Sequence record: PQ898399.1
Length of the DNA: 64,000 nucleotides
Strand: one strand, 5' to 3'
Below, one piece after another: positions 1 through 64,000 of the stretch; within the stretch, counting starts at the first letter, position 1; each line of letters opens with the position of its first letter. Below the pieces are notes generated by a model. The model did no database searches and was not told where the DNA came from. It saw only the letters and a program-made list of their open reading frames with translations. The translations under genes and the position numbers were made by a program.

Positions 1-1595
1 TTGAGGCCACTACCACCCCAACCATCGTCTTGTTGAATATCCCAAATATTACCACTATCGCTGTAACTAAGGTTAGCTTCCTCTGAAGGTTTCCATGCCT
101 TCATGTTGGCGAGCATAGACACAGTATCGATAGCGTCATCGTGTTTGGACTTGAAGCCAGCAAGAGATGCTTTGGTCAGTTCGTCCATCATCTCAACCAA
201 CGGCACCGAGTGTTTCATTTCTTGAGGGAAGTACATCTTACCCGCCTTGAAGAAAGGAACCACTACGTTGAAACGCTGCATCTTGTTGGTGTTCGGTCGG
301 ATCCCTGGCATGTCAGAGTTATCTTTGGAAGCCAGAGTGAAATAGTTATTACGTGTCATCATCTGTTCCTGAATCCACGGAATAAACCCGCCCTGCTGCC
401 CGGTAACTTCAATACCTACTGACACTGGTTTGTACTTACTGTTAAGCATAAACAGATCGTCCAGGTTTTTACCCATGTCCTGTCGCTTACAAATACCGTC
501 TACCCAGAACCAGTCACCGTTATTGTTATAAGCCCAGACCGAGATAAACGAGAAGTCGGCTGCTTGCTTATCGCTGGTGGCAAAGTCAGTGGTGATGTAG
601 AAGTTGAACATGTGCTTGTTGTTAAGCACAAGCTCACGGCGATACCAGCGAATGTCACTGTCAGCGATCAGACGGTCTTCATCGGACATAATTCGAAGCA
701 TAAGCTCCTGGTTAAATGTCGCAATCTTCCCGGCCTTCAGTGCTTTGTCATACTGGTTTTTAACGTACTTATAATCGAATCGGTCAGGCCAGCTACCCTT
801 AAAGTCTTTCTCGTCACAAGGGAAACGCTCGCATACCGGGTAGACGTTAACAGCCCATGCCCCGGATTCTACCGCTTTGTATAGAGGATCCCCTGCGTTA
901 AACGGCGTACCAGACCAAATCATCATGTTACGTTGAGGGTGGAGGGCATATTCAACCGCCTTATACACCGTATCCTCAATCGCACTGATAACGGTAGGGG
1001 AACGAGCATCCTCATCCGAAACCAGGTCATCGAGTACAGCAAGACGTGGACGTTTACCCATCTCTTTCGTACCACGCACCCCGGTCTTCGCACCGTAACC
1101 TTTAACGACGAATTTGTTACCCTCGACGTTCTGGAACTCCCAACGGATATCGGTGAACTTGGCTACCGGAATATACTTACGCAGGAAGTCAGAGTTCTCG
1201 TAACGGAACTCTAAGTTCTTACGCATGTTCTTCACACCGTTATCCACGGAGTCCGATACATACAAGGCAAGCTCTACAGATCCGAAACCAGGAATCCCAC
1301 CATAGGTTCCAATATACAGGAACAGGTATTCACCCAGTACCGTCGTTTTAGCAGCACCACGGTGCACCATGTTTGCAATCCTGGTTTCCCCGGTACTTAC
1401 CTGGTCGAGCATCTTGTAGTGCAGCACTGGGGTTTTGTTCTCTTCCCCCTGCCCGCCGTTTACCATCTTGATAAACAGCACGAACTCTAACGCAAAGGGC
1501 GAAGGCACATAACCCGGATCGTCACTGTAGTCCACGTCAGACAGCCACGCGTCCACTGTCTTGGGGGTTATCACTTCTGCATTGGTGATATTCAT
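1..1595 (-). CDS. terL: Terminase large subunit (N4 gp68-like); 3' end runs off the window
   Basis: Hand translation from ATG at 1595 (overlaps stop of upstream gene): MNITNAEV...PSPFALEFVLFIKMVNGGQGEENKTPVLHYKMLDQ...HRGAAKTT (Walker A); read at both ends, still in frame at position 3; absent from ORF track because it runs off the edge. Confidence 0.92.
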   Translation of the reverse strand, partial: MNITNAEVITPKTVDAWLSDVDYSDDPGYVPSPFALEFVLFIKMVNGGQGEENKTPVLHYKMLDQVSTGETRIANMVHRGAAKTTVLGEYLFLYIGTYGGIPGFGSVELALYVSDSVDNGVKNMRKNLEFRYENSDFLRKYIPVAKFTDIRWEFQNVEGNKFVVKGYGAKTGVRGTKEMGKRPRLAVLDDLVSDEDARSPTVISAIEDTVYKAVEYALHPQRNMMIWSGTPFNAGDPLYKAVESGAWAVNVYPVCERFPCDEKDFKGSWPDRFDYKYVKNQYDKALKAGKIATFNQELMLRIMSDEDRLIADSDIRWYRRELVLNNKHMFNFYITTDFATSDKQAADFSFISVWAYNNNGDWFWVDGICKRQDMGKNLDDLFMLNSKYKPVSVGIEVTGQQGGFIPWIQEQMMTRNNYFTLASKDNSDMPGIRPNTNKMQRFNVVVPFFKAGKMYFPQEMKHSVPLVEMMDELTKASLAGFKSKHDDAIDTVSMLANMKAWKPSEEANLSYSDSGNIWDIQQDDGWGGSGL

Positions 1596-2272
1596 GCTTT
1601 CTCACCCTCAATAAGGCGTCCACCAGCGATCTGCCCGGCAGTCTGAGCACCAGAGCGGATAGTTTCCTGCTGTGCCTGTACCAGATTACCCACAGCCGCA
1701 CGCAGAGCATCCAGCGTACCATCGTCCTTGTGGTTGATATCCAATTCAACCTTCTTGGTTTCTGGCGGCTTAAGGTGGCTCATCAGACTGTTGGCTGCAT
1801 CACTGCGTACCTTCTCACTGGTAGCAGTCATCATAATCTCAGCCTGTGTCTGCACAGCCTTCCAGAAATAGTCACGCCCCAGGATATGAACAGGAATCAT
1901 AGCCTGTTCCATAATCAAGCCTACCAGCTTGTTATTGTGGTAAGCGTGGACGTAACTGGAGATAGCCTTAGCAGTCGTACCCTTCTGCATGAAGTAGTTA
2001 TAACGCTCAGGGAACGTCTTGATATACGCATCCTGGTTGTTCAGCCCCATCAGCTTATAGCTGACATAGCGTACTGCATCCAGATAGCTTTCCAGCTTGT
2101 ACTTACCCTCACGCATAACATGAGCATACGTCAGCAGGTTCTCACGATACTGCCCATAGAATGCAGGGTCACTGATTGCTTTGTTAATATTCTGAAGGAC
2201 TGTATCTGTCACTGACTTACGTACAGTATCTGGCAGTGCAGCCCTTAACTCATCTATCGTTAACTTTGACAT
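1592..2272 (-). CDS. Conserved N4 gp69-like protein (possible terminase small subunit)
   Basis: YRENLLTY...YLDAVRYVSYKLMG...AYIKTFPERY typical of the gene directly upstream of N4-like terL. Confidence 0.75.
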   Translation of the reverse strand: MSKLTIDELRAALPDTVRKSVTDTVLQNINKAISDPAFYGQYRENLLTYAHVMREGKYKLESYLDAVRYVSYKLMGLNNQDAYIKTFPERYNYFMQKGTTAKAISSYVHAYHNNKLVGLIMEQAMIPVHILGRDYFWKAVQTQAEIMMTATSEKVRSDAANSLMSHLKPPETKKVELDINHKDDGTLDALRAAVGNLVQAQQETIRSGAQTAGQIAGGRLIEGEKA

Positions 2273-2304
2273 AAGGTATAGGCTCCCTATAGGTTTTAAG
2301 CCAG

Positions 2305-2333
2305 AGTGTAAGACAGTCAGAAAGGTTGGGCAA
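2305..2333 (-). promoter_or_regulatory. Candidate sigma70-type late promoter
   Basis: Minus strand TTGCCC-17 nt-TACACT, 32 nt upstream of the gp69-like start; N4 late genes use host sigma70 RNAP. Confidence 0.5.
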
Positions 2334-2360
2334 TTTTTATAATTTTTATGAGGAAATTTT

Positions 2361-2645
2361 ATGTTAGTGGAAGTTATCTATAGTCCACGAAGAGGTTATG
2401 GTATACGGGCAAATGGTTTGTTTTATGACTTCCGACATAAACCTTGGCCTCGTGGAAAACGTACACCAGAGAGTGACCAGACAGCTATACGCTGGTTCAG
2501 GAAAGAATTGTATAACCCTCGTCGTCGTTTACAGCATTATACGGGTAAACCTACCCCAATAGGTTCTGCTGTAGTGTACAGTCGTGAATCAACGTCTGAT
2601 GAAAGAGAAGGTAATTGTAGACACCCGGAAAACCGAGTGAGTTAA
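2361..2645 (+). CDS. Hypothetical protein (terminal region)
   Basis: ORF with GAGG RBS. Confidence 0.55.
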   Translation: MLVEVIYSPRRGYGIRANGLFYDFRHKPWPRGKRTPESDQTAIRWFRKELYNPRRRLQHYTGKPTPIGSAVVYSRESTSDEREGNCRHPENRVS

Positions 2646-2695
2646 AACTTTTTCAACTTTTTATAAATTTTTTAATTTAGGTATGAGGAAACTTT

Positions 2696-2908
2696 ATGTT
2701 AATCAGACCGCGTGTGAACACTATCGACATAGATGGCTTAGGGGATTTAGTTATCTCACGTAGCAAATCACCATTCATTTTAGACTTAGGCCATGAAAGC
2801 GATGTTGAGGTTAAAGTAACTAACTTTAACTTTATCGCTATGTATCAGCGTACTCGTATCGGCAGGTTTATCTATGCGATGAAGTTCGTATGGAAACACT
2901 GTAAGTAG
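2696..2908 (+). CDS. Hypothetical protein (terminal region)
   Basis: ORF with GAGG RBS. Confidence 0.55.
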   Translation: MLIRPRVNTIDIDGLGDLVISRSKSPFILDLGHESDVEVKVTNFNFIAMYQRTRIGRFIYAMKFVWKHCK

Positions 2909-2941
2909 TTAACCTCCTGATTATTTTTATAGGTAAATTCT

Positions 2942-3130
2942 ATGTATCGGATGAGTAAGCGCAGTCTTGTTACCCGTATTGTATTGCTACCAGTTTATGT
3001 AGTGCTCTGGTTCTTAGGTGGTATAGCTTTAACCGCTTACTATCTCACAGAGAAGCTGTGGAACTTCCTGGATAAACTTATGGATAAGTTTGAAGCCTGG
3101 GTACATAAGATAGCACCACTCGGTAAGTAG
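2942..3130 (+). CDS. Hypothetical membrane protein
   Basis: AGGT RBS; one hydrophobic segment IVLLPVYVVLWFLGGIALTAYYL. Confidence 0.55.
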   Translation: MYRMSKRSLVTRIVLLPVYVVLWFLGGIALTAYYLTEKLWNFLDKLMDKFEAWVHKIAPLGK

Positions 3131-3286
3131 TTAGTCTGCTAATTATTTTTATGGAAAACTTTTTCAATTTTTTGCTAGTTAGGTACGGTAGCACTACTTA
3201 CTACTCTGGCTGTTAGAAATCTGGGACTCCCCCCGGTGTCATCGCCTGGAAAAAAGAATTCTTACTCCTTACACAAATAAACTTAA

Positions 3287-3303
3287 GGCCATAGGCCATG
3301 CTG
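3287..3303 (+). promoter_or_regulatory. Candidate vRNAP hairpin promoter (GGCC-ATA-GGCC, predicted +1 G3303)
   Basis: 4-bp stem, 3-nt loop, R(+1)-TG at N4 spacing; upstream of first early gene. Confidence 0.55.
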
Positions 3304-3343
3304 TGAGCAATGGTGCTCATCATACATGTATGGAGTAATACAA

Positions 3344-3616
3344 ATGTCTAACGTATCTAATGTAGCTAAGCCTTCTCTCTTCGCAGCAATCACTGGTGCT
3401 GTTGTCTCTACTGTGTCAGTGGTAACTACTACTGCTGAAGCCATGAACTCACTGGCTAATGCTGGTAACCAACTGGCTAAGGTAGCAGAGAACAAAGCTA
3501 CTCGTTTCGGTGAACTCATCGAGATGAAAGACCAGATGACTTACAACGCAATGAAGCATGAGCTTGACCAGCAGGTTGCTGCTCTCGCTGCATCTCTCGA
3601 TACCAAACGTAAGTAA
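3344..3616 (+). CDS. First early protein, Ala-rich/coiled-coil hypothetical
   Basis: GGAG RBS before ATG 3344; monocistronic between hairpin and terminator. Confidence 0.8.
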   Translation: MSNVSNVAKPSLFAAITGAVVSTVSVVTTTAEAMNSLANAGNQLAKVAENKATRFGELIEMKDQMTYNAMKHELDQQVAALAASLDTKRK

Positions 3617-3621
3617 GCATC

Positions 3622-3654
3622 AGCCTCATCCTTCGGGATGGGGCTTATTCTTTT
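3622..3654 (+). terminator. Intrinsic terminator
   Basis: AGCCTCATCC-TTCG-GGATGGGGCT then T-rich tail. Confidence 0.8.
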
Positions 3655-3655
3655 C

Positions 3656-3678
3656 TACACAATTACACAACTACACAA
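3656..3678 (+). repeat. TACACAA x3 tandem repeat (8-nt period)
   Basis: Copies at 3656, 3664, 3672; a fourth at 3270. Confidence 0.75.
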
Positions 3679-3875
3679 TCAACCTATGACAGTAAGGTGC
3701 GCTAAGCAGGTTCAAAACTTATGGCAATTTACTCGCGCTAGGTATGACGGTCAGAATTCATATACAGATACTCATCTATCGATTTTATTCATAACACTTA
3801 TCGAAAAAATGAGTTAGTCAAAAGGGTTGACAGAGAATAGGATACATATACTCCAGTATGTACTACTTAACTTTG

Positions 3876-3975
3876 TTTACCTCTACCTTATCAACTACTA
3901 TCTCTATACCTATACCTACCCTATATACTATCTATACTACTACCTTACATATACCTATAACCTTATAAACACTAT
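3876..3975 (+). repeat. 100-nt G-free low-complexity tract (CTAT/CTAC/TACC units)
   Basis: No G on + strand between G3875 and G3976. Confidence 0.85.
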
Positions 3976-4011
3976 GTATATAAGTATGGGTATCCTATCT
4001 ATAACCAGTGA

Positions 4012-4044
4012 GTAACACGTAGGTACGTAGTACCGTAGTGTTAC
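4012..4044 (+). other. Nested inverted repeat GTAACAC-GTA-GGTAC-GTA-GTACC-GTA-GTGTTAC
   Basis: 7-bp outer and 5-bp inner stems read directly. Confidence 0.85.
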
Positions 4045-4064
4045 GAACGGTAGATAGTTATATC

Positions 4065-4082
4065 TACGCATAGCGTATGTAA
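4065..4082 (+). promoter_or_regulatory. Candidate vRNAP hairpin promoter (TACGC-ATA-GCGTA, predicted +1 A4082)
   Basis: 5-bp stem, 3-nt loop, followed by TGTAATGAG as at 5650. Confidence 0.7.
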
Positions 4083-4114
4083 TGAGATTCCTATTCATTA
4101 CTGGAGATATAACT

Positions 4115-4432
4115 ATGTCTAACTTATCTGAATGCTCACCTGCTTGTAATTGCATGTATTGCAGACTGTCACAGGATAGCTCTATCGCGTTCTCAGCTCG
4201 TTCTGACCAAACCAACCCAGTTACATCACCTAACCCTGTATCGCCTCAAATTGAGCGATTCAGTGACCTTCCTGACGGTGCTATCTTCTACCTGGCACAA
4301 ACATATGCCTATGGTGGACGTCAGGCATTAATCAAGACACTGGAAGACGGTGGTGAACATAATGCTGTATACGCAGTATACGGTGGTATTGGTATTCACA
4401 TTAACGATGACCGTCTGGTCATTCGTAAATAA
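4115..4432 (+). CDS. Early hypothetical protein (paralog of 5447-5626)
   Basis: GGAG RBS; FSDLPDGAIFYL...IKTLEDGGEHNAV. Confidence 0.75.
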   Translation: MSNLSECSPACNCMYCRLSQDSSIAFSARSDQTNPVTSPNPVSPQIERFSDLPDGAIFYLAQTYAYGGRQALIKTLEDGGEHNAVYAVYGGIGIHINDDRLVIRK

Positions 4433-4445
4433 ACCAGGAGTTAAC

Positions 4446-4706
4446 ATGTTAACCAAATGCAATGTATCTATCTCGACCGATGTAGTGTATGTCTCTGCAT
4501 CCAAGTTCAGTATTGGTAATGGCATCATTGAAGATGTGCCTGCTCAGTGGCTGGTCTACTTCAGTCGTGAAACTGAACGTGAGCATAACTATGGATTGCC
4601 TTACGAACGCTGCTATGAGTTCGTTACTAAACCTACTCGTAAGCAGATTCGTAAAGCTCGCAGACACTTCAAAGTCGGATACGATATGTACGAAAACTAC
4701 AACTAA
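4446..4706 (+). CDS. Early hypothetical protein
   Basis: AGGAG RBS before ATG 4446. Confidence 0.7.
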   Translation: MLTKCNVSISTDVVYVSASKFSIGNGIIEDVPAQWLVYFSRETEREHNYGLPYERCYEFVTKPTRKQIRKARRHFKVGYDMYENYN

Positions 4707-4719
4707 TAACCCGGCCTTT

Positions 4720-4730
4720 GTGCATAGCAC
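4720..4730 (+). promoter_or_regulatory. GTGC-ATA-GCAC hairpin (weak promoter candidate or part of a longer stem 4711-4739)
   Basis: Same loop as other hairpins but predicted +1 is C. Confidence 0.35.
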
Positions 4731-4766
4731 TTAGGCTGGAATAACAATAAACCAAGGTGCATAACT

Positions 4767-4859
4767 ATGCTTATCTCTGACTTACCTCTGATTGTGCTCA
4801 GTGCAATCATCTTCATCGCAGCAATCTCATTCATCGATAACAAATACCCGAGGAAATAA
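4767..4859 (+). CDS. 30-aa single-pass membrane peptide
   Basis: MLISDLPLIVLSAIIFIAAISFIDNKYPRK; AAGGT RBS; below ORF-track cutoff. Confidence 0.6.
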   Translation: MLISDLPLIVLSAIIFIAAISFIDNKYPRK

Positions 4860-4861
4860 TC

Positions 4862-4951
4862 ATGACCATTCGTAAATCAACTATCCGTCGTATCGCTAAA
4901 TGTGCAGTGGCTATGGCTGCTGTTGCTCTCACTCTGTATGTGGGGGCTTGA
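4862..4951 (+). CDS. 29-aa basic/hydrophobic peptide
   Basis: MTIRKSTIRRIAKCAVAMAAVALTLYVGA; GAGG RBS; TGATG coupling to next ORF. Confidence 0.6.
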   Translation: MTIRKSTIRRIAKCAVAMAAVALTLYVGA

Positions 4952-5136
4952 TGCGTAGCGATCACATCCGTAAAGAACTCAAGTTCAAACATGAGGGTGA
5001 GGACTACGTAGTAGTAGTCCAATTCACCAAACGAAAGCTTGAACAGGCTAAAGCCAAAGCTCCTTACAACAACGGTGCTGTACTTAACAGTGCCGTACTT
5101 TATGCCATGACTGCATGGCGGAGACTATTCAAATGA
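4951..5136 (+). CDS. Early hypothetical protein
   Basis: Translationally coupled start MRSDHIRK. Confidence 0.65.
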   Translation: MRSDHIRKELKFKHEGEDYVVVVQFTKRKLEQAKAKAPYNNGAVLNSAVLYAMTAWRRLFK

Positions 5137-5447
5137 ACGTACATGATGCAATCGTTAAAGCCAGACAAGAAGGATGGGAGATGCGTCTCGAAAGGGAGCA
5201 TCTGCGTAAATTCGCTGAACCCCAAATCCGTCAGCGTCTGGTAGAAACTCACCTGGGCTATAGATATTACGTTAAACGTATCGAAGTCCAGATTGGTGAA
5301 GACCTGTATTACCACATGGCTACCGAGTGCAAAGTGGATGACACCACTAAGCTTCCAATACTCGAAGAGGTTGCAGGTAAAGTGTTTAGACGCTACCACA
5401 GTGGTGGTCAGATTAACCTGGTACACTGGAAAAAAGTGGAGTTCTAA
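5133..5447 (+). CDS. Early hypothetical protein
   Basis: GGAG RBS, start overlaps previous stop. Confidence 0.7.
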   Translation: MNVHDAIVKARQEGWEMRLEREHLRKFAEPQIRQRLVETHLGYRYYVKRIEVQIGEDLYYHMATECKVDDTTKLPILEEVAGKVFRRYHSGGQINLVHWKKVEF

Positions 5448-5626
5448 TGAAATTCAAAGATATCCCTGAACAAGCTCATTTCAGCTTAACTGAAGATGAG
5501 CGTATTGGACTGGATATAACTTACATCAAAGCCTACCAGGATGGTGGCAGATATAACGCAGTTAAACTGGGTAAGTTAACCGTACCAGTTCTACTCCAGC
5601 CTGAATTCGAAGTTACTCTAAAATAA
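5447..5626 (+). CDS. 59-aa early protein (paralog of 4115-4432)
   Basis: MKFKDIPEQAHFSL...IKAYQDGGRYNAV; TAATG coupling. Confidence 0.7.
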   Translation: MKFKDIPEQAHFSLTEDERIGLDITYIKAYQDGGRYNAVKLGKLTVPVLLQPEFEVTLK

Positions 5627-5649
5627 GCCCTTCGGGGCTTATCTTTTTT
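5623..5649 (+). terminator. Intrinsic terminator
   Basis: TAAGCCC-TTCG-GGGCTTA then T-tract. Confidence 0.8.
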
Positions 5650-5669
5650 AATGCACTCCGTGCATTGTA
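5650..5669 (+). promoter_or_regulatory. vRNAP hairpin promoter with canonical loop (AATGCAC-TCC-GTGCATT; template C-GGA-G)
   Basis: 7-bp stem; template loop equals N4 P2-type GGA triloop; directly after terminator. Confidence 0.75.
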
Positions 5670-5695
5670 ATGAGTTCCTCAACTGGACTAAGCCT

Positions 5696-5887
5696 ATGGC
5701 TAACGAAATTGATGTAACAGCTAAGATAAACTTAGGTGAAGAACATAGTGTATTTGTCACTATACCTGCATCTGAACTTAAACGTCTTAAGACTTCCAAA
5801 CTTATTGGTAAAGACAGCACAGAGATAACTGTTATAGCTACTCTTGTTCCTGCTGTCTTCGATACAGAATTAGACCAATTATTTTGA
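5696..5887 (+). CDS. Small early protein with KT-LLG motif
   Basis: IPASELKRLKTSKLIG. Confidence 0.7.
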   Translation: MANEIDVTAKINLGEEHSVFVTIPASELKRLKTSKLIGKDSTEITVIATLVPAVFDTELDQLF

Positions 5888-5893
5888 GGCTAT

Positions 5894-6181
5894 ATGAAAG
5901 AAATAACCTACTGGGTAATTAGGCATATACCCACTAAACGTATCCTTGCTACTGCTGACAGCGTAGGCAAGGGCAGAGGTAATACTCGTGTTGATATTCA
6001 AGACACAGGTTTACCTCGACTGTTCGAAACAGAGAGACGAGCCAAGTATTGTCTCGCTCGCTGGCTTGAAGGTAAATTCCATATGACCTGGGATGATGGA
6101 ATTGAAGTTAGCACTCCAGCCATTCCTCGTATAAAGGAGGATATGGAAATCATACCTGTTCAACTTAAGGTGATGGTATGA
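5894..6181 (+). CDS. Early hypothetical protein (PRLF type)
   Basis: GAGG RBS; PRLFETERRAK. Confidence 0.7.
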   Translation: MKEITYWVIRHIPTKRILATADSVGKGRGNTRVDIQDTGLPRLFETERRAKYCLARWLEGKFHMTWDDGIEVSTPAIPRIKEDMEIIPVQLKVMV

Positions 6182-6480
6182 CAACTGTTAACTTATGCTA
6201 TCAGGCTGGTAAATACACTTTTATTGCTACGCTCGATGAGCAAGATATAGAAGGGTTAAAAACCAGAAGATTAATGGGTATGCACAAGCGTCAGGGAAGA
6301 TTACGTATGTTAATCATGGAGACTGACCGCATAGCGTTATACCCGAATGATCTTCATCGTATGTATACCATCCCAGAAACTGGTATGCGTATTCATCTCA
6401 ATGTACCTATTGCACCTGATGTAATGCACTGGGTATGTCCTACAACTGATGAGCTTAATGCTCTTATCTACTTCGAGTAA
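6178..6480 (+). CDS. Small early protein with KT-LLG motif
   Basis: LDEQDIEGLKTRRLMG. Confidence 0.7.
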   Translation: MTTVNLCYQAGKYTFIATLDEQDIEGLKTRRLMGMHKRQGRLRMLIMETDRIALYPNDLHRMYTIPETGMRIHLNVPIAPDVMHWVCPTTDELNALIYFE

Positions 6481-6486
6481 ATAACT

Positions 6487-6660
6487 ATGGTTGATATCGA
6501 ATATAAACTCATTAGGAATGAGAATAAGCAATCGCGTTATCCTTGGGTAGTTATCAAAAGTTATCCCGGATTCTTCCAGTATTTCTACTGTTCTGACAAA
6601 CAGAAGAAAGATTTCCCTAACCTGGCTGACCTATACAAAGAGGCTCGTAAAAATGGCTAA
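6487..6660 (+). CDS. 57-aa hypothetical protein
   Basis: MVDIEYKLIRNE...; fills gap between neighbours. Confidence 0.55.
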   Translation: MVDIEYKLIRNENKQSRYPWVVIKSYPGFFQYFYCSDKQKKDFPNLADLYKEARKNG

Positions 6661-6937
6661 ACGTAGACTACGTGCATACAATGCTACAGCGTTATATGTT
6701 CATATAACACCAGAGCTACTAAAGAGTCTGAAGGTTAAGCTCATGGTACTAAAGGTTCCATGTGTGGAACTGAAATTACCTACATTCAGAAACCAGCAGA
6801 AGAAATCAACCAAGCAAATCAAGGTTGGTGATGGTCTGTGGATCGAAGCTCAGCTTATGTATCCTGACCTCTGTAAAGCTGGTTCCTATCTGGAAGCCTA
6901 CTGGCGTTTCAATCTGACCCGGAGGATACCCTTCTAA
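6653..6937 (+). CDS. Small early protein with degenerate KT-LLG motif
   Basis: ITPELLKSLKVKLMVL; GAGG RBS. Confidence 0.7.
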   Translation: MAKRRLRAYNATALYVHITPELLKSLKVKLMVLKVPCVELKLPTFRNQQKKSTKQIKVGDGLWIEAQLMYPDLCKAGSYLEAYWRFNLTRRIPF

Positions 6938-7020
6938 AACTAAGGTTTGGGGTAAATCTTATACTGAAGTGTTTATGGATGAATTCTATAAATTAAACAA
7001 AGTAATCAAGGTAAACCGTA

Positions 7021-7341
7021 ATGATAATAATCCGTGATGTAATTCGCTATCACCCATCAGGTACTAAGTTAATAGCTGAAGCTAAAGTAACTGAAGAAGA
7101 GTTCAATAAGATCAGAACTCTATTCCTGATTGGTAATAAAGAACCAGTGCAACTGGTTACCTCTGTGTATTGGTATGAGGGTGGTTATCCACCTAAGCCA
7201 GTATATCTGGTGTGTCCTCAAGATTGGCGTGGTCAATTGCTCAATCCTGATACTGCTGCTTATGAAGCAAATACCAAAGAGAAACGTATGTGGCTCTTTG
7301 AATATAAACCAGTAAAGGATAGTGGGGGTGCTGCTATATGA
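7021..7341 (+). CDS. Small early protein with KT-LLG motif
   Basis: VTEEEFNKIRTLFLIG. Confidence 0.7.
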   Translation: MIIIRDVIRYHPSGTKLIAEAKVTEEEFNKIRTLFLIGNKEPVQLVTSVYWYEGGYPPKPVYLVCPQDWRGQLLNPDTAAYEANTKEKRMWLFEYKPVKDSGGAAI

Positions 7342-7628
7342 GAGTTGGTAATGGTTCACAAGCAACACCGCGTAGATACTTTTGTAAGCTCAGTGAAACT
7401 GAACTTAAGAAACTAGCTACCAAAGCGTTACTTAAATCCAGAACTTCAACTAATGAGTTCTATATGTCGTTCACCGTAAAAGTACCAACCTGGTACTCAA
7501 GAGGTAGAACGGAAAATAATGTATTCGAAATAAATGGTAAACGTGCAGTTGCTATTTATCTGGATACTAACGATTACTCAACTAAACCAGGAGTGTTAGC
7601 AGAATGGATAATCAGGATATATCACTGA
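7338..7628 (+). CDS. Small early protein with degenerate KT-LLG motif
   Basis: LSETELKKLATKALLK. Confidence 0.65.
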   Translation: MRVGNGSQATPRRYFCKLSETELKKLATKALLKSRTSTNEFYMSFTVKVPTWYSRGRTENNVFEINGKRAVAIYLDTNDYSTKPGVLAEWIIRIYH

Positions 7629-7951
7629 CTGATGGTGGTACAGAAATACTTCGTTGGGATGCTGAAAGAAACACATTTGATAAAATTGGTTATCTTACCC
7701 CGGGAGTGATGGAAAATCTTAAAACTCGTGTGATGCTTACACCGAATTTCACATGGACAGGTGATATCATTATTGATATCCGCATGTTCGAATTGGGGCC
7801 GGGTAGACTCGTCGGAGAGATTATGCTCCGTGTAGGTATACCTGGTATCAAGTGTAAAACTATCATGCTCAGTGTCCGTTTAACCAAGCAAATGCTTCAG
7901 GGTAAGTATCCCTATGTTAAAACGGAGGCAACAATCAAAGGTATTAGCTAA
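7604..7951 (+). CDS. Small early protein with degenerate KT-LLG motif
   Basis: LTPGVMENLKTRVMLT; AGGAG RBS. Confidence 0.7.
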   Translation: MDNQDISLTDGGTEILRWDAERNTFDKIGYLTPGVMENLKTRVMLTPNFTWTGDIIIDIRMFELGPGRLVGEIMLRVGIPGIKCKTIMLSVRLTKQMLQGKYPYVKTEATIKGIS

Positions 7952-8214
7952 TGGCTATAATCGAACGTAAGCGTAAAGATACAGCTTACTCCATCGAGTT
8001 CGATGATTCTGTTATCACTAATGATAACGGTACTGTATTCGGAGATATAACTATATATCGTTGGAATCGTAAGGATTTCTCTGATGGCTATATAAGAGGT
8101 ACACATCAGTTTAGATTTAGTATCCCACCCGGAGAACTAAATAAAATAAAAACTAAACTGCTATTAGGTATACATCCTACCTTTCGTATCGTTCTAAATT
8201 ACCAAGTTTGGTAA
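7951..8214 (+). CDS. Small early protein with KT-LLG motif
   Basis: IPPGELNKIKTKLLLG. Confidence 0.7.
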   Translation: MAIIERKRKDTAYSIEFDDSVITNDNGTVFGDITIYRWNRKDFSDGYIRGTHQFRFSIPPGELNKIKTKLLLGIHPTFRIVLNYQVW

Positions 8215-8233
8215 ACGTGCATAGCACGTTCAA
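8214..8233 (+). promoter_or_regulatory. Candidate vRNAP hairpin promoter (AACGTGC-ATA-GCACGTT, predicted +1 A8233)
   Basis: 7-bp stem, 3-nt loop, R(+1)-TG. Confidence 0.7.
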
Positions 8234-8295
8234 TGACTAATAATACTCTGGTTTCAGGGCTGCTGAAGCCAGGGTTCAACTCTAAGGATTGTTGT

Positions 8296-8577
8296 ATGCC
8301 AACTATGAATATCGATCATGCTCAGACTAATCTGCGCTGGTGTAAGCGTGCGTGGATGGATGGAGAAATGCGTGATCTGGCATTGTTCCTGTTCCATAAA
8401 GGTATGTCTCAGTTAATTATGTCCGACCTGGCTTTAGAGACTCAGGTTGAAGTCGCTGCCTCTATTCTGGGGCGTGAAGCATTTGAAGACCTCTCTGCGT
8501 TCAGTGAAGAGGTCAACGGCAGTCCTCTGCAATATGCTGCATGGCGTGACCGTGTTAGCTGCTTAATCATCTGTTAG
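8296..8577 (+). CDS. Early hypothetical protein between two hairpin promoters
   Basis: AAGGA RBS before ATG 8296. Confidence 0.7.
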   Translation: MPTMNIDHAQTNLRWCKRAWMDGEMRDLALFLFHKGMSQLIMSDLALETQVEVAASILGREAFEDLSAFSEEVNGSPLQYAAWRDRVSCLIIC

Positions 8578-8578
8578 A

Positions 8579-8598
8579 AACGCGCATAGCGCGTTATG
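8579..8598 (+). promoter_or_regulatory. Candidate vRNAP hairpin promoter (AACGCGC-ATA-GCGCGTT, predicted +1 G8598)
   Basis: 7-bp stem, 3-nt loop, R(+1)-TG; upstream of gp2-like gene. Confidence 0.7.
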
Positions 8599-8667
8599 TG
8601 CAATTAAGGGCATGTTAAGCCCACATTCTGTTATTAATCATCTACTCATCTTTAAGAGGTATATATC

Positions 8668-8952
8668 ATGGCTTTCACTCGCACTCCTGCTGCAAACAAC
8701 GCTCCTGCTGACAATGCTGCTAAGAACAAAGTTGGCGGCTATCTGAACATCAACATTCTGACCCGTGACGGTTCCCGTAAACGTCTGGGCGGCTCTGGTA
8801 TTGCTCTGCGTGAAAACCACCCGGTTGAAGGCGCGATTCTGGCTCTGATTCGTTCAAATCCAGAGAAGCTGCAAGACCTGGTTGGCCGTATTGAGCTGAC
8901 CTTTGGCGAAGCTCACAAAGAAGGCGAATTCGTCGATCTGGGCATCGAATAA
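8668..8952 (+). CDS. N4 gp2-like ssDNA-binding activator of RNAPII
   Basis: GYLNINILTRDGSRKRLG...IALRE pattern recalled from gp2 homologs; strong GAGG RBS; position upstream of RNAPII genes. Confidence 0.65.
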   Translation: MAFTRTPAANNAPADNAAKNKVGGYLNINILTRDGSRKRLGGSGIALRENHPVEGAILALIRSNPEKLQDLVGRIELTFGEAHKEGEFVDLGIE

Positions 8953-8959
8953 ACCAATT

Positions 8960-8985
8960 AAGCCAACCTTCGGGTTGGCTTTTTT
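8960..8985 (+). terminator. Intrinsic terminator
   Basis: AAGCCAACC-TTCG-GGTTGGCTT-TTTT. Confidence 0.85.
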
Positions 8986-8997
8986 ATTGAGGTATGT

Positions 8998-9162
8998 ATG
9001 GAAAAGATCTCTGTAACACCGACCAAATGGGCAGTAGTCGTAGGCTACGTTGAATACCACGCCGGTCGTCAATTTCCGTGGATGGGGCGTCATGGTTGTT
9101 CATTCAGCTTCTTCGCTACCGAGGATGAAGCCACTCAGTTCGCTATCACAGGTGTCCTGTAA
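8998..9162 (+). CDS. 54-aa hypothetical protein
   Basis: GAGGT RBS; TAATG coupling to next gene. Confidence 0.6.
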   Translation: MEKISVTPTKWAVVVGYVEYHAGRQFPWMGRHGCSFSFFATEDEATQFAITGVL

Positions 9163-9527
9163 TGGCTAAAGACTGGGGTGATCGCTGGGGCGATGAAGCA
9201 TTAGAGCGTGGCTCTAAAAGATTCCAACGTAAGGTATTAAGCGTATGGGATGAGAACGGTAATTTCATCCCGAAGGAGAAAAGAAATCCTATGTATATCA
9301 GTGATGGTACTCGTGCAATAAAGATCACTCAGGAGCTTTTAGACAAGCTCAAAACCCGTGTGCTAATTGGCAACATGGGTAAGTTCAAAGTCTCAAACCA
9401 GAGCATGTATTACACGGCTCAGTTACCAAAAGATCACTATGTGGATTCTATCAATATCAGCGGTAAGGTATTGAAAGCTAAAGCAGTTATGCCATTCCGT
9501 GGCGTATGGGAATTCCGTGTAGTTTAA
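9162..9527 (+). CDS. Small protein with KT-LLG motif
   Basis: ITQELLDKLKTRVLIG. Confidence 0.7.
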   Translation: MAKDWGDRWGDEALERGSKRFQRKVLSVWDENGNFIPKEKRNPMYISDGTRAIKITQELLDKLKTRVLIGNMGKFKVSNQSMYYTAQLPKDHYVDSINISGKVLKAKAVMPFRGVWEFRVV

Positions 9528-9545
9528 ACCAGTAAGGAGAATGTA

Positions 9546-10526
9546 ATGCACCGTTGGCTCGCTAAGGAAGAATTGCAACTTATCAATGAACGTCAGTTCA
9601 ACCGTAAGCATATTGATGGCTATATCCGTGCAGAACTCTTCGAAGGCCAGGAGAACCTCTGGCCTGAAGTAGCACAGGGCGTAGAGCTATTGAATCAATG
9701 GATGGATCAGCAGTTCTATGACAGCAAAGCTGTCCGTATCAGTCACTTAAGACAACTGGACTTAGAGAAGCTGGTTGTCGAGATATTCGTAGGCGTGTGC
9801 TACGTACAGGAGGAAACACCACTGGTCAACGTCATTGGTCAACTGGCTTCACGTATCGGCTTTGACGATAAGCGTGACAGCATTCAGACCATTGCCGAAG
9901 TGCTGGCTGTGCTGTGTGAAACTGATGTTTATGACATCAGCAAACCACACCCTAAAGCCAGTCTGTATATCAAATCTAACATCACCTTTGATGAGAGATT
10001 AAGCAATTTCATTGCATACTCATGCTATTTACCACCACTGGTTTGTGAACCTCGTGAACTGGTAAATAACCGTTCAACCGCCTATTACACGCATGAATCA
10101 GATAGCCTGATTCTGGGTGGAGGATTTAACCATCATGACGGAAACATCTGCCTTGATGTACTTAATTCACGCAATCGTGTTCCTCTCTCCCTGGACGTGC
10201 AATTCCTTTGCACAGTGGAGGAAGAACCAACTCACGATCTCGATGTTATTGACTCTGACGAGGATCTCAGTGACTGGCAGATAGCCGATATGGTACGCAA
10301 ACAGAAGCAAAACTGGGCGCGTTACAAAGAGCAGTCGTATTACTTCTATAGCCTGATGGTAAACCAGGGTAACAGGTTCTACATCAGCAACAAGGTAGAC
10401 AAACGTGGGCGCATGTACGCCTGTGGCTACCACATCACCCCACAGGGAACCAGCTTCAAGAAAGCGATGATTAACTTTGCCGATCAAGAGCAAGTAACAG
10501 GTGTCCCTGCGCAATTCAGAAAATGA
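9546..10526 (+). CDS. RNA polymerase II subunit 1 (N4 gp15-like, RNAP1)
   Basis: T7-family motif VDKRGRMY; YLPPLVCEP; adjacent to RNAP2. Confidence 0.92.
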   Translation: MHRWLAKEELQLINERQFNRKHIDGYIRAELFEGQENLWPEVAQGVELLNQWMDQQFYDSKAVRISHLRQLDLEKLVVEIFVGVCYVQEETPLVNVIGQLASRIGFDDKRDSIQTIAEVLAVLCETDVYDISKPHPKASLYIKSNITFDERLSNFIAYSCYLPPLVCEPRELVNNRSTAYYTHESDSLILGGGFNHHDGNICLDVLNSRNRVPLSLDVQFLCTVEEEPTHDLDVIDSDEDLSDWQIADMVRKQKQNWARYKEQSYYFYSLMVNQGNRFYISNKVDKRGRMYACGYHITPQGTSFKKAMINFADQEQVTGVPAQFRK

Positions 10527-10538
10527 GAGGAATAACTT

Positions 10539-11813
10539 ATGCAACATACTATCAATTTCGGTACTGGCTTCCAGAGATTCTCCGGCTGGGAATATCTCTG
10601 CATTGACGTAGCCAACCATTATGGGCTGGATAAAGAACTGTTCAACACCCGCATTCAGTGGGTGTATGACCACATCGATAACCTGGAAACATTGGCAGAT
10701 GATGCCGATGAACCAGTGCTGTTCAAGAAAGCTGTTATGACCCTTCGCCGTGCTCAGCACGGTGAGGCTGTAGGCCACGTAGTTCACTTCGATGCCTGCT
10801 GCTCCGGTATCCAGATTATGTCTGCACTTACTGGCTGTGAAGCTGGTGCGTACAACACTGGTATGGTTGACCCAAATCAGCGTATGGATGCCTACAGCAA
10901 CACCACTGGCGAGATGAACAAGATCCTGCAAACCAAAGGGTTAGCAAGTATCACGGTTCCTCGTGGTGACGTTAAACAAGCCGTAATGACTTCAGGCTAT
11001 GGCTCTAAAGCTGTGCCTAAGAAGGTATTCGGTGAAGGTGAAATGCTGGACGTGTTCTACGATGCAGCTATGACCATCGCTCCGGGCGCATTCAAGCTCA
11101 TGGATGAGCTTCTGGAATCATGGCGTCCATTTGCCCTGGAACACCGTCTGGTGGCTCCTGATGGCTTCACAGCCGTCATCAAGGTAATGGAAACCAAGGA
11201 AACCAGAATTGAAGTGGACGAACTCGACCATGCAACGTTTACGCTGCAATATCGTGTGAACGAGGGTACAGAGCGTGGACGTGCTAACGTAGCAAATACC
11301 ATCCACTTCTGTGATGCGTATCTCCTGCGTGGTATTGAGCGTCGTTGCAACTACGATCCAGTGGTTGTACGTAATGCTCAGGAAGTCCTGCGTATGGCTG
11401 CTCTGGGCTATTCCTGCGGTAATACTCAGATGGCCTGCACTGATGAACTCAGTGAACTGCTGCCACTGTGCATTCGCTCTCACATCGCTGATGTGGCGCT
11501 CCTGCCGTTGCTGCGTTGGGATAACGTGATGTGTCTGCCTAAGTGGATGGTGCATAAGCTGCTGTCTATCGTTAACGATATGCTGTCTTACAAGCCATTC
11601 CCTATCCTGACTGTCCATGATGCCTTTGGTGCTCATGCCAATAACTGTGACCTCACTCGTTACTGGTACAAAGAAATCATGGCTGATATGGCTGATTCTA
11701 ACCTGCTGGAAATGCTGATGTGTCAGCTTTACCAAATCACTGATGGTAAGTACGAGAAGCTGTCACCTAATCTGGGCGACAAAATTCGTAACTCCAATTA
11801 CGCATTAAGTTGA
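10539..11813 (+). CDS. RNA polymerase II subunit 2 (N4 gp16-like, RNAP2)
   Basis: Motif A HFDACCSGIQI, motif B RGDVKQAVMTSGYG, motif C VHDAF. Confidence 0.95.
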   Translation: MQHTINFGTGFQRFSGWEYLCIDVANHYGLDKELFNTRIQWVYDHIDNLETLADDADEPVLFKKAVMTLRRAQHGEAVGHVVHFDACCSGIQIMSALTGCEAGAYNTGMVDPNQRMDAYSNTTGEMNKILQTKGLASITVPRGDVKQAVMTSGYGSKAVPKKVFGEGEMLDVFYDAAMTIAPGAFKLMDELLESWRPFALEHRLVAPDGFTAVIKVMETKETRIEVDELDHATFTLQYRVNEGTERGRANVANTIHFCDAYLLRGIERRCNYDPVVVRNAQEVLRMAALGYSCGNTQMACTDELSELLPLCIRSHIADVALLPLLRWDNVMCLPKWMVHKLLSIVNDMLSYKPFPILTVHDAFGAHANNCDLTRYWYKEIMADMADSNLLEMLMCQLYQITDGKYEKLSPNLGDKIRNSNYALS

Positions 11814-11820
11814 GGAAATT

Positions 11821-11985
11821 ATGGTATTAACTGATCAAATGGAAGCGGTTATGAATCGCTTTGAAGCTGCTGTTCGTGCGCATGAGATGGTAGGAGCGCA
11901 AGATCCTGAAGATCGCCCAGGGATTGAAGACGAGTACCAGGAAGCCAAAGCAGAACTTGCTGAATGCTTATCCTGGGTTCCATAA
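11821..11985 (+). CDS. 54-aa acidic hypothetical protein
   Basis: GAGG RBS; MVLTDQMEAV... Confidence 0.65.
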   Translation: MVLTDQMEAVMNRFEAAVRAHEMVGAQDPEDRPGIEDEYQEAKAELAECLSWVP

Positions 11986-11990
11986 CCACC

Positions 11991-12014
11991 AGCCACCCTT
12001 CGGGGTGGCTTTTT
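11991..12014 (+). terminator. Intrinsic terminator
   Basis: AGCCACCC-TTCG-GGGTGGCT-TTTT. Confidence 0.85.
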
Positions 12015-12028
12015 CATTTGGAGATCCT

Positions 12029-12283
12029 ATGAAACTATTGCACTCGCTGCCTTACACAAAGGACGGAGTAGTCCATCCGGTAGGCAGAATGACTGTACCT
12101 AAATCACTGGTTTCAACTATGAAAGCCAGTCTGTTATCAGGTATGCCGGAGGTTGAACTTAGGCTTACGCCTGACGTGATTAAAACTGAAGGTATGCCTG
12201 TTCACCTACCTACGCTGGGCGTAGTCGGTGTAGCTGTCTACGCTGATGGTGATGACCGGGTAGTGAAACTCTACCGGGAGTAG
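12029..12283 (+). CDS. Small protein with degenerate KT-LLG motif
   Basis: VPKSLVSTMKASLLSG; GGAG RBS. Confidence 0.7.
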   Translation: MKLLHSLPYTKDGVVHPVGRMTVPKSLVSTMKASLLSGMPEVELRLTPDVIKTEGMPVHLPTLGVVGVAVYADGDDRVVKLYRE

Positions 12284-12285
12284 GT

Positions 12286-12534
12286 ATGAAAGCTAATTTA
12301 AGGTATGGGGGGCATCAAGCCACTACACATATTCAATATATTTACACAACACCTGAAATTATAAACCAGTTTAAAACCAAGAAGTTACTGGGATTAAAGT
12401 CAATCCTAATAAAGGCTACGCCTACTGAAGAAGCAACTTCAATGTTGGATCTCAAAGCCGAGGGTATTATAGAAATAGCTCATTTTTATGATGCTATCAC
12501 TAACTCAATGATGCTTCGCTTAAAACTTAAGTGA
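12286..12534 (+). CDS. Small protein with KT-LLG motif
   Basis: TTPEIINQFKTKKLLG. Confidence 0.7.
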   Translation: MKANLRYGGHQATTHIQYIYTTPEIINQFKTKKLLGLKSILIKATPTEEATSMLDLKAEGIIEIAHFYDAITNSMMLRLKLK

Positions 12535-12552
12535 CGCACTCCGTGCGTTGAG
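12534..12552 (+). promoter_or_regulatory. vRNAP hairpin promoter with canonical loop (ACGCAC-TCC-GTGCGT, predicted +1 G12552)
   Basis: 6-bp stem, template loop GGA, R(+1)-TGAG. Confidence 0.7.
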
Positions 12553-12634
12553 TGAGTTGACGCTTGCGCGTCTGTATAACTTAATTTTCTCTTTTCTGAA
12601 GGGCTATCCTACTCATTGGGATAGCCTATTTTTT
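12552..12634 (+). ncRNA. Candidate ~83-nt small RNA or primer transcript
   Basis: Hairpin promoter followed by terminator with no ORF between; 5' stem GACGC-TTGC-GCGTC and U/C-rich linker. Confidence 0.35.
12602..12634 (+). terminator. Intrinsic terminator
   Basis: GGCTATCC-9 nt-GGATAGCC-TATTTTTT. Confidence 0.75.
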
Positions 12635-12778
12635 ATACTTCAGAGACTTCTAAGACAGTCATGTACATAGTTCTAGAACTTCTATAGAAGTTTTATACCT
12701 ATATGCTAGACAGTCAAAAATCGACACTTTTGGCTATACCCACCCTAAACCCTAAATCCACTTATCTATAGGCTAAAA

Positions 12779-13015
12779 ATGAACGCAATAACCTTCATTG
12801 CTATGGTCGGTGCTGTCTGGTTCGGACTCGGCTGGACACTCGGATCTGGTGCGATTAAACACACCAAATTATTGCTCAAACAGGCTACTCACCCCATAGA
12901 ACTCATTGGGCTAAACTTACGAATTAAGCAGATTACACAGGCCAGGAAGGTTCTTCTTGTCCGGTGCATCATCTGTTTAATCGTTGCTGTATTGGCTCAT
13001 CTGATCGTGAGGTAG
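12779..13015 (+). CDS. Hypothetical membrane protein
   Basis: Two hydrophobic segments. Confidence 0.7.
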   Translation: MNAITFIAMVGAVWFGLGWTLGSGAIKHTKLLLKQATHPIELIGLNLRIKQITQARKVLLVRCIICLIVAVLAHLIVR

Positions 13016-13017
13016 CA

Positions 13018-13245
13018 ATGGACTACAAAATCTTTACTTACGTATTAGCTGTGCTGGCTTTCCTCTGCTTCCTGAATGCAGCGGATTACTGGGAAGACTA
13101 TCGCCGTTACTACTGGCAATTCACTTCCCAGGCTCAAGCCAGATATGGAAGACACATCCGTCGTAACGCGGTGCTCTGTGTGCTGTGGGGTGTCTTCTGG
13201 GCAGCTATTGCAATCATTTGCTGGTTTATCCCACAAGGAGCTTAA
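13018..13245 (+). CDS. Hypothetical membrane protein
   Basis: GAGGT RBS; two hydrophobic segments. Confidence 0.7.
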   Translation: MDYKIFTYVLAVLAFLCFLNAADYWEDYRRYYWQFTSQAQARYGRHIRRNAVLCVLWGVFWAAIAIICWFIPQGA

Positions 13246-13246
13246 G

Positions 13247-13861
13247 ATGCACCATTTTGATAAAGCAACCGAAGACGCAGTATTAAATGCGTTGAAACGC
13301 TATTCAGAATACCAGGTAGCCCGTATGTATGGCTTACGGGTGGCCTCGGTACGCCTGATTCGTCAAACAGCGTTAGAACGTCAGTGCAACCGTACTGCTA
13401 CCCTCCGGCAGCAGGAAAGCCCATTACAAATGGGTTTACGTCTGCATGAAGACCTCTATGGTAGATCTTCGCGTACAGCAGAAGTACCAACCACTTACGA
13501 TCAATGGCGTGATATTGCCTTTGGTAAACAGGATTCAGTTACTGTGCCAAAGCAAGATTACGCTGGTTTAGAAGGTCGTGTGATGGCTGGCTTCTTCACC
13601 CCTAACGGCTTGCCTACGCCAGCCTTCTGGGGCTTTATAAGCCAGTATGTGAAGAAGTCCGGGCATACCATGCTGGACATTCTGCACGACAAAGAAATCT
13701 ATTCCCCAGAGCAACTCGAACGCGCTCTGGATATCGACTCTCAAATTCAAGACATGACGAAAGCTCAGCGTATTGCTCTGCTACGTCGTCTGACTAATGC
13801 GGTATATTCAGATGAATTCAAAGATCCAACCGATTCCGGCTCCGATGTTCAGGACAGCTAA
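13247..13861 (+). CDS. Hypothetical protein with possible N-terminal HTH
   Basis: AGGAG RBS; SEYQVARMYGLRVASVRLIR. Confidence 0.65.
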   Translation: MHHFDKATEDAVLNALKRYSEYQVARMYGLRVASVRLIRQTALERQCNRTATLRQQESPLQMGLRLHEDLYGRSSRTAEVPTTYDQWRDIAFGKQDSVTVPKQDYAGLEGRVMAGFFTPNGLPTPAFWGFISQYVKKSGHTMLDILHDKEIYSPEQLERALDIDSQIQDMTKAQRIALLRRLTNAVYSDEFKDPTDSGSDVQDS

Positions 13862-14042
13862 TAACCTCAATGAGGCTATGTTCGAAATCAAACAGCATAC
13901 GTATCCGTATGATCCCAACACTATTCACTCGCTGGTAATGATGTACCACAACACGTTGCTTAAAGAACTTGAGCAACAAGGTCGTCTATTACCTGCGCCC
14001 CCTGAACCAGATCAAAACCAGTTGTCTTTAAAACTGGATTAA
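13797..14042 (+). CDS. Small protein ending in a clamp-binding-like motif (start uncertain)
   Basis: PIPAPMFRT...; C-terminus PAPPEPDQNQLSLKLD. Confidence 0.6.
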   Translation: MRYIQMNSKIQPIPAPMFRTANNLNEAMFEIKQHTYPYDPNTIHSLVMMYHNTLLKELEQQGRLLPAPPEPDQNQLSLKLD

Positions 14043-14335
14043 TGCCCTCCGGGCATTCTGCGACTGGTGATCCCACTTCGGAAATCCAGAGGAATGCTAT
14101 GGAACATGTAATTGAACATCCCCACAGGAACGCAACTAAGACAGTCACTATTGAGCCTTTAAAGCTCAAACTTGGCTTGGCATATCGTATCAAGATCACT
14201 ATTCAGAATTACTCTGGGCAAGCCAGTATGTATTCGGAAAAAGATATTGAATTGATGCTCTTTGAGGAAGAACTGGACGGGCTTATTACTGCCCTCAATA
14301 AAGCTAAAATGGCTAAGTTATTAGGGATTAAGTAA
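14042..14335 (+). CDS. Hypothetical protein with C-terminal KT-LLG-like motif
   Basis: Ends GLITALNKAKMAKLLGIK. Confidence 0.6.
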   Translation: MPSGHSATGDPTSEIQRNAMEHVIEHPHRNATKTVTIEPLKLKLGLAYRIKITIQNYSGQASMYSEKDIELMLFEEELDGLITALNKAKMAKLLGIK

Positions 14336-14700
14336 TGCCACCCAGTAAAAACCATCCCCATCCTGATCGTCGTCAGGAGATCTGCAATCGCATCATGAAT
14401 CGTGTAGATATCCGTGACTGCGGTTATCGAGTTAATGGTGTTGTATCCCCATGCCACGTATGGACTGGCCCCACTTCGGGCGAAGGACGAGGCGGAGGCT
14501 ATGGGCGTATCAGCATCAACTCTCAAACGTGTGCCACTCACATTGTGATGGCTACTCATTATTTTGGTTATATCCCCGGCAATAAACAGGTAGACCACAA
14601 GTGTCGTAATCGCTTGTGCTGTAACCCTGAACATCTCGAACTGGTAAGCCAGAAAGAGAATTGCCGTCGTCGTGATAAAGCTCTGAAGGAGGCTTCATGA
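14335..14700 (+). CDS. HNH endonuclease (N4 gp22-like)
   Basis: CHVWTG...GYGRI...VDHKCRNRLCCNPEHLELVSQKEN. Confidence 0.85.
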   Translation: MPPSKNHPHPDRRQEICNRIMNRVDIRDCGYRVNGVVSPCHVWTGPTSGEGRGGGYGRISINSQTCATHIVMATHYFGYIPGNKQVDHKCRNRLCCNPEHLELVSQKENCRRRDKALKEAS

Positions 14701-15023
14701 CAGGCGAAGATTATGACGAGCAGTTTAAACGTGAAGTCCTGCCTGACTGGGCTGAACGTTACGATCCCTCTGGGACTCTGGAATTGCACCGTCAGCTATG
14801 CACAAAAGATGGTCGTCGAATGGGTAATGCTTTCATTACCAAAATCGGAACCACAATGAGCATTGCCGATTTCAAACCAGAACCTTGCTATACGGTACTA
14901 ACCGATGCGGGTTCTCAGGTACGAATGATCGAAAGTGAAATTCGTGATGCTTTTTATATTGGTGAGTATATCGCCAAATCCCACACAATTCCTGGTTTAA
15001 GGAACCTGCCTAAGTATGAATAA
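14697..15023 (+). CDS. Hypothetical protein
   Basis: GGAGG RBS; DGRRMGNAFI pattern. Confidence 0.7.
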   Translation: MTGEDYDEQFKREVLPDWAERYDPSGTLELHRQLCTKDGRRMGNAFITKIGTTMSIADFKPEPCYTVLTDAGSQVRMIESEIRDAFYIGEYIAKSHTIPGLRNLPKYE

Positions 15024-15219
15024 GTACCTCAAACTCTACCTGTACGCAGTAATCATATTACTCGTGTCAGGTGTGTTATACGGTGGCTTGCTGCCGTCAA
15101 TGGTATCGGCTAACGATACTATCCTCGTGTTCATCGGCATTGCCGGTGCTCTGGTGTGGCCTGCTCTGGTAGCCACTTTCGTCTATCGTCAATTTAAGAA
15201 GAAATTTAAAAATGCGTAA
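15016..15219 (+). CDS. Two-TM membrane protein upstream of SPFH gene
   Basis: Two hydrophobic helices, basic C-terminus. Confidence 0.7.
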   Translation: MNKYLKLYLYAVIILLVSGVLYGGLLPSMVSANDTILVFIGIAGALVWPALVATFVYRQFKKKFKNA

Positions 15220-16048
15220 ACTCATCATGGGCTGCATTCTGGCAGTCGTTGCAATGACCTCGTTGACCGGCTGCTATGATCGTGTCGAACCAGGTAACGT
15301 AGGTATCATCGTCAACCGTCTGGGCGACGATAAAGGCGTTGACCAACAGGTCAAAGGCGTTGGCCGTTACTGGATCGGCTGGAACGAAGATCTGTATACG
15401 TTCCCGACGTTCAAGCAGATGAAGACCTACGACGAAAAGTTTTACTTCCAACTGTCGGACGGTACTCAGATCGGCCACCAACTGGCTATCAGCTATAAGG
15501 TCAATCCGACCAAAGTAGCGACTATCTTCCAGACCTACCGTAAAGGTGTCGATGAAATCACTGACCAGGATCTGCGTCAGCGTATTGCCGATATCCTGAA
15601 CCGTCAGGGCAACCTGATTAACACTGACAAGTTTATTGACGGTGGTAAGTCTCGTCTGCTGGATAGCGTAGCCGATGCAGTTAAAAAAGAGATGGAGCCG
15701 GTCGGTATCGACATTATGGCCATCTCCTGGGTAGGTGCCCCGGAATACCCGGACAACGTGAAGCGTGCAATTAACGCGAAGGTTGAAGCCACCCAGAAAA
15801 CTCTGCAACGCGAGCAGGAAGTGCAACAGCGTATTGCTGAAGCAAACATGGCTCGTGAGCAAGCCAAAGGTGAAGCTGACGCCGTGGTACTGAAAGCAAA
15901 AGCAGAAGCTGATGCCATCAAACTGCGTGGTGATGCACTGCGTGAAAACCCTGGTGTAATGGAACTGGAAGCAATCAACAAGTGGAATGGTGTATTGCCT
16001 ACCACCATGATCCCAGGTGCCTCTACACCGTTTGTACCTGTTAAATAA
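15212..16048 (+). CDS. SPFH/band-7 (prohibitin-like) lipoprotein
   Basis: Lipobox LTGC; RVEPGNVGIIVN; Ala/Glu coiled coil; LEAINKWNGVLP. Confidence 0.9.
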   Translation: MRKLIMGCILAVVAMTSLTGCYDRVEPGNVGIIVNRLGDDKGVDQQVKGVGRYWIGWNEDLYTFPTFKQMKTYDEKFYFQLSDGTQIGHQLAISYKVNPTKVATIFQTYRKGVDEITDQDLRQRIADILNRQGNLINTDKFIDGGKSRLLDSVADAVKKEMEPVGIDIMAISWVGAPEYPDNVKRAINAKVEATQKTLQREQEVQQRIAEANMAREQAKGEADAVVLKAKAEADAIKLRGDALRENPGVMELEAINKWNGVLPTTMIPGASTPFVPVK

Positions 16049-16125
16049 TCCCACTGGTGCTTTCCTTAACCTGGCTTAAATCAAGCCAGGTTTATGAATA
16101 TCATCCCAATTTCTAAGGAATAAAT

Positions 16126-16881
16126 ATGATCCTCCCAGAACAAGAAGAAGTTGCTGGCGTATTAGGCCGTGTCTTCGATGCGTATACTCGTTCCCGTGGT
16201 GTAATCCGTCCTCACTTCATTTTGTCTGGTGAATCAGGATCGGGTAAGTCACATCTCATTAAAACGTTAGCCAAAGAGCGTGATATCGAGGTACTCGAAG
16301 TCAATGCTGCTGGCTTAACTAAAGAAGGCGTATCCGGTAACTCATTATCGAAAGCCTTAACTCCCCTGCGTAACATGAACGCTACAGGTGGCATCGTTAT
16401 CTTCGTAGATGAGTTCGACAAGCTGTTCACCAACGGTGTAGGCGGAGATACTCATGAAGCCCTTGCTGGTGTCCAGAATGAATTTCTGACCATGTTGGAA
16501 AGCGATACAGCCAGCGTATTTGGCGACTACGGTAAATATGAAAAGGTTAATGTAGGGCAGACGCTATTCGTGTTTGCCGGAGCATTCAATGGTGAGGCTA
16601 ACCTTACCCATGAACGGATGCGTGAAATGGGTGTACGTACAGAATTTCTGGGGCGTGTAGCTCTGCACTTCAGCACTACTCGCCCATCACTTCAATCACT
16701 CCTGGATCTCGTCCCAGAGAACATTCTTCTGATGGAATATCTGAAAGCCTTCAGTAAGCAAAACCAGAAGAAGAAGATCATCAACGAAATTCAGGCTCAG
16801 ATTAAGATGGCCTACAAGAAGAATGCCATTGGTGTTCGTATCGTAAGTCAACTCGTTCACCAATATTTCCTACAGGTATAG
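16126..16881 (+). CDS. Minimal ClpX/HslU-like AAA+ ATPase
   Basis: GESGSGKS, IFVDEFDK, GVQNEFL, FAGAF, EFLGR. Confidence 0.8.
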   Translation: MILPEQEEVAGVLGRVFDAYTRSRGVIRPHFILSGESGSGKSHLIKTLAKERDIEVLEVNAAGLTKEGVSGNSLSKALTPLRNMNATGGIVIFVDEFDKLFTNGVGGDTHEALAGVQNEFLTMLESDTASVFGDYGKYEKVNVGQTLFVFAGAFNGEANLTHERMREMGVRTEFLGRVALHFSTTRPSLQSLLDLVPENILLMEYLKAFSKQNQKKKIINEIQAQIKMAYKKNAIGVRIVSQLVHQYFLQV

Positions 16882-16883
16882 CT

Positions 16884-17087
16884 ATGAGTGACTTTGTAAA
16901 AAATCCTGACTGGAAAACCATCCTATTAATGGGGTTCATCTTAGGCTTCATTGCTATGGGTATATTGTCTTATATGTCTGTAACAAAAGAAGTAAAGGCT
17001 AAGAAAACTGAGTGTGAACTTAATATTCCCAGGAACCAAAAATGTGTAATGCAATTTGTTCCTGAAATCAAACAAACCAGAGGTTAA
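16884..17087 (+). CDS. Small membrane protein
   Basis: One TM segment; CELNIPRNQKC tail. Confidence 0.7.
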   Translation: MSDFVKNPDWKTILLMGFILGFIAMGILSYMSVTKEVKAKKTECELNIPRNQKCVMQFVPEIKQTRG

Positions 17088-17089
17088 AA

Positions 17090-18124
17090 ATGGCTGTCGA
17101 AACCCTTATCGCTGATGTAATCCCATTCGTTAAACGTGTTATCACCAAACGTTTGGTTCCAATGATCCACGGTAGCCCGGCTATCGGTAAATCCGATATC
17201 GTCAAGCAGATTGCTGCTGAAGCAAAACTGTGGGTAATTGATATCCGTCTGTCCATGTATGACCCGGCTGACCTTAACGGTCTGCCATTCCGTACAGAAA
17301 AGAACGGGCGTCAACTGGCAGAGTATCTACCGTTCGGTGTATTCCCAACTGAAGACACCCCGATCCCGGAAGGCTATAAAGGCTGGCTCATCTTCATGGA
17401 TGAACTGCCATCAGCAGTCCCTGCTGTTCAGGCGGCTGCTTTTAAACTAATCCTGGATCGTGAAGTAGGTCAGCACAAGCTGCACCCAATGGCCTTCATG
17501 GTTGCCGCAGGTAACACTGAAGACGATGGTGCGATTGTTAACCCGCTGCCGACTCCATTGCAGTCACGTATGATCAACTTCAAGGTTAAACCAGAACTGA
17601 AATCGTTCCTGGCTTACGCTCTGAAGCACGGTCTGGACTATCGAATCGCTGCGTTCCTCGAATTTAAACCGGAGTATCTGTATAAGTTCGATCCGAACCA
17701 CGATGACCTGACGTATTCCTCACCACGTACTTTGATGTTCCTGTCAAAGTTGATTAACGGTGAGACTGTCACTCGTGATGATCTGCCCCTGGTTGCTGGT
17801 ACTATCGGCCAGGCTGCTGCAAATGAGTTCATCAGCTTTGTTAAGCTATATGACGAAATCGCTAAGATTTCCGATATCGTTGCCAACCCTCTGACAGCGA
17901 AATGCCCGACCAACAACCCATCCCTGTGCTTTGCAATGGCTGGTTCATTGTCTCAGCACGCAACCAAAAAGAATCTGCCTGCGTTCATTCAGTACGCTGA
18001 ACGAATGGATATGGAATACCAGATCATTACCCTGCGTCAAATCCTCGGTCGTCACCCTGACCTCATGGACGAAGAGTGCATGGAAGAATGGATTAATAAA
18101 TATTCTTCCGAAATCTGGAACTAA
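17090..18124 (+). CDS. MoxR-like AAA+ ATPase (N4 gp24-like)
   Basis: GSPAIGKS, IFMDEL, AAGN, LQSR. Confidence 0.9.
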   Translation: MAVETLIADVIPFVKRVITKRLVPMIHGSPAIGKSDIVKQIAAEAKLWVIDIRLSMYDPADLNGLPFRTEKNGRQLAEYLPFGVFPTEDTPIPEGYKGWLIFMDELPSAVPAVQAAAFKLILDREVGQHKLHPMAFMVAAGNTEDDGAIVNPLPTPLQSRMINFKVKPELKSFLAYALKHGLDYRIAAFLEFKPEYLYKFDPNHDDLTYSSPRTLMFLSKLINGETVTRDDLPLVAGTIGQAAANEFISFVKLYDEIAKISDIVANPLTAKCPTNNPSLCFAMAGSLSQHATKKNLPAFIQYAERMDMEYQIITLRQILGRHPDLMDEECMEEWINKYSSEIWN

Positions 18125-18128
18125 ACCC

Positions 18129-18150
18129 TGGGGCTTCGGCCCCACTTTTT
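18129..18150 (+). terminator. Intrinsic terminator
   Basis: TGGGGC-TTCG-GCCCCA-CTTTTT. Confidence 0.75.
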
Positions 18151-18163
18151 AACTGGAGTATTC

Positions 18164-18694
18164 ATGCAATACAGCAAACTGCCTTGCGAATTAAAAGAAC
18201 TGGTTCGCCATATGATTAGTGTGTATATGAGCACTAATGATGGCCTGATCTCCCGTAGCGACGTTACCAACATCCTGGATGCTGTGAGCGTACTGGCTGA
18301 ACCTTCTGTATCCGGTTCTGTCGGGGAAATGAAAGTTGACCCAGCTAAACCAGAAAGCGAAGAAACTGCGTATCAATACACAACGCCAGAGATCCCTGAA
18401 GAGGGTAAATTCTCTGATGATGCTATCGATGCCCTGCTGTTCGCTCTGTTCGGTGCTGGCCTGACTCAGGCTGCTGAGTCGGTTGTTGACCGGGTAGAAA
18501 CTGCTAAGCCTCGCTGGAAAGTTACTGCCACCTCTGGTGACATTACTCTCTGGGTAAATGTTGATCAGCCGCAGAAATACATTGCCGTAGGGCGTGGTAA
18601 GAAGCTCGGCTTCGAACTGCCACAAGGCAATGATCTGCCACCAGCAGAACTGGTAGCCCACATGCTGGACATGTTTGGCGAAAACGTAGCGTAA
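18164..18694 (+). CDS. Hypothetical protein
   Basis: GGAG RBS. Confidence 0.75.
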   Translation: MQYSKLPCELKELVRHMISVYMSTNDGLISRSDVTNILDAVSVLAEPSVSGSVGEMKVDPAKPESEETAYQYTTPEIPEEGKFSDDAIDALLFALFGAGLTQAAESVVDRVETAKPRWKVTATSGDITLWVNVDQPQKYIAVGRGKKLGFELPQGNDLPPAELVAHMLDMFGENVA

Positions 18695-18708
18695 GAAAGG
18701 AAACCAGT

Positions 18709-19290
18709 ATGTTTACTAAACAGCCGTGGCTTAACCCTCAAGGGTTAATACCCACCGAACAGAAGTATCAGGAAATGTACGAGCAATCGTGGCTATCCCA
18801 GTTTGAAAAGGCAGAAACAGTTCACATACTGGTTCCTTCAGCATTCTATAAGGATGCAAAGGTGATTGCCGACAACCTGACAGAACCTAACGAATTCCGT
18901 AATGATGTTCGAGTAGGTGATGACCTTTATTTCCTGACTCGCAGTATAAAGCCATCTCGTCCTAACGTGTCTACAGAGCTATGTAAAGGGTTAATACCCC
19001 ACGCTACAGCTTTGTATAAAAACCAGAAGATGCAACGTGATGTAATCACTATTACCTGGTTTTACTGGGATTGGGCTTCAGCTATTCATAGTCTGTTGAC
19101 TAACTACACAGAAATTAAATTACCGGATTCTATGTTACCTGAGTATATGGCTACAGCCTGTGGCCTTAACTGGAAAGATCAGGTGGCCTATATCCGTAAA
19201 CTTAAAACCATTCAGTTATTAAAAGGTAACTCTGATGGATTTCCAAAAACTACTGTCGAAAGCCCGCATTGGACTCCTGGCAAAAGATGA
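18709..19290 (+). CDS. Hypothetical protein with near-C-terminal KT-LLG-like motif
   Basis: DQVAYIRKLKTIQLLKG; overlaps next gene by 56 nt. Confidence 0.65.
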   Translation: MFTKQPWLNPQGLIPTEQKYQEMYEQSWLSQFEKAETVHILVPSAFYKDAKVIADNLTEPNEFRNDVRVGDDLYFLTRSIKPSRPNVSTELCKGLIPHATALYKNQKMQRDVITITWFYWDWASAIHSLLTNYTEIKLPDSMLPEYMATACGLNWKDQVAYIRKLKTIQLLKGNSDGFPKTTVESPHWTPGKR

Positions 19291-20392
19291 GTTTGTATTC
19301 TACAGCTCAATCATTCTGGGCGTTAAGCACTCCATCGATACCAAAGCAGAAACTGCCTATACCGATGGACTCAACTGTTATTACAACCCGGAGTTCTTCG
19401 AAAAGCTTACCAAAGATGAACGTGAGTTTCTGGTAGCCCATGAAGGGTTACACATTGCCTTAGAGCACTGTACTTCACGCTCTGCTGGCATGGATCCAGA
19501 ACGTTGGAATGATGCCTGTGATTATGTCATTAATGACATTCTCATCCGTGCTGGCTTGAAAATGCCTGCCGGAGGATTGCACGATGTGCAGTACCGGAAC
19601 ATGTCCACTCTTCAGGTTTATCGTCTTCTCGAAGAGAAGGATAAACAAAACGGCGGTGGAGGATCTGGTGGCAACCAGTTAGGTGGTAAGCAACTGCGTG
19701 ACCTCAAAGAGCCAGCAGTAAATGACCAGAAAAAGCGGGAAGAGATCAAGCAACAAGCTGAAGATCTCGTAATGCGTGGTAAAACTCTCGCTGAAATGTC
19801 CGGTGAAATGCCAGGAGATATCGGCCCGGATCTGCAACGTATCATTGATCGGCTAACTAAGCCTGTCATTCCGTGGCAGCGTGTATTGCAGCGTTTCTTC
19901 AATGCAATGCAGAAGAACGACTTCACCTGGGCGCGTCCAAACCGTCGATATATAAGCCAGGATATTTACCTGCCGTCTATGCTATCGCCTGCCCTGGGGC
20001 CGATTGACTTCGCCTGGGATACCTCCGGTTCTATCACCGACAAGATCTTTAACTATTTTGTCAGTGAAACTTACCATGTACTCAAACGTTTCAAGCCAGA
20101 GTATGTAAATGTTATGCAGTTCGATCATGTCATGCGTAGTCGTGACAAGGTACGTAACATGCGTGACCTGCTTAAACTGGAGATGCAAGGCGGTGGTGGT
20201 ACTCGTGTAGACGAATCCATCGAAGCATTTGCTAAGGCAAACTCACAGGCACTTATTGTGCTGACGGATGGTTATGTGAATACTCACCACATCCCAAATC
20301 CAGGTAAGCCTGTAATCTGGTGCGTTTACCATAACAAAGCATTCCAGCCACCTTGGGGGCAGGTAGTGCATTTCGAAATGCCGGAGGAGTGA
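19235..20392 (+). CDS. Metallopeptidase-like + vWA domain protein (N4 gp25-like)
   Basis: AYTDG, HEGLH (HExxH), WDTSGS and LTDG MIDAS elements. Confidence 0.9.
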   Translation: MDFQKLLSKARIGLLAKDEFVFYSSIILGVKHSIDTKAETAYTDGLNCYYNPEFFEKLTKDEREFLVAHEGLHIALEHCTSRSAGMDPERWNDACDYVINDILIRAGLKMPAGGLHDVQYRNMSTLQVYRLLEEKDKQNGGGGSGGNQLGGKQLRDLKEPAVNDQKKREEIKQQAEDLVMRGKTLAEMSGEMPGDIGPDLQRIIDRLTKPVIPWQRVLQRFFNAMQKNDFTWARPNRRYISQDIYLPSMLSPALGPIDFAWDTSGSITDKIFNYFVSETYHVLKRFKPEYVNVMQFDHVMRSRDKVRNMRDLLKLEMQGGGGTRVDESIEAFAKANSQALIVLTDGYVNTHHIPNPGKPVIWCVYHNKAFQPPWGQVVHFEMPEE

Positions 20393-20409
20393 TCCTCTGC
20401 GGAGGAATC

Positions 20410-21738
20410 ATGTCTGATGAAATTGTATTAAACGAGGGGCAGAAAGCTTGCATTAAGCAAGTTCACGGCTTCCTCGGAAGCTCAGCAGAAACCTTTATGG
20501 TTATTGATGGTGCTGGTGGTACGGGTAAAACTACGGTTGCAAAGCATATCGTAAAGACCCTCCATGAGTACCACAAAACCAGAGCACTGCTGGGCTTCAA
20601 AGGTAAGACCGAATTAAAGGTGGCATTCACTGCCACCACAAACAAAGCCTGTGAAGCTCTGCGCTTTGCATTAGGTGGGCCGGGGGAAGTTGTTCAGGAT
20701 GTGCCAACCATCCACAGCTTCCTACGACTGATCATGGCAGAAAATCCTGTCACCATGAAGGATGAACTGACTGACTCAGATCCTAACCTGCGACTCGGTA
20801 AAATGCTGGTATTCATTGATGAAGCCAGCTATATCGACGAGGAATTGATGGCTTACATTGAGGCTAAAGTAACCCCTGGTGAAACCAAAGTTATCTTCAT
20901 GGGCGATCCTGCTCAGCTTAAAAGTGCTGGCTCCAAACGGATGCCTGTGTTTGATAACGGTACATATCGCCGTGCTGTACTTACAAAAGTGGAACGCTTT
21001 GACGAATCAACGCCAATTCATGATTTGGCTGTAAAGCTGCGTGAGTTGATTCTGGCTGGTGACTATCGTATTCCAAAGTGTCCTATCGACGGTAAGCATA
21101 TCATCTGGCTTCCACGCCCGCAGTTTGACCGTCTGATGTTATCTGACATGAGTTCAAACGATTGGTCGTACAGTACCAGTAAGTTTCTGGCTTACCGTAA
21201 TAAACGGGTGCAGCAGTACAACAAAGGACTGTACGAACATATTCAGGGTTCCCGGAACTTCCGGGCTGGTGACTATGCAGTCAATAACCATTTCGTATCC
21301 GGCACTAAAGCCAGTGGCGGTATTGGTACTGATCGGATGGTATTTATTGATGCAATGGAGCCAACTGTAGAACTGGATGTACCAGGTCACTGGGTATACC
21401 TGGACGGACAGGATAAACGTAAGTTCTTCCTGCCTGATGATCACAATGCCATCGTGCGTATGCAACGTCGGTACTTCCGCTTAATGGAACGTGCCGAAAA
21501 TGAGCACGATGAGCATGTAGCCAGAGAGCACTTCAAGAAGATAAAGAATACCTGGATTGACCTACGGCCTATTTATAGCCAGACGGTCTATAAAGCCCAG
21601 GGATCCACCTTCAGACGCGTGTTCATCGATCTGGCTGACCTTGGGTATTGCCCAGACCCAGAACAGCGTATGCGTATGCTATACGTTGCCTGTAGCCGTG
21701 CTCGTAAGCAGTTATTCCTCACTGGAGACTTTTACTGA
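20410..21738 (+). CDS. SF1 DNA helicase (Dda/RecD-like, N4 gp37-like)
   Basis: GAGGTGKT, IDEAS, GDPAQL, TVYKAQGST, LYVACSRAR. Confidence 0.92.
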   Translation: MSDEIVLNEGQKACIKQVHGFLGSSAETFMVIDGAGGTGKTTVAKHIVKTLHEYHKTRALLGFKGKTELKVAFTATTNKACEALRFALGGPGEVVQDVPTIHSFLRLIMAENPVTMKDELTDSDPNLRLGKMLVFIDEASYIDEELMAYIEAKVTPGETKVIFMGDPAQLKSAGSKRMPVFDNGTYRRAVLTKVERFDESTPIHDLAVKLRELILAGDYRIPKCPIDGKHIIWLPRPQFDRLMLSDMSSNDWSYSTSKFLAYRNKRVQQYNKGLYEHIQGSRNFRAGDYAVNNHFVSGTKASGGIGTDRMVFIDAMEPTVELDVPGHWVYLDGQDKRKFFLPDDHNAIVRMQRRYFRLMERAENEHDEHVAREHFKKIKNTWIDLRPIYSQTVYKAQGSTFRRVFIDLADLGYCPDPEQRMRMLYVACSRARKQLFLTGDFY

Positions 21739-22262
21739 TGATTAAGGACTACTCGGCAAGGGATGTTCAGCGAATTGTCACGTACTGTCTCAACTGGCTT
21801 TACGCTAAGTCTGTAACTCATTTCAATGAGGAGATATTCAATATCGCCGTACAGAACCGTGAAGCCAGACAGTCAACAATACTGACGTTCCGTTTCGGGA
21901 CTGAGACTTTCAAGTATGAAAATACTGAAATCCGTTTCCCACAAACTTTGGTTAAAGAACTCTACCCAGCTATGCACGCTATTATGGCTCGTAGACGTAA
22001 GATCCTCACCGAGGAACAAGCGTATGCAAATGCAGCCTTAGTAGCTGCGTGCTCACGTTGTGAGACTGCAAGCCAGTTGTATCAATTACTCCCTGTAAAG
22101 CTGCATGAGGCATTGCATAACATGCAAATTAGTCGGGAGATCGAACCACCATTTGAGCCGTTATCGGAAAAAGTGGTAAGTGAATTTCAAGAGAAGCACG
22201 CAGTCAATCTGGACAAGATTGCACAGCGTATTACTCGTAACCTGTTGGGAATTATCCAATGA
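21738..22262 (+). CDS. Conserved hypothetical protein (N4 gp38-like)
   Basis: Position after helicase; size about 175 aa. Confidence 0.65.
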   Translation: MIKDYSARDVQRIVTYCLNWLYAKSVTHFNEEIFNIAVQNREARQSTILTFRFGTETFKYENTEIRFPQTLVKELYPAMHAIMARRRKILTEEQAYANAALVAACSRCETASQLYQLLPVKLHEALHNMQISREIEPPFEPLSEKVVSEFQEKHAVNLDKIAQRITRNLLGIIQ

Positions 22263-22609
22263 CCGAACAAACTAAAATCGACGTAAGTTACAACAAAGAC
22301 AAAACCTGGACGGTGCTGATTAAGCAACCTGACGGCACTGAAGTGAAGCAATCACTGAAGCTGGAAGGTATGGCTCAGGTAGCTATGCTGGCTATGCTGA
22401 CTCGCCTCACCGAGTTTGAAGAAAAAGCACGACTGTGGACTCAGCCTACACCTGAAATGGTTCAGGCTGGTCTGGCTGAAGTTCAAAATCAATTTGATGA
22501 ATGGTTAAGTTCCGGGGACGGTGAAGCCCCTACAGATAACCAGGCATCTGATTTTGCCGTATTCGTGCTCCAGGCTATGGCAGGCAAACTGCCGAAGGCA
22601 GGTGAATGA
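22259..22609 (+). CDS. Hypothetical protein
   Basis: Coupled ORF; PTPEMVQAG. Confidence 0.7.
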   Translation: MTEQTKIDVSYNKDKTWTVLIKQPDGTEVKQSLKLEGMAQVAMLAMLTRLTEFEEKARLWTQPTPEMVQAGLAEVQNQFDEWLSSGDGEAPTDNQASDFAVFVLQAMAGKLPKAGE

Positions 22610-22800
22610 TGGTACAGGCCGTAGCCACTGCACAAACGTCGTATCGCCTGGTGCTGGATCTCACACCAAACGAACTGGTTACTCTCCAGGGGATCATGCA
22701 AAACCCGTTCTGGAACCCAGAACAACCAGACCTGGAGCCGGAGGATGTGAAAGCAATCCGTAAAGCCATTTTCAATGCGTGTTCCCAACACCGCACCTAA
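22606..22800 (+). CDS. Hypothetical protein
   Basis: Coupled ORF. Confidence 0.65.
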   Translation: MMVQAVATAQTSYRLVLDLTPNELVTLQGIMQNPFWNPEQPDLEPEDVKAIRKAIFNACSQHRT

Positions 22801-22806
22801 CTAAAT

Positions 22807-22835
22807 AAGCCAGATTTATTCTGGCTTTTTCTTTT
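22807..22835 (+). terminator. Intrinsic terminator
   Basis: AAGCCAGA-TTTAT-TCTGGCTT-TTTCTTTT. Confidence 0.75.
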
Positions 22836-22869
22836 AAAAGTCTTTGTAAATCTTACTTGAGGAATTCAA

Positions 22870-25344
22870 ATGCAAGTCGCAACTCTCGATCATGGCTCGT
22901 CTGCAACGCTGGGTGCTGTAGCTGCACCGCAAGCTGTATCCATTACTGGTGATATGTCGCTCATTATGATGCTGACCACCAACCTGTATTCAAACCAGAT
23001 GTTAGCAGCTATCCGTGAACCGCTGTGTAACGCGTGGGATGCCAACATCGAAGCCGGTACTACCGATCAACCACTGGTGATTAAAATCACCAAAGACGGC
23101 AACCTGATGATTCAGGATAGCGGTCTGGGTATCCCGGCAGAGAAAATGAAAGACGTATACGGTGTATACGGTCAATCTACCAAAAAGGACAATGACGCCG
23201 TTACTGGTGGCTTTGGCCTGGGTAGTAAAGCTCCTTGGGCTTTGGCTGACAGCTTCCGTGTGATATCTGAATGCGGCGGTATTAAGACCATCTACAACAT
23301 GCCTAAATCATGTGTGGAAAATGATGGTCTGCCCGGTATTCTGCCAGTGGCTACTATGCCAACTGAACGTTCTGGTTTAACTCTGTTAATCCCGATCCCT
23401 GAAGACAAAATGGCTGAAGCAGTTGACTACGTTAAAGCCATTGTCTGTCACGGTGCAATGAATGCGACCTTCGAAAACGAGATCATCGGTGAAGGCCCAT
23501 ATCCAATGCCTGTGCTGGAAATGTCAGACGAGCCAGGTTCGTATAACGTGGATTCTACAAGCTGGTGGCGTGGTTACATGGGTGACCATTCGATCTTTGT
23601 TCGTTATGGTGCTGTCATCTATCCGATGCTGCGTAACCCAAAAACGGACAAAGTAGCTAACGTACTGGAAGACTTCATGGGTATGGTAGGTTTCCGTCGT
23701 ATGGTCGTTCAGGCCGCACCAGGCAGCCTGGCATTGACTCCAAGCCGTGAAGCCTTGTCATCGCATAAGATGACAGAAGATGGCCTTGTAGACCTTCTGA
23801 CGGCACTAGTTAAGCGTATCGAAGAAGACCTGATTCAGCAGATTCCAGATAGCATTAAACATGCGATCCATAAGCTGGAAACAGCTAATTATATGGAATT
23901 CAGCAATGAGACTACTTTAACCTCCCGTCACGATGGTGCATGTGCTATTCAACCTCATGCGGTGCGTAAATATCTTCGCTCAAAGTTGGGTAGCGGGTTC
24001 CTCGCTAAGTATCAGCGTTTCCTGTACCACGCAGAAAACCGGGGCTTCAAACTTAAGTATCAGTTTGAAAACCAGTCAGCAACTAAGCGCTATCACAAGC
24101 TGCGTTTGATGTTCATTGAAAACTACAAACGTCGTGCTAATCGCCGAGGAATTCTGCTGCAATTCTTCAATCACTACGTGATGCGACCTATGGGTAAAGT
24201 ATTTACTACCAACCCCGATATGCACCCTAGCAACTTACGCCTCAGTTTCCAGAACTACTGGAATGATCGCAAAGTTACTAAAGGCGACTTCTGCCATTCA
24301 ATGGGTAATGGTGAAGACTTCAAACGTCTGAAGGAAATGGTGGATAAAAAGGTTTACGTATTTATCACCACCCGTCTGGCAGGCGTAGCCAAAAGCATCA
24401 ACGATTGCCCTAGCATTGGTCATACTGACCTGGCCTGGGTATATCGCGTAGATCCGAAGAAGCGTAAAGAGATTGCCAACTATGTTAAGGCATTCGAAGA
24501 TGCCGGGTATTCTGTAGTGGATCTAAGCCAGAACCATTCATGGGACTCAGTTGCACAGGAAGCTCTGCTTGCTGCTCGCACTAAGCCCAAGAAGGCGAAG
24601 GAAGATAAACCCCAGATTAAAAACATGCTGGCTACTCTGGTGAACTTCTACACCCCACGTCGTAAACGTAAGATGGAAATCGGTGAAATTTCTGTAGCCG
24701 AAAACCTCACTTACGTAACGGATTCTCCCCTGTTCTATGTAGAACTGGATGAGTTCCGTAAAGACACTCTGGGGCGTTTCGTTCACATCGCTGATCTGAC
24801 TGACGAAGAAATGCAATTCGGTGTGGTAGTGCGTAATGGTATTGAACGCCGTATGGCTGAAAACCGTGGGGCTATCTCTGTGGACAATTACTTTGCTCCT
24901 AAGCTGGTTGCTAAGCTGAAGACCAAAGCATATGCCCGGTACGTTACCAAACAACGCCAACCATCAATTAGCGAAGAGTTTGATGTTACTTCAAGCGATC
25001 TTAAGCTGTTCCGTACACTGGGTATTACCTTACCTGGTTTGGACAAACTTAAGTTCATTCCTGAACTGGAACGAGCACGCGAACGTGCAAGATCCTATCC
25101 AGGAACCCTGCTGGCTACTATCGACGATCCGGTAGAACAGGATGCTTTACAGGCTATCCTGGGCTTAACTTTCGAAGCTCCGGCATTCGTCAATAAATTG
25201 GCAATCCTGAAAAAAGACCCGATGTTGCGTCAGTTAAATATGCGCAATAACAGTCTGCTTGACTGGATTGATCAATATCCAGAGCGTATTCCTGCTCTGA
25301 AATCCCTCGTTTTAAGCGCGCTCAAAAACGGAAATAAATCATGA
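22870..25344 (+). CDS. rIIA: rIIA-like protein (GHKL/Hsp90-like ATPase domain)
   Basis: [40 protein letters not shown]. Confidence 0.92.
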
Positions 25345-27473
25345 AACAACAACTGATCACTATCATTGCTCTGTCAGTAGATAGCAAGGTGGCTGTTCTC
25401 TATAAAGAGGACGGTTCCACCGTCACTATCCCACAAGGGGATGCTCGTCTGCCCCTTATCGTAGAGAAGGCCCGTGGGCCTCTCTCTTTAAATCCACCTC
25501 TGCCAGTTGAGGTTGACATCACCCCTATCTTTGCACGTCGTGAAGAATTCGAAGACGCTGAGAAAGGTACTGGTGGCGTTATCAAATTCTTCCGCGTAGC
25601 GAAGAAATTCCTCAGCAATCTGGTTAACACTGAATCGCCCGATAAGGTCGATGAAAGTGCTGCTCATATCAGCCCGCTGGAAATCGGTAAATTACCGTGG
25701 AAAGCTCCGGTTGATGTAGCCCAGTCTCTGCAAGAGATGGTGGACGCAGAAGATGAGGCAGGTACTGAAGCCTGGGATGCTAAGCCAGAAGGCGAAGAAG
25801 CTCCTGTGCCTCAGTCTGTCTTCATCGAGAAGCTGCCGAAAGACTACAACAAAGTTGCAGTCATTAAAGCAGTACGTGAAATCACTGGCCTGGGCTTACG
25901 TGAAGCTAAAGATCTGGTTGAGTCTCCTCAACCGATCCTGGTACTTACCAATGCCGATGACGAGTCTGCCAGGGTAGCTGCCATGCTTCTGAATCGTGCA
26001 GGTGCATACGTGGAAATGAAGCCAAGTGTACCGGGTGAAAAGCTGTTTGCTCTCAGTAATGACCAGAAAGTTGAAGCTGCGCAACAGCGTATGCAGCAAC
26101 TGATGGGTAATGCTAAGGACACCAGCGATCCTGAGTTCCATGCTCCGATGAAGGAAGATGAAACCATTGTTGCGGTACATACCGAAACTGGTGCAATCAT
26201 CCCGGATGCACACAAACTCGGTCACCAGCTTAAGGCTGCATCGAAGCTCCAGAACTACACTGGTTTCACGAACTTCGTGGAACGTCTGTCAGCTATCATT
26301 GACCAACGTGGTCACTCGGTAGAAGACCTGATGAAATTCATCGAACATGGTGATCTGCCGATTGCAGATGATGGTTGTATCATCATTTACAAGCGGCTTA
26401 ACCGCCAGGGTAAAGGTCTGTTTACCGATGTTCACTCCGGCAAAATCAAACAGAGAGTTGGCTCTTATGTATTCATGAAGCCAGGTCTGGTTGATCCAAG
26501 CCGTCGTCAGGACTGTTCTAATGGTCTGCACGTAGCTTCCCTGTCGTACTTACGCCAATTCAGTGGTGATGCCACTGTGGTAGCTAAAGTACGTCCAGAG
26601 GATGTGTTTGCTGTGCCTGAATACAACACGAATAAAATGCGTGTTTGTGGTTACCACATCCTGGCTGAACTGAATACGGCAGAGCGTGACATTGTTAACA
26701 ATGGTGGCTCTCTGTCCAGTACCCCGGTCGGTAAAGCACTGCTGAACGACATTATCGCTGGACGCCATGTGCCGATCACTCAACTTGTTGAAGTGGGTGG
26801 TCATCGTGGTACTAACGTCACCTATACTGACGTTAAACCAGAAGACCGGGTACAGCCGGAAGTATCGGCTGCGGCGGTTGAGCATGAAACGCTGGATACG
26901 GAAGCATCACTGGATCCTACCGTACCAGTGGCTGATGCCATTGAAGCTGATAAACTGAAACCGGTTAGCCCGGCTGAACCTGAAGCGAAAGCTGAAGCAG
27001 AGCCAGCTAAACCTATCGAGGTTGAAGTGAAACGTGAAACCAAAGCACAGACTGCACAGCGTCTGTGGGCAGAGTATCGTACTCAGCCTTCTGCTGCGCG
27101 TCTGGAAACCCTGGTAGCCTTCAAGAAGGCATCCAAAAAGGGTTGGTCTGCACTGGGTATCGACGATGCTGCTGTTAAGCTGATCGAAGAAGAAACGGCT
27201 AAGGCCGCTGAGACTACCGTTAAGGTAAGCAAAGTCTCTGGCTTTGAAGACGTTAAACCAGTAGCTAAAAAACAGCCTAAAACACAGTCCTTCACCTCTC
27301 CGGTGAAGGGTACTGGGCCAAAAGCTAAAATGGCTGAATGCCTGAAGTGTGGTGTAACTTCTGTGGGCGTAGCACAAGCTGCTCTGCTCATTAAGAAGTC
27401 AGCCAAGAAATCCTGGGCTGCTCTGGGAGTTAGCGAAGATCTGGTTAAACAGATTGAAGCTGCAACGAAGTAA
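25341..27473 (+). CDS. rIIB: rIIB-like protein carrying an inserted ribosomal bL12 C-terminal-like domain
   Basis: [28 protein letters not shown]; bL12-like segment 25815-26021. Confidence 0.9.
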
Positions 27474-27493
27474 GCTGTAAACTGCTGTACCCC

Positions 27494-27516
27494 AGGCCAC
27501 CTTCGGGTGGCCTTTT
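27494..27516 (+). terminator. Intrinsic terminator
   Basis: AGGCCACC-TTCG-GGTGGCCT-TTT. Confidence 0.8.
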
Positions 27517-27548
27517 CAATGTTTATCCACGAGAGAGGTCGGATTTAC

Positions 27549-30161
27549 ATGAGGCATATCATCTATGCTACGCGGGAAACATATGAGACAGCGATCCTCA
27601 TCAAGGAGGCAGCATTACTGCCATCTTCTATAGAACGCTTCTATGTGGATCCCATGCACATGACTGGGTACAACAAAGAGAACATCGTTGTATTCACTCT
27701 GGACTATCAACCCAATAACAAAGCTCCGGTAGGTCACTGTAAAGAGTATCTGCTGAAGTCCCTGTTACCTGCCCTTAAGAAGCTCAAGACTAAGTACGTT
27801 TACTGTGCTGATTCGAACTACTTTAAGGTACTAACCAAAAACACCAAAGCAGATGCCCAATTGGGTTATGTGCTGCCGTGTGCTCTGCCGGGTTATGAAG
27901 ATCTGCAAGTGGTACTTGGTATTAACTACCAGGCACTTACTTACAATCCAAACCAGGAAGATAAGTTAAACCTGTCCATCCAGACGCTCACCAGCACGCT
28001 CTCAGGCTCTTATAAAGCCCTGGGCGCAGATATCATCAAGTGGGCTGATTATCCTGTTACAGACCGGGAAATTGACACTGCATTCGCACGTATCATGACC
28101 TGGCCTGAAGTGGCGATAGATACTGAAACTTTCAGTCTTCACCCATTTAAAGCTGGCTTAGGCACTATCTCATTCTCCCCGGATACAACGGGTGGTATTG
28201 GGATGCGCTGTGACATGATCCAGCAGGATGGTGAAAACGTCAGGATCTTCAATCCTTACTTCCGTCATAAGCTCCGTAAGTTCTTCGAAGCGTATAAAGG
28301 CAAAGTGGTATATCACCACGGTGCTTACGATATCAAGGTGCTCATTTACAACCTGTTTATGGCTGACCCGTTGGATAACGCTGGTCTGCTGGAAGGGTTA
28401 GAGGTGCTTACCCGGAATATCGACGATACGAAGCTGATTGCTTATCTGGCTTTAAACAGCACCGCAGGTAACGAGTTAGGGCTGAAAGCTCTTGCTCACG
28501 AGTTTGCTGGCAACTGGGCTAAAGACGATATCAACAACATCATGGCTATTCCATTGATGGAACTCCTGCAATACAACGTAGTGGATACCATGTCCACCAT
28601 GTATGTAAAACAGAAGTATTATCCGATCATGGTGCGTGACGGTCAGAAGAAGATTTATCAGGAACAATTCCTGCCAAGTCTGAAGACGATCATCCAGATT
28701 GAGTTGTCTGGGATGCCGCTTATACCTGAGAAGGTTAAAGCTGTCAGGAAGCAACTGGAAGCAGGTCTGGACGCAGCTATCCAGCTTATGCGTGGAACGA
28801 AAGCTGTGAAGGCAGCCGAACGTATCATCCAACAAAATGCGATGATAGCGGCTAATGCCAAACTGAAGACCAAGCAGCATCCTATTGAGCATTTTGCTCA
28901 TATGCAGCTTAACCCAGGCTCAAACCAGCAAGTAGCAATACTGCTGTATGAGGTAATGAAGCTTCCGGTCATTGAACGGACGAAGACGAAGCAACCTGCT
29001 ACAGGTGCTGATGTTATTGAGAAACTGGCTAACCATGCGAAAACAGAAGAAGCGAAAGCTCTGATGAAAGCACTGGTGGACTATAACAAAGTAGCCAAGA
29101 TCCTCAGTTCGTTTATCCCGGCATTCGAAGCTGCGTTTGATAAAGGTAATGGTCGTGCTTATCTCCACGGTAGTTTCAACCTCGGTGGAACGTTATCCGG
29201 GCGATTAAGCTCATCTGACCCTAACCTGCAAAACCTACCTTCAGGCTCTCGCTTCGGTAAGCTGGTTAAACAGTGCTTCTCTGCACCAGACGGATGGATA
29301 TTCGCCGGGGCTGACTTTAACGCACTGGAAGACCGGATTAACGCCTTGCTCACCCAAGATCCGAACAAGATTAAAGTCTTTACGGATGGGTATGATCCTC
29401 ACTCAATGCGTACCTACGCATACTGGCCGGAGAAGTTTGCACACCTGCCGAACACAGTTGAGGGTATTAACCGTATCCAGGAAGAGTTCAAGGCTGAACG
29501 CGGTCAGTCCAAACCAGTGTCATTTGCCCTGCAATATCTGGGAACCTGGCTTACCCTGGTGAAGAACTGTGGTTTTGAACCCGATGAAGCGAAGCGTATT
29601 GAAGCTAACTTCCACAAGCTGTACGAAGTATCAGGTAAGTGGGTTAAAGGTAAAATCGAACAGGCCACCAAAGATGGTTATGGTACAGGAGCCTTTGGCT
29701 TACGTATCCGTACACCTCTGTTGGCTAAATCGGTACTGGGTTCAAGTCGTACCATGCGAGAGGCAGAGGCTGAAGGCCGTAGCCTCGGCAATGCTGTAAG
29801 TGGTCAGTCCTATGGATTGCTCACCAACCGGGCTGTAAACGAGTTTATGGAACGTGTATGGGCATCGCCTTATCGTAACGACATAATCCCTGTAGCGTTG
29901 ATTCATGACGCTATTTACGTGCTCATTCGTAACAACCCTGCTGCCGTTAAGTTTGCCAATGACAATCTCATTGAGTGTATGGCCTGGAAAGGTTTACCGG
30001 AGATCGCTGATCCCCGTGTACCGTTGCCAGCTAACCTCGATTTGTATTGGCCTAACTGGGCTACTCCGATCACTCTGGATAACAACCTCAGCGAGGATGA
30101 AATCCGTCAGGCTGTGGCTAAAGAGTTACAAGCCAGAAAGGAAAAAGCTAAGGCTGCGTAA
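27549..30161 (+). CDS. DNA polymerase, family A (N4 gp39-like)
   Basis: Exo I DTET, GRLSSSDPNLQNLP, motif A ADFNALE, motif B RGQSKPVSFALQY, motif C IHDAIY. Confidence 0.95.
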   Translation: MRHIIYATRETYETAILIKEAALLPSSIERFYVDPMHMTGYNKENIVVFTLDYQPNNKAPVGHCKEYLLKSLLPALKKLKTKYVYCADSNYFKVLTKNTKADAQLGYVLPCALPGYEDLQVVLGINYQALTYNPNQEDKLNLSIQTLTSTLSGSYKALGADIIKWADYPVTDREIDTAFARIMTWPEVAIDTETFSLHPFKAGLGTISFSPDTTGGIGMRCDMIQQDGENVRIFNPYFRHKLRKFFEAYKGKVVYHHGAYDIKVLIYNLFMADPLDNAGLLEGLEVLTRNIDDTKLIAYLALNSTAGNELGLKALAHEFAGNWAKDDINNIMAIPLMELLQYNVVDTMSTMYVKQKYYPIMVRDGQKKIYQEQFLPSLKTIIQIELSGMPLIPEKVKAVRKQLEAGLDAAIQLMRGTKAVKAAERIIQQNAMIAANAKLKTKQHPIEHFAHMQLNPGSNQQVAILLYEVMKLPVIERTKTKQPATGADVIEKLANHAKTEEAKALMKALVDYNKVAKILSSFIPAFEAAFDKGNGRAYLHGSFNLGGTLSGRLSSSDPNLQNLPSGSRFGKLVKQCFSAPDGWIFAGADFNALEDRINALLTQDPNKIKVFTDGYDPHSMRTYAYWPEKFAHLPNTVEGINRIQEEFKAERGQSKPVSFALQYLGTWLTLVKNCGFEPDEAKRIEANFHKLYEVSGKWVKGKIEQATKDGYGTGAFGLRIRTPLLAKSVLGSSRTMREAEAEGRSLGNAVSGQSYGLLTNRAVNEFMERVWASPYRNDIIPVALIHDAIYVLIRNNPAAVKFANDNLIECMAWKGLPEIADPRVPLPANLDLYWPNWATPITLDNNLSEDEIRQAVAKELQARKEKAKAA

Positions 30162-30193
30162 CCAATGCCCCTTCGGGGGCATAATGAGGAACT

Positions 30194-30580
30194 ATGAAAA
30201 AGTTTTTACTTATAGGTTTACCATTTCAATTCGTAATTTGCCTGCTGATAGCAACTTGCTGGTTTAAGTGGCCTTTAGCAAATGAAGCAGAGCACATCCT
30301 GAATTTCTGGGGTGTACTGTGTTTAGTAGTTGGTGTTTTGGCAATGTTGACCCAACACAAAAATTACCAAAAGAAAGCTGATGATCCTGAGTATGAAACG
30401 TCTGCATGGCGTACTTATACCATTAATTTCATCATCTTTTGTCAGATCGTTGCGATCATCGCAATGGGCTGGTATTGGGTAGGCGCGGGGTTAGCAGTAG
30501 CCCGTGTAACCTTTAATGTTGAACGTGATGCAGTTATTAAACTGCGGAAAGAGCAAGCATCCAATGAGCAAACCAGTTGA
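30194..30580 (+). CDS. Hypothetical multi-pass membrane protein
   Basis: GAGG RBS; 3-4 hydrophobic segments. Confidence 0.7.
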   Translation: MKKFLLIGLPFQFVICLLIATCWFKWPLANEAEHILNFWGVLCLVVGVLAMLTQHKNYQKKADDPEYETSAWRTYTINFIIFCQIVAIIAMGWYWVGAGLAVARVTFNVERDAVIKLRKEQASNEQTS

Positions 30581-30722
30581 TAAAGTACATGAAGATGTAC
30601 TCCGTTCATACGATATTCGTATCGCCAATGCAGAGGCCAAACTGACCGAACTGTATGAAGGCAAACGCGAATACATTAACCGCCACAACCTCAACGAAAA
30701 ACTGCCAGCGAGAAAGCGATGA
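30564..30722 (+). CDS. Small hypothetical protein
   Basis: MSKPVDKVHE... Confidence 0.6.
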   Translation: MSKPVDKVHEDVLRSYDIRIANAEAKLTELYEGKREYINRHNLNEKLPARKR

Positions 30723-31183
30723 AAATAGCATTATTCGATCTGGATAATACGCTGAACTCTACGAGTAAGCGTAAAACACTTATCCCGGATGACCCCAGCA
30801 TTAACGAAAACTGGTTGCCGTGGCATCGTGCGTTCACTTCTGAACGTGTTAATACCAAGCTGGTAAAGACGGCGATTGCATACAGCAAAGCCGGATATCA
30901 GATCGGTGTAGTCAGTAATCGTGATGTTTCTCTGGTAGAAGAAACCCGTAAGCTACTCGGTCACTATGGTTTCCCAGATGCCCGCTATCACTTCCGTGAG
31001 CAGAAGGATAACCGTTCACCAAGTCAGTGGAAACAGCACACTATCAGCCATCTGCTGGCTTTCTGTAAGCAAGCTGAAGTGCATCATTTTGATGATGACT
31101 GTACGGCGTTAAACCGCTTATCAGAGCAGTTTGCTTACCCTGACCACGTACTGTATGTACCTCACTTTGTGATGTGGGAGTAA
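30719..31183 (+). CDS. HAD-family phosphatase (PNKP phosphatase-like)
   Basis: ALFDLDNTL (DxD), VSNR, HFDDD. Confidence 0.8.
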   Translation: MKIALFDLDNTLNSTSKRKTLIPDDPSINENWLPWHRAFTSERVNTKLVKTAIAYSKAGYQIGVVSNRDVSLVEETRKLLGHYGFPDARYHFREQKDNRSPSQWKQHTISHLLAFCKQAEVHHFDDDCTALNRLSEQFAYPDHVLYVPHFVMWE

Positions 31184-31186
31184 CCT

Positions 31187-31528
31187 ATGGCTAAGGTGAC
31201 AATTAAAGCCAGTGTGTTTGTAACTAAACCTCTGTACTTTGAGCACCTGAAGAAAGATCAGGTCATGCTGTCACCACCAACCTATAACAAAGAGTTGGTA
31301 GCTGAAGGGTATGATTACATCCTTACAGGTAAGCTCGATGTACGTGAGCAGGATCTGGTATTCCGGCAGGATAATGAAGGTGATCCGATCTACCTCGAAG
31401 AGTTAAAAGTTGAAATGAAAAGCTTTAAAGCTTCATTCATCGATCTGGAGTTTAAGTCTCACGACGATAAACGCATTCAGAAAGCTCTCGTAGCTGCTCT
31501 TGCTCAGAAACGCAAGGCGGGTAATTAG
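31187..31528 (+). CDS. Hypothetical protein
   Basis: GGAG RBS. Confidence 0.7.
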   Translation: MAKVTIKASVFVTKPLYFEHLKKDQVMLSPPTYNKELVAEGYDYILTGKLDVREQDLVFRQDNEGDPIYLEELKVEMKSFKASFIDLEFKSHDDKRIQKALVAALAQKRKAGN

Positions 31529-31588
31529 TAGGCATCGGATTATTCTGCATGTACAATCCAGGGTAATCAGTAACCCCCTGGAGTGATC

Positions 31589-31915
31589 ATGCCACCGGAT
31601 AACCAACCAAATCAGTATTATTGGGATTTGTTTGGCATTCTTCTCATCTCTTTGATGAGTGGCTTTATCTCAGTAGGTCGTAGGCTGTTGCGGAAAACCA
31701 ACCCATCTATTATGTGGGTACTTACGGAGTTTTGTGCCGCTGTACTGGCAGGCTATCTGGCTTCGGGTGCTTATCCAGACTTGAAGGATAGCTTACCCAA
31801 AGGTATGACGATGCCTGTATTCGTAGCCGTATGTGCTCACTTCGGTGGAAGGTTCTTTCAACTCTCTGAGTCGATTATTGAGTCAAAGCTACAAAAGCCA
31901 GACAATACCAGGTAA
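31589..31915 (+). CDS. Putative LydA-like holin/antiholin membrane protein
   Basis: Three hydrophobic segments; LMSGFISVGRR...AVLAGY...CAHFGGR pattern. Confidence 0.55.
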   Translation: MPPDNQPNQYYWDLFGILLISLMSGFISVGRRLLRKTNPSIMWVLTEFCAAVLAGYLASGAYPDLKDSLPKGMTMPVFVAVCAHFGGRFFQLSESIIESKLQKPDNTR

Positions 31916-31922
31916 CTTAACC

Positions 31923-31944
31923 GCCCTCTTCGGAGGGCTTTTTT
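31923..31944 (+). terminator. Intrinsic terminator
   Basis: GCCCTC-TTCG-GAGGGC-TTTTTT. Confidence 0.85.
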
Positions 31945-31955
31945 ATGAGGATTCT

Positions 31956-32069
31956 ATGAATATCTCTCGTAAGGTATGGACGATTCTGATCGTCATTTGC
32001 ATTGCGTTCTGGTGGTTAGCCTGGAACGTATTCGAACTCATCATGCACATTATCCGGGGGATCGTATGA
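31956..32069 (+). CDS. 37-aa membrane peptide
   Basis: GAGG RBS; VWTILIVICIAFWWLAW. Confidence 0.6.
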   Translation: MNISRKVWTILIVICIAFWWLAWNVFELIMHIIRGIV

Positions 32070-32872
32070 AGCCTTTCCTGAAATGGGCTGGTGGTAAGCA
32101 CAGTCAGATAAACCAGATAGTCCATCACTTACCAAAGGGTGAACGTCTGATTGAGCCTTTCGTAGGTGCAGGTTCAGTATTCATGAACTCTGGCTTTCAG
32201 GACGTTGTGCTTAATGATGTCAACCCTGACCTGATTAATCTGTACAGCATCCTGAAGCATCAGGGGCAGCGTTTACTTGATGAAGCAGAGCGCCTCTGTA
32301 AATGGGTGAACAGTGAAGAACGCTACTATGCAGTTCTGGATCGCTTCAATACCCGTGAATACACGCCATACTCTATGGCTGCATTCTTCCTCGTCCTAAA
32401 TCGTACCTGCTTTAATGGTCTGTGCCGTTACAATCAGCAACGTCAGTTCAATGTACCGTGGGGTAAGAAGGAACAATGTTACTTCCCACGAGCCGAACTC
32501 GAAGAGTATCTGGCTTCTGGTTTTAATCCCCAACTGTTCTGCACTGACTTCGCCACCATCTTCGGCTTGTGCCGTAGTGGTGACGTTATATTCTGTGATC
32601 CCCCATATCACCCAATGCCGGGTAAGGATGGCTTTACCACTTATTCTGGTAAGAAGTTCGATCTTAATGACCAGAAACGATTAGTGGATATGGCTGTCAT
32701 GGCAAAAGGCCGGGGAGTACCAACAGTAATCACCAACAGTGCAGCCCCTGTCATTATCGACATGTATCAGAAAGCTGGCTTTACCATTCATGAACTCACT
32801 GCCCGTCGCAGCATTTCTGCTGGTGGCGATCAACGTGGTGAAGTGAAGGATATCATTGCCGTCTTAAAGTGA
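32066..32872 (+). CDS. dam: DNA adenine methyltransferase (D12 class, Dam-like)
   Basis: PFLKWAGGK, EPFVGAGSV, FNGLCRYN, DPPY. Confidence 0.92.
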   Translation: MKPFLKWAGGKHSQINQIVHHLPKGERLIEPFVGAGSVFMNSGFQDVVLNDVNPDLINLYSILKHQGQRLLDEAERLCKWVNSEERYYAVLDRFNTREYTPYSMAAFFLVLNRTCFNGLCRYNQQRQFNVPWGKKEQCYFPRAELEEYLASGFNPQLFCTDFATIFGLCRSGDVIFCDPPYHPMPGKDGFTTYSGKKFDLNDQKRLVDMAVMAKGRGVPTVITNSAAPVIIDMYQKAGFTIHELTARRSISAGGDQRGEVKDIIAVLK

Positions 32873-32878
32873 GGTCTT

Positions 32879-33106
32879 ATGTACTCTGTCTGTGAAATTT
32901 GTGGCAAATACCGAAACCAGGGTAAGCATGTTAAATGCTCCCGTATACGTCTGAAGATGTATGGGCCGGATACCGAGAAGGGTAAGCTCCAGCGTGCTGA
33001 CCGTGAAGGCCGCAAAGCAGCCAGAGTCGTATTACCTGCACGACGTGTAGATATCGTCAATGGTAAATCTGGCTTGTTCTCTCGCTTCCGTAAGGAAGAT
33101 CTATGA
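32879..33106 (+). CDS. Small basic protein with possible Zn knuckle
   Basis: CEICGKYR...HVKCS. Confidence 0.65.
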   Translation: MYSVCEICGKYRNQGKHVKCSRIRLKMYGPDTEKGKLQRADREGRKAARVVLPARRVDIVNGKSGLFSRFRKEDL

Positions 33107-33339
33107 AAAAGCGTAAAACCATCAGACCAAAAGATATCCCGGCTTTGCAATGCAAGACTGGGTATATCATCCAACGAGGTGAGTCGGATTACACAATAGT
33201 GATCCGTAAACCTAATCTGGGTGAGGAGTTTCAGGTAGTGGATGCCGAAGGTAAACCACTTAGCTTTATGAGCATTGAGACTGCTGCCCGACTGCTACGT
33301 CACATACCCATCCGGGATATGCGTTTGCAGATGTTATAA
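33103..33339 (+). CDS. Hypothetical protein
   Basis: AAGGA RBS. Confidence 0.65.
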   Translation: MKKRKTIRPKDIPALQCKTGYIIQRGESDYTIVIRKPNLGEEFQVVDAEGKPLSFMSIETAARLLRHIPIRDMRLQML

Positions 33340-33367
33340 AAAAGCCCCCAACCGGGGGCTTAGTTTT
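33338..33367. terminator. Bidirectional terminator at convergence of + and - blocks
   Basis: AAAA-AAGCCCCC-AACC-GGGGGCTT-AGTTTT. Confidence 0.8.
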
Positions 33368-34097
33368 AAGCTGCGTTAACAGTAACTGTAGAGTTAGAAC
33401 TCTGTACAGTTTTGTTGTTAGCATCTTTGACGATCAGGTAATAAACCCCCGCATCCCCGGTTACTGCTGAAGCCTTAGTATAGGTTGCAGCGGTAGCACC
33501 AGAAATAGCAGCACCGTCTTTATACCATTGATAGGTTCGTGGAGCCTTACTGGTAGTTGCCGGAGTAGTGGCAATAGACAGTTGTTGCCCAGCAGTAACC
33601 GTAAGAGTAGCTGGCGGCTGAGTAGTAAAGCTCGGCAGACGGTAAGCCGTCACAGGCATAATGCTGGAAGTGATTGAAGTACCTTCAGCATCGGTAACCA
33701 CACAAGACCAGTTGAATGCCCCATTGGACGGAAACACTGAATCAACAGTGGACGGGCCGAAGGTTGGAGAATTAGATCCAACATTGGCAGTACCACGTTT
33801 CCATTGGTAGGTATAAGGCTCAACACCACCTTTAACGGCTACAGTCAGTGGCCCGAATGTCTCATTGTTACCCAGATAAACATCTGGAGCAGTAGTAGGT
33901 AGATCGGTGGTGAAAGCCAGTGGGAAAACATGACCTGGGGGATAGTATTGCTCATCGCCTTTAATGGTCAGATCCTGCTCAACCGTAGGTTCCTGCACTT
34001 TCAACATACCAGCCATCTTCAAGCCCACGAAATCGTAGCCTTGTTTGATGACCTCATCGGTGGTAACGACACCGTTACCAATAAGCATTTTGCTCAT
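33366..34097 (-). CDS. Virion decoration-like protein with two Ig-like domains
   Basis: YTYQWKRG...WSCVVTD and YQWYKDG...DAGVYYLIV; N-terminus paralogous to 34164-34616. Confidence 0.85.
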   Translation of the reverse strand: MSKMLIGNGVVTTDEVIKQGYDFVGLKMAGMLKVQEPTVEQDLTIKGDEQYYPPGHVFPLAFTTDLPTTAPDVYLGNNETFGPLTVAVKGGVEPYTYQWKRGTANVGSNSPTFGPSTVDSVFPSNGAFNWSCVVTDAEGTSITSSIMPVTAYRLPSFTTQPPATLTVTAGQQLSIATTPATTSKAPRTYQWYKDGAAISGATAATYTKASAVTGDAGVYYLIVKDANNKTVQSSNSTVTVNAA

Positions 34098-34110
34098 AGA
34101 AACCTCGTAT

Positions 34111-34133
34111 AAAAAAGCCCTCTTTCGAGGGCT
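34111..34133 (-). terminator. Intrinsic terminator between the two Ig genes
   Basis: Minus strand AGCCCTC-GAAA-GAGGGCT-TTTTT. Confidence 0.85.
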
Positions 34134-34163
34134 AGTTTACATAGCTTAGGGTAGCGTAGCTAC

Positions 34164-34616
34164 TTAAGCAGTTACGGTCACAGTACACTGTTTGGACTGA
34201 GCCTTGTCACCGTTTTTATCGGTAACTTCACAGTAGTACACACCAGCATCGCCAGCTTCCGCAGCAGACTTGCTGAAGGACGCACTGGTACGACCGGACA
34301 GCGGAGCACCATCTTTGTACCACTGGTAGGTGTAATCACCGAAACCGTCTTTAGCAGCAACGGTCAGAGTGAGTGCAGCACCAGTAGCTACAGATTTGGT
34401 AGCAGCCAGATCGGTGGAGAAGCCCAAAGGCTTAGGCGCTTCATAGGCAGTATCACCTTTAATGGTGAGATCACCATCAACGGTTGCTTCCTGAACCTTC
34501 AGCATACCGCCCATTTTAAGGGGCAGAAAATCGTAGCCCTGAGCGATAACATCGTCAGTGGTGACAACAGCCGAGCCGATAGGGGCTGGCTTTACATATA
34601 CACCATTAGTAGCCAT
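34164..34616 (-). CDS. Virion decoration-like protein with one Ig-like domain
   Basis: YTYQWYKDG...DAGVYYCEV; GAGG RBS. Confidence 0.85.
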   Translation of the reverse strand: MATNGVYVKPAPIGSAVVTTDDVIAQGYDFLPLKMGGMLKVQEATVDGDLTIKGDTAYEAPKPLGFSTDLAATKSVATGAALTLTVAAKDGFGDYTYQWYKDGAPLSGRTSASFSKSAAEAGDAGVYYCEVTDKNGDKAQSKQCTVTVTA

Positions 34617-34673
34617 AAATAATTCCTCTCATGAAAGATTACTAACTGTACTGTATTTTACTGGTTTATAGCA

Positions 34674-34682
34674 ATTATACCA
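34674..34682 (-). promoter_or_regulatory. Extended -10 sigma70 promoter candidate (TG-G-TATAAT)
   Basis: Perfect TGnTATAAT about 60 nt upstream of the Ig gene start. Confidence 0.55.
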
Positions 34683-35004
34683 GCAAGCTATCAGTATCAT
34701 TTTGCCACAGCATCGTAACTGGCTTCGCACGTAGCAGCGGCATTCCAGGATTCATCTGCGAAAGCTGCCAACTGTCGATTTCGTTCGACAGATTTTTGGA
34801 GCACGTTGGCAAGCAGAACGATGGTTTCGTTGGGGCTTTTGCCTTGCTGTCGAGTGCCGGTAACTTCGGCGCTGGTGTTGGCAAGTATCTTGTTGAGTTT
34901 TGCGTACAACCGGTCAACAGCGGCGTTAGCAGAAGCAGCATCAGCAGCAGACTCAGCAACTCTGGCGTCAGCTTCCCCCTGAACCTTTTTAAGGTTTGTT
35001 GCAT
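34675..35004 (-). CDS. Rz1: o-spanin lipoprotein largely embedded in the i-spanin gene (start uncertain)
   Basis: Alternate frame, lipobox LTGC, Pro-rich mature part, CLPTC. Confidence 0.75.
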   Translation of the reverse strand: MQQTLKRFRGKLTPELLSLLLMLLLLTPLLTGCTQNSTRYLPTPAPKLPALDSKAKAPTKPSFCLPTCSKNLSNEIDSWQLSQMNPGMPLLRAKPVTMLWQNDTDSLLV

Positions 35005-35200
35005 ATTCTTGTTCCTTGTCTCTCGCAGCCTGCTGTGCCTTTGCTGACGCGTCGGCATACGCAGTCTGCTGGGAGTCATATTTGGACTGCCATCGGCTGT
35101 CCGTTACAAGCCAGGTTAAGTAACAAGCCCCGGCAATAATGCCCAGGGCGAGGACTAACCCGATATAAAGTTTATACTTCTGTATCAGGCTTTTGATCAT
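34697..35200 (-). CDS. Rz: i-spanin
   Basis: N-terminal TM then Ala-rich coiled coil; A(A)TCEASYD terminus. Confidence 0.85.
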   Translation of the reverse strand: MIKSLIQKYKLYIGLVLALGIIAGACYLTWLVTDSRWQSKYDSQQTAYADASAKAQQAARDKEQEYATNLKKVQGEADARVAESAADAASANAAVDRLYAKLNKILANTSAEVTGTRQQGKSPNETIVLLANVLQKSVERNRQLAAFADESWNAAATCEASYDAVAK

Positions 35201-35411
35201 CAGGCGGAACCTTCTTCTGCTGGCTTACCACACGGGCATACAGAGCCAGTACACCAACCACACCACAGAGCCACTTAAGGGTATCTGGTGGCAGTGACTG
35301 CTTCCATTCCATAGGTAGCCAAGTCCATACTTCAGGAAGTGCTGCCAGCACGATGATCAGGTGAACAGAGAACCACTTATGGGCTTGTCTCCAGTTCTCA
35401 ACCAGCTTCAT
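35172..35411 (-). CDS. Holin
   Basis: MKLVENWRQAHKWFSV; two TM segments; between endolysin and spanin. Confidence 0.75.
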   Translation of the reverse strand: MKLVENWRQAHKWFSVHLIIVLAALPEVWTWLPMEWKQSLPPDTLKWLCGVVGVLALYARVVSQQKKVPPDDQKPDTEV

Positions 35412-35884
35412 GCTACAGTACCCCCGGCTTTTTTATACGCTGAAACCAGTGTACCCATCTTGTGCTCAAACTGTCCGTAACCTGCACCAGGCAGAGATGC
35501 CCAACGGGATCGGCATTTAGTAATGGCAGACTCGATACGACCAGCATTGATATCGTCACGAGCTTTACACTCCTTGATCAGTTGCATTGCAATTGCATCT
35601 TGATCTTCTGGGTAGAACCCACGAAGGCCAAGCTGCTTTTGGTAGGCAACCCAGTATTTATATAGAATCTGGTATGCTCCGGCAGCAGTAGACTTAAGAC
35701 CTTTGTTATTTACAGTGACCAGCACATTTGGATGCTTGCTGTAGTCAGTAAAGGTCTTCGGTTCACCGCCAATACCGTTAACGATTACATCGTAACCATT
35801 GTTTTGGGTGTATTTGCTGGTACTGGTTCCTTCGGAAACAGTCAGCATCTTTAGAAAAGCTTTCTCATTATTAGTGAGTTGCAT
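35408..35884 (-). CDS. Endolysin, lambda R-like lytic transglycosylase
   Basis: AFLKMLTVSEGT, GYDVIV, FTDYSKHP, STAAGAYQIL, WASLPGAGYGQ. Confidence 0.92.
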   Translation of the reverse strand: MQLTNNEKAFLKMLTVSEGTSTSKYTQNNGYDVIVNGIGGEPKTFTDYSKHPNVLVTVNNKGLKSTAAGAYQILYKYWVAYQKQLGLRGFYPEDQDAIAMQLIKECKARDDINAGRIESAITKCRSRWASLPGAGYGQFEHKMGTLVSAYKKAGGTVA

Positions 35885-35897
35885 AAAACCTCCAATT

Positions 35898-35919
35898 AAA
35901 AGGGAGCCGTTAGGCTCCC
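35898..35919 (-). terminator. Intrinsic terminator
   Basis: Minus strand GGGAGCC-TAAC-GGCTCCC-TTTT. Confidence 0.75.
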
Positions 35920-35925
35920 AGTATA

Positions 35926-38307
35926 TTACGTTGTTGGCAGAGTTGGGCGAGTAGTTAATGGAACAGTCGCCTTAATACGTGTGCCAGCAGGAACAGCAGT
36001 CTGGATAGCGTCAGCAATATCCATAGTGATAAGCGCACCAGGATCAGACGGTGGAGTCTGATACGGGGGCTTAACCACTCTGGTTTTAAGGTCAGTACCA
36101 TTCGGCCCGGCACCAGGGATCGTAATACGAGCACCCGGTTCAAACTGAGTGATGTACAACCACGGGGAACCAGATGATTCACCATTCGGCACTTTCTGCT
36201 GAACGATGGTCTTAGTACCAACGGCTGCTGCACGGATAGCAAAGTTATCGTTATCCGGTGCATACATACCAGAGGACGTAACGATATACGTTGTGGTCAC
36301 GCCGTTCTTGGTAACCAGTACCACGTCTGACGTGTTGAACTCCTTCCCGGAAGGGAAGTAGGAACCGTCAGTACCATGTGGCCCGGTAGCCTGGTAGTAA
36401 ACCTGACCAACTGGAACCATCAGTGGGCCAAGTTGCCCAGTGAAGTTTACCCACGGCTCAGCGTAGACGTTACCACCAGATCGGGTGATCTTAGAGTAAC
36501 GGCAACGGCTGAAGAACTGACCGCCTTGACCATACTCATCGGTAGCAGTCACGTTAACCATTGTCAGCATCGTTTTATCGCTGCGTACAAAGTTATTTGG
36601 GAATGCACCGTCACCAGATTCAGGGTGACCTACGCAGTCAAACCAGCGACAGTCAATGTTGTTCAGGTTCAGGTGAGTAGCCACACCGAACACACGGAAA
36701 GTATTACAACGAATGTTTTCAAACGATGCGTTGTTATCCGTATTCGGCCCGGCAGATACACCAGCCCATACAGTACCAGTACGAGTGAAGACATTACGCA
36801 CTGCATAGTTGAAACAGGCGTTGGACTTCTCACCTTGCCCGGTAGGGTTACCTTCTGGATCCAGTACAGGGTTAGTACCCCACTGAAGCATGATCAGACG
36901 AACCACGTTAGGGTTAGTGCCGGATGGTACTTTAGGCTCACCGTAAACGCCATCAATGACGAAGTTCTTTGAACCGTAGCAAACTACAGTACCAGTAGCC
37001 AAACCAGAACCAGTAGACACGGTATTATCCGGGTCTGCGTGGATGTTCTCGATGGTGAAGTCACGGCCTACTTCGACGTGGACTACCTGACGAACACCTT
37101 CGGCATAGACGTTACGGATAACGAAGTTCTTACAGTATTGGCTGTCATCGATCTCATAGCCATATGGCCCCTGACCTGCAATACCGATACCGATACCCCA
37201 GTTGGACTGGAAGGTTGGAGTGTTAACGCCAGCTTTATCAGCATCGATGTTGAAGATGGCAATGTTCTCGATCACACAACCGTTGTCATAGTGTTTCTGT
37301 ACAACGTTCAGTTCGATGGCATCACCCATCAGATCATAGAACGACAGGTTACGTGCGATGAAGGAGTTAACCTTCTCACCAGTACCCTGAGCCAGAATGC
37401 CGTAGTACATACCACGGAACGTACAGCCATCGATCTCAAACGTACCTTCAGTCTCGTTACCCTGGAAGGAGATGGTGGCAACCTGACCTTTACGAGGTGG
37501 CCCATCGAAGTGGCAGTTGTGAATATACACATCACCACCCCAATAACGCAGACGGCAGTTATAGAACTGCACACCTTCAAGCTGAGTACCGGTTATCTTA
37601 TAGTCGCGGTCACCACGGAATACGCCACCAACGACTTTAATCTCACCGAGTACAAAGTTGAGGGTATTACCGAAAGTTACATCAACACCAGTAGCATCTA
37701 CAATCTTACTGGTAGTAGTCAGTGCTGCATCAAATGCAGACTGAACCGCAGCTTCAGTAGTGGCAAAACCAGCGTTGATGAAATCACGCAGATGGAGTAC
37801 GTCGTTCCATGCAGACAGGGAAGCTCCGGCTTTACCCAGTGCGAATTCAGCATTGGTTTCAATCCAGGCTGTAGGGCTTACACCACCTGTACCTGCAATA
37901 GTAGAACCCGCAGGTACGGTTTTAGGTAGTGTGCCACCCCAACGATAACGTTTAGCTCCGAGGCCAATAGTCTCGTTCTTACGCTGCAACGTAGCACCAG
38001 ATGTAAACGTCTGGTTTAGATCGAAGTATTCACCCCGTTCTACTGCCAGAGCACCCAGGTCTACAGTGCCACCAGAATGCGTCAGAACGCCCGCAGTGGA
38101 AAAGGACGTAACAGTACCGGTCAAACCAGTAGGGAGCATATACGCTCGCTGGCTGGCTTTATCGTAGATAGCTTTATAGCCCGACAGAGGTTGACCAGCT
38201 TTCGCATAGCAAACCTCGTTGTCACCAATACCAAAGTTACGAGCAATACTCTGCTTGTTTACCTCAGTATTGATAACCTGTTTGGGCTGACGGAATTGAG
38301 ATTCCAT
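35926..38307 (-). CDS. Tail spike, beta-helix polysaccharide depolymerase, probable colanidase (WcaM-like)
   Basis: DAIELNV, WGIGIGIAG, KNFVIRNV...RQVVHVEVGRDFTIENI match WcaM-type signatures; AGGAG RBS before ATG 38307. Confidence 0.8.
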   Translation of the reverse strand: MESQFRQPKQVINTEVNKQSIARNFGIGDNEVCYAKAGQPLSGYKAIYDKASQRAYMLPTGLTGTVTSFSTAGVLTHSGGTVDLGALAVERGEYFDLNQTFTSGATLQRKNETIGLGAKRYRWGGTLPKTVPAGSTIAGTGGVSPTAWIETNAEFALGKAGASLSAWNDVLHLRDFINAGFATTEAAVQSAFDAALTTTSKIVDATGVDVTFGNTLNFVLGEIKVVGGVFRGDRDYKITGTQLEGVQFYNCRLRYWGGDVYIHNCHFDGPPRKGQVATISFQGNETEGTFEIDGCTFRGMYYGILAQGTGEKVNSFIARNLSFYDLMGDAIELNVVQKHYDNGCVIENIAIFNIDADKAGVNTPTFQSNWGIGIGIAGQGPYGYEIDDSQYCKNFVIRNVYAEGVRQVVHVEVGRDFTIENIHADPDNTVSTGSGLATGTVVCYGSKNFVIDGVYGEPKVPSGTNPNVVRLIMLQWGTNPVLDPEGNPTGQGEKSNACFNYAVRNVFTRTGTVWAGVSAGPNTDNNASFENIRCNTFRVFGVATHLNLNNIDCRWFDCVGHPESGDGAFPNNFVRSDKTMLTMVNVTATDEYGQGGQFFSRCRYSKITRSGGNVYAEPWVNFTGQLGPLMVPVGQVYYQATGPHGTDGSYFPSGKEFNTSDVVLVTKNGVTTTYIVTSSGMYAPDNDNFAIRAAAVGTKTIVQQKVPNGESSGSPWLYITQFEPGARITIPGAGPNGTDLKTRVVKPPYQTPPSDPGALITMDIADAIQTAVPAGTRIKATVPLTTRPTLPTT

Positions 38308-38334
38308 ACGGACTCCTGTTGTTATTCTCAATGG

Positions 38335-38354
38335 AAAAGCCCCCGAAGGGGCTT
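38335..38354 (-). terminator. Intrinsic terminator
   Basis: Minus strand AAGCCCC-TTCG-GGGGCTT-TT. Confidence 0.75.
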
Positions 38355-38357
38355 GTC

Positions 38358-41126
38358 TTACTTACGCAACCACGTTAGTCCAGATAGGCCAATAAAGTTA
38401 GTTGCAGTAGTTGCACCGTACAGGAAGATTTCCCCTAACGGTGTAACTTGCACGTTTACCCCTTGGGTATCTGCATACACCATAAACTGCTCTGTATAGA
38501 TAGGTGCGAGGTTACGAGGAATAGTTGCAATAAGTGTACCGTTTGCAACACTACCCGTACTTTTAAAAATAATACCACCTAACGACACCATACCATTGTT
38601 GCTTAAGCTAACACGAGCAGGGCGATCCCCAGTGTTAATCAACCAGTTATTCTGTGCGTTTACCACAAGCATACCAGGGCTACGCTCAGTACGGGTAGAA
38701 GCCAGAGTACCCATAATAGCTCTGGCTACAGCACGAGCGATAACACAGTTAGCTGTAGTGGTAGGGCGGATGTTATCGTGCAGGAAGCTATCCCCTGCGC
38801 CCACCATGTTAACGTACAGATTCGGGTTAATGTAGTAGGCTGCAATCGGGCCTTCAATAGCCGTAAGGTCTACCAGTTTGGCTCCGGTTTCCGCAGCAAC
38901 ACGAGCAACAGTGTTACGATAGCGGAATGCCTTTTCAGCATTAGCTGATGGCTGACCACGAACAGATCCGGCCTCGGTCTGGGTGTACCAAATACCAAAC
39001 TTACACAGAATCACAGTAACACCAGCCGTGTTACAGATATTAATCATGCTTGTAAGGTTATTTTTGTACGCCGTTAAATCGGTCTGCCCTTGCCCATCGT
39101 TAGTACCTACAGCGATAACAACAATATTGGCATCTGACACGCCTTCGGACTGCATGATAGCAAGCTGCCCGGCAGTATTATCACCCGGAATAGCTTTGTT
39201 GATAATGCGCCAGTTACGTAACCCTTCAGAGAACTCAAGTTCATCCTTAAGGAAGTTAGGCCAGCAATCAACACGAGGTGCTGAGATGGAATCCCCGAAC
39301 ACTTTAACCGTTACAAAACCATTTCGAGTGTAGCGGTTGTTAACGGTCAACACAGGTTGGTAAACGTTAACTAAAGGGTTGCTTAAACCAGTATTGAAAT
39401 AAGCACCGAAACCGGCATCTTTGATGTAGCCAGGTGCATTGATAGTTGTTAAGTGAAAACCATTTAACAAAATATCGTAATTATTCATACTGTTAATACG
39501 GATTTTCCACTCACAGTTAACCGGTGAATACGCCGGATGGTCATGCAGCATTGGGAAATCCAGAGTTGTGGTAAGGGCAGTCTTACCGATTTCTTTATAG
39601 ATTTGGGTAATGGACGCACCTGTCTGGGTTGGCTGAGCAAATACCCCAGAGAAACCACCAGAAGAACGCACAATAGCCGCTAACTGAGGGGTACTGTTGA
39701 TCAAGATACAGGAGGAGATCTCGTATCCAACAGTTACATCCATAAAGGCCATATGGAATGCGTCATCGCCAGCGGAGGCAGATATAGAAGCAGACAGCGT
39801 ATTTACACTGCTAAAAGTATCTGCAAGCCAGGTATCCTGATTAGGCCATGCAATCTTCTGAGCAAACATATCCGTAGATGGAATGATAGCCTTAGTAGTT
39901 GCTCGGTCAAAAGAAGCCTCCTCAAGGAAGGTACGTTTAGCCGCCTTAGTATGGTTATTATATGGGGATGCCAGGTATTCAGTCTTAAGGTTACGGAACA
40001 CAAAACGAGTATCCGTAGTGAAACCGATGTACTGAGCAGAGGCTTTCCCGGCCAGCCAATCAGTAGGTACTGATAGCTTAACGTTAGGATCTACGTCCAG
40101 GATTTTGTTCTGTACAGTATCAGGATCAAAAGCCGAGAAATAGTACACATTGGCTGTCCCAGGGATATATGGGAAGCGAATTACTGAACAGTTAGTTGCA
40201 ATCAGATTCAGCAATGAAGGCGTACAATCGGTCACACCATCCGGTTCTGCACCCGTAGTTGAACCATCCTGAATGGTTACAATGTGGCGCATCTTTTCGT
40301 GTACAGTAGTAGGGTTAGAATTACTGAACGGTTGTTTAACCCGTACCAGTTCATCACCCTTACCAGATGCAGAACTAATTAAATCGCTACGGACAGTACG
40401 ATCTAAACCAGCCAAATCAGTATTGATATCATTCAATACTTCCTGAACCGTATCCCCGGAGGTAGTACCAACTAAACTAGCCCCATTATTGGAAGCCAGT
40501 GTATGAGGGAAATCCGTAGGGTTATCCGAGTAAGTACCCAGGATGATGGAGATCTCCATACCCAACGGAATACCTTCAGCCAGAGTAATAGTCATAGCTG
40601 TCTTGTCAAAGACAAAACCACGGCCTGGTTCCTGACGCGCACCTTCGATATAAATACATTGAACTTCCAGAGTATTTTTATCTTCCGGTACAGGAATGAC
40701 TGTTTGACCATCAGATACAGCAGTGTAGTACCACGTAACAACAGCGATCCCTGCAATAGCAGTTGCCAGTTCATCGGCAATCTCTTGCAGTTTTTTAGCT
40801 GTTTCTTCAAGTGATACCGCTACATCGGTAATAGTTTTCAGTGCATCGGTTGCAGTAGTTGCTGCAAGTTCCGCTGCATCACGATAGCCCTTCGCTTCGT
40901 CTGCGCTGGCTGCTGACGCAGCCGCTGCATCCTCGCTGGCTTTGGCAGCGTCTTCTGCACGCTTTACCAGTGCTTCGAGTTGCTCTTGCAGAGTTGCAAG
41001 GGCATCACGGATAGCCTGCTCAATGCAGTTAACCGGAGCACATTCACTGCAATCACAGTTGCAATCGGAGCTACCACCACAGCCGCAAGAGCAAGGCTCA
41101 TAAGTTTTATCATCATTGCAAGACAT
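38358..41126 (-). CDS. Tail fibre/spike with SGNH (GDSL) esterase domain and Cys-rich N-terminus
   Basis: VFGDSIS, PGDNT, VGTND, DNIRP; N-terminal coiled coil and spike head-binding-like segment. Confidence 0.8.
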   Translation of the reverse strand: MSCNDDKTYEPCSCGCGGSSDCNCDCSECAPVNCIEQAIRDALATLQEQLEALVKRAEDAAKASEDAAAASAASADEAKGYRDAAELAATTATDALKTITDVAVSLEETAKKLQEIADELATAIAGIAVVTWYYTAVSDGQTVIPVPEDKNTLEVQCIYIEGARQEPGRGFVFDKTAMTITLAEGIPLGMEISIILGTYSDNPTDFPHTLASNNGASLVGTTSGDTVQEVLNDINTDLAGLDRTVRSDLISSASGKGDELVRVKQPFSNSNPTTVHEKMRHIVTIQDGSTTGAEPDGVTDCTPSLLNLIATNCSVIRFPYIPGTANVYYFSAFDPDTVQNKILDVDPNVKLSVPTDWLAGKASAQYIGFTTDTRFVFRNLKTEYLASPYNNHTKAAKRTFLEEASFDRATTKAIIPSTDMFAQKIAWPNQDTWLADTFSSVNTLSASISASAGDDAFHMAFMDVTVGYEISSCILINSTPQLAAIVRSSGGFSGVFAQPTQTGASITQIYKEIGKTALTTTLDFPMLHDHPAYSPVNCEWKIRINSMNNYDILLNGFHLTTINAPGYIKDAGFGAYFNTGLSNPLVNVYQPVLTVNNRYTRNGFVTVKVFGDSISAPRVDCWPNFLKDELEFSEGLRNWRIINKAIPGDNTAGQLAIMQSEGVSDANIVVIAVGTNDGQGQTDLTAYKNNLTSMINICNTAGVTVILCKFGIWYTQTEAGSVRGQPSANAEKAFRYRNTVARVAAETGAKLVDLTAIEGPIAAYYINPNLYVNMVGAGDSFLHDNIRPTTTANCVIARAVARAIMGTLASTRTERSPGMLVVNAQNNWLINTGDRPARVSLSNNGMVSLGGIIFKSTGSVANGTLIATIPRNLAPIYTEQFMVYADTQGVNVQVTPLGEIFLYGATTATNFIGLSGLTWLRK

Positions 41127-41135
41127 GGTATCTCC

Positions 41136-41858
41136 TTAGTTCGTTTGTGTGCCAACTACAGTGCCATCAGTATCACTGGTAGGTTCACCATATTTAATAC
41201 GTAGCTTTCCAAAGGCATCTACCCAAAGAACATAACCGCCTAACAGCAATTTATTCTGTAGGTTAATACCCTGGATCTTAACTACAGCTTCCATGATGGA
41301 GTTAAGTACAGCTTGTAAAGCAGCGTTCGTTAACGCTACCTGCTGACGGTCTTCACTGGTTTGCTGTGCATTCCCTGAAGCCTGATCAGCCGAATTCTTA
41401 GCAGAGTTAGCATAAGACTCTGTATCAGCTTCCAGCACTTTAGCTTCATCAACAAGTGCTGACACTTCAGCCTTTGCTGCAACGATCTGAGCCAGGATAT
41501 ACTCACCATACTTATCCTGTTCGTTAGCCTGAGTAACGATAAGATCCTGGAAATCTACCGGGGTAGAGATCTCAGGTACATAAAACAGGAAGTGACCCGG
41601 TACAGCATCGTCGTCGTAAGAGTAAGTGAGGATGTAGGGATACGGCAGAGGCCACAGGTGCATCTGTACGTAACCTTTGTCATCCGTGCAATAGAGTTCC
41701 TCTTTATCCTCTACAACGCCGGTTAAACCATCCCAGTAGCTTGCACGCACTGGTTTGATAACGAAGCGAGTATTAGTCAGAGGCCACCCATTTGGGTTCT
41801 TTAGGTATACGTCAATCAACGTTGTACCCGCAGGAATGATAGCGGTATCGCTCATCAT
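41136..41858 (-). CDS. Tail-associated adaptor-like protein
   Basis: Beta-rich anchor, coiled coil, tailspike-type C-terminal LWVDAFGKLRIKYGEPTSDTDGTVVG. Confidence 0.6.
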   Translation of the reverse strand: MMSDTAIIPAGTTLIDVYLKNPNGWPLTNTRFVIKPVRASYWDGLTGVVEDKEELYCTDDKGYVQMHLWPLPYPYILTYSYDDDAVPGHFLFYVPEISTPVDFQDLIVTQANEQDKYGEYILAQIVAAKAEVSALVDEAKVLEADTESYANSAKNSADQASGNAQQTSEDRQQVALTNAALQAVLNSIMEAVVKIQGINLQNKLLLGGYVLWVDAFGKLRIKYGEPTSDTDGTVVGTQTN

Positions 41859-41956
41859 GGAGTCTCCTATATTCGAATGCCTAAATCATAAACTGTTTTC
41901 TTACCAAAGGGCAGTTCCCTGCCCGCTTTATGATGTTAAATCTGGAGATTATCTAA

Positions 41957-42733
41957 ATGTCGCAACAAGTTGCTGAATATGTAGACCACATGGGTACTGA
42001 TAAATCTGTGGTCAACGCAGCCCGTCTATCCTTTGGTGTAGGGAATGAAACCAGTGGTGAATTAACCAAGAAAGATATTGGCCTTATTCACTTTCTGGCT
42101 TTCGGTCTGCGTAGTGATGAACGTCAGTCTATCCTCGCGGAAATCCGTGACGGGGTGAAGAACGTTTACAGTGAAGAATTCGACGGGCAATCGGATGAAT
42201 ACGCACTGGAACTTTATAACCAGATCCGTCATCAGGCTGTTCACTGGACGCCATTTGCACATACTGCAATCAGTATCCGCATGAAGGCTCCGATCCCAAT
42301 ACGTACCCAGTGCTTTAAGCACAAGCAGGGGCTGGTTGAGAATGAGGAGTCTCGCCGTTATATCAGCGATACCCCAGAAATTTTCATACCAGAATTTCGC
42401 ACTAAACCAGAAGGCTCAATTAAGCAGGGCAGTGGTGGCTTACACCCAGATAATGAATACTGGAAAGATGTGTACACCGTTCAAACTATGTCTGGTGTAC
42501 ACACTTATAACGGTATGCTTAAAGCCGGTATTGCCCCGGAACAAGCCCGTATGGTACTGCCACAAGGTGCAATGGTTAACTGGCTTTGGACTGGTAACCT
42601 CATGGCATTTGCCAACTTCTATAACAAACGTAGCGATCCCCATGCTCAGGGTGAGATTCAGGATCTTGCTGAACTGGTAAAGCAAGTTGTTGAACCTCTG
42701 TTCCCAGTAAGCTGGAAAGCACTGACACGGTAA
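41957..42733 (+). CDS. thyX: FAD-dependent thymidylate synthase
   Basis: VVNAARLSF, HWTPFAH, KHKQGLVENEESRRY, APEQARMVLPQ, HAQGEI. Confidence 0.9.
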   Translation: MSQQVAEYVDHMGTDKSVVNAARLSFGVGNETSGELTKKDIGLIHFLAFGLRSDERQSILAEIRDGVKNVYSEEFDGQSDEYALELYNQIRHQAVHWTPFAHTAISIRMKAPIPIRTQCFKHKQGLVENEESRRYISDTPEIFIPEFRTKPEGSIKQGSGGLHPDNEYWKDVYTVQTMSGVHTYNGMLKAGIAPEQARMVLPQGAMVNWLWTGNLMAFANFYNKRSDPHAQGEIQDLAELVKQVVEPLFPVSWKALTR

Positions 42734-42737
42734 GTAT

Positions 42738-42905
42738 ATGGGTAAACAGTACAGTCAATTATCCCCAGCAGAACAAAGCTATGTCTTTAATAATGCTGGC
42801 AGAATCTCAGTCGATATCATGGCTAAGATTTTGAAATGCAAGCCAGAAAGGATTAAGGGCTGGGCTTATAAACATGGATTATCGTTAAAAGTCAAACGTA
42901 AATAA
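42738..42905 (+). CDS. 55-aa basic HTH-like protein
   Basis: SVDIMAKILKCKPERIKGWAYKHG. Confidence 0.55.
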   Translation: MGKQYSQLSPAEQSYVFNNAGRISVDIMAKILKCKPERIKGWAYKHGLSLKVKRK

Positions 42906-43450
42906 TGCCCATCCGGGCATTCAATGAGGTAGACATGAAACATCCTGATCTATCACCTAAAGTTTTAAACTCCGAGTGGAAGATGCCACAACAACGCCCC
43001 ACCAGAAAAGAACGTGCTATCGCTGCTGTTACACTGCAACTGTATGAAGCACGTAACTTCTTAAAGATGTCCTCTAAACCTCACAAGGTTAAATTCTGGC
43101 AGTCTCAAGTTCGTAAGTATGAACGTGAGCTGGCTGAACTCGTAGGCGAAGTCGTAGAGGTCGAGCCAGCGGTTACAACAGAATTAACCGGAGGCCGAGT
43201 AAACTATTACTTGGCTTCGGTGAATAACCCTCAGCGTGAAGAACAGCCGGGTTATATCGCAGAGTGTGAAGATATCATTCAGGCTCTCGACATGACCTTT
43301 GACGAAGGCTGTTTGTTTAAAGCCTTATGGCGTACAGCCTCAGCACGTCTGGGTAATGGTAAACCAGGTCAGAAAGCTGTCTATGACGCTGAAAAAATGG
43401 TTCACTACGCTGGTCGTATCTTAACCAAAACTAAGCGTGAGGCGAACTGA
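42905..43450 (+). CDS. Hypothetical protein, DUF3310/nucleotide-kinase-like C-terminal domain
   Basis: VNYY...ECEDII...FDEGCLFKALWR...DAEKMVHY. Confidence 0.55.
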   Translation: MPIRAFNEVDMKHPDLSPKVLNSEWKMPQQRPTRKERAIAAVTLQLYEARNFLKMSSKPHKVKFWQSQVRKYERELAELVGEVVEVEPAVTTELTGGRVNYYLASVNNPQREEQPGYIAECEDIIQALDMTFDEGCLFKALWRTASARLGNGKPGQKAVYDAEKMVHYAGRILTKTKREAN

Positions 43451-44436
43451 TGAGCGAGAAGCGTTATACCAACAATGCTGGTATCCCTTTATCAATGGCA
43501 GTCTTTTTAGCCGTTGATCACTATGACTACGTACCCGGTGTTATCTCTGCAACCTCACTACTGAAACCAGTACGTCAATACGTTCTGGCTCGTCGTGTGC
43601 CTGCTGGTGCCAACATCCCGGATGTGGAAGACCTGATATCCAGCCGTATGGGTACAGCTATTCACGATGGCGTAGAGAAAGCCTGGCTTAAGCATTATCA
43701 ACAAGCCATGCGTGACCTGGGGTATCCACAGAAGATCATTGATCGCATCCGTGTGAATCCAGATCCGGCTACTGTAGTCGAAGGTGATATTCCGGTATAC
43801 ATGGAAATCCGTAGCTTCAAAGAAGTGAACGGTGTGAAGGTATCCGGTAAGTTTGACTTCGTGGGTAATGGTGCATTGGAGGACTTTAAATCAACGTCTA
43901 CCTACACCTGGATCAACGATACAAAGAACGAAGACTATGTGCTTCAAGGTTCCATCTATCGCTGGCTTAACCCGGATATCATCACCTCGGATATTTTCAC
44001 TATCCAGTTCCTCTTTACGGACTGGTCAAAAGCTATGACTTTCAGGGATCCAAAATATCCTCCACGTCGCATGATGCCTCGTAAGTTCCAGCTTATGTCA
44101 TTAACTGACACTGAAGCTTACGTGATTAATCGGTTAAACCTGATTGCTCAATATATCGATGCACCGGATGATGCTATCCCCGAGTGTACCGATAAGGAAC
44201 TCTGGCGTAGCGATCCTGAGTGGAAGTATTACAAGGATCCTAAAAAGAAAGCCCGTGCTACTAAAAACTTCGACAATGAAGGTGAAGCCATCGCCCGCTG
44301 GCAAGCTGACGGTGGCGTAGGTGAAGTTGTCAAAATACCCGGTCAAGTTAAAGCCTGTCTTTACTGCCCGGCGTATCCCGTCTGCAAACAGAAGGATCGA
44401 TTGATCGATTCTGGCGATCTGATCCTCGACGTATAG
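43450..44436 (+). CDS. PD-(D/E)xK exonuclease (N4 gp42-like)
   Basis: ISATSLLKP, GTAIH, GKFD...EDFKST, Cys cluster CLYCPAYPVC. Confidence 0.8.
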   Translation: MSEKRYTNNAGIPLSMAVFLAVDHYDYVPGVISATSLLKPVRQYVLARRVPAGANIPDVEDLISSRMGTAIHDGVEKAWLKHYQQAMRDLGYPQKIIDRIRVNPDPATVVEGDIPVYMEIRSFKEVNGVKVSGKFDFVGNGALEDFKSTSTYTWINDTKNEDYVLQGSIYRWLNPDIITSDIFTIQFLFTDWSKAMTFRDPKYPPRRMMPRKFQLMSLTDTEAYVINRLNLIAQYIDAPDDAIPECTDKELWRSDPEWKYYKDPKKKARATKNFDNEGEAIARWQADGGVGEVVKIPGQVKACLYCPAYPVCKQKDRLIDSGDLILDV

Positions 44437-44444
44437 GAGTCGTA

Positions 44445-46601
44445 ATGAAACCAGTAAGTGAAATGGCCTATCATCCGTTATCGGAAAAGGTCGTTGACAT
44501 TCTCTGCACCAAAACCCAGAACGAAGAACGTCTGTTCTTCCGTGTAGTTCTGGCTTATTACTGGGCGCAAATGGCATCGTCAATGCGAGCAACCATTCAT
44601 GGTTATGACCGTGGTGACCTGCCAATCAACATCTATGCGCTTAACCTGTCACCGTCAGGTACTGGTAAGGGTTATTCAACCAGCCTCATCGAGCGTGAAA
44701 TCATTAACCAGTTCCGGGAGAACTTCCTGGAATACACGTTCCCCGAAGTTGCAGAGCAACACTTACTGGAACTGGCTCACAAACGTGCAACACGTAAAAG
44801 CACCGCTAGTCAGGTCGTAGATCCTGACGACGAACTTGAGCGTGTACGTAAGGAGTTCGAAGGTCTGGGCAGCTTGCTGTTTAGCTTTGACTCCGGTACT
44901 ACACCTGCCGTTAAACAGATGCGACATAAGTTGCTGATGGGTAACGCTGGTGGTGTGAACCTTCAGATTGATGAAATCGGTGCAAACCTGGTTGGTCAAA
45001 CTGAAGTGCTGGATACTTTCCTGGAACTGTATGATCTCGGTATGGTAAAAGAGAAACTGGTTAAATCAACCAGTGAAAACGTCCGTAATGAGCGTCTGAT
45101 TGGGGCTACCCCAACCAACATGCTCCTGTTTGGTACTCCAACCAAACTGTTCGACGGTGACATTACCGAACGCCGTTTAAATGAGATGTTAGAGATGGGT
45201 TATGCTCGTCGCTGTCTCTTCGGCTTCGTAACCGGATCTACGAAGAAGGCTGACGTTACTGCTGAAGAAATGATGAAGCAGATGTTTAACGCAGCCGGGA
45301 ATGACTTCATCGAAGACTTGTCTACGCAGTTAGGCCGTCTGGCTGATGTAGCGAATATCCGTAAAAAGATAATCCTGCCTGAAGCTCAGTGTCTGGAACT
45401 GCTGCGTTATCGCCTGTTCTGTGAAGAACGTGGTCGGGAATATAGCGAACACGAGTCTGTTAAAAAGAGCGAGATGGATAACCGTTTCTTTAAGACCCTG
45501 AAGCTGGCTGCTGCTTATGCGTTTATCGATGAGTCGGCTGTCATTACTCAGGATCATCTTGAGAATGCCATCAAACTGGTAGAAGAGTCCGGCGATGCTT
45601 TCGCTAAGCTCATGACACCAGAGCGCCCTTACGTGAAGTTGGCAAAGTATCTGTCAAGATGCAAAACCGATGTTACGTTGGCTGACCTGGATCAGGATCT
45701 CCCATACTTCCGTGGCGGTAAAAACCAGAAAGATGAACTCATCACTATGGCTACTGCCTGGGGCTACAAGAACAACATCATTATTAAGAAAGCTTTCAAT
45801 GATGGTATTCAGTTCTTGCGTGGGGAAACTCTCAAAGAGACTAATCTCGATGAGATGATCCTGGCCTACAGTAAGCACATGACTGAAGGTTACAAGGCTG
45901 TCCGTGCGCCATTTAATAAGCTGCATCAGTTAGTTCAGACTGACGGCTATCACTGGCTAAACCATCACGTTCGTGGTGGCTATCGCAACGAGGAAAATGC
46001 CGAGCCTGGTTTCAACCTTATCGTTCTCGATATCGATGGAACCATGAACCTGTCTACAGCTAAGCTGTTGTTACAGGGGCAGAAGGCATTGTTCTATACC
46101 ACGAAGCGTCATACTGATGCGTGCAACCGTTTCCGTATAATCATGCCAGCGAACTATGAACTGGAGATGGACGCGAAGGAATACAAGGAGTTCATGAATA
46201 ACGTAATCGAAGGGTTACCGTTTGAAGTGGATGAGTCCTGTACCCATCGCTGTAAGAAATGGCTATCGCATAAAGGTCACTTCGAGTATCAGGACGGCGA
46301 TCTGTTCGACGTGTTGCCATACATTCCGAAAACCAGTAAGAACGAAGAACGCAAAGCATTGCTGGACGATCAGCAGTCTATGGATAACCTGGAACGTTGG
46401 GTTATCAATAACACTGGTGATGGTAATCGCAATAACATGCTCCTGCGTTTTGCAACCATCCTTGTGGATGCTGGTTTCGATGTTGCTGACATTCGTACTA
46501 AGGTTATCGACCTTAATGCGAAGCTCCCGGATAAACTGGAAGACAGCGAGATCGATAGCTCCATTATGATCACCGTAGCCAGAAAACTGGCGAAACCTTG
46601 A
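44445..46601 (+). CDS. DNA primase (N4 gp43-like)
   Basis: SPSGTGKG, IDEIG, VLDIDG, RFRII, GNRNNMLLR (PriCT-like). Confidence 0.85.
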   Translation: MKPVSEMAYHPLSEKVVDILCTKTQNEERLFFRVVLAYYWAQMASSMRATIHGYDRGDLPINIYALNLSPSGTGKGYSTSLIEREIINQFRENFLEYTFPEVAEQHLLELAHKRATRKSTASQVVDPDDELERVRKEFEGLGSLLFSFDSGTTPAVKQMRHKLLMGNAGGVNLQIDEIGANLVGQTEVLDTFLELYDLGMVKEKLVKSTSENVRNERLIGATPTNMLLFGTPTKLFDGDITERRLNEMLEMGYARRCLFGFVTGSTKKADVTAEEMMKQMFNAAGNDFIEDLSTQLGRLADVANIRKKIILPEAQCLELLRYRLFCEERGREYSEHESVKKSEMDNRFFKTLKLAAAYAFIDESAVITQDHLENAIKLVEESGDAFAKLMTPERPYVKLAKYLSRCKTDVTLADLDQDLPYFRGGKNQKDELITMATAWGYKNNIIIKKAFNDGIQFLRGETLKETNLDEMILAYSKHMTEGYKAVRAPFNKLHQLVQTDGYHWLNHHVRGGYRNEENAEPGFNLIVLDIDGTMNLSTAKLLLQGQKALFYTTKRHTDACNRFRIIMPANYELEMDAKEYKEFMNNVIEGLPFEVDESCTHRCKKWLSHKGHFEYQDGDLFDVLPYIPKTSKNEERKALLDDQQSMDNLERWVINNTGDGNRNNMLLRFATILVDAGFDVADIRTKVIDLNAKLPDKLEDSEIDSSIMITVARKLAKP

Positions 46602-46608
46602 GGTAAAT

Positions 46609-46821
46609 ATGTCCGAACTGAAACACTATCAGTGTCACAAACAAGTACACGCTACGCCTATGACTCTGGGCGAGTTCAAAGCTCATTCAGGTAAGAAAGA
46701 CCTGATGGGTTCACCGGATGCCCCTGGCTATCTGGTGGTGTACAGTAAAGGCACTGAAGATGAGTACCACTCATGGTCACCAAAAGACGTGTTTGAAGCT
46801 GGTTACTCAGAAATCCAGTAA
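46609..46821 (+). CDS. Conserved phage protein (DUF2829-like)
   Basis: PMTLGEF...GYLVVY...SWSPKDVFEAGY. Confidence 0.7.
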   Translation: MSELKHYQCHKQVHATPMTLGEFKAHSGKKDLMGSPDAPGYLVVYSKGTEDEYHSWSPKDVFEAGYSEIQ

Positions 46822-46822
46822 T

Positions 46823-46838
46823 ACGCACTTCCGTGCGT
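46823..46838 (+). other. ACGCAC-TTCC-GTGCGT hairpin, one-nt variant of the 12534 promoter
   Basis: Identical arms to 12534, loop TTCC instead of TCC. Confidence 0.6.
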
Positions 46839-46849
46839 TTGACGGCCTC

Positions 46850-46872
46850 TGCCCCCTAACGGGGGCATTTTT
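46850..46872 (+). terminator. Intrinsic terminator
   Basis: TGCCCCC-TAAC-GGGGGCA-TTTTT. Confidence 0.8.
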
Positions 46873-46889
46873 AACTGAAGGAGTTCATT

Positions 46890-47021
46890 ATGGACGAAGA
46901 TCAGAAACAGCTACTCCAGGAGTTCTTAGCTGAACACTGGAATCTGTGGGAAGCTCACTGCGAACATCGTGGTGTTGATCCCAACGATATCTACGTAAAC
47001 CAGTTGGGAGGTGAAGAGTAA
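46890..47021 (+). CDS. 43-aa acidic hypothetical protein
   Basis: AAGGAG RBS; TAATG coupling. Confidence 0.65.
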   Translation: MDEDQKQLLQEFLAEHWNLWEAHCEHRGVDPNDIYVNQLGGEE

Positions 47022-47764
47022 TGTCTCAGCAAGTCTCTAACGACAATCTGGTATTACTCGTAGGCAAAGCTGCAAACGGTAAATCCATGTCTCTGCGTGG
47101 GTTAAAAAATCCTGAAGGTGTAATGTACCTTAACTGTGAAGCTGGTAAGAAATTGCCATTCAAAGCTAAGTTCAAGCAGTACAACATCACCGATCCGGTT
47201 AAGCAGATTCCGCAAGCATTTGCAGCGGCTGAAGCTAAGCCAGAAATCCATACCATCGTTATCGACAGCCTGACCTATCTGATGGATATGTACGAAAGCA
47301 TGTATGTGCTTACGTTGCAGAACAAGATGGAAGGCTGGTCTAACTTTGCGCAGTTCTTTAAGTACATGATGCAGCAACTCGTTGCCAAGTCTACCAAAAA
47401 CGTCATCTTTACTGCTCACGTTAAAGATGAAGTAACAGACGATATGGTACGAGAAACTGCTGTACCGATTAAAGGTGCGTTGAAAAACAATGGCGTTGAA
47501 TCGTACTTCTCTTGTGTAATCGCAGCTAAAAAGAAAACGCTAACTGACCTTGAAGGTTACCAGTCTGCAATGCTGAACATTACACCGCGTGAAGAAGCAT
47601 TGGGCTTCAAGTACGTATTCCAGACCATGATCACGAAAGACACGGTAAACGAACGTTTACGTGGCCCGCTGGATCTCTTTGCGCCGGAAGAAACATTTAT
47701 CGATAATAACATGCAGTTGGTCTTAGACCGTTTGCATGAGTATTACGATGATGAAACTGCGTAA
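47021..47764 (+). CDS. P-loop ATPase, Sak4-like recombinase (N4 gp44-like)
   Basis: GKAANGKS, YLNCEAGK, IVIDSLT, FTAH. Confidence 0.85.
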   Translation: MSQQVSNDNLVLLVGKAANGKSMSLRGLKNPEGVMYLNCEAGKKLPFKAKFKQYNITDPVKQIPQAFAAAEAKPEIHTIVIDSLTYLMDMYESMYVLTLQNKMEGWSNFAQFFKYMMQQLVAKSTKNVIFTAHVKDEVTDDMVRETAVPIKGALKNNGVESYFSCVIAAKKKTLTDLEGYQSAMLNITPREEALGFKYVFQTMITKDTVNERLRGPLDLFAPEETFIDNNMQLVLDRLHEYYDDETA

Positions 47765-48272
47765 AGAAGATCTGACTCTCAACCTACTCAGATCGGTACT
47801 GAAATATGACCCTGTTACTGGACATCTTACTTGGTGCGGTAAGTCTCATTCTAAGAGAATTGTTCTCGGTTCTCGCGCTGGCAGTCGGATTGCATCTTCG
47901 GGCTATCGTAGCGTAACCGTATTCGGTACTACGTACCAAGAGCATATTCTCATCTGGTTCATGTACTACGGTAAATGGCCAGAGGGACAAATCGACCATA
48001 TAGATCAAGTCCGTGACCATAACTGGATCACTAATCTCCGGGATGTAACATTCCTGGAGAACATGAGAAACCGTAAGGCTCTCAGTGGTACAGTGACTGG
48101 TCATCAAGGCGTCTGGTTTAACAAGCGACGGAATCGCTATGTAGCTGAAATAACGATGAACGGTAAGAAGATTTACCAGAAGTCATTCACCAGTGCTTCC
48201 GAAGCTGTTAAAGCCAGAGGTGAAAAATTAATCGAACTCGGATTCCATGAAAACCACGGATCCGAAAACTAA
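47748..48272 (+). mobile_element. Free-standing HNH-AP2 homing endonuclease gene
   Basis: LKYDPVTG, IDHIDQVRDHNWITNLRDVT...EN, GVWFNKRRNRYVAEI; overlaps 3' end of gp44-like gene. Confidence 0.85.
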
Positions 48273-48287
48273 AGAAAAGGTAATGCA

Positions 48288-49055
48288 ATGAGTTTCTTAA
48301 ACGCTGATGAGTACAATGCACAAGACGCAGTAGAAAAAGACGTAGTTGGTGGCGGTGGCTTTAAAGCCCTGGCTTCCAACATTTACGACTTCACCGTAAA
48401 CCACGCCTATTTCAGCAAAGCTGCCTCCGGTGCGCGTGCTGTTAACCTGGAACTGGAAACCAAAGACGGTTCCAAACATCGCTTCACGATCTACGTTACT
48501 AACCGCGAAGGATCCATTAAGTACAAAGACAAGCAGACTGGCGAACTGAAGTATCTGCCGGGCTTCCAGACTGTCGATGCACTGTGTAAGCTGACCTCCG
48601 GTAAGTCTCTGATCGAGCTTCAGGCGGCTACTGAAAAGCGTACTCTGAACCTGTATAACTACGATCAGAAACGCGAAGTGCCAACCGATGTCGATATGCT
48701 AATGCCGCTGTTGAAGAAAACCGTCAAGGCGGCTGTTGTTGAGCGTATCGAAAACAAAACCAAAAAGAACGAATCGACTGGTAAGTACGATCCGATCAAC
48801 GAAAAACGTACTACCAACGAAATCGTTAAGTTCATGCGTGAGCGTGACAGTATGACCGTAGGCGAAATCATTGGCAAAAAAGCCGAAGCTGAATACGCCA
48901 AAAACTGGCTGTCTGTCTGGGAAAACAAACCAGACGATCGCTTTAAAGAAGTCGCTCAGGCTGGTAACGCTGGTGCGCCGGGTGGTGCATTCGCAGGTGG
49001 CGTTGGTGCTGAACCTGCTGGTACTACGGCTGGTCAAGACAACCTGTTTATGTAA
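48288..49055 (+). CDS. ssb: Single-stranded DNA-binding protein (N4 gp45-like)
   Basis: SGARAVNL, YLPGF, flexible Gly/Ala tail ending DNLFM; N4 synteny. Confidence 0.88.
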   Translation: MSFLNADEYNAQDAVEKDVVGGGGFKALASNIYDFTVNHAYFSKAASGARAVNLELETKDGSKHRFTIYVTNREGSIKYKDKQTGELKYLPGFQTVDALCKLTSGKSLIELQAATEKRTLNLYNYDQKREVPTDVDMLMPLLKKTVKAAVVERIENKTKKNESTGKYDPINEKRTTNEIVKFMRERDSMTVGEIIGKKAEAEYAKNWLSVWENKPDDRFKEVAQAGNAGAPGGAFAGGVGAEPAGTTAGQDNLFM

Positions 49056-49070
49056 GTATCAGGTTGACCT

Positions 49071-49100
49071 AAGCCCACTTCGGTGGGCTTTCTTATCTTT
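49071..49100 (+). terminator. Intrinsic terminator
   Basis: AAGCCCAC-TTCG-GTGGGCTT-TCTTATCTTT. Confidence 0.75.
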
Positions 49101-49115
49101 AAACCAGAGGTATCT

Positions 49116-49400
49116 ATGTCTCAGCAAAACATTCAGCCAGTACAGAACCTGGATCAGTTCGCTCAACTTATGGTTGACTGGCACACCGATGGTCAAAAGC
49201 AGGTTGCTTTAGCCAGTAACCCGCCATCTCATGTTCGCATCAAAGCGATCATCCGTGGCAAAGAAAAGGTACTGAATCCAAATGAACGTGAAGCGTTCAT
49301 TGCCGGAGTTCAGGTTGCGGGTGAAATCTTCAAGAACTTGCCATTCCAGTTCGTAGAGCAGGAAGTTGAGCAAGCGGTTGACGGTGAAGCCGATGCCTAA
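49116..49400 (+). CDS. Hypothetical protein
   Basis: GAGGT RBS; ends FKNLPF. Confidence 0.7.
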   Translation: MSQQNIQPVQNLDQFAQLMVDWHTDGQKQVALASNPPSHVRIKAIIRGKEKVLNPNEREAFIAGVQVAGEIFKNLPFQFVEQEVEQAVDGEADA

Positions 49401-49968
49401 AGGGTTACGTATCCTCGGCGCAGATCCCTCGTTTAGTAACTGGGGATTAGCCCAGGGTGTATACGACCCGGTTACGTCCAAACTAACCATCACTGGTTTG
49501 GACGTGATTAAGCCTGTCCTTAACAAGGATAAACAAACTCGCCAAAACTCAATGGACATAGAACGCTCTAAACAGCTTTCTAAGGGCTTCATTGATGCAA
49601 TAAGGCAGTCCGATGTAATAGCCGCAGAAATCCCCCACGGAAGCCAGTCAGCGAGAGCTATGGCATCCTATGGTGTGTGTATCGGCATACTCGGTATGGT
49701 TTGCAATATGCGTGTACCACTCATCCAGGTTAATGCTATTGAAACCAGAAAGGTTATCACTGGTAAGAAAGAGGCAACCAAAGCTCAGGCAATAGCCTGG
49801 GCAATGGCTAAGCATCCTGAAGCGCCCTGGCCTATGAAGACCGTACAAGGCGTTACCTCTGTGGTAGAGGGAACTGCCGAGCATATGGCAGATGCCATTG
49901 CAGCGATCTACGCAGCAATGGAAACTGACACATTCAAAACAATGGCTATGTTAGCCAAAAAGGAATAA
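49393..49968 (+). CDS. RuvC-like Holliday junction resolvase (N4 gp46-like)
   Basis: ILGADPSFSNWG, AEIPHGSQSARA, EHMADAIAA. Confidence 0.85.
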   Translation: MPKGLRILGADPSFSNWGLAQGVYDPVTSKLTITGLDVIKPVLNKDKQTRQNSMDIERSKQLSKGFIDAIRQSDVIAAEIPHGSQSARAMASYGVCIGILGMVCNMRVPLIQVNAIETRKVITGKKEATKAQAIAWAMAKHPEAPWPMKTVQGVTSVVEGTAEHMADAIAAIYAAMETDTFKTMAMLAKKE

Positions 49969-49973
49969 AGCAA

Positions 49974-50660
49974 ATGCTGATCTATTTGAACCGTGAAGAA
50001 ATCCTGAATGCAGTTGTTGCACATCTGGGTTCGCTCACCGGTGTACAACCAACTGATGTTGCCCTGGGCTTCATCAATGGTGACGTTACCGCTGTATTGG
50101 GTGTTAACGAAGCTCTGCCGGATGATCTCTTTGAAGAAGGCGATCATATCGTAGATGATAACGATACCACTGAGCAGGTAGCTCAGGATGCTGGTAAACC
50201 AGCTAAAAGTGGTAAGCGCCGTAAACGTCGTACCCGTGCGGAGATCGAAGCCGATGAAGCAGCAGCTAAACAAGCAGCAGAAGCTGAGCAACAGCCTGAA
50301 ACGGCTAAGCAAACCGAAGCAGAAGCCCCGAACGAAGTCGGCGCTGAAGCCGAAGAAACGCAAGCCGATCAAAACCTGGCAGCCGAACCTGAAACGGCGG
50401 CAGATAAAGCAGAAGCGGTTGAAGCTCCGACTGAAGTTGCTGGAGCAGCAGCAGAAGAACCAAACCTGTTCGTCGATTCAGAGCCAGCCGCAGCAAGCAG
50501 CGTAGATCCTGAACCAGAGCCAACGGCTAATCCGTTCCCGGCTGATGACGGTGAAAACCTGTTTGCAGATACTCCGGCTGAAACCAAGCCAGTAGTCGAA
50601 ACTGAAGAAGGCTTTGCTAAGCCGAAGGAAGACGACGACGCGATCAACCTGTTCGCGTAA
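49974..50660 (+). CDS. Acidic, Ala/Glu/Pro-rich largely disordered protein
   Basis: Basic patch KRRKRRTRAEIEAD; three NLF repeats in acidic tail. Confidence 0.75.
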   Translation: MLIYLNREEILNAVVAHLGSLTGVQPTDVALGFINGDVTAVLGVNEALPDDLFEEGDHIVDDNDTTEQVAQDAGKPAKSGKRRKRRTRAEIEADEAAAKQAAEAEQQPETAKQTEAEAPNEVGAEAEETQADQNLAAEPETAADKAEAVEAPTEVAGAAAEEPNLFVDSEPAAASSVDPEPEPTANPFPADDGENLFADTPAETKPVVETEEGFAKPKEDDDAINLFA

Positions 50661-50669
50661 GGCGGTGTA

Positions 50670-50852
50670 ATGATATCCAAAGTCTTATGTTGGATTTTGG
50701 GTATCACTCTTGCAATTCTTTTCATGGGCGTGATATTTGCCATAAACATTCTGGTGCGGTTGTTAGCAATAGCAATACCAGTATTCCTGATTGGCGGTGT
50801 TATAGCTTATGCGTTGCATGAGTCTATCCAAAATAAGAAGCCCCCTGAGTAG
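50670..50852 (+). CDS. Small membrane protein
   Basis: Almost wholly hydrophobic 60 aa. Confidence 0.6.
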   Translation: MISKVLCWILGITLAILFMGVIFAINILVRLLAIAIPVFLIGGVIAYALHESIQNKKPPE

Positions 50853-50866
50853 GGGGCTTCTTTATT
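50831..50866. terminator. Bidirectional terminator
   Basis: AAAT-AAGAAGCCCCC-TGAGTA-GGGGGCTTCTT-TATT. Confidence 0.8.
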
Positions 50867-53800
50867 AGAACATGTTGCTCATTAGTTTAATCGGTAGTGG
50901 CTGAGTTACAGCCCCCGGCAACTGGAGTACACCACTTGCGAACGGATCACCAAAGCCAGTAAAGATGTTAGGCTCCAGTGCTGATGGTGCGTTAGTGAAT
51001 CGGGAAACCAGTACCGATTGAGCCAGTGCTGAACCCGGACGTTCCTTCATCAGAGTAAGCATCGCACGTTGAATACGCAGACGGTACTTAGTAAACATCA
51101 TCACACCAATGTCATTCAGGTACTGCAATTCAGCAGAGGTCGGAATGTCATAGTTAACGAACGCATCACTTGCACGCTGGATTGCCTCATCGTGGTTTAA
51201 CTTACGATCAGCTTTTTCCATGCTGTACTTGTAGAGCACATATTTAGAGGTAAAGTCACCGAACTGTGCCGTATTGCTCAGGAATTTGTAGAGCGGAGTA
51301 TCTTTGGATACGAACGCCCACTTAGCCACAGTACGTACAGAAGCCGGGATTTTATCAGTAACACCAGATACTTTACGCTGTAAGCCAGACGCATAGGTAT
51401 AGCTGGTATCAGACGTATCCACATCATCAACGATGCTAGGCATAGTACCTGCTTCGATGAAGTCCTTGATAGGGTTACGTGCAATCTGATCCTCAAGCTG
51501 AATGATACGTTGCTCAAGCTCATTGAAGTCACCTAAACCTGCACGTTGTTGCTGTTGGTATTTCAGCAGCAGAGCAGTGTTTTTACGGTAGCTCAAACCA
51601 GCCTGCAAAGCAGTCTTCGTATCACGCACGATATCAGTCGGTGATACACCATAGGCTTTCAGCAATGCTACGTTACCCAGAAGGTTACGCATCAGTGTAC
51701 TTACGTTACGGAGCACGATGATATCTTTGAACAGTGCCATGCCTTCCTGTGCTGCACGCTCAGTCTGTACAGCAACACGTTTAGCATCTTTGCCAGACAA
51801 GGCAGAGAAAACGGAGGTTGCTAAAGACTCGGCCATATTGCGATCCATCGCATCCTTGTCAAAGGCATTTGCCACAGTCAGCTTACGGAAACCAAACACG
51901 AGGTTTACCAGATCACTGCGAACCTGTAATGGTTCACCTGCACCCCAGATCTCCTGTGCTTCATACCGGGTTTGTTCCGGGAGCATAGCCCAGATTTCTC
52001 TGGCGCGAGCATCCTTCGACATTGGCCCAATAGCCACATAGCGTTCTGGTGCAGCAGCGTAATTTGATTTGAAGTCCTCGTGAAGGGCTTCCATAACAAC
52101 CCGGTTTTGAGTCGGGCTGTTTTGTTTATCAAAAGTCTGACCTGCATACTGACCCAACAGGTGAGCAAAATCGTTATTCCGATCCAGCAGAGTGTCACGA
52201 TTAACGTGTTGCATCTCATACTGGAAGTCCATGATGCGTCCATCAGTACCGAACACCGGAATCATATAAGTGTCTTTTACTTCAGCCGGATCGAACTTCG
52301 AAGCATCCATTTTGGCTCGACGCTGTGCAGCAGCATAAACGGCTTTGCGTCCATCGGCTACTGTCGCACCTTGTGCCTTCTGGTAGTTCTGGTTTCGTAC
52401 AGCGGTAGTGCCTTTACGATGGTTGCTGGTTAAGCTCATCGCACCGGACACATAACGCTGTGATCCATTATCCTGAGTAACATACATGGCTTTCTGGCCT
52501 AGGCTTGGGATAGTCGGATCAGTTGGAACCATGCCCACAAACTGATAGCCCATTGCCTCAAGCTCTGCACCTTCGCCCTTATCTACGATCTTAACGTCAC
52601 GATATGGGTTGGTTACTTCCGGGATATAGCCTTTAATCCGCGAGATCTCGTTATCAGCGAACAGAGTAGAAGCTGCATCCTCAGATAGTACCTTATGCAC
52701 ATTGAGCATTGCCTTAATACCATTGTCCTGGTTTGGCATCTCACGTTTCATCACAGCAGCAGTTCGCTGTAAGTGCTCTGGGTTGGAATATTGCATGGCA
52801 TACAGAGAAGCCAGGTTATCAATAGACTCCACAACGGCACCGGAGCGATCTGGTAATGCAGTGGTCACGTAATGAGTACCAGCACCAGAAGCAATGGCCT
52901 GAGCATTCTTAGCCATACCTGGGATGGTAGCTTTACCAGTCACCATGTAATAGCCGAGTGCTTTAGCGCGGATAACCATATCATTACCATTAGGCTGAGT
53001 CAGTAAGGATTTCTCCAGTTTACCGATCTCTGCCTTACGGCTACGACCATCACTGACGAACTTCTGCACATCATCAAGGCTATAGCTGTTAAGCAGCGAG
53101 TGAGCCTCTGTACGCATCAGAGTGTAAGTCAGTGCAGTCTTATCATCTTCAGTCAGATATTTGCCTGAGTCCTGGAACATCTCCATTACGTTACCACGGG
53201 TAATCTCAGCGAGGTTACGGCGACGTTGTTCAATCAGGTTAGTGTGACGTTGCAGTGATTCAAACGCACTACGTACCTTATCTGGATTAGAGATATCAGA
53301 CAGGATCTGAGCAGCCCAACCATCTTCAGTGTTAGGGTTATTCAGGTCACGCATCTGACGTAAGGTTTCACCCACACGATCCAAATCACGCTTAGCAGCC
53401 AGACGGGTAACCGATCCGGCAAAGCGAACGATTGGAGAACGTGAGTTCTTGATCAGGTCAGTGTCAGCAGTTGCGTGAACACCATTCATTACCTTACGGC
53501 CTACAGCTTCACCGAGGTCAGACATATAGGTAAAGGCTTCTTCAACTTTACCCATAGACTTATCACGGTTCTTGAGGTCAATCTCAACAAGCTGTTCTGC
53601 CAGTGCCTGAGCTTTCTGGTTTACCAGTTGGCCTTCATTGGTACGTGACAGGAAGCCAGATGCCCAGTTAACCGCATGGCTCAAGTACGCAGCAGCTTTC
53701 TCGAAGTTGGACTTCGGAGTAGTGCTATCAGCGACCTTGGTAGTAAAGCCCATCAGTTTACTGGTTTCTTCATGGCCTAACGTCATAGCCACAAATTGAG

Positions 53801-56800
53801 ACAGGTAACGGTTCTGCCCGGTCTGGGATGGAGTCAGAGTAAACAGGTGATCCCACTTACGCTGTGCAGCATCTTTCTGAGCCGGAGTAGCCTTAGACCA
53901 GTCACCATTGTGGAAGTCTTTAGGCTGGATCTTCTGACGTGCAGCTTCCCAGGATTTACGCAGTTCACGGTTAACCGCAGTACCAAAACCAGAGTTCAGA
54001 GAAGCAGCAACCGCTGTCTCAATGGACTCGATAGCAAACGCTTCCTGGTCGGTCATATGGAAGCCTGCACCCAGAGCTTTAGTGGTATACGGTGCTTTGC
54101 CTGTTGCCAGTGCATTAGCCCACACCTGACCCGGAGTGTAGTTGTTGGTATTGGTAGTCAGTTCACTCGGAACCTGGCTAAACAGTTTATCCGATACATT
54201 CTCAATCACTTTACCTAAATTACTGGTAAAGGCTGGATCGTTCTTCTTACCATTAGAAGATGAAGCCAGTGAATCGAATACCTGACGGTGGCTATACTGC
54301 CCTACGGCCTGAGCAGACTTCGCTGAGGAAGCCATAGGCAGGTTAAGGGATACATCACCACCCTGAGTATTGGATGCCTGGATCAGTTCAGCCGTATCCA
54401 TAATCAGAGCTTCAGTAGCACTGAATTTCTGGGCGTTAGGCTTACGTCCAACAAAGGCGTAGACAGCATTGAGCACATTGGTAGCGAACTCGCTAAACAG
54501 TGTGGTTAAACGCTTACGGCTACGGTTACCAACAGAAGTCTGAACACCGTCGAGGAACTGCTGGAAACGTGGGTTAGTCATACCCCATGAAACCAGTTCA
54601 TCAACGTTACGGACAGCCGGAGCAAACTCAGAGTAAGCAGAGTTGCTTTCTACCAGAGTTTTAATTTCACCGTGTAGACCTTCCAGACGTGTCAGTACCT
54701 GAGCAACCGCAGGGTTACCTTTAGGATCACGACGTGCAGCATCCAGAGCACGAGCAGTAGCAGCATGAAGCATTTCATGCAGCACAACCTCTAAGCCCGG
54801 AGCTTCTGGCCCATCCATCTTAATGTTGACCTGGTTAGTGTTCTTATCAGAGTAGAACCATGCGCGAGCATTAGTATTCTGATCAGCACCCTTAACACCC
54901 TTCGGATTAGTCATACCGGAAATGATATTCACGGTAAGGTTATCCGGGAGTGCAGCAGACAACACTTTAGCCAGTTCAGCGTAAGTAGTACGCATACGAG
55001 TCTGGATCTTAGAACCATCAGTTTTACCGGAAGCCAGAGCTTTAACAGTAAAGTCCATCAGGTCTTTGGCTTTTACCACACCGTCTTTGTGGCTCATCAG
55101 GAAGCGTTCTAACGCGTTTTTCTGTTGAGTTGACACAATGGCAGGCTCAGAGTCGCTTGCCGCTTCCTCAACTGCCTGGCGGCGTTGAGCAGCGTCCAGC
55201 TTCTCATTCGCACGAGCTTGCTTAGAAGTACCAGCAGTTAACTGGCTTGCCAGTGTAGTACCCAGGGTTTCAGCTTCAGCTACGGCTGAGTCACGCTGAG
55301 AACGCAGCTTCTCAATCTTCTTGTCGAGAGCCTTACGGTCGGCAGCAGTAACCTGATATTCACCACCTTCGTAACCATATTGGTTTACGTACTCAATCCC
55401 TTTCAGGGTTTCGAGTTTGGCGATCTCACGGTTATAAGCATCACCGACTACTCGGCCTAATACGACACTCGGATTAACAGGATCTTTGAAGTTACGATTG
55501 ATACCAACTTTGAAAGCCAGTTGACGCAGTGAAGCAGCTACGTTCGTCCAGTCGGACGGCGTTAAGTTCTGTTCAGTAGCATTCTCGCTAATGCCACGGA
55601 AGGAACGGATCATTGCTTCAGTGTTCGCTAACTGTGAGTCATAACCGGTAACCGTATCCCACATCGCCTTGTTCTGCGAGCGAGCACCTTCCACCATGTC
55701 TTTAATACCGAACAGGTTGGCATCGTGGAAGTTCTGTGCAGGACGTTCCGAGATAACACGAGTAGAGATAGCAGCATCAGTACCCTGAACAATCAACGCA
55801 GACGTAGATACACCTGGAGCAGCCTTGTCTTTGACTTGAGCACCAGAGGTATACGACGTGAACGTGTTGTTCTTCGTTTGGCTTAAGCCAGTGTTAGCAG
55901 GGTTGGCAGCGTCAGCAAAGAAGCCCTTCACTTCGGTAGCCGGGTTATTGGCATCGAAGGTGGTATTTGCTTTAGCAGCCACGTAGCCAGATTCCAGTTT
56001 ATTACTGGAGATGGAACCTGTAGCACTGGTGACAATAGCACTGGAGTTACGCAGTTGTTCGTTAAGTTTAGCTTTCGCGTTAGAGGATAAGCCTTCAACA
56101 GCTACGCCATTAACAGAACCCACTTGACCGTCACGAACAGCCTGTGCCAGAGCATTGGCTTCCACACGATCAGACAGCACTTTGTTTACTTCATACGCAG
56201 CGTTGGTGATCGCAGTATTGGTATCACGAGTCTCGATGTACTGAGCAGCTACCTGTTCAATCGCAGCCTCGGATGCCTCACCACGAGTAGCCATTTCCAC
56301 TTGCATGATTGCAGCAGTTACATCACGCGGCAGTTCATACGACAGAAGGCTTTCCGTTTTGCCAATGCCTTTAAATGCGGGAACTTTAATCCCTAGCGAT
56401 TGGCCTTGGCGCAGTACGATCTGAATAGCTTTATCCAGACGATTACGCAGCATATCCCCGGTTTCTTTGTCTTGACTGTAGGCTTTCGCAACATCAGCGA
56501 TATGCGAGTAGATGCCATCAATGGCGTCACGAGCACTTGCTCGCTTGAGCGAGTCTAAGCCAGAGCCATAGTTAAACGGGGTTGCCAGTACCTTGGCTTT
56601 TTTACGAGAGCCGAAGCCAGGAGATAAGTAATCAATCGCACGACGGAAGGCTTCATTCTGAGTGGTCGCCTTACCAACAGGAGCAGGGTACATCTGGTTC
56701 CAGAATGTATTCTGTGCTGCACCCAATAACTGGTAATAGTCCTGACCGCCTTTCTCACGGTACTGTGGCACGTTGGTTACACCAGCGTCAGCAGTGTAGA

Positions 56801-59800
56801 GGCCACCACGAGCGAGGAGGTCATAATCGGCTGTACCATAGAGAACGTTAGTAAGGATCGGGCCGTTGGTCACACCATCTGATTCACCGCCAATGGCTAC
56901 TCGTACATTATCAGCACCTGCTTCACGAGCCATATATTCCAATGCCAGTGCATGTAATGACTGGAAGGATTGTGGCCCCATGCCGAATTCTGCAACCATA
57001 TCTTTTACGGTAGCAATGTCTTTGGCGTTTGCATCTTCGTTGATTAAACGAGACATAGCCTGAATCGCTTCACGGACGCGTGGAGTATTCAGGTAGTCTT
57101 GCATACCTTGAAGATACGTAGCCCCGGTAACTTTATCCACGGTAGGCATATCGCCACCGTTTGGAGTCTTGATCGGGGCTTCTTCCATACCCTGTGCAAC
57201 AGTAAGCAGGAATTGACCATATTCAGTGATATTCCCGGTGGCATCCATAGGAGCCTGGTTTAAAGGAATAGCAGTCTGGTGGGCTTCCATACCTACCATG
57301 ATACGGTGGATCTTATTACCTTGTGGGTTAAGCATATTGCTTGCTACACCAACACGGTTGTTTGACCACACTGCCAATGGCAGGAAGATTTGCTGGTCTG
57401 GGGAAGCCAGTCCATTAATAACTTCATTACCGTTTTCCAGAGCACGGAGGATATCAGCGTTCTTCGCTTCCTGACCGATACGGTCACGGTCGTGCATGAA
57501 CGGAGTTTCCGCTTTGGTACGGACACCCATCATGTGTTGCAGAGAAGCTGCATCAACTTCGCCGATCTTATTCAGAGTATTCACCAGAGAGGTGTTTACT
57601 TTGTACGGCTGCTGTTGTGCTTTGGTCAGACGTTCTGCCAGTTCAGACGGCACAGCTTGCCCGAAGTCACCAACGGTACGCTGCATGAATTTCCCTGGTT
57701 TCTCGTACAGCGGGAATACCTGGGAAGAGTCAAAACTGAACAACTTAGACATAACGCCTTTAGTGCTTTTACTCGCATCAACAATACGACCGATCACATC
57801 GGCAGGTACGAGCTTACCATTAACTTCTTTACGTGGTACACGCACGAAGTTGAAGGTTACACGGGACTTGTTAACAGGCTGTCCACCCAGGAAGTCACGA
57901 GAGAACTCAGCCAGCTTAGTCTGTGCTGCATCAGGCTCTAAACCAGATACCAGAATGTCAGCGTATTCACGGGCAGACATGGTGGTCTGTTCCAGATAGC
58001 CACGCTTCATCATGGTATGGAGAGCATACATACCCAGAGCTTGCTGCATACGGCCAGCACGGTTTGGATCCACATCAGGCAGGACTTTGAAGCCCAGCAT
58101 CTGGTATGCACGTTGACCCAGTGACTGTACTACAGCACGCTGGCTTGAACCGATTTCAGAGTAACGGTTAACCAGTTCGGTAGACACTTCGGACGAGTCA
58201 ATGTGGAACAGTGATGCCAGATCGTCACGAGTAGCGATCAGGTTATTACCATTCTCTGCAAGCCAGGAGAACATGGAGGCACTCATTGCCGTCTTAGTGT
58301 TCTCATCCAGTTGACCGTTTTCATTAACCAGATACTGAACAAAATCCTGATAACGGAAGTTAGCCAGGTCATTACCAGTTTTAGTTTTACCCTGTTTAAC
58401 TTTGATAGCTGCATCAATATCGCCAGCTACTTTGTTATGGAACTGGGTAAACATACCGATAAAGTTCTTCTGGGCAGCATCCATAGGAGTTGCCAGATAG
58501 CGGTTTACTTCTGTGAAGCGACCAGACCAATCAGCTTTTGAGATAACCCCGGACATAAAGTTAGGCACTGTAACCAGTGGGTTAACAAAGCCCTCCCGTA
58601 TTTTCTGGATGAAACCAGTGAGTACAAGGTTCTGCTGTTCGAAAGGTTTGGCGAGTTCTTCAGTTCGTGCAGCCTCAAGGGATTTACCTTCAGGACGAAG
58701 CACAGAAACAGAGCCTTCAGCTTTGGTGTTTTCATCAGATTTAACCGCAGTAGTTTGATCGGATACAACGTTAGCATCAGTCTCAGTAGTGCTTACCGGA
58801 GCAGGATCGACTTCATTGGTAGTAGCCAGGTTTGGCTGTTCCTGTTGAGTCTGGGTTTCTGCTGGTGCAATACGTTCCTGCTGCTTAGCAGTACGAGTTT
58901 TCAGATCATCAGAAGTACGACGGTTAGGACGGTCGATTTTCTTCTGTTTCTGTTCAGTCGCTCCTGACTCCACTGCTGCCGGTTCCGGCTTCGCCTGCAC
59001 CGTTGCAGTTGCATCAGTCGCTGGTGTAGTGGTTGGGGCAGGGGAGGACGGCTGCGTAGCGTTAGCGGTAGCAGACGGACGAGCCTGACTCATTGCATCG
59101 AGTGCGCGAGAGGTTGCCTGAATAGCTTCTGCTTCCTGCTGGATACGGGAAACCAGTCCACCAGATTTAGCGTGGATATCCAGAGCACCATTCAGAGTTT
59201 TGGCTTTACCTTTCAGCTTTGCACCTGGGTTAATTATCCATTGGTTGCCTTGACGGATAATCTGACCATATTGCTGGTTATCCATCATCTGCTGAGCCAG
59301 TGCAGCTTTCTGAGTATGTGACTGTTCAAAGCGAGCCAGTGAATCACGCAGGTTAGCTGCCAGAGTGGTATTGCCACTACGGATAGCATCAGCGTATTGA
59401 GAGGTGTAGTCACCAAGTGAACGGTAACCTTTACCGCCCTGCATAATATCCTGGTTTACAGTGAGATCAGATTTGAGGTTGTTTTGAGCAACTCGTGCAT
59501 CAGCCAGAGCGCGTATAGCATCCCGTTGAGTCTCACTAAAACGGTTAGTTGTGTCATCAGCCAGAGTTCTCAGTTGTTCCGGGGTGTACTGCATCGGATG
59601 CGTTACAACGTGATCAGCAGCAGTGTCCACCTGTTCCTGAGTAGCATCAGGGTTGGTAGCAGTCTCTACTTGCTGTTCTACTTCAGATGGTGAGACTTTC
59701 TCACGAATACCAGCAGCAGTTTCAAACTGGCTGTAGGCATTACGGATTCGCTCAGCATTTTGCGTAGCAGCCTGATAACGTTCAACCAGAGAGTTCTGTT

Positions 59801-61736
59801 GTTCCTCGTTGTAAGCACGAGAATCAATATCAGCAATACGCTGAGTGAACTGATCCACAATAGCCTGTTTCTGTGGGCTATCCGGGTACTGATCCAGTTC
59901 TGCAAGTTTTTCAGTCAATGCAGCACGCATTGCATTGTCTTGCTGGATCTGGTCGATTTCTTCACGTACTGAAGCCAGTTCTGCTTCAGCATTGTCGCGT
60001 ACTGACTGAGCACGGTTAACAGCTTCAGCTTTAACTTCTGGTGTAGCGTTAGCATCAGCCACAACATTGAGTTGCTGACGAATAGCAGCCTGTGGGTTGT
60101 AGTCCACATGTTCTGGGTTGGTCAGATCTTCAAATGGCTTAGCAGCATCCTCAGCAGCTTTACGAGCTTCGGCAGCTTGTGGGTTAGCAGCTTCTGCGCG
60201 TTCACGAGTAGCAATACGAGCAGCATCAACACTACGGGCTATACCAGCACCGATAGTAGATGGGCCAGTCATTACGCCAGCAGACAGAGCACCAAGCACA
60301 CCAGCATTGATGTTACCCTCGGTATCCCAACGGTTATCACCGAGCAGGTTACGAGTTTCAATCTGGTTCTGAGCAGCTTCTGTCAGGCCATTGATAGCCA
60401 TAGTGGTAGCAAGCTCACGTACAGGCTCTGCACCAAGAATGGACTTTGCTGCATTAGCAAGGCGAGATACGCCAGACCCAGCGATAGCCCTGGAAGCCGC
60501 TTGTCCGATGGCAGAGTCAGCCAGTGCTTCACCACCACGACGAAGTGGAGCTGTGATAGCAAGGTTAGAAAGACCAGAAAGAGCGCGAGCATTGACGACG
60601 TTCTCCACAAAGTTCAAGCCAGAGTGCAAAGCATTCCACTGGCTAACATCGGCAATCTGTTCGTCAGTAGGTAACTGACCATCAGCTTGACCACGGATAC
60701 CATCAATCTGGTTTTGTACTGCCTGACCTGCTGTACCCGCACCGATACCAATCGGGCCAAGTGCATAAGGCAGAGATTCAGCAGCAGACTGAACGACGAG
60801 AGAAGGATTCTGTAAGTATTCACCTACAGTGTTGAGGATCGCACCTGGGATAGAGAGGTTTTTATTTTCTTCTTCCAGTTGCTGAGCCAGACGCTGTGAC
60901 TGTTCACGGTTAACCCAAGAATCGGTTCCCCATTCGTTATCGACACCCTGGTTTGGATTACCCAGTGATTTGCTCGCAGTGTCCAGAGCAGACTGAGCAC
61001 GTTGTAGACGCTGGCGAACATTCTCACCACCACGTTGCTGAACAGGCATACCAGGGTACTGAGGGATATAAATCTCAGTATTAGCGAACTCATCAGCAGG
61101 GCGATCCAGAAGCTGTGCATCACCAGGGTATGCAGTCTGCTGACGTGCTACCTGGTCTACAGCCTGGATACGTTCGGCGTTAGCACCCGGAGTACCGTTA
61201 AGGATATCCTGAGCCACCAGAGCATTACGTGCCACAGTGCTACGTTGTTCTGCCTGGTTCTGGACTTGCTCACGGTTGAAAGCCAGACGTTCAGCATCAG
61301 TAGTTCCATACAGTGCAGAGTTGGCATTGTCCAGATTGCCTTTGTTGGCAAGCTGTAAAGCGATACGAGCCAGAGAGCTACCGAAACCACCCACAGCATT
61401 ACTAACCTGAGCACCAGCTTTAACCAAAGCAGAGCCGGATTCTAAGTCGGTAGTTGGGGTAAATTTCTGGAGGTCTTCAGCCATAGCTGATTGAACTTGT
61501 TCACGTCCTTTCGCCATATTGTCGAAACGTGCAATTTCGCCCGCTAAAGTAGGGAACTGACCTTTCGCAGCGAAATCAGAAGTGATTCGCTGTGTAGCGT
61601 CAGCAACCTGGAGATCTTTAGTAGAAACAGGCTGCACAGGAGCAGCCTGGGGGACAGAAATAGCCGGGGTAGGATTAGTGAACTCGCCGTTGCTTAAAGC
61701 ATTTAAAGCCTGGGTCAACAGAGAGTCGCGGGCCAT
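50865..61736 (-). CDS. Virion-encapsidated RNA polymerase (N4 gp50-like vRNAP)
   Basis: 3623 aa; motif A ESDGVTNG, motif B RKKAKVLATPFNYGS, motif C FHDA; typical C-terminal FTKYRLRIQR. Confidence 0.97.
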   Translation of the reverse strand: MARDSLLTQALNALSNGEFTNPTPAISVPQAAPVQPVSTKDLQVADATQRITSDFAAKGQFPTLAGEIARFDNMAKGREQVQSAMAEDLQKFTPTTDLESGSALVKAGAQVSNAVGGFGSSLARIALQLANKGNLDNANSALYGTTDAERLAFNREQVQNQAEQRSTVARNALVAQDILNGTPGANAERIQAVDQVARQQTAYPGDAQLLDRPADEFANTEIYIPQYPGMPVQQRGGENVRQRLQRAQSALDTASKSLGNPNQGVDNEWGTDSWVNREQSQRLAQQLEEENKNLSIPGAILNTVGEYLQNPSLVVQSAAESLPYALGPIGIGAGTAGQAVQNQIDGIRGQADGQLPTDEQIADVSQWNALHSGLNFVENVVNARALSGLSNLAITAPLRRGGEALADSAIGQAASRAIAGSGVSRLANAAKSILGAEPVRELATTMAINGLTEAAQNQIETRNLLGDNRWDTEGNINAGVLGALSAGVMTGPSTIGAGIARSVDAARIATRERAEAANPQAAEARKAAEDAAKPFEDLTNPEHVDYNPQAAIRQQLNVVADANATPEVKAEAVNRAQSVRDNAEAELASVREEIDQIQQDNAMRAALTEKLAELDQYPDSPQKQAIVDQFTQRIADIDSRAYNEEQQNSLVERYQAATQNAERIRNAYSQFETAAGIREKVSPSEVEQQVETATNPDATQEQVDTAADHVVTHPMQYTPEQLRTLADDTTNRFSETQRDAIRALADARVAQNNLKSDLTVNQDIMQGGKGYRSLGDYTSQYADAIRSGNTTLAANLRDSLARFEQSHTQKAALAQQMMDNQQYGQIIRQGNQWIINPGAKLKGKAKTLNGALDIHAKSGGLVSRIQQEAEAIQATSRALDAMSQARPSATANATQPSSPAPTTTPATDATATVQAKPEPAAVESGATEQKQKKIDRPNRRTSDDLKTRTAKQQERIAPAETQTQQEQPNLATTNEVDPAPVSTTETDANVVSDQTTAVKSDENTKAEGSVSVLRPEGKSLEAARTEELAKPFEQQNLVLTGFIQKIREGFVNPLVTVPNFMSGVISKADWSGRFTEVNRYLATPMDAAQKNFIGMFTQFHNKVAGDIDAAIKVKQGKTKTGNDLANFRYQDFVQYLVNENGQLDENTKTAMSASMFSWLAENGNNLIATRDDLASLFHIDSSEVSTELVNRYSEIGSSQRAVVQSLGQRAYQMLGFKVLPDVDPNRAGRMQQALGMYALHTMMKRGYLEQTTMSAREYADILVSGLEPDAAQTKLAEFSRDFLGGQPVNKSRVTFNFVRVPRKEVNGKLVPADVIGRIVDASKSTKGVMSKLFSFDSSQVFPLYEKPGKFMQRTVGDFGQAVPSELAERLTKAQQQPYKVNTSLVNTLNKIGEVDAASLQHMMGVRTKAETPFMHDRDRIGQEAKNADILRALENGNEVINGLASPDQQIFLPLAVWSNNRVGVASNMLNPQGNKIHRIMVGMEAHQTAIPLNQAPMDATGNITEYGQFLLTVAQGMEEAPIKTPNGGDMPTVDKVTGATYLQGMQDYLNTPRVREAIQAMSRLINEDANAKDIATVKDMVAEFGMGPQSFQSLHALALEYMAREAGADNVRVAIGGESDGVTNGPILTNVLYGTADYDLLARGGLYTADAGVTNVPQYREKGGQDYYQLLGAAQNTFWNQMYPAPVGKATTQNEAFRRAIDYLSPGFGSRKKAKVLATPFNYGSGLDSLKRASARDAIDGIYSHIADVAKAYSQDKETGDMLRNRLDKAIQIVLRQGQSLGIKVPAFKGIGKTESLLSYELPRDVTAAIMQVEMATRGEASEAAIEQVAAQYIETRDTNTAITNAAYEVNKVLSDRVEANALAQAVRDGQVGSVNGVAVEGLSSNAKAKLNEQLRNSSAIVTSATGSISSNKLESGYVAAKANTTFDANNPATEVKGFFADAANPANTGLSQTKNNTFTSYTSGAQVKDKAAPGVSTSALIVQGTDAAISTRVISERPAQNFHDANLFGIKDMVEGARSQNKAMWDTVTGYDSQLANTEAMIRSFRGISENATEQNLTPSDWTNVAASLRQLAFKVGINRNFKDPVNPSVVLGRVVGDAYNREIAKLETLKGIEYVNQYGYEGGEYQVTAADRKALDKKIEKLRSQRDSAVAEAETLGTTLASQLTAGTSKQARANEKLDAAQRRQAVEEAASDSEPAIVSTQQKNALERFLMSHKDGVVKAKDLMDFTVKALASGKTDGSKIQTRMRTTYAELAKVLSAALPDNLTVNIISGMTNPKGVKGADQNTNARAWFYSDKNTNQVNIKMDGPEAPGLEVVLHEMLHAATARALDAARRDPKGNPAVAQVLTRLEGLHGEIKTLVESNSAYSEFAPAVRNVDELVSWGMTNPRFQQFLDGVQTSVGNRSRKRLTTLFSEFATNVLNAVYAFVGRKPNAQKFSATEALIMDTAELIQASNTQGGDVSLNLPMASSAKSAQAVGQYSHRQVFDSLASSSNGKKNDPAFTSNLGKVIENVSDKLFSQVPSELTTNTNNYTPGQVWANALATGKAPYTTKALGAGFHMTDQEAFAIESIETAVAASLNSGFGTAVNRELRKSWEAARQKIQPKDFHNGDWSKATPAQKDAAQRKWDHLFTLTPSQTGQNRYLSQFVAMTLGHEETSKLMGFTTKVADSTTPKSNFEKAAAYLSHAVNWASGFLSRTNEGQLVNQKAQALAEQLVEIDLKNRDKSMGKVEEAFTYMSDLGEAVGRKVMNGVHATADTDLIKNSRSPIVRFAGSVTRLAAKRDLDRVGETLRQMRDLNNPNTEDGWAAQILSDISNPDKVRSAFESLQRHTNLIEQRRRNLAEITRGNVMEMFQDSGKYLTEDDKTALTYTLMRTEAHSLLNSYSLDDVQKFVSDGRSRKAEIGKLEKSLLTQPNGNDMVIRAKALGYYMVTGKATIPGMAKNAQAIASGAGTHYVTTALPDRSGAVVESIDNLASLYAMQYSNPEHLQRTAAVMKREMPNQDNGIKAMLNVHKVLSEDAASTLFADNEISRIKGYIPEVTNPYRDVKIVDKGEGAELEAMGYQFVGMVPTDPTIPSLGQKAMYVTQDNGSQRYVSGAMSLTSNHRKGTTAVRNQNYQKAQGATVADGRKAVYAAAQRRAKMDASKFDPAEVKDTYMIPVFGTDGRIMDFQYEMQHVNRDTLLDRNNDFAHLLGQYAGQTFDKQNSPTQNRVVMEALHEDFKSNYAAAPERYVAIGPMSKDARAREIWAMLPEQTRYEAQEIWGAGEPLQVRSDLVNLVFGFRKLTVANAFDKDAMDRNMAESLATSVFSALSGKDAKRVAVQTERAAQEGMALFKDIIVLRNVSTLMRNLLGNVALLKAYGVSPTDIVRDTKTALQAGLSYRKNTALLLKYQQQQRAGLGDFNELEQRIIQLEDQIARNPIKDFIEAGTMPSIVDDVDTSDTSYTYASGLQRKVSGVTDKIPASVRTVAKWAFVSKDTPLYKFLSNTAQFGDFTSKYVLYKYSMEKADRKLNHDEAIQRASDAFVNYDIPTSAELQYLNDIGVMMFTKYRLRIQRAMLTLMKERPGSALAQSVLVSRFTNAPSALEPNIFTGFGDPFASGVLQLPGAVTQPLPIKLMSNMF

Positions 61737-61738
61737 TT

Positions 61739-62872
61739 TTATTCCTCGTCATCAAGATTAAGTAACTGTAAGGCCAGTGGGTTCACAGAACCATTGCCTC
61801 CCAATGCACTTAATAATACTTGCTGACGAGCGAGTTGAGTAGCTCTTTTGTTAGAGATACGAGCCTGAGTGTTTTGCAACTGAGACTGTTGGGCTTTCTG
61901 AAGCTGGTCAATGGCTTGTTTACCCCAATCCAGTGCAGCTTTATCAGGTGAACCATCGGCACTGTCGAATGCTCGGTTCATACCTTCCAGCAGATTAACT
62001 TGCTGTGCTGGAGTCAGTGTACCTTCAGGGTCAAGTTGACCTACCAGTTTTTGTAGCTTCGTACCACGTTCCGGGTTAAACCAGTACCAAGGATTATTTT
62101 CCTCGTTGATACGAGCAACCGTAGCATCTGGGTTAGCCTTTGGGTTGTTGAGAGGATTACTCTTCTCAGCCTCAGCAGCACGTTTGTTACGTTCTTCTAC
62201 GGCAGCAGCTACAGAGTCCTGTTCTGCTGTAGCATTGATACCAGTAATGGTTTTAAGCAGGTTTTGCATCTGCTTGTTGCCATTGCTTACTGCCGCAGCA
62301 CGATCCCTTGCAGCTTGTTGACGTAAGGCCAAACCAGCCTGTTGAATGCCCAGTTGCTTTTGCTGAATGCCACGATTGAACTGTTCATCAGCACGGTTAG
62401 CACCAAACACTACTGCTTTGGACGCATCACCTTGCACCTGGCTTAACAGGTTGTTAGCCCCGGCTGTGTCACCTGAAGCATACAGACTCATAGCCTGATT
62501 AATCAGGGGTTGGTCATGTTGCTGTTGGGTAAACTCAGTCAGGGCATTTTGGCCTCGTTGACGGTTAATGAGGGTGTCAGGCATCGTCAGTTGTGCTCGT
62601 TGCACCGCCTCATTGTTAATGTCACCACCGGCAGCCTGTAACAGTGCATTGGCAGTTTGCTGACGTTGAGCCAGGTCATTTAAGTCCGTAGCCCCCGTCA
62701 GAGTATTAACAACATTGGCAGTGTTACGATCCACAACTGCATTACGGTAGCCCGTAAAGGCATCAGTCAAACCGCCAGCACCTTGCAGAATCATCTGCTG
62801 GGCTGCACGTAGCAACTGGTTAGAGTCGCCAAAGTTAACTGGTGCTAACTGCTGTGGACGAATAGTAGCCAT
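61739..62872 (-). CDS. Internal virion/ejection protein (N4 gp51 position)
   Basis: Gln/Ala/Asn-rich; directly upstream of vRNAP. Confidence 0.7.
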   Translation of the reverse strand: MATIRPQQLAPVNFGDSNQLLRAAQQMILQGAGGLTDAFTGYRNAVVDRNTANVVNTLTGATDLNDLAQRQQTANALLQAAGGDINNEAVQRAQLTMPDTLINRQRGQNALTEFTQQQHDQPLINQAMSLYASGDTAGANNLLSQVQGDASKAVVFGANRADEQFNRGIQQKQLGIQQAGLALRQQAARDRAAAVSNGNKQMQNLLKTITGINATAEQDSVAAAVEERNKRAAEAEKSNPLNNPKANPDATVARINEENNPWYWFNPERGTKLQKLVGQLDPEGTLTPAQQVNLLEGMNRAFDSADGSPDKAALDWGKQAIDQLQKAQQSQLQNTQARISNKRATQLARQQVLLSALGGNGSVNPLALQLLNLDDEE

Positions 62873-63294
62873 TAGCTGATCCCGTATTTCTTCATGTAAG
62901 AGTCAACAGACTCGTAGGCATTAGGGTTAGAAGCCACACGAGCTTTCTGGCGATCTTCCAGAGCAGCGTTAGTAGACTTCACATTTGCACCCCACTGTTT
63001 ATCCCAGTTCTTCTGAGCCTGACGAGCCTGGTCTTTAGCCAGCCCCAGGTTCTGGAAACCGAGATAACCGGACAGCAGGCCATTAGCCGCACCCAAACCC
63101 AGTTGACCAAGCTGAAGCCCGGAAATACCGCCCAGGGAATCAGCCAGACTACCCGTGTTAAAGGTATTAGCAGGTGCTCCGGTGAGAATACTGGAACCTG
63201 TCATACCCGGCGTTGCTGGTACTAAACCAGTAGTCTGAGTGGCATCATTACCGCCAAACAGATTCTGAAGCCAGGAAGTTAAGTTGTCACCCAT
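62872..63294 (-). CDS. Virion structural protein (N4 gp52-like)
   Basis: Gly-rich; LEDRQKARVASNPNAYESVDSYMKKYGI C-terminus. Confidence 0.8.
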   Translation of the reverse strand: MGDNLTSWLQNLFGGNDATQTTGLVPATPGMTGSSILTGAPANTFNTGSLADSLGGISGLQLGQLGLGAANGLLSGYLGFQNLGLAKDQARQAQKNWDKQWGANVKSTNAALEDRQKARVASNPNAYESVDSYMKKYGIS

Positions 63295-63303
63295 TGTGAC
63301 CTC

Positions 63304-64000
63304 CTATAAGTTGTCGTCGAGTATGTTGTTAAGCTCGAATGGTTTCTCAATATTCTGCTGGATCTGGTTCAAAATTGATACATTAGAAGGCAATGCAAAT
63401 GACTGAGTGAAGTACATCTCAGGCAGATTCAATGCTTCAATGCCAATGTTGGTATTCAGTGTCCGGGCATAATATTCCTCTGGGGTTTCCCCTAAGTATG
63501 AGTAACCCTGGATTGCTTTAAAGAATACGCCATCTTCAATGGTGTTAGGTGGATTTTCCAGTTCCTTCTGAGCACGTTCCAGTTCCTCCTGCTTCTGAGC
63601 AATCTCATCTTCGAGGTTCGCGATTTTACGTAACTCCTTCTCGATCATACCTTGTTGGGCAGATTGTGCAGCCTTAAATGCAACGTTGCTTACCTGCATC
63701 ATCTGTTGTGCTGTGATACTGAATGGCCCGGTAGTCCCAGAGAAGTACAGGTAACCAGTATAAATAGCAACAGCTACAGCAACGATGGTAGCAATGATAG
63801 CGAACACACCACCCAACTTACTGAATACGTGCTTACTCAATAGTGAGAATGCTACGTATGCACCGATAGCTGAAGCAGCCGCTGTTATAGCACCCACTAA
63901 AGTTAGTGATGCACCACCAGTCCACCAGGACAACACCACAGCAATGACCACCACTACAGCTTTAAAAATACCAGTTTGATACCATTTGGTTTTAACTGTG
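63304..64000 (-). CDS. Virion protein (N4 gp53-like), 5' part outside window
   Basis: Frame open to 64000; VKTKWYQTGIFK followed by long hydrophobic segments. Confidence 0.8.
   Translation of the reverse strand, partial: TVKTKWYQTGIFKAVVVVIAVVLSWWTGGASLTLVGAITAAASAIGAYVAFSLLSKHVFSKLGGVFAIIATIVAVAVAIYTGYLYFSGTTGPFSITAQQMMQVSNVAFKAAQSAQQGMIEKELRKIANLEDEIAQKQEELERAQKELENPPNTIEDGVFFKAIQGYSYLGETPEEYYARTLNTNIGIEALNLPEMYFTQSFALPSNVSILNQIQQNIEKPFELNNILDDNL

Follow-up and report, generated by a model that had tools for sequence, protein, structure and literature searches.

A candidate hairpin-promoted early unit encoding a clade-restricted family of small proteins in an N4-like Enterobacter phage

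We analyzed a 64,000-nucleotide stretch of sequence record PQ898399.1 (the window), which derives from an N4-like (Cbunavirus-related) Enterobacter phage, and concluded that positions 5650–8214, in its early region, probably form a distinct transcription unit that has a conserved TCC hairpin promoter and encodes a diversified host-interaction family built on one fold. Sequence comparison identifies this as an undescribed family of small proteins restricted to one phage clade, and the clustering of its motif is far beyond chance.

Layout of the block and of the outlying family genes

The block lies approximately 2.5–5 kb from the inferred left end of the genome, upstream of the RNAPII genes; the vRNAP gene (50865–61736) is on the strand opposite to the block. 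Its nine ORFs, all on the plus strand (starts at 5696, 5894, 6178, 6487, 6653, 7021, 7338, 7604, and 7951), are the same nine CDS annotated in PQ864023, a record identical to PQ898399.1. Gaps between consecutive ORFs were 6, −4, 6, −8, 83, −4, −25, and −1 nt. The initial annotation had described nine packed ORFs, seven of them with a KT-LLG motif, and the same seven of nine were recovered by a pattern scan and a profile HMM; by both methods, the motif was absent from 5894–6181 and 6487–6660. A terminator (5623–5649) followed by an opening hairpin had been placed at the head of the block, and both were found there. The block was also confirmed to end exactly at the next hairpin: position 8214 is both the final base of its last stop codon and the base at which hairpin 8214–8230 begins. 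The two hairpins that flank the block differ in class, with a TCC loop at the start and an ATA loop at the end. The features of the block and its borders are as follows.

5623–5649, plus strand: intrinsic terminator (8-bp stem at 5623–5642, TTCG loop, T-run to 5649) that closes the upstream early unit
5650–5666, plus strand: candidate hairpin promoter of class C-TCC-G; perfect 7-bp stem, template-strand loop GGA, followed by ATGAGTT
5696–5887, plus strand: family member, 63 aa; variable insertion present only in the source phage and L011
5894–6181, plus strand: non-family ORF, 95 aa, phrog_23096 (unknown function); strongly conserved, dN/dS 0.03–0.10
6178–6480, plus strand: family member, 100 aa, phrog_30060; near-universal orthogroup OG04
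6487–6660, plus strand: non-family ORF, 57 aa; no family match
6653–6937, plus strand: family member, 94 aa; motif variant LKVKLMVL
7021–7341, plus strand: family member, 106 aa, phrog_24685; near-universal orthogroup OG02
7338–7628, plus strand: family member, 96 aa, phrog_35909; allele replaced in close relatives (54% identity)
7604–7951, plus strand: family member, 115 aa, phrog_27457; the motif is followed by a long insertion
7951–8214, plus strand: family member, 87 aa; motif near the C-terminus
8214–8230, plus strand: hairpin of class C-ATA-G, 7-bp stem; marks the block end and opens the next unit

In total, the genome carries ten diverged paralogues of the family: seven in the block, one just upstream of RNAPII, and two just downstream. 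The downstream pair (12029 and 12286) had been described as bounded in the same way as the block. Its boundaries were borne out, as it lies between the terminator stem at 11991–12010 and the hairpin at 12534–12548, but the pair has no upstream hairpin of its own. The features outside the block are as follows.

8579–8595, plus strand: second hairpin of the ATA class, upstream of 8668–8952 and the RNAPII genes
9162–9527, plus strand: tenth family member, 121 aa, phrog_35035; immediately precedes the gene for the RNAPII small subunit, missing from three close relatives
11991–12017, plus strand: terminator after the RNAPII unit
12029–12283, plus strand: family member, 84 aa; OG01, in 12 of 12 Cbunavirus-like genomes sampled
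12286–12534, plus strand: family member, 82 aa; OG03, the modeled member described below
12534–12548, plus strand: second hairpin of the TCC class, 6-bp stem

Hairpins of 7 bp inside family ORFs (7142, 7481, and 9201) were considered incidental because relatives do not keep them.

Motif, distribution, and modeled fold of the family

The ten ORFs share the core T-x2-E-L-x2-L-[KR]-T-x2-L-L-G, and family proteins are small (60–140 aa). The family profile HMM converged on 106 plus-strand ORFs in 14 related loci (97 ORFs in 13 distinct genomes) and matched none of approximately 2,100 other ORFs, including those on the minus strand. Motif-like matches at 19192 and 20575 were excluded from the family by this profile. 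Within the motif, [KR] was conserved at 93%, T at 82%, L at 89%, and G at 72%. The copies use different synonymous codons, indicating that the motif is conserved as protein and not as DNA.

A Pfam scan of all block proteins gave no match at E up to 1, and the family members fall in separate PHROGs of unknown function. A search of PDB sequences with the family-core profile yielded no relative, and an ESM Atlas look-up returned low-score leads only. Sequence searches, including one of 1.84 billion representatives that contained approximately seven true family clusters, did not find the family outside the phage clade. No known domain and no fusion partner was found in its members.

The AlphaFold2 model of 12286–12534, built with a 78-sequence alignment, reached a pLDDT of 83.8 and a pTM of 0.72; this is the only member modeled confidently, and 7338–7628 with a 27-sequence alignment gave a pLDDT of 45.5. 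The confident model is a monomeric beta-alpha-beta4 arrangement with one helix packed on a five-stranded sheet. Foldseek and VIA-align searches against the PDB gave nothing above Z 4.6 or below E 0.13, and the best, weak neighbors were the S8 N-domain, R3H, TusA, and IF3-C-like small alpha/beta folds; therefore, we assign no fold and claim no fold novelty. The AbrB/MazE/SpoVT swapped-hairpin domain, considered because of an "h-x-I-P-x2-E-L...L-G" look, was rejected: there was no PF04014 or other Pfam match at E up to 1, no PDB match by the family profile, and no AbrB-like chain among the structural neighbors, and the modeled monomeric sandwich is not an intertwined beta-beta-alpha-beta-beta dimer. 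A ubiquitin-like beta-grasp, considered because of the helix-to-G spacing, was likewise rejected, as no such chain appeared among the Foldseek and VIA-align neighbors.

Outside the motif of approximately 16 residues, paralogues within the genome were barely detectable by BLASTP, and the position of the motif in the protein varies between members. Both observations would suit a short docking or tag peptide for one partner, grafted onto unrelated small proteins with no common fold. We consider such grafting quite unlikely: the single helix of the confident model is formed by the motif and lies in the core on the sheet, with its conserved leucines at core spacing; the profile (78 match columns) also aligns strands on both sides of the motif in different orthogroups; and the BFVD models that match are the family's own orthologues (TM about 0.8).

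Two classes of hairpin in the early region

The hairpin at 5650–5666 is intergenic, immediately follows the terminator, is separated from the first ATG by 30 nt, and has N4-type stem and loop geometry. N4 vRNAP recognizes a template-strand loop 5'-G-R-A-3' closed by C:G, with −8G in the stem and +1C on the template, and thus reads a TCC or TTC loop closed by C:G; N4 RNAPII promoters are AT-rich and have no hairpins (PMC4496689). The early hairpins of N4 are at 90, 557, and 4546 of its genome, and P1–P3 have C:G-closed TTC or TCC loops. The coding loop TCC with its C...G closing pair at 5650 is identical to that of N4 P2 and P3. The candidate further resembles P1–P3 as an intergenic hairpin with a 5–7 bp stem and a 3-nt TCC/TTC coding loop before co-oriented small early genes. 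It differs from N4 at −8, where the template strand has A, which is a purine but not the G of N4. At the predicted +1, the coding strand also has A, and G occurs two or three bases away on either side; the ATGAGTT that follows is conserved.

Across 31 TCC hairpins from 13 genomes, 95.6% of the cells compared were paired, and the loop and closing pair were invariant. Six of the seven stem pairs changed on both sides, and none of 500 shuffles reached the observed covariation score. Counted by loop, there were 45 C-TCC-G and 48 C-ATA-G hairpins, and any other loop reached at most 14; each genome has three to four TCC hairpins. The flanking units open with ATA hairpins, and the block is the sole left-end unit with the N4-canonical loop. 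As the neighboring units use ATA and not TCC hairpins, it is plausible that the block is regulated separately from its own candidate promoter.

The polymerase that would read the TCC hairpin is ambiguous from sequence, as the TCC loop is of the N4 vRNAP type, yet ATA loops stand at the N4 promoter positions. ATA hairpins occupy the places of N4 P1–P3, approximately 90 nt from the inferred left end and upstream of both the leftmost genes and the RNAPII unit, and they are those annotated as early promoters in CB4; unlike N4, the clade has a second and more numerous class at N4-equivalent positions. The TCC hairpins first appear after a terminator and continue to the right of RNAPII (12534 and 14041 here, up to approximately 16 kb in relatives). 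This distribution could mean that the early promoters actually read by vRNAP in this clade are those with ATA loops, that the 5650 hairpin is a middle-type promoter of RNAPII, and that the block is a delayed unit within the early region, a serious possibility to which we assign somewhat less than an even chance. There is a precedent in the N4-like Pseudomonas phage LUZ7, in which early and middle promoters, mapped by ONT-cappable-seq, are both hairpins, the middle ones being GC-rich with stems of 6 bp or more (PMC9163698). However, the TCC loop with C:G is exactly what N4 vRNAP reads, the RNAPII promoters of N4 lack hairpins, and three to four TCC hairpins per genome are too few for a whole middle region. 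The vRNAP of this phage aligned with N4 vRNAP (phmmer) only over the C-terminal ~1,280 residues and one short motif, which do not include the promoter-reading residues, and therefore permits no inference of specificity.

This phage resembles LUZ7 in having two kinds of hairpin promoter in one N4-like genome, and the tandem promoters that precede a small transcription cofactor gene in LUZ7 may be compared with 8214 and 8579 here. The LUZ7 classes are experimental, whereas those described here are predicted, and loop sequences and gene content differ.

Composition, variation among relatives, and possible roles

The block had been judged by eye to be more AT-rich, with more ATA and AGA codons, and GC windows and codon counts agreed, placing its composition far from the genome average. 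Its GC content of 39.3%, against 46.9% for the whole window, is the minimum of the window and in the lowest 0.16% of equal-sized windows. ATA accounts for 40% of Ile codons in the block and 4% elsewhere, and AGR for 38% and 4% of Arg codons; per 1000 codons, ATA occurs 34 times in the block versus 2.2 in the rest, and AGA 21 versus 1.6. No phage tRNA reading ATA or AGR codons was found. Such extremes, together with a block dS that exceeds the dS of RNAPII between close relatives and suggests recombination, could reflect recent horizontal acquisition of the block from an AT-rich donor. We consider this very improbable because the family genes of every relative examined have the same bias (ATA/Ile 0.20–0.41 versus 0.02–0.09), the family was not found outside the clade, and the entire left early region is AT-rich, as was also reported for phage Possum.

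We compared content and copy number across relatives, and the block was not invariant. Family copy number ranges from 2 to 10, and 19 orthogroups have patchy presence. The segment 5696–5887 is an insertion missing from most relatives; contigs from three metagenome studies skip 5677–5893. Alleles were replaced at 7338, 9162, and 12286. The homologous unit of CB4, Possum, and Kc283 includes a macro-domain gene as well. A metagenome scan with RNAPII yielded two loci only, and in a sequencing-run search the related DNA for the clade consisted of metagenomic contigs only. Values of dN/dS were below 1 (0.06–0.6), and dN was typically several-fold that of RNAPII. By these rates, the genes are real and under purifying selection, yet fast evolving.

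The initial annotation had interpreted the block as an expandable array of accessory genes. "Accessory" largely holds, given the variable content, the 2–10 copies, the insertion, the allele swaps, and the composition, but four orthogroups (OG01–OG04) are nearly universal in Cbunavirus-like genomes, and part of the set is therefore core. "Expandable" holds for gain, loss, and exchange of cassettes but not for recent duplication, none of which is visible given the BLASTP divergence of the paralogues.

In 6 of 12 Cbunavirus-like genomes, a family member immediately precedes the RNAPII genes, and in nearly all 12, two follow them immediately. The near-universal orthogroups and the three members that flank RNAPII in conserved synteny are as compatible with a core role as with an accessory role. 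N4-like phages use small ssDNA-binding cofactors, gp2 in N4 (PMC4496689) and Drc in LUZ7 (PMC9163698). The family might accordingly comprise not host-directed proteins but cofactors of the transcription machinery, i.e., ssDNA- or hairpin-binding helpers of RNAPII or vRNAP. The adjacency to RNAPII would fit, the best structural neighbors (S8 N-domain, R3H, and IF3-C-like) are small nucleic-acid-binding alpha/beta domains, and the conserved [KR]-T could contact nucleic acid. We nevertheless regard it as unlikely. No structural match reaches Z 5 or a Foldseek E below 0.13, and such scores are typical of common arrangements; the members differ widely in pI (4.4 to 10.8, median 7.0) and are thus not uniformly basic; most orthogroups, including the one upstream of RNAPII, are dispensable between close relatives; and ten cofactors would be unprecedented. 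The neighboring ORF 8668–8952 matches only phrog_6271 "toxin" in PHROGs and has no PDB relative, which does not suffice to identify it as a gp2/Drc analogue.

We favor a host-directed role for the family, and host takeover or counter-defence is our best guess. As in an accessory or counter-defence island, the genes are small, vary between close relatives, and evolve faster than the core. In N4-like phages, an anti-signaling/anti-defence hotspot of small variable genes is known, and in Cbunavirus CB1 it supplied a proven anti-Thoeris gene (bioRxiv 10.64898/2026.06.04.730250). The block is likewise a compact island of small genes whose content varies between relatives; however, the hotspot lies between the vRNAP and primase genes and holds unrelated families (sponges, Bes1/2), whereas the block lies in the early region and is dominated by one paralogous family. 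The N4 gp1–gp14 region also differs in having no family member (best profile E 0.47 in the first 13 kb). Lytic phages also have host-takeover modules, such as gp37–60 of SPO1, in which small early ORFs are densely packed downstream of early promoters of their own; most of these genes are clade-specific, with presumed targets among host functions. The proteins of such modules are unrelated to each other; in the block, one fold family supplies most genes, and its members are also found on both sides of the phage RNA polymerase genes.

In the explanation we favor, 5650–8214 would be a separate transcription unit opened by a C-TCC-G hairpin between neighbors opened by C-ATA-G hairpins, and it encodes mostly members of one clade-restricted family of small globular proteins. 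The family genes are gained, lost, and swapped between related phages, and their AT-rich, rare-codon composition is kept in every relative. The products may be host-interaction proteins, for host takeover or counter-defence, with a common scaffold and variable surfaces, and the block's own promoter and poor codon usage may set the time or level of their production. A more specific proposal, which we regard as a long shot, is that the family is one diversifiable scaffold that Cbunavirus-like phages use as a repertoire. The invariant [KR]-T helix face would dock every member onto a common partner, and through its variable sheet and tails each member would bind a host factor of its own; the block would thus serve the phage as a library of adaptors, with a separate promoter class and timing. 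That partner could be, for example, RNAPII or extruded hairpin DNA, because conserved members flank the RNAPII genes.

The early regions of N4-like phages consist mostly of hypothetical proteins, approximately ten of which per genome are now joined in a single family, for which we provide a motif, a confident fold model of one member, and a map of core versus variable copies. The result is a short, ordered list of candidates for functional screens; phages of this group are used against Enterobacter, Pectobacterium, and Klebsiella. In addition, Cbunavirus-like phages have two well-supported hairpin classes, and with the N4-canonical loop of the block, these make the promoter specificity of vRNAP versus RNAPII directly testable in this clade.

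Phage identity and layout of the early block

The window was 100% identical to Enterobacter phage vB_Ecl_SABI (PQ864023, 76,175 bp) and formed the final 64 kb of the record 'Enterobacter phage SonariX'. We assigned the phage to the N4-like podoviruses because the window encodes a split T7-like RNA polymerase (RNAPII) and a virion RNA polymerase (vRNAP) of 3,623 aa. The closest named relatives were Cbunavirus phages of Pectobacterium, Kosakonia and Escherichia (60-80% identity in the RNAPII large subunit). Comparison with the homologous ends of CB4 and Possum suggests a physical left genome end near 3155-3199, which would place the block ~2.5-5 kb from that end. All elements previously described for the block and for the 12029/12286 pair were found, and the nine block ORFs, mostly overlapping or spaced by 6 nt, were the nine CDS annotated in PQ864023.

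Features of the block and its surroundings
5623-5642: stem of a TTCG-loop terminator with T-run, directly 5' of the 5650 hairpin
5650-5666: perfect 7-bp hairpin, loop TCC
5650-8214, plus strand: block of nine ORFs behind the 5650 hairpin
8214-8230: hairpin, loop ATA; its first base (8214) is the last base of the final stop codon of the block
9546-10526 and 10539-11813: split T7-like RNAPII
12029-12283 and 12286-12534: family pair, bounded by a terminator at 11991 and a TCC hairpin at 12534
50865-61736, minus strand: vRNAP

The 248,734-bp SonariX record ('partial genome') apparently joins two phages (L020, PQ898399 169500-176500): T4-like genes (rpbA, sliding clamp, clamp loader gp44) extend to ~171,944 and are followed by ~2.7 kb without annotated genes and then by the N4-like genome, which is the same as the separate 76,175-bp record vB_Ecl_SABI. 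Using phmmer, the vRNAP matched N4 gp50 only over its C-terminal ~1,280 residues (E 5e-45) and at a single short polymerase motif; its central polymerase domain was too diverged for alignment. The small ORFs 2361, 2696 and 2942 (2320-2945) lie left of the putative genome end, each with a similar AT-rich 'ATTTTTATA...' element 5' of it. Downstream of the 12534 hairpin, a terminator-like hairpin (12601-12627 with T-run) follows after ~55 nt with no ORF between; this arrangement (12534-12627) may represent a short non-coding transcript. The 12534 hairpin and the downstream 'GAGTTGACGC' were kept in relatives.

A narrow family of small proteins

The motif T/P-x2-E-L-x2-L-[KR]-T-x2-L-L-G was common to seven block ORFs and to 9162-9527, 12029-12283 and 12286-12534; it is conserved at the protein level, since synonymous codons differ between copies. 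We seeded a profile with these ten copies and iterated it over all ORFs of at least 40 aa from the window plus 13 related loci (in total 2,230 ORFs, both strands). The profile converged at 106 ORFs and matched no other ORF among the 2,230 on either strand of the 14 loci. As phiA41 was represented by two loci, these correspond to 97 members in 13 genomes. Every match was on the coding strand, in the early region or adjoining RNAPII.

The window paralogues were nearly undetectable by BLASTP against each other (best E-value 8e-5), which accounts for their scattering over separate unknown-function PHROGs groups, one for each member, and for the absence of a Pfam model for any of them. Among 5.8 billion proteins, a word-indexed search returned 17; an exhaustive profile scan through 1.84 billion representatives gave nine matches, of which two were repetitive false positives. 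No member was detected in N4, a Salmonella Ithacavirus or a distant IMG/VR relative, and two Klebsiella Efbeekayvirus genomes contained two or three weak members. Across these searches and outgroup genomes, the family has a narrow distribution.

One family member modelled from a shallow alignment gave no usable structure. The model of 12286-12534, based on 78 family sequences, reached a mean pLDDT of 83.8 and a pTM of 0.72, with residues 20-82 above 90. Its predicted topology was a strand followed by one helix (residues 23-34) and then four further strands; the motif coincided with this helix plus the glycine that caps it, with conserved leucines at core spacing. From this one modelled member, we interpret the motif as the helix that defines the fold of a small alpha/beta domain. 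The model, in which the motif is the core helix, does not favour a free docking peptide. No solved structure matched the model clearly (Z at most 4.6, or Foldseek E at least 0.13); the best neighbours were the ribosomal protein S8 N-domain, TusA/SirA and R3H-type sandwiches, and BFVD returned only the family's own orthologues.

Variation and codon usage among relatives

The 106 ORFs formed 19 orthogroups. The initial annotation had proposed an expandable array of accessory genes. Content was indeed variable, with 10 copies in the window phage, between 4 and 10 in Cbunavirus-like relatives and two in one Efbeekayvirus; however, although the remaining orthogroups were patchy, four (those of 12029, 7021, 12286 and 6178) were nearly universal in Cbunavirus-like genomes. 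Likewise, gain, loss and allele replacement were evident, but no recent tandem duplication was visible among family genes.

In relatives with ~96% DNA identity in RNAPII, the block was 88-93% identical, with some segments missing or replaced. The segment 5696-5887 was found only in the window phage and one IMG/VR contig, and metagenome contigs from three independent studies joined 5676 to 5894 via 19 other letters. One relative had an ORF fully identical to 7338-7628 (100%), and two others had a version with 54% identity; close relatives either lacked 9162-9527 and 12286-12534 or carried divergent alleles in their place. The cluster after RNAPII contained four members in L014 (7255-8280) and three in L015 (12277-13069), both metagenomic relatives, versus two in the window; thus, both family clusters change in size. 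The dN/dS was 0.06-0.6 across all members, which identifies them as expressed proteins under constraint. Family dN typically exceeded that of RNAPII several-fold, and dS was higher as well, as would be expected if recombination exchanges alleles.

The block was AT-rich and its codons were biased, as originally claimed: its GC content (39.3% vs 46.9% for the window) was the lowest among all equal-sized windows.

Codon usage by gene group (ATA as share of Ile codons; AGA/AGG as share of Arg codons)
Family genes: ATA 40%; AGA/AGG 38%
Other left-end early genes: ATA 18%; AGA/AGG 24%
RNAPII unit: ATA 4%; AGA/AGG 10%
Long ORFs elsewhere in the genome: ATA 4%; AGA/AGG 4%

None of the four phage tRNAs (Gln, Tyr, Asp, Asn) reads ATA or AGA/AGG. 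Family genes showed the same bias in every relative examined, indicating a long-standing property of the family as opposed to recent import. Published Cbunavirus genome descriptions note that early ORFs vary and that GC content is lower in the early region; they do not mention the protein family.

Hairpin classes, regulation and possible function

The N4 vRNAP promoters are hairpins (at 90, 557 and 4546 of the N4 genome) with C:G-closed TTC or TCC coding-strand loops, in agreement with the published recognition rule of a template-strand G-R-A loop (PMC4496689), which the 5650 hairpin also obeys. Across the 14 loci, C-TCC-G loops (45) and C-ATA-G loops (48) predominated, with 14 or fewer of any other loop. 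Among 31 TCC hairpins, both bases had changed in six of the seven stem pairs, with an invariant loop and closing pair, and 0 of 500 shuffles equalled the observed covariation score. The block-start hairpin had three different stems among relatives, always followed by ATGAGTT. These patterns point to a functional, positionally conserved element at 5650 and to a block that it delimits as a unit. CB4 and Possum have a longer homologous unit that includes a macro-domain gene; in Kc283, too, a macro-domain gene lies 5' of the family run. A C-TCC-G hairpin (CGTGCC/GGCACG) within the gene for the RNAPII large subunit was conserved in CB4, Possum and phiA41 (L002 9843-9857, L004 10286-10300, L005 12663-12677) and was absent at the corresponding place in the window.

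ATA-class hairpins (candidate promoters)
3289-3299
4065-4077
8214-8230
8579-8595

The ATA hairpins hold N4-equivalent promoter positions: one lies ~90 nt from the putative left end, matching N4 P1, one is 5' of the leftmost genes, and two in tandem precede the phrog_6271 'toxin' gene and the RNAPII unit. Each Cbunavirus-like locus sampled had 2-5 of them, with many stems and a constant loop, and those of CB4 are annotated as early promoters. In LUZ7, early as well as middle promoters are hairpins (PMC9163698). The 5650 hairpin may be used by either vRNAP or RNAPII. A ~400-bp non-coding spacer (3646-4062) separates the terminator at 3622 from the ATA hairpin at position 4065; it has a G-poor stretch (6 G in 130 nt, 3861-3990) and repeated CTATAC-like words. 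Sigma-70-like promoter matches were scarce in 1-15000 (8 observed vs 30 +/- 5 expected from shuffles), consistent with transcription by phage polymerases.

The block was the only left-end unit whose candidate promoter class differed from that of its neighbours. This distinct, covarying TCC hairpin provides a sequence-level basis for the separate regulation initially proposed.

Conserved family members flank RNAPII, which keeps alive the alternative that the family comprises transcription cofactors. The block differs in location from the known N4-like anti-signalling hotspot, which lies between vRNAP and primase. A role of the family in host takeover or counter-defence would fit the early position and small size of its members, the widely varying charge on one scaffold (pI 4.4-10.8), the fast evolution, gain and loss, and the macro-domain gene that accompanies the family in relatives.

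Follow-up and report, generated by a model that had tools for sequence, protein, structure and literature searches.

Ten small genes in the early and middle region of an Enterobacter phage share a motif of 16 residues and are probably, at roughly 60%, diverged paralogs of one family of small proteins (~60–120 aa) that has been expanded in tandem. The motif itself is most likely the one helix at the core of a small fold common to these proteins, as predicted structures suggest, and not a tag carried by unrelated proteins. The genes are arranged in tandem in a conserved order, and the family is narrowly distributed.

The motif and the genes that carry it

The window, which is the whole stretch of 64,000 nt that was analysed, is 100% identical to vB_Ecl_SABI. 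Its source is the Cbunavirus-like, N4-like Enterobacter phage vB_Ecl_SABI/SonariX of the family Schitoviridae. The window contains a giant virion RNA polymerase gene (a 3623-aa ORF at 50865–61736), genes of a two-subunit RNAP II (9546–11813, named from the annotation of relatives and 75% identical to those of CB4), and hairpins resembling early promoters. The placement among schitoviruses, proposed in an earlier note on this DNA, is borne out by the comparison with relatives. All ten motif genes belong to the early/middle block and are located at 5696–9527 and 12029–12534. Three hairpins are candidate early promoters flanking the blocks of motif genes, as judged from their sequences. The N4-type hairpin at 4720–4730 (plus strand), with a short stem and an ATA loop, is positioned in the intergenic gap 5' of the 5696–8214 member block and has the same GCATAGC core as the three annotated early promoters of CB4. 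The second early-promoter-like hairpin is at 8214–8230. The hairpin at 8579–8595 (plus strand) has a 7-bp stem, corresponds in position to the third annotated CB4 promoter, and is upstream of a gp2-like gene of the ssDNA-binding cofactor type (8668–8952), the 9162 member, and the RNAP II genes.

The motif consists of a hydrophobic residue, T/S/P, three variable residues, a hydrophobic residue, two variable residues, a hydrophobic residue, K/R, T, two variable residues, L, a hydrophobic residue, and G. The earlier note had reported it in 10–12 small proteins. All 12 of the quoted 16-mers were located in plus-strand translations; the coordinates listed for them are those of the ORF start codons, and the motifs are further downstream. 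Ten copies stand, whereas the two described as weaker score at the level of noise (3.1 bits or HMM E > 4) and were rejected. The rejected 16-mers are at 14279–14326 in the ORF 14042/14099–14335 and at 19177–19227 in the ORF 18709–19290, both on the plus strand. Leave-one-out PSSMs score the quoted position highest in all ten strong copies; compared with 2000 shuffles, nine of these reach p ≤ 0.0005. The ten genes pass both the leave-one-out PSSM and an iterated HMM, and are members of what is defined here as the Cbunavirus early small-protein family. The second defining feature of this family is a motif close to the N-terminus of a 60–140-aa product of the plus-strand early/middle block, and this feature was found as well.

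All ten members are encoded on the plus strand and are referred to by the first position of their genes. The 5696 gene (5696–5887, 63 aa, motif 5762–5809) is an annotated CDS within a longer ORF that begins at 5651; its leave-one-out score is 25.8 bits (p < 0.0005) and its iterated HMM E-value 1.7e-8. The 6178 gene (6178–6480, 100 aa, phrog_30060, motif 6232–6279) scores 11.6 bits (p = 0.0005), and its orthologs in CB4, Kc283, Arno152, and EK8 retain the motif. The 6653 gene (6653–6937, 94 aa, motif 6704–6751) and the 7021 gene (7021–7341, 106 aa, phrog_24685, motif 7087–7134) both score 18.1 bits; the latter is present in 20 phage records, every one of them Cbunavirus-like. The 7338 gene (7338–7628, 96 aa, phrog_35909, motif 7389–7436) scores 13.3 bits. 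It is followed by the 7604 gene (7604–7951, 115 aa, phrog_27457, motif 7694–7741; 16.6 bits), the orthologs of which retain an R-T-x-R-L-L core. The product of the 7951 gene (7951–8214, 87 aa, motif 8122–8169) has an N-terminal extension of ~55 aa and, with 34.4 bits, is the closest of the members to the family consensus. The 9162 member (9162–9527, 121 aa, phrog_35035, motif 9324–9371; 28.6 bits) also has an N-terminal extension, and its gene immediately precedes those of the two RNAP II subunits. The weakest of the ten is the 12029 gene (12029–12283, 84 aa, phrog_24414, motif 12095–12142), in which K-A replaces K-T. It scores 5.8 bits (p = 0.028) and has an iterated HMM E-value of 5e-9, and the motif of its orthologs is conserved at 0.81 identity. 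Orthologs of the 12286 gene (12286–12534, 82 aa, phrog_24879, motif 12346–12393; 21.0 bits) were found in every Cbunavirus locus examined.

Conservation of the motif at the protein level

It is very improbable that the copies are look-alikes that arose by chance or convergence in unrelated small proteins, from helix-capping grammar and amino acid composition. N-cap, hydrophobic-staple, and glycine-stop patterns are established helix-capping rules, and motif positions 1, 2, 6, 9, and 16 obey them. Segments resembling the motif are also present in the virion RNA polymerase and, as the helix that follows Walker A, in the helicase. In addition, the unrelated repeat protein P0030 matches the N-terminal half of the motif. 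However, ten proteins of the 83-gene proteome reach at least 12 bits, where shuffles predict 0.17. The matches in the helicase and the virion RNA polymerase are the only two in the ~17,000 residues of the core genes. An unbiased all-pairs scan of 16-mers in the 48 proteins of up to 150 aa produced 14 pairs above the 99.9th shuffle percentile, where 1.1 were expected, and ten of these 14 are motif pairs in register. Chance resemblance is further contradicted by the fixed position of the motif, the tandem gene order, the conservation in orthologs, and the intermediates linking subfamilies that are described below. An unguided MAFFT alignment brought the motif into register across all ten proteins.

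The conservation of the motif acts on the protein, without an underlying DNA element. Information content is 0.64, 1.18, and 0.51 at codon positions 1, 2, and 3, respectively, in agreement with the claim that synonymous codon variation reflects selection on the protein. In most genes the start codon and the motif are separated by a similar distance, which would fit the coincidental translation of a promoter, recombination site, or RNA structure. The probability of such a DNA- or RNA-level element is nevertheless negligible: the third codon position is the least informative and the second the most, nucleotide identity averages 0.45 and is 0.40 at the third bases of codons for identical residues, and the 40–49 HMM matches are confined to the coding frame and coding strand of early regions.

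Of 57 distinct motif variants from all subfamilies, 98% have K or R at position 10, 86% have T at position 11, and 82% have L at position 14. The same three positions are the most conserved of the motif within subfamilies (0.76, 0.83, and 0.71).

Predicted fold and relatedness outside the motif

AlphaFold models of the 7021 protein (pLDDT 75, pTM 0.67) and the 7338 protein (pLDDT 76, pTM 0.66) are of medium confidence and were built from a mixed-paralog alignment, which may have biased them toward one fold. The predicted topology of the two is similar, with the order strand-helix-strands in a comparison of their DSSP strings. In the 7021 model, strands 2–10 and 16–23 precede the motif helix (25–36) and are followed by strands 43–52, 69–73, and 85–95, with a three-residue turn at 78–80. 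In the 7338 model, strand 13–16 and the motif helix (20–32) are followed by five strands. In both models the motif forms the sole substantial helix, is predicted with a pLDDT of 85–90, and has a strand on either side. The helix extends over motif positions 3–14/15 directly after a strand, which agrees with the description in the earlier note of an amphipathic helix that is N-capped and follows a short beta-strand-like run. A search of BFVD with the 7338 model identified Cbunavirus proteins of 15–26% sequence identity (TM 0.48–0.62, probability 0.99–1.0), one of which is probably a 6653-type Nepra protein, and no match beyond Cbunavirus proteins.

The earlier note regarded the proteins as otherwise unrelated, with the motif at different positions. 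However, the motif starts at residue 14–24 in ~75% of 76 members and at residue 10–35 in 84%, and metagenomic intermediates and the predicted structures contradict the lack of relationship for at least part of the family. The part of the metagenomic protein P0024 that follows the motif was aligned by hhalign with the 6653 subfamily (96%, E 1e-9) and, weakly, with the post-motif part of the 9162 subfamily (52%, E 1.5e-4). P0024 matches the 7338 subfamily at 77%, and the metagenomic protein P0023 does so at 98%. Through these intermediates, profile comparison shows full-length homology between at least the 6653 and 7338 subfamilies and, weakly, the 9162 subfamily. The full-length profile pairs 7021/7338, 7338/6178, and 7338/9162 reach 78–94%. 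After removal of the motif, 45 pairs of subfamily profiles are no more similar than controls. Therefore, the common ancestry of all ten members rests on the motif, its position, the gene order, and the predicted topology. Conservation within subfamilies is barely higher in the motif (0.61) than in the remainder of the proteins (0.55), which fits a structural element and not an isolated docking island.

The single helix within a compact predicted domain, its near-fixed position, and the conserved tandem array speak against the portable docking tag on unrelated proteins that had been proposed. Like AAA+ adaptor or degron tags and short linear docking motifs, the family has a short segment common to proteins that otherwise differ; however, its segment is a predicted core helix at a fixed position and not a peptide of a disordered tail. 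Assignment to such tags was rejected on the basis of the position, the partial full-length homology, and the status of the segment as the only substantial predicted helix.

A shared docking site, a narrower form of the idea in the earlier note, is a possible but less likely explanation. In it, the face of K/R10-T11-x-x-L14 would bind one partner from the host or phage in all members, however these descended, and the variable remainder would provide specificity. The conservation of positions 10, 11, and 14 across the motif variants and within subfamilies is in line with this arrangement, and at positions 10 and 11 it exceeds the needs of a generic helix. A calculated helical wheel places T11 on the polar face and positions 10, 11, and 14 on one side of the helix, adjoining the polar stripe of positions 3/4, 7/8, and 11/12. 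If the docking site exists, ten or more early proteins expressed together would engage one host or phage factor, and each of their diverged sheets would contribute its own activity or a second target. The proteins would then constitute a modular takeover system of one dock and many heads, produced by gene duplication from a fold without a solved relative. Against this stand the predicted integration of the helix into the fold, with strands immediately on both sides, and the conservation of the whole motif only marginally above that of the flanks. The earlier suggestion of an adaptor for a phage AAA+ machine does not agree with the distribution of the ClpX-like AAA+ gene (16126–16881 in the window), which does not co-occur with the family: it is present in 160 phage records, mostly without the family, and absent from CB4, which has 13 members.

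Descent from a common ancestor, the preferred explanation, would account for the features of the motif as follows. Each protein would be a compact alpha+beta domain of one or two strands, a single alpha-helix, and three to five antiparallel strands. The hydrophobic residue and the T/S/P at positions 1–2 would cap the helix, followed by an acidic first turn; the hydrophobic residues at positions 6, 9, and 13 would face the core; and the terminal L-hydrophobic-G would stop the helix ahead of the next strand. The helix may have remained alignable because it is a core element of the fold, whereas the strands and loops would have diverged past recognition in most pairs.

Two known folds are similar to this arrangement. 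Hot-dog proteins (thioesterase/dehydratase-like) share with the family the strand or strands, one helix, and an antiparallel sheet, but the likeness is topological only, the helix of the family is shorter, and no sequence relation was found. The best PDB matches of the 7021 model are the hot-dog proteins 1sh8, 3lmb, and 8ayv, which are not significant (E 0.24–1.3, TM 0.33; best match E 0.24, TM 0.34/0.25), and there is no hot-dog protein among the top PDB matches of the 7338 model. Membership in the hot-dog group was rejected, as neither model superimposed significantly. The AbrB/SpoVT-MazE swapped hairpin likewise belongs to small proteins and has a short strand, a helix, and another strand close to the N-terminus; however, the family has a longer helix, with three to five additional strands after it. 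It was rejected, with no Pfam match at E ≤ 1 and none among the Foldseek PDB matches.

Distribution and possible roles of the family

Cbunavirus genomes contain 5–10 copies by HMM, and 13 were counted by hand in CB4. Klebsiella Efbeekayvirus has 1–3 weak HMM matches, and the HMM search detected no member in the N4 species or Salmonella phage S5. A search of 1.84 billion protein representatives found only 16 clusters. The motif is kept in each of eleven orthologous subfamilies, and a metagenomic contig has the same gene order, with four members in a row. No relative was found in Pfam or the PDB, and none with an annotated function. Seven of the ten window proteins belong to the PHROGs families given above, all of "unknown function" and unconnected to each other, and three have no PHROG; PHROGs does not record the connection of the members through the shared helix, its position, the gene order, and the intermediates. 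Searches of Pfam, PHROGs, the PDB, and the literature turned up no description of the family, as the earlier note had surmised for the motif. The Cbunavirus literature terms these early genes hypothetical and lineage-specific.

It is possible, but improbable, that the proteins, again as paralogs, are small nucleic-acid-binding regulators of phage transcription or replication, with a basic helix that contacts DNA or RNA. The products of the 6653, 9162, and 7338 genes are strongly basic (net charges +12, +9, and +8), and the genes of the 9162 subfamily always immediately precede those of RNAP II, close to the gp2-like cofactor gene. However, the charge ranges from −4 to +12 and is not a property of the family, no DNA-binding family or fold was matched in sequence or structure searches, and the family is missing from N4, whose transcription scheme is the same.

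Clusters of small early "ORFan" genes for host takeover are known from N4-like and other lytic phages, such as N4 and LUZ7, and one N4 early gene inhibits the host clamp loader. The genes of such a cluster are usually described as unrelated to one another. The genes of the family resemble them in their location at the left genome end behind candidate hairpin early promoters, their small size, and the lack of homologs beyond close relatives. In contrast to these clusters, the ten genes described here, and thirteen in CB4, probably represent one paralogous family, of which N4 has no member.

Diverged paralogs could have arisen by repeated tandem duplication within the early/middle transcription block of N4-like phages of the Cbunavirus type. 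The proteins would be produced immediately after infection, and we infer a role of the family in host takeover. The variable surfaces of the sheets and loops may provide each paralog with a separate target in host takeover or counter-defence, and a further function, shared by all members, may come from the near-invariant K/R10-T11-L14 patch. The degree of conservation of K/R10 and T11 is not obviously demanded by a purely structural role.

A helix motif shared by ten small proteins

Ten small genes on the plus strand, at 5696-9527 and 12029-12534 (starting at 5696, 6178, 6653, 7021, 7338, 7604, 7951, 9162, 12029, and 12286), encode proteins that share a 16-residue segment predicted to be helical, the positions of which are numbered here 1-16. 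All twelve 16-mers quoted for this motif in the earlier note are present in plus-strand reading frames of the window; the numbers listed with them mark the start codons of the open reading frames, not the motif sites. Leave-one-out PSSMs returned the quoted site as the best one in each of the ten strong copies, at p <= 0.0005 in all but the 12029 gene (p = 0.028). Ten proteins of the 83-gene proteome reach 12 bits or more, versus 0.17 expected from shuffled proteomes. In an unbiased scan of proteins of up to 150 aa (1128 pairs), 14 pairs exceed the 99.9th percentile of shuffles versus 1.1 expected, and 10 of these 14 top pairs are in-register motif pairs. An unguided MAFFT alignment lined up the motif in all ten proteins. 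By these four independent tests the similarity is beyond chance, and the chance explanation is rejected, since the similarity exceeds that of shuffles in tests on the window proteins.

The count of 10-12 copies proposed earlier is reduced to ten, because the two "weaker" copies, at 14042/14099-14335 and 18709-19290, score at noise level and were dropped. A search of the window for additional members found none besides the ten. The annotated gene 18709-19290 overlaps by 56 bases with 19235-20392, an N4 gp25-like (vWA) gene according to synteny with phages CB4 and Kc283. The gene at 5894-6181, a non-member flanked by two members, encodes a protein that faintly resembles the 5696 protein (phmmer E 0.039) and has an N-terminal PSSM match of 3.6 bits; it may be a degenerate member.

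Equal frequency of the motif in core genes, which the earlier note had named as a refutation, is not observed: there are two motif-like segments in about 17,000 core residues versus ten in about 950. The two segments belong to large genes, those of the virion RNA polymerase and of a Dda-like helicase. The polymerase segment (50865-61736, minus strand, residues 451-466; 14.5 bits) is unsurprising in a protein of 3623 aa. The helicase segment (20410-21738, residues 46-61; 13.2 bits) is the helix directly after Walker A; it ends with K-T-R-x-L-L-G, and a strand comes next. CB4, Kc283, and EK8 conserve this segment, which is looser in Klebsiella phages. It is the only conserved core-gene look-alike and probably represents a generic strand-helix-strand unit.

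The motif is maintained at the protein level, as had been proposed. The information content at codon positions 1, 2, and 3 is 0.64, 1.18, and 0.51, which rules out a DNA-level repeat. Where residues are identical, the third base agrees in only 40% of cases, and among 1435 six-frame ORFs the HMM matches are confined to the coding frame and coding strand.

Core helix or docking site

Residue shares were calculated from 57 distinct motif variants. Position 1 is hydrophobic in 91%, position 2 is S, T, D, N, or P in 93% (T in 61%), and position 4 is acidic in 60%. Hydrophobic residues occupy positions 6, 9, and 15 in 100%, 96%, and 93% of the variants, respectively, and the remaining preferences are for K/R at position 10 (98%), T at 11 (86%), L at 14 (82%), and G at 16 (61%). 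According to established helix-capping rules, positions 1, 2, and 6 would act as hydrophobic staple and N-cap; the helix would be amphipathic, with positions 6, 9, and 13 as its buried stripe; and the glycine would stop the helix ahead of the next strand. K/R10, T11, and L14 are not explained by generic helix rules. A helical-wheel calculation places the three residues on one side of the helix, with T11 within the polar stripe. In comparisons within subfamilies, conservation is only slightly higher in the motif than elsewhere in the protein (0.61 versus 0.55, p 0.007), and the same three positions are the most conserved ones of the motif.

The conservation of K/R10, T11, and L14 beyond generic helix rules, on one helix side, favors a narrowed form of the docking idea, in which a single partner common to all members would bind at the K/R-T-x-x-L face. 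This is the main rival explanation and is considered rather unlikely. In its original form, a docking tag carried by otherwise unrelated proteins, the idea is not the best reading of the data, given the near-fixed position of the motif, its place as a core helix in the predicted structures, and links between flanks. In 76 members, the motif starts at residues 14-24 in about 75% and at residues 10-35 in 84%; genes that deviate from this, among them 7951 and 9162, have N-terminal extensions.

The 7338 and 7021 proteins were modeled with AlphaFold, both from a mixed-paralog alignment, with pLDDT values of 76 and 75 and pTM values of 0.66 and 0.67, respectively. Both models contain one or more strands, the motif helix, antiparallel strands, and finally a long C-terminal strand. 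The motif is the only substantial helix (motif positions 3-14/15, pLDDT 85-90). Searched against BFVD, the 7338 model matched Cbunavirus proteins only: one ortholog (TM 0.78) and four other proteins with 15-26% identity, TM 0.48-0.62, and probability 0.99-1.0. One of the low-identity matches most likely corresponds to the Nepra protein of the 6653 type, as judged from length and alignment score only. The PDB fold search gave no significant neighbor for either model. The best PDB matches of the 7021 model have a hot-dog fold but are non-significant (E 0.24, TM 0.33), and this fold was rejected for the family; an AbrB/MazE swapped hairpin found no support in Pfam and fold searches. Because the fold has no solved relative, structures of these proteins would be new.

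With the motif excised, similarity between subfamily profiles in 45 pairs does not exceed that of controls (hhalign, shallow profiles of 4-5 sequences), and the earlier impression of unrelated flanks is therefore understandable. It does not hold for the subfamilies linked by metagenomic intermediates, and only when these were included did flank homology surface. The post-motif part of the metagenomic protein P0024 matches the 6653 subfamily at 96% (E 1e-9), the 7338 subfamily at 77%, and the 9162 subfamily at 52%, and a second intermediate, P0023, matches the 7338 subfamily at 98%. Full-length profile comparison gives 78-94% for the pairs 7021/7338, 7338/6178, and 7338/9162. Beyond the 6653/7338/9162 core, shared ancestry of all ten members is indicated indirectly.

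The preferred reading, to which we assign a probability of roughly 60%, is that the ten genes are diverged tandem paralogs of a lineage-specific family and that their products have one small alpha+beta fold in common, with the motif as its core helix. The helix would have stayed alignable while the strands drifted. Such a paralogous early-gene family would be new; the shared binding face is a candidate possibility.

Distribution of the family

A family HMM iterated over the early regions of eight relatives found 40 proteins at E <= 0.005 and 49 matches at 0.05, the latter comprising 46 small proteins and three motif-like matches in helicase ORFs. The HMM detects 5-10 copies per Cbunavirus genome; by manual count, 13 of the first 29 genes of CB4 are members. 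In the two Klebsiella Efbeekayvirus phages, a single clear match each is accompanied by a few weak ones, and the early regions of Salmonella phage S5 and one N4-species phage have no HMM match. The motif is kept in each of eleven orthologous subfamilies. A tblastn search with the 7021 protein found 20 of 50,697 phage records, every one Cbunavirus-like, and in metagenomic contigs the tandem order is retained, with four members consecutive.

Searched exhaustively with HMMER, 1.84 billion representatives yielded only 16 clusters at E <= 0.001, all of them small phage-like proteins except for one unrelated repeat protein. This metagenomic protein, P0030 (276 aa), matches the family profile weakly (E 3e-4) and carries five repeat units in tandem, each about 55 aa long and opening with a helix resembling L-T-E-E-D-I-E-F-L-K-T-H-T. 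As its match shows, many helices may begin like the first half of the motif, which is a common start.

The family is undescribed, as the earlier note had held. The Pfam search returned nothing, the PDB sequence profile search gave no relative (nothing below E 0.9), and the family is described in no paper found. PHROGs assigns seven members to seven different families, all of "unknown function". A word-indexed search for homologs of the 12286 protein returned only this protein, and an alignment query returned close orthologs only. Papers on Cbunavirus list these genes as lineage-specific hypothetical early proteins and say no more of them. About a fifth of the early/middle genes of the phage would form one undescribed family where databases show unrelated orphans. 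Once the family is recognized, the block of "hypothetical proteins" becomes a single problem, in which solving one structure and one function would shed light on at least ten genes in each genome.

Genomic setting and possible roles

The nearest classified relatives of the phage are Cbunavirus members of the Schitoviridae: Pectobacterium phages CB1, CB4, Nepra, and Possum, Kosakonia phage Kc283, and Escherichia phage EK8. The window encodes the virion RNA polymerase and two RNAP II subunits (9546-11813), and contains intergenic hairpins with an ATA loop and a GCATAGC core at 4065-4077, 4720-4730, 8214-8230, and 8579-8595, the last two with 7-bp stems. The same core is found in annotated N4-type early promoters of CB4. 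Together, the polymerase genes and promoter-like hairpins place the family in an early/middle gene block. A fifth GCATAGC, at 6329, is intragenic and has an imperfect stem.

Since the genes lie behind early-promoter-like hairpins and their products are absent from the CB1 virion proteomics, the most likely role for the members is that of non-structural early proteins directed at host processes or defences. Variable surfaces may give the paralogs different specificities. Binding of nucleic acids is possible for the strongly basic members; however, it is not a family-wide property, as the net charge ranges from -4 to +12. The family would be a clear case of tandem gene-family expansion within a phage early region, a signature expected where a phage is in an arms race with the targets or defences of its host. 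Pending function, the practical gain is modest for now.

The earlier note had also suggested an adaptor role for a phage AAA+ machine. The window encodes a ClpX-like AAA+ protein of 251 aa (16126-16881; Pfam AAA/AAA_2). Its distribution makes it an unlikely partner: most of the 160 phage records that contain it lack the family, and it is missing from CB4, which has 13 members; co-distribution was not found, and the adaptor role was rejected. The ATPase is an accessory gene across many N4-like genera, present in only 3 of 14 Pectobacterium records, and adjoins a SPFH/Band 7 domain protein (15212-16048).

Other paralogs are present in the window. The proteins encoded at 4115-4432 and 5447-5626 form a second, smaller early pair that lacks the motif (phmmer E 3e-5; shared 16-mer score 41). 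The genes at 33366-34097 and 34164-34616 (minus strand) are clear paralogs (phmmer E 4e-46), and the N-terminus of the 34164 protein has a high-scoring 16-mer (score 41) in common with the early 2361-2645 (plus strand) protein.

In the 248,734-bp record "Enterobacter phage SonariX, partial genome", the window makes up the final 64,000 bases. Across bases 5600-12600 it matches Enterobacter phage vB_Ecl_SABI (76 kb) with 100% identity, and the same stretch also belongs to the end of the 248-kb SonariX record. Because of this identity over the 7-kb stretch compared, the SonariX record probably consists of several joined phage genomes or is a mis-assembly. The first base of the window falls within a minus-strand gene (1-1595).

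Follow-up and report, generated by a model that had tools for sequence, protein, structure and literature searches.

A ribosomal bL12 C-terminal domain lies within the rIIB-like protein of N4-like phages of Enterobacterales

A bL12 C-terminal domain in an rIIB-like protein

[quoted passage not shown] Comparison with related proteins indicates that this L12 domain is maintained by selection, with its putative GTPase-binding face intact, without a stalk anchor, and with the uL11 contact mostly gone. The domain lies in a 64-kb stretch of GenBank record PQ898399.1 (64,000 nucleotides; hereafter, the window), in which positions 25815–26021 on the plus strand comprise 69 stop-free codons in frame with an open reading frame (ORF) of 710 aa at 25341–27473. 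A preliminary description of this DNA had stated that the segment follows the L7/L12 CTD and had proposed an HMM search for Ribosomal_L12. When the 710-aa ORF was searched against Pfam, aa 168–227 matched PF00542 (Ribosomal_L12 C-terminal domain) with 58.7 bits (E 7e-16), against a gathering cut-off of 25.9 bits; the 69-mer alone scored 63.9 bits against this family, and the nearest relative (G001) scored 63.4 bits. The PDB sequences matched by phmmer were exclusively bL12 chains (1ctf, E 3e-10), and aa 170–227 were 58% identical to Salmonella bL12 by BLASTP. These matches, and the superposition on 1ctf described below, bear out the likeness that had been proposed. The bL12 N-terminal dimerization/uL10-binding domain was not found in the 710-aa ORF, where Pfam sees the CTD alone; residues 1–105 form a β-rich domain that is kept in rIIBs and whose fold, judged from the AF2 model and the homolog alignment, differs from that of the bL12 N-terminus. 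A six-frame HMM scan found no second L12 copy elsewhere in the 64-kb window. The features of the locus, with the evidence for each, are as follows.

22870..25344, plus strand: rIIA-like gene, 824 aa, with a GHKL-type ATPase N-terminus (phrog_2979, E 2e-179; weak HATPase_c_3 match)
25341..27473, plus strand: rIIB-like gene, 710 aa, ortholog of N4 gp34 (phrog_2886, PF26926, colinearity with N4 gp34, BFVD structural matches)
25341..25655, plus strand: N-terminal domain (aa 1–105), conserved and specific to N4-like rIIBs (pLDDT 78–87; dN/dS 0.12; kept in all homologs)
25656..25811, plus strand: disordered acidic/Pro-rich linker (aa 106–157; pLDDT <50 over aa 106–153; dN/dS 0.37)
25812..26024, plus strand: bL12 C-terminal domain (aa 158–228), β1-α4-α5-β2-α6-β3 (PF00542; superposition on 1ctf and 8yeq; dN/dS 0.26)
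25848..25925, plus strand: helices α4–α5 (aa 170–195), corresponding to the translational-GTPase contact face of bL12 (E. coli residues 64–89; alignment with Salmonella bL12; dN/dS 0.16)
26058..26840, plus strand: core common to T4-type rIIB (aa 240–500; matches to phrog_609, 11221, 3803, and 36818 at aa 301–453; dN/dS 0.10)
27039..27215, plus strand: C-terminal three-helix repeat, copy 1 (aa 567–625; helices 568–581, 585–598, and 609–624)
27312..27470, plus strand: C-terminal three-helix repeat, copy 2 (aa 658–710; AF2 model and internal repeat; also kept in N4 gp34)
27507..30161, plus strand: DNA polymerase I-like gene, a marker of the N4-like middle region (ORF list; PF00476 on the same neighbor in related contigs)

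The carrier is an N4-type rIIB

The preliminary description had called the carrier protein rIIB, and this identification held: phrog_2886 matches the ORF over its full length (E 3e-180), four further rIIB phrogs match as well, and PF26926 (Phage_T4_rIIB) is the precomputed Pfam family of the protein. It is 36% identical to N4 gp34, with which it is colinear, and the predicted rIIB structures of many phages in BFVD match it. From the N-terminus, the protein consists of the N-terminal domain, the linker, the L12 CTD, a short linker, the core, a low-complexity stretch, and two three-helix units. The gene is flanked by rIIA directly upstream and by the DNA polymerase I gene downstream, and the order rIIA-rIIB recurs in N4, Ea9-2, Frozen, and metagenomic relatives. 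At window positions 25341–25344, the stop codon of rIIA and the start codon of rIIB share the sequence ATGA, which suggests that the two genes are translationally coupled.

The three-helix unit of about 50 aa, present twice at the C-terminus, carries the motif KK.xKK.W.ALG; the internal repeat was detected by blastp with E 1e-6, and the unit is kept in N4 gp34 and in all N4-like rIIBs seen. It gave no PDB match above noise. For rIIB outside the L12 domain, no convincing PDB match was returned when Foldseek and VIA were run with the full 710-aa model, a query from which single domains may escape. With respect to origin, the window matches Enterobacter phage vB_Ecl_SABI, an N4-like phage of 76 kb, with 100% identity. 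Positions 25341–27473 of the window correspond to 210075–212207 of PQ898399.1, which is deposited as 'Enterobacter phage SonariX' with a length of 248,734 bp; this record includes a stretch 100% identical to the 76-kb phage and may join more than one phage genome. ARAGORN found no tRNA genes within the 64-kb window.

The domain adopts the bL12 fold and is flexibly tethered

An AF2 model of the 710-aa ORF, built with 120 homologs as input, had a mean pLDDT of 73.9. Its secondary structure elements in the region of interest (strand 158–164, helices 171–182 and 186–193, strand 199–205, helix 207–219, and strand 223–228) follow the β-α-α-β-α-β topology of the bL12 CTD. The model superposed on E. 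coli 1ctf with a TM score of 0.91 and an rmsd of 1.2 Å (Foldseek), and on 8yeq, the Mycobacterium tuberculosis CTD, with a Z score of 11.9 (VIA-align). The domain had also been described as sitting between acidic/Pro linkers of rIIB, and in agreement with this, aa 106–153 are acidic and Pro-rich and have pLDDT values below 50. The L12 domain is thus predicted to fold independently, like a bead strung between a disordered acidic linker of about 50 residues and the T4-rIIB-like core.

The same fold is found in ClpS, and a ClpS-like adaptor function would make binding of N-degrons or ClpA possible. ClpS structures do match the AF2 model, at Z scores of 9–10.7, and they also appear in the Foldseek list. 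However, their identity to the domain in the structural alignments is 10–18%, against 42–47% for bL12; no ClpS Pfam family was reported even at E 0.1, PF00542 being the sole family; and the PDB matches at the sequence level were bL12 in every case. We therefore rejected a ClpS identity on sequence grounds, namely the lack of a family match and the bL12-only sequence matches, and regard such an adaptor function as very improbable.

The factor-binding face is conserved, whereas the uL11 contact is mostly lost

NMR has placed the contacts of EF-G and EF4 on E. coli bL12 at residues 66–70 and 80–85 (PMC3505967), and the contacts of IF2, EF-Tu, and RF3 lie in the same regions, as cited within that paper. 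Across helices α4–α5, 24 of 27 residues of the rIIB domain are the same as in Salmonella bL12. E. coli residues 66–70 (VAVIK) are identical in the rIIB domain, R73 is kept, and residues 80–85 (LKEAKD) read LREAKD, a single K-to-R change. By contrast, K95, which with L106 marks the region of bL12 that contacts uL11 (PMC3505967), aligns with a hydrophobic residue (L200/L202) in the window's domain and in most rIIB copies. The pattern K..IK..R and GL(K/R)EA.D is present in at least six deeply separated rIIB lineages in which identity over the rest of the domain is about 40%; N4 and the homolog P0067 have lost it, and Ea9-2 has lost it in part.

We then compared selective constraint by region, using pooled pairwise Nei–Gojobori estimates from eight relatives that are not mutually independent. 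The dN/dS ratio was 0.26 for the whole L12 domain, 0.16 for its helices 4–5, and 0.30 for the remainder, compared to 0.12 for the N-terminal domain, 0.10 for the core, and 0.37 for the upstream linker. The linker is the loosest region of rIIB (mean pairwise identity 0.68), and in some close relatives it is wholly swapped while the L12 domain is untouched. Conservation of helices 4–5 could in part be due to the needs of folding. As far as can be judged from the alignment, the preserved GTPase contact residues fit a coupling of the domain to translation factors. Such a coupling was one of the two roles inferred in the preliminary description; it is plausible, and the residue conservation supports it in part.

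The domain is patchily distributed among rIIBs

The survey of presence and absence in rIIB homologs that the preliminary description had suggested was carried out on the best 120 of 1155 homologs. Our own HMM detected the L12 domain in 39 of these 120, at the same site throughout; the other 81 are without it and have a low-complexity linker of 26–93 residues at that site. The rIIB core was found in 376 GenBank phage records, in which domain-less rIIBs are the majority. By tblastn, about 30 N4-like GenBank records carry the domain, all of them phages of Enterobacterales, with hosts that include Enterobacter, Erwinia, Klebsiella (KP8-like phages), Pectobacterium, Kosakonia, and E. coli (phage EK8).

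In N4 gp34 itself, this site is occupied by a cryptic L12-like domain that has degenerated (aa 154–222; positions 6445–6651 of the N4 locus L003). This copy has no Pfam match but was recovered with the rIIB-L12 profile (hmmsearch E 2e-7; hhalign probability 93%); its helix 5 motif and K70 are lost, and the degenerate N4-type domain is confined to 16 Enquatrovirus records.

On an unrooted tree of the conserved rIIB parts, the pattern of presence and absence requires at least four changes. In a tree of the CTDs, a single branch splits all rIIB domains from 76 bacterial bL12 CTDs (SH-aLRT 93, from a short alignment with long branches). A single insertion in an ancestor of the enterobacterial Schitoviridae is the probable origin of the domain, which was then lost at least four times or degraded, as in N4 and Ea9-2. 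One old insertion with repeated loss is favored because the insertion site is constant, because the basal lineages and N4 carry a copy, and because one branch separates the rIIB domains from the bacterial CTDs; we infer this direction of change on a tree whose root is not established.

A recent capture of host rplL, or gene conversion by it, was also considered and rejected by sequence comparison. The rIIB domain is 52–63% identical to many proteobacterial bL12s, and Enterobacter bL12, at 55%, is no closer to it than many of these. At the DNA level, the domain resembles Salmonella rplL (about 80% identity) over helices 4–5 only, with differences spread over synonymous sites, and the second half of the domain cannot be aligned to Salmonella rplL DNA. 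Moreover, the domain does not nest within Enterobacterales in the tree.

Compensation by a stand-alone L12 gene where rIIB is without the domain was not seen in four of the five genomes checked: no L12 domain was found elsewhere in the genomes of four N4-like phages with a domain-less rIIB. In the roseophage DSS3phi2 (DSS3P2), rIIB is without the domain and a stand-alone L12-CTD ORF of 108 aa lies in the early region (positions 3550–3633 of the record); this ORF keeps the K..IK..R / GLKE.KD pattern.

Candidate roles of the domain

Our preferred reading, which draws on the conserved residues and which we hold to be about evenly balanced between right and wrong, is that a client of the stalk CTD, such as a translational GTPase, is bound by the domain and kept at the rIIA/rIIB complex. 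rIIB is one half of the rIIA/rIIB module, and the domain would be an optional, tethered accessory on an anti-abortive-infection protein. It would serve as a flexible 'fishing line', as does the ribosomal stalk itself, binding its client (a translational GTPase of the host or a different stalk-CTD client) weakly and retaining it at the complex. The retained helix 4/5 surface is the one that, in bL12, contacts the G domains of EF-Tu, EF-G, IF2, RF3, and EF4. We propose this mechanism because that surface is kept while the uL10 anchor is absent and the uL11 lysine is mostly lost; without the bL12 N-terminal anchor, the rIIB domain has no means of attaching to uL10 in the stalk. The bL12 CTD binds the factors weakly (Kd 0.1–0.4 mM; PMC3505967), and a single copy per rIIB would therefore need oligomerization or a high local concentration.

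N4 requires rIIA/rIIB to overcome lambda RexAB, and these proteins play the same role in T4 (PMC11879866). The L12 domain is dispensable for the core role of rIIB and is unrelated to its core anti-Rex activity, since most N4-like rIIBs are without the domain and since N4, in which the binding motif is lost, still needs rIIA/rIIB against RexAB. The function of the domain is likewise dispensable, because 81 of the 120 homologs (the best 120 of 1155) do without it, four phages of this kind have no L12 domain elsewhere, and motif residues are lost in N4 and Ea9-2.

A bolder claim, which we put forward as doubtful, is that the L12 domain physically links rIIB to the translation apparatus and captures either a translational GTPase or a stalk-dependent defense effector at the rIIA/rIIB complex. 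If true, the rII counter-defense module of these phages would protect or monitor translation during abortive-infection attacks and, taken together with bacterial fusions of TIR or kinase domains to L12 CTDs, the stalk CTD would be a contested interface in phage–host conflict.

Three other explanations bear on the same evidence. As a free CTD, the domain might mimic the stalk and act as a decoy, soaking up an effector that either needs the bL12 CTD for access to the ribosome or is directed against bL12 or the factors bound to it. PDB entry 8phj (cA4-bound Cami1 on the 70S ribosome with a bL12 chain) was among the matches, and in that work Cami1, a CRISPR-associated RelE-type RNase, is reportedly delivered by the stalk. 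It also speaks for a decoy that rIIB is already a counter-defense protein, that a patchy, lineage-specific presence fits an arms-race accessory, and that bacteria possess TIR and kinase fusions to L12 CTDs. However, we know of no bL12-targeting defense system in the Enterobacterales hosts of these phages, and it is the GTPase-binding face that is conserved, a surface for which a generic decoy would have no specific requirement; we consider this explanation unlikely. Docking of the domain on the ribosome, where it would replace the stalk CTD at the factor-binding site (uL11 and the bound factor) and park rIIB to act on or sense translation, appears quite unlikely. The lack of a bL12 N-terminal domain leaves rIIB without anchoring to uL10, and the residue at the uL11-contact position K95 is hydrophobic here and in most rIIB copies. 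The 418-aa bL12-domain protein of phage FSL SP-076 was represented by one peptide in high-salt 70S preparations, as docking would have it, but the tagged protein did not co-purify ribosomes (PMC6375957).

The domain might also be a relic that was captured once and is now a partnerless folded spacer between two rIIB domains, slowly decaying. Repeated losses, the degenerate copies in N4, P0067, and Ea9-2, and the majority of domain-less rIIBs are what slow decay would produce. Against this, dN/dS is well below 1 and, within the domain, lowest on the helices with the known binding role, and at least six deeply separated lineages retain the binding motif while the other positions of their domains are about 40% identical; a spacer would not need a binding surface, which makes a relic improbable in our view.

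Prior reports and comparison with known systems

Mizuno et al. (2019; Nat Commun 10:752; PMC6375957) described bL12 domains in cultivated phages, including that of Erwinia phage Ea9-2 AHI60108 (724 aa); they also noted that some domains are part of larger polypeptides, that some homologs lack the domain, and that factor-contact residues are conserved. The statement in the preliminary description that phage bL12 domains had been reported, including in N4-like phages, is correct (PMC6375957). Its statement that no function was known for an rIIB fusion is fair, but the fusion itself had already been listed in 2019, as Ea9-2 AHI60108. The term rIIB is absent from the text and supplements of that study (PMC6375957), and the papers on Pectobacterium N4-like phages make no mention of an L12 domain. 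In GenBank, the name 'ribosomal L7/L12 C-terminal domain protein' is attached to the phiA41 gene and to a metagenomic protein with 98% identity, whereas RefSeq uses RIIB for the same genes. The L12-rIIB fusion is therefore already known at the level of annotation and of the 2019 list. What is new here is the explicit rIIB identity of the carrier, the same-site pattern of presence and absence including the degenerate N4 copy, and the constraint on the factor-binding helices alongside the lost ribosome-anchoring features.

The well-preserved, well-understood interaction domain in rIIB provides an inexpensive and concrete handle on rIIA/rIIB, with the natural domain-less and degenerate variants as ready-made controls. 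No biochemical activity of rIIA/rIIB is known to us, although the genes have been famous for seventy years. Discovery of a partner would tie a counter-defense module to translation; without one, rIIB would be a documented example in which a phage protein harbors a ribosomal domain that was captured and is decaying.

Among known systems, the bacterial bL12 CTD belongs to the same Pfam family and has the same β-α-α-β-α-β fold, a near-identical helix 4/5 surface, and a flexible hinge. Bacterial bL12, however, has the N-terminal dimerization/uL10-binding domain, the rplJL operon, and K95, all three of which the phage copy is without, and the phage copy is embedded midway in a 710-aa protein. The ClpS N-degron adaptor has the overall fold in common with the rIIB domain but differs in having no sequence-family match and an identity of just 10–18%. 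T4 rIIB and N4 gp34 share with the present protein the core (PF26926 and phrogs), the rIIA-rIIB gene order, and structural matches. T4 rIIB (312 aa) corresponds to the core only. In N4 gp34, all domains up to and including the C-terminal repeats follow in the same order, and the difference lies in the degenerate domain at the site, which has no Pfam match; the anti-Rex role is known for N4 and T4. Ea9-2 AHI60108 is an ortholog that is 44% identical and colinear over its full length, lies directly downstream of an rIIA-like gene, and has the domain at the same site; part of its helix 5 motif is lost, whereas among the rIIB copies that of the window is the best preserved.

The top matches in a search of 1.8 billion representatives with the domain were bacterial proteins with 3–7 tandem L12 CTDs, whose fusion partners are TIR_2 (P0137), a protein kinase (P0144), LRV/HEAT (P0123 and P0127), and LRR (P0195) domains; one of these proteins, Nannocystis pusilla WP_346660302.1, has seven L12-CTD copies and is annotated 'ribosomal protein L7/L12'. 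We know of no characterization of such bacterial multi-L12-CTD fusion proteins. They resemble the rIIB fusion in that a bL12 CTD is reused outside the ribosome within a larger protein, and they differ in being bacterial, in having 3–7 tandem copies, and in their other partner domains. The stalk CTD is thus widely reused outside the ribosome, which speaks for regarding it as a portable interaction module.
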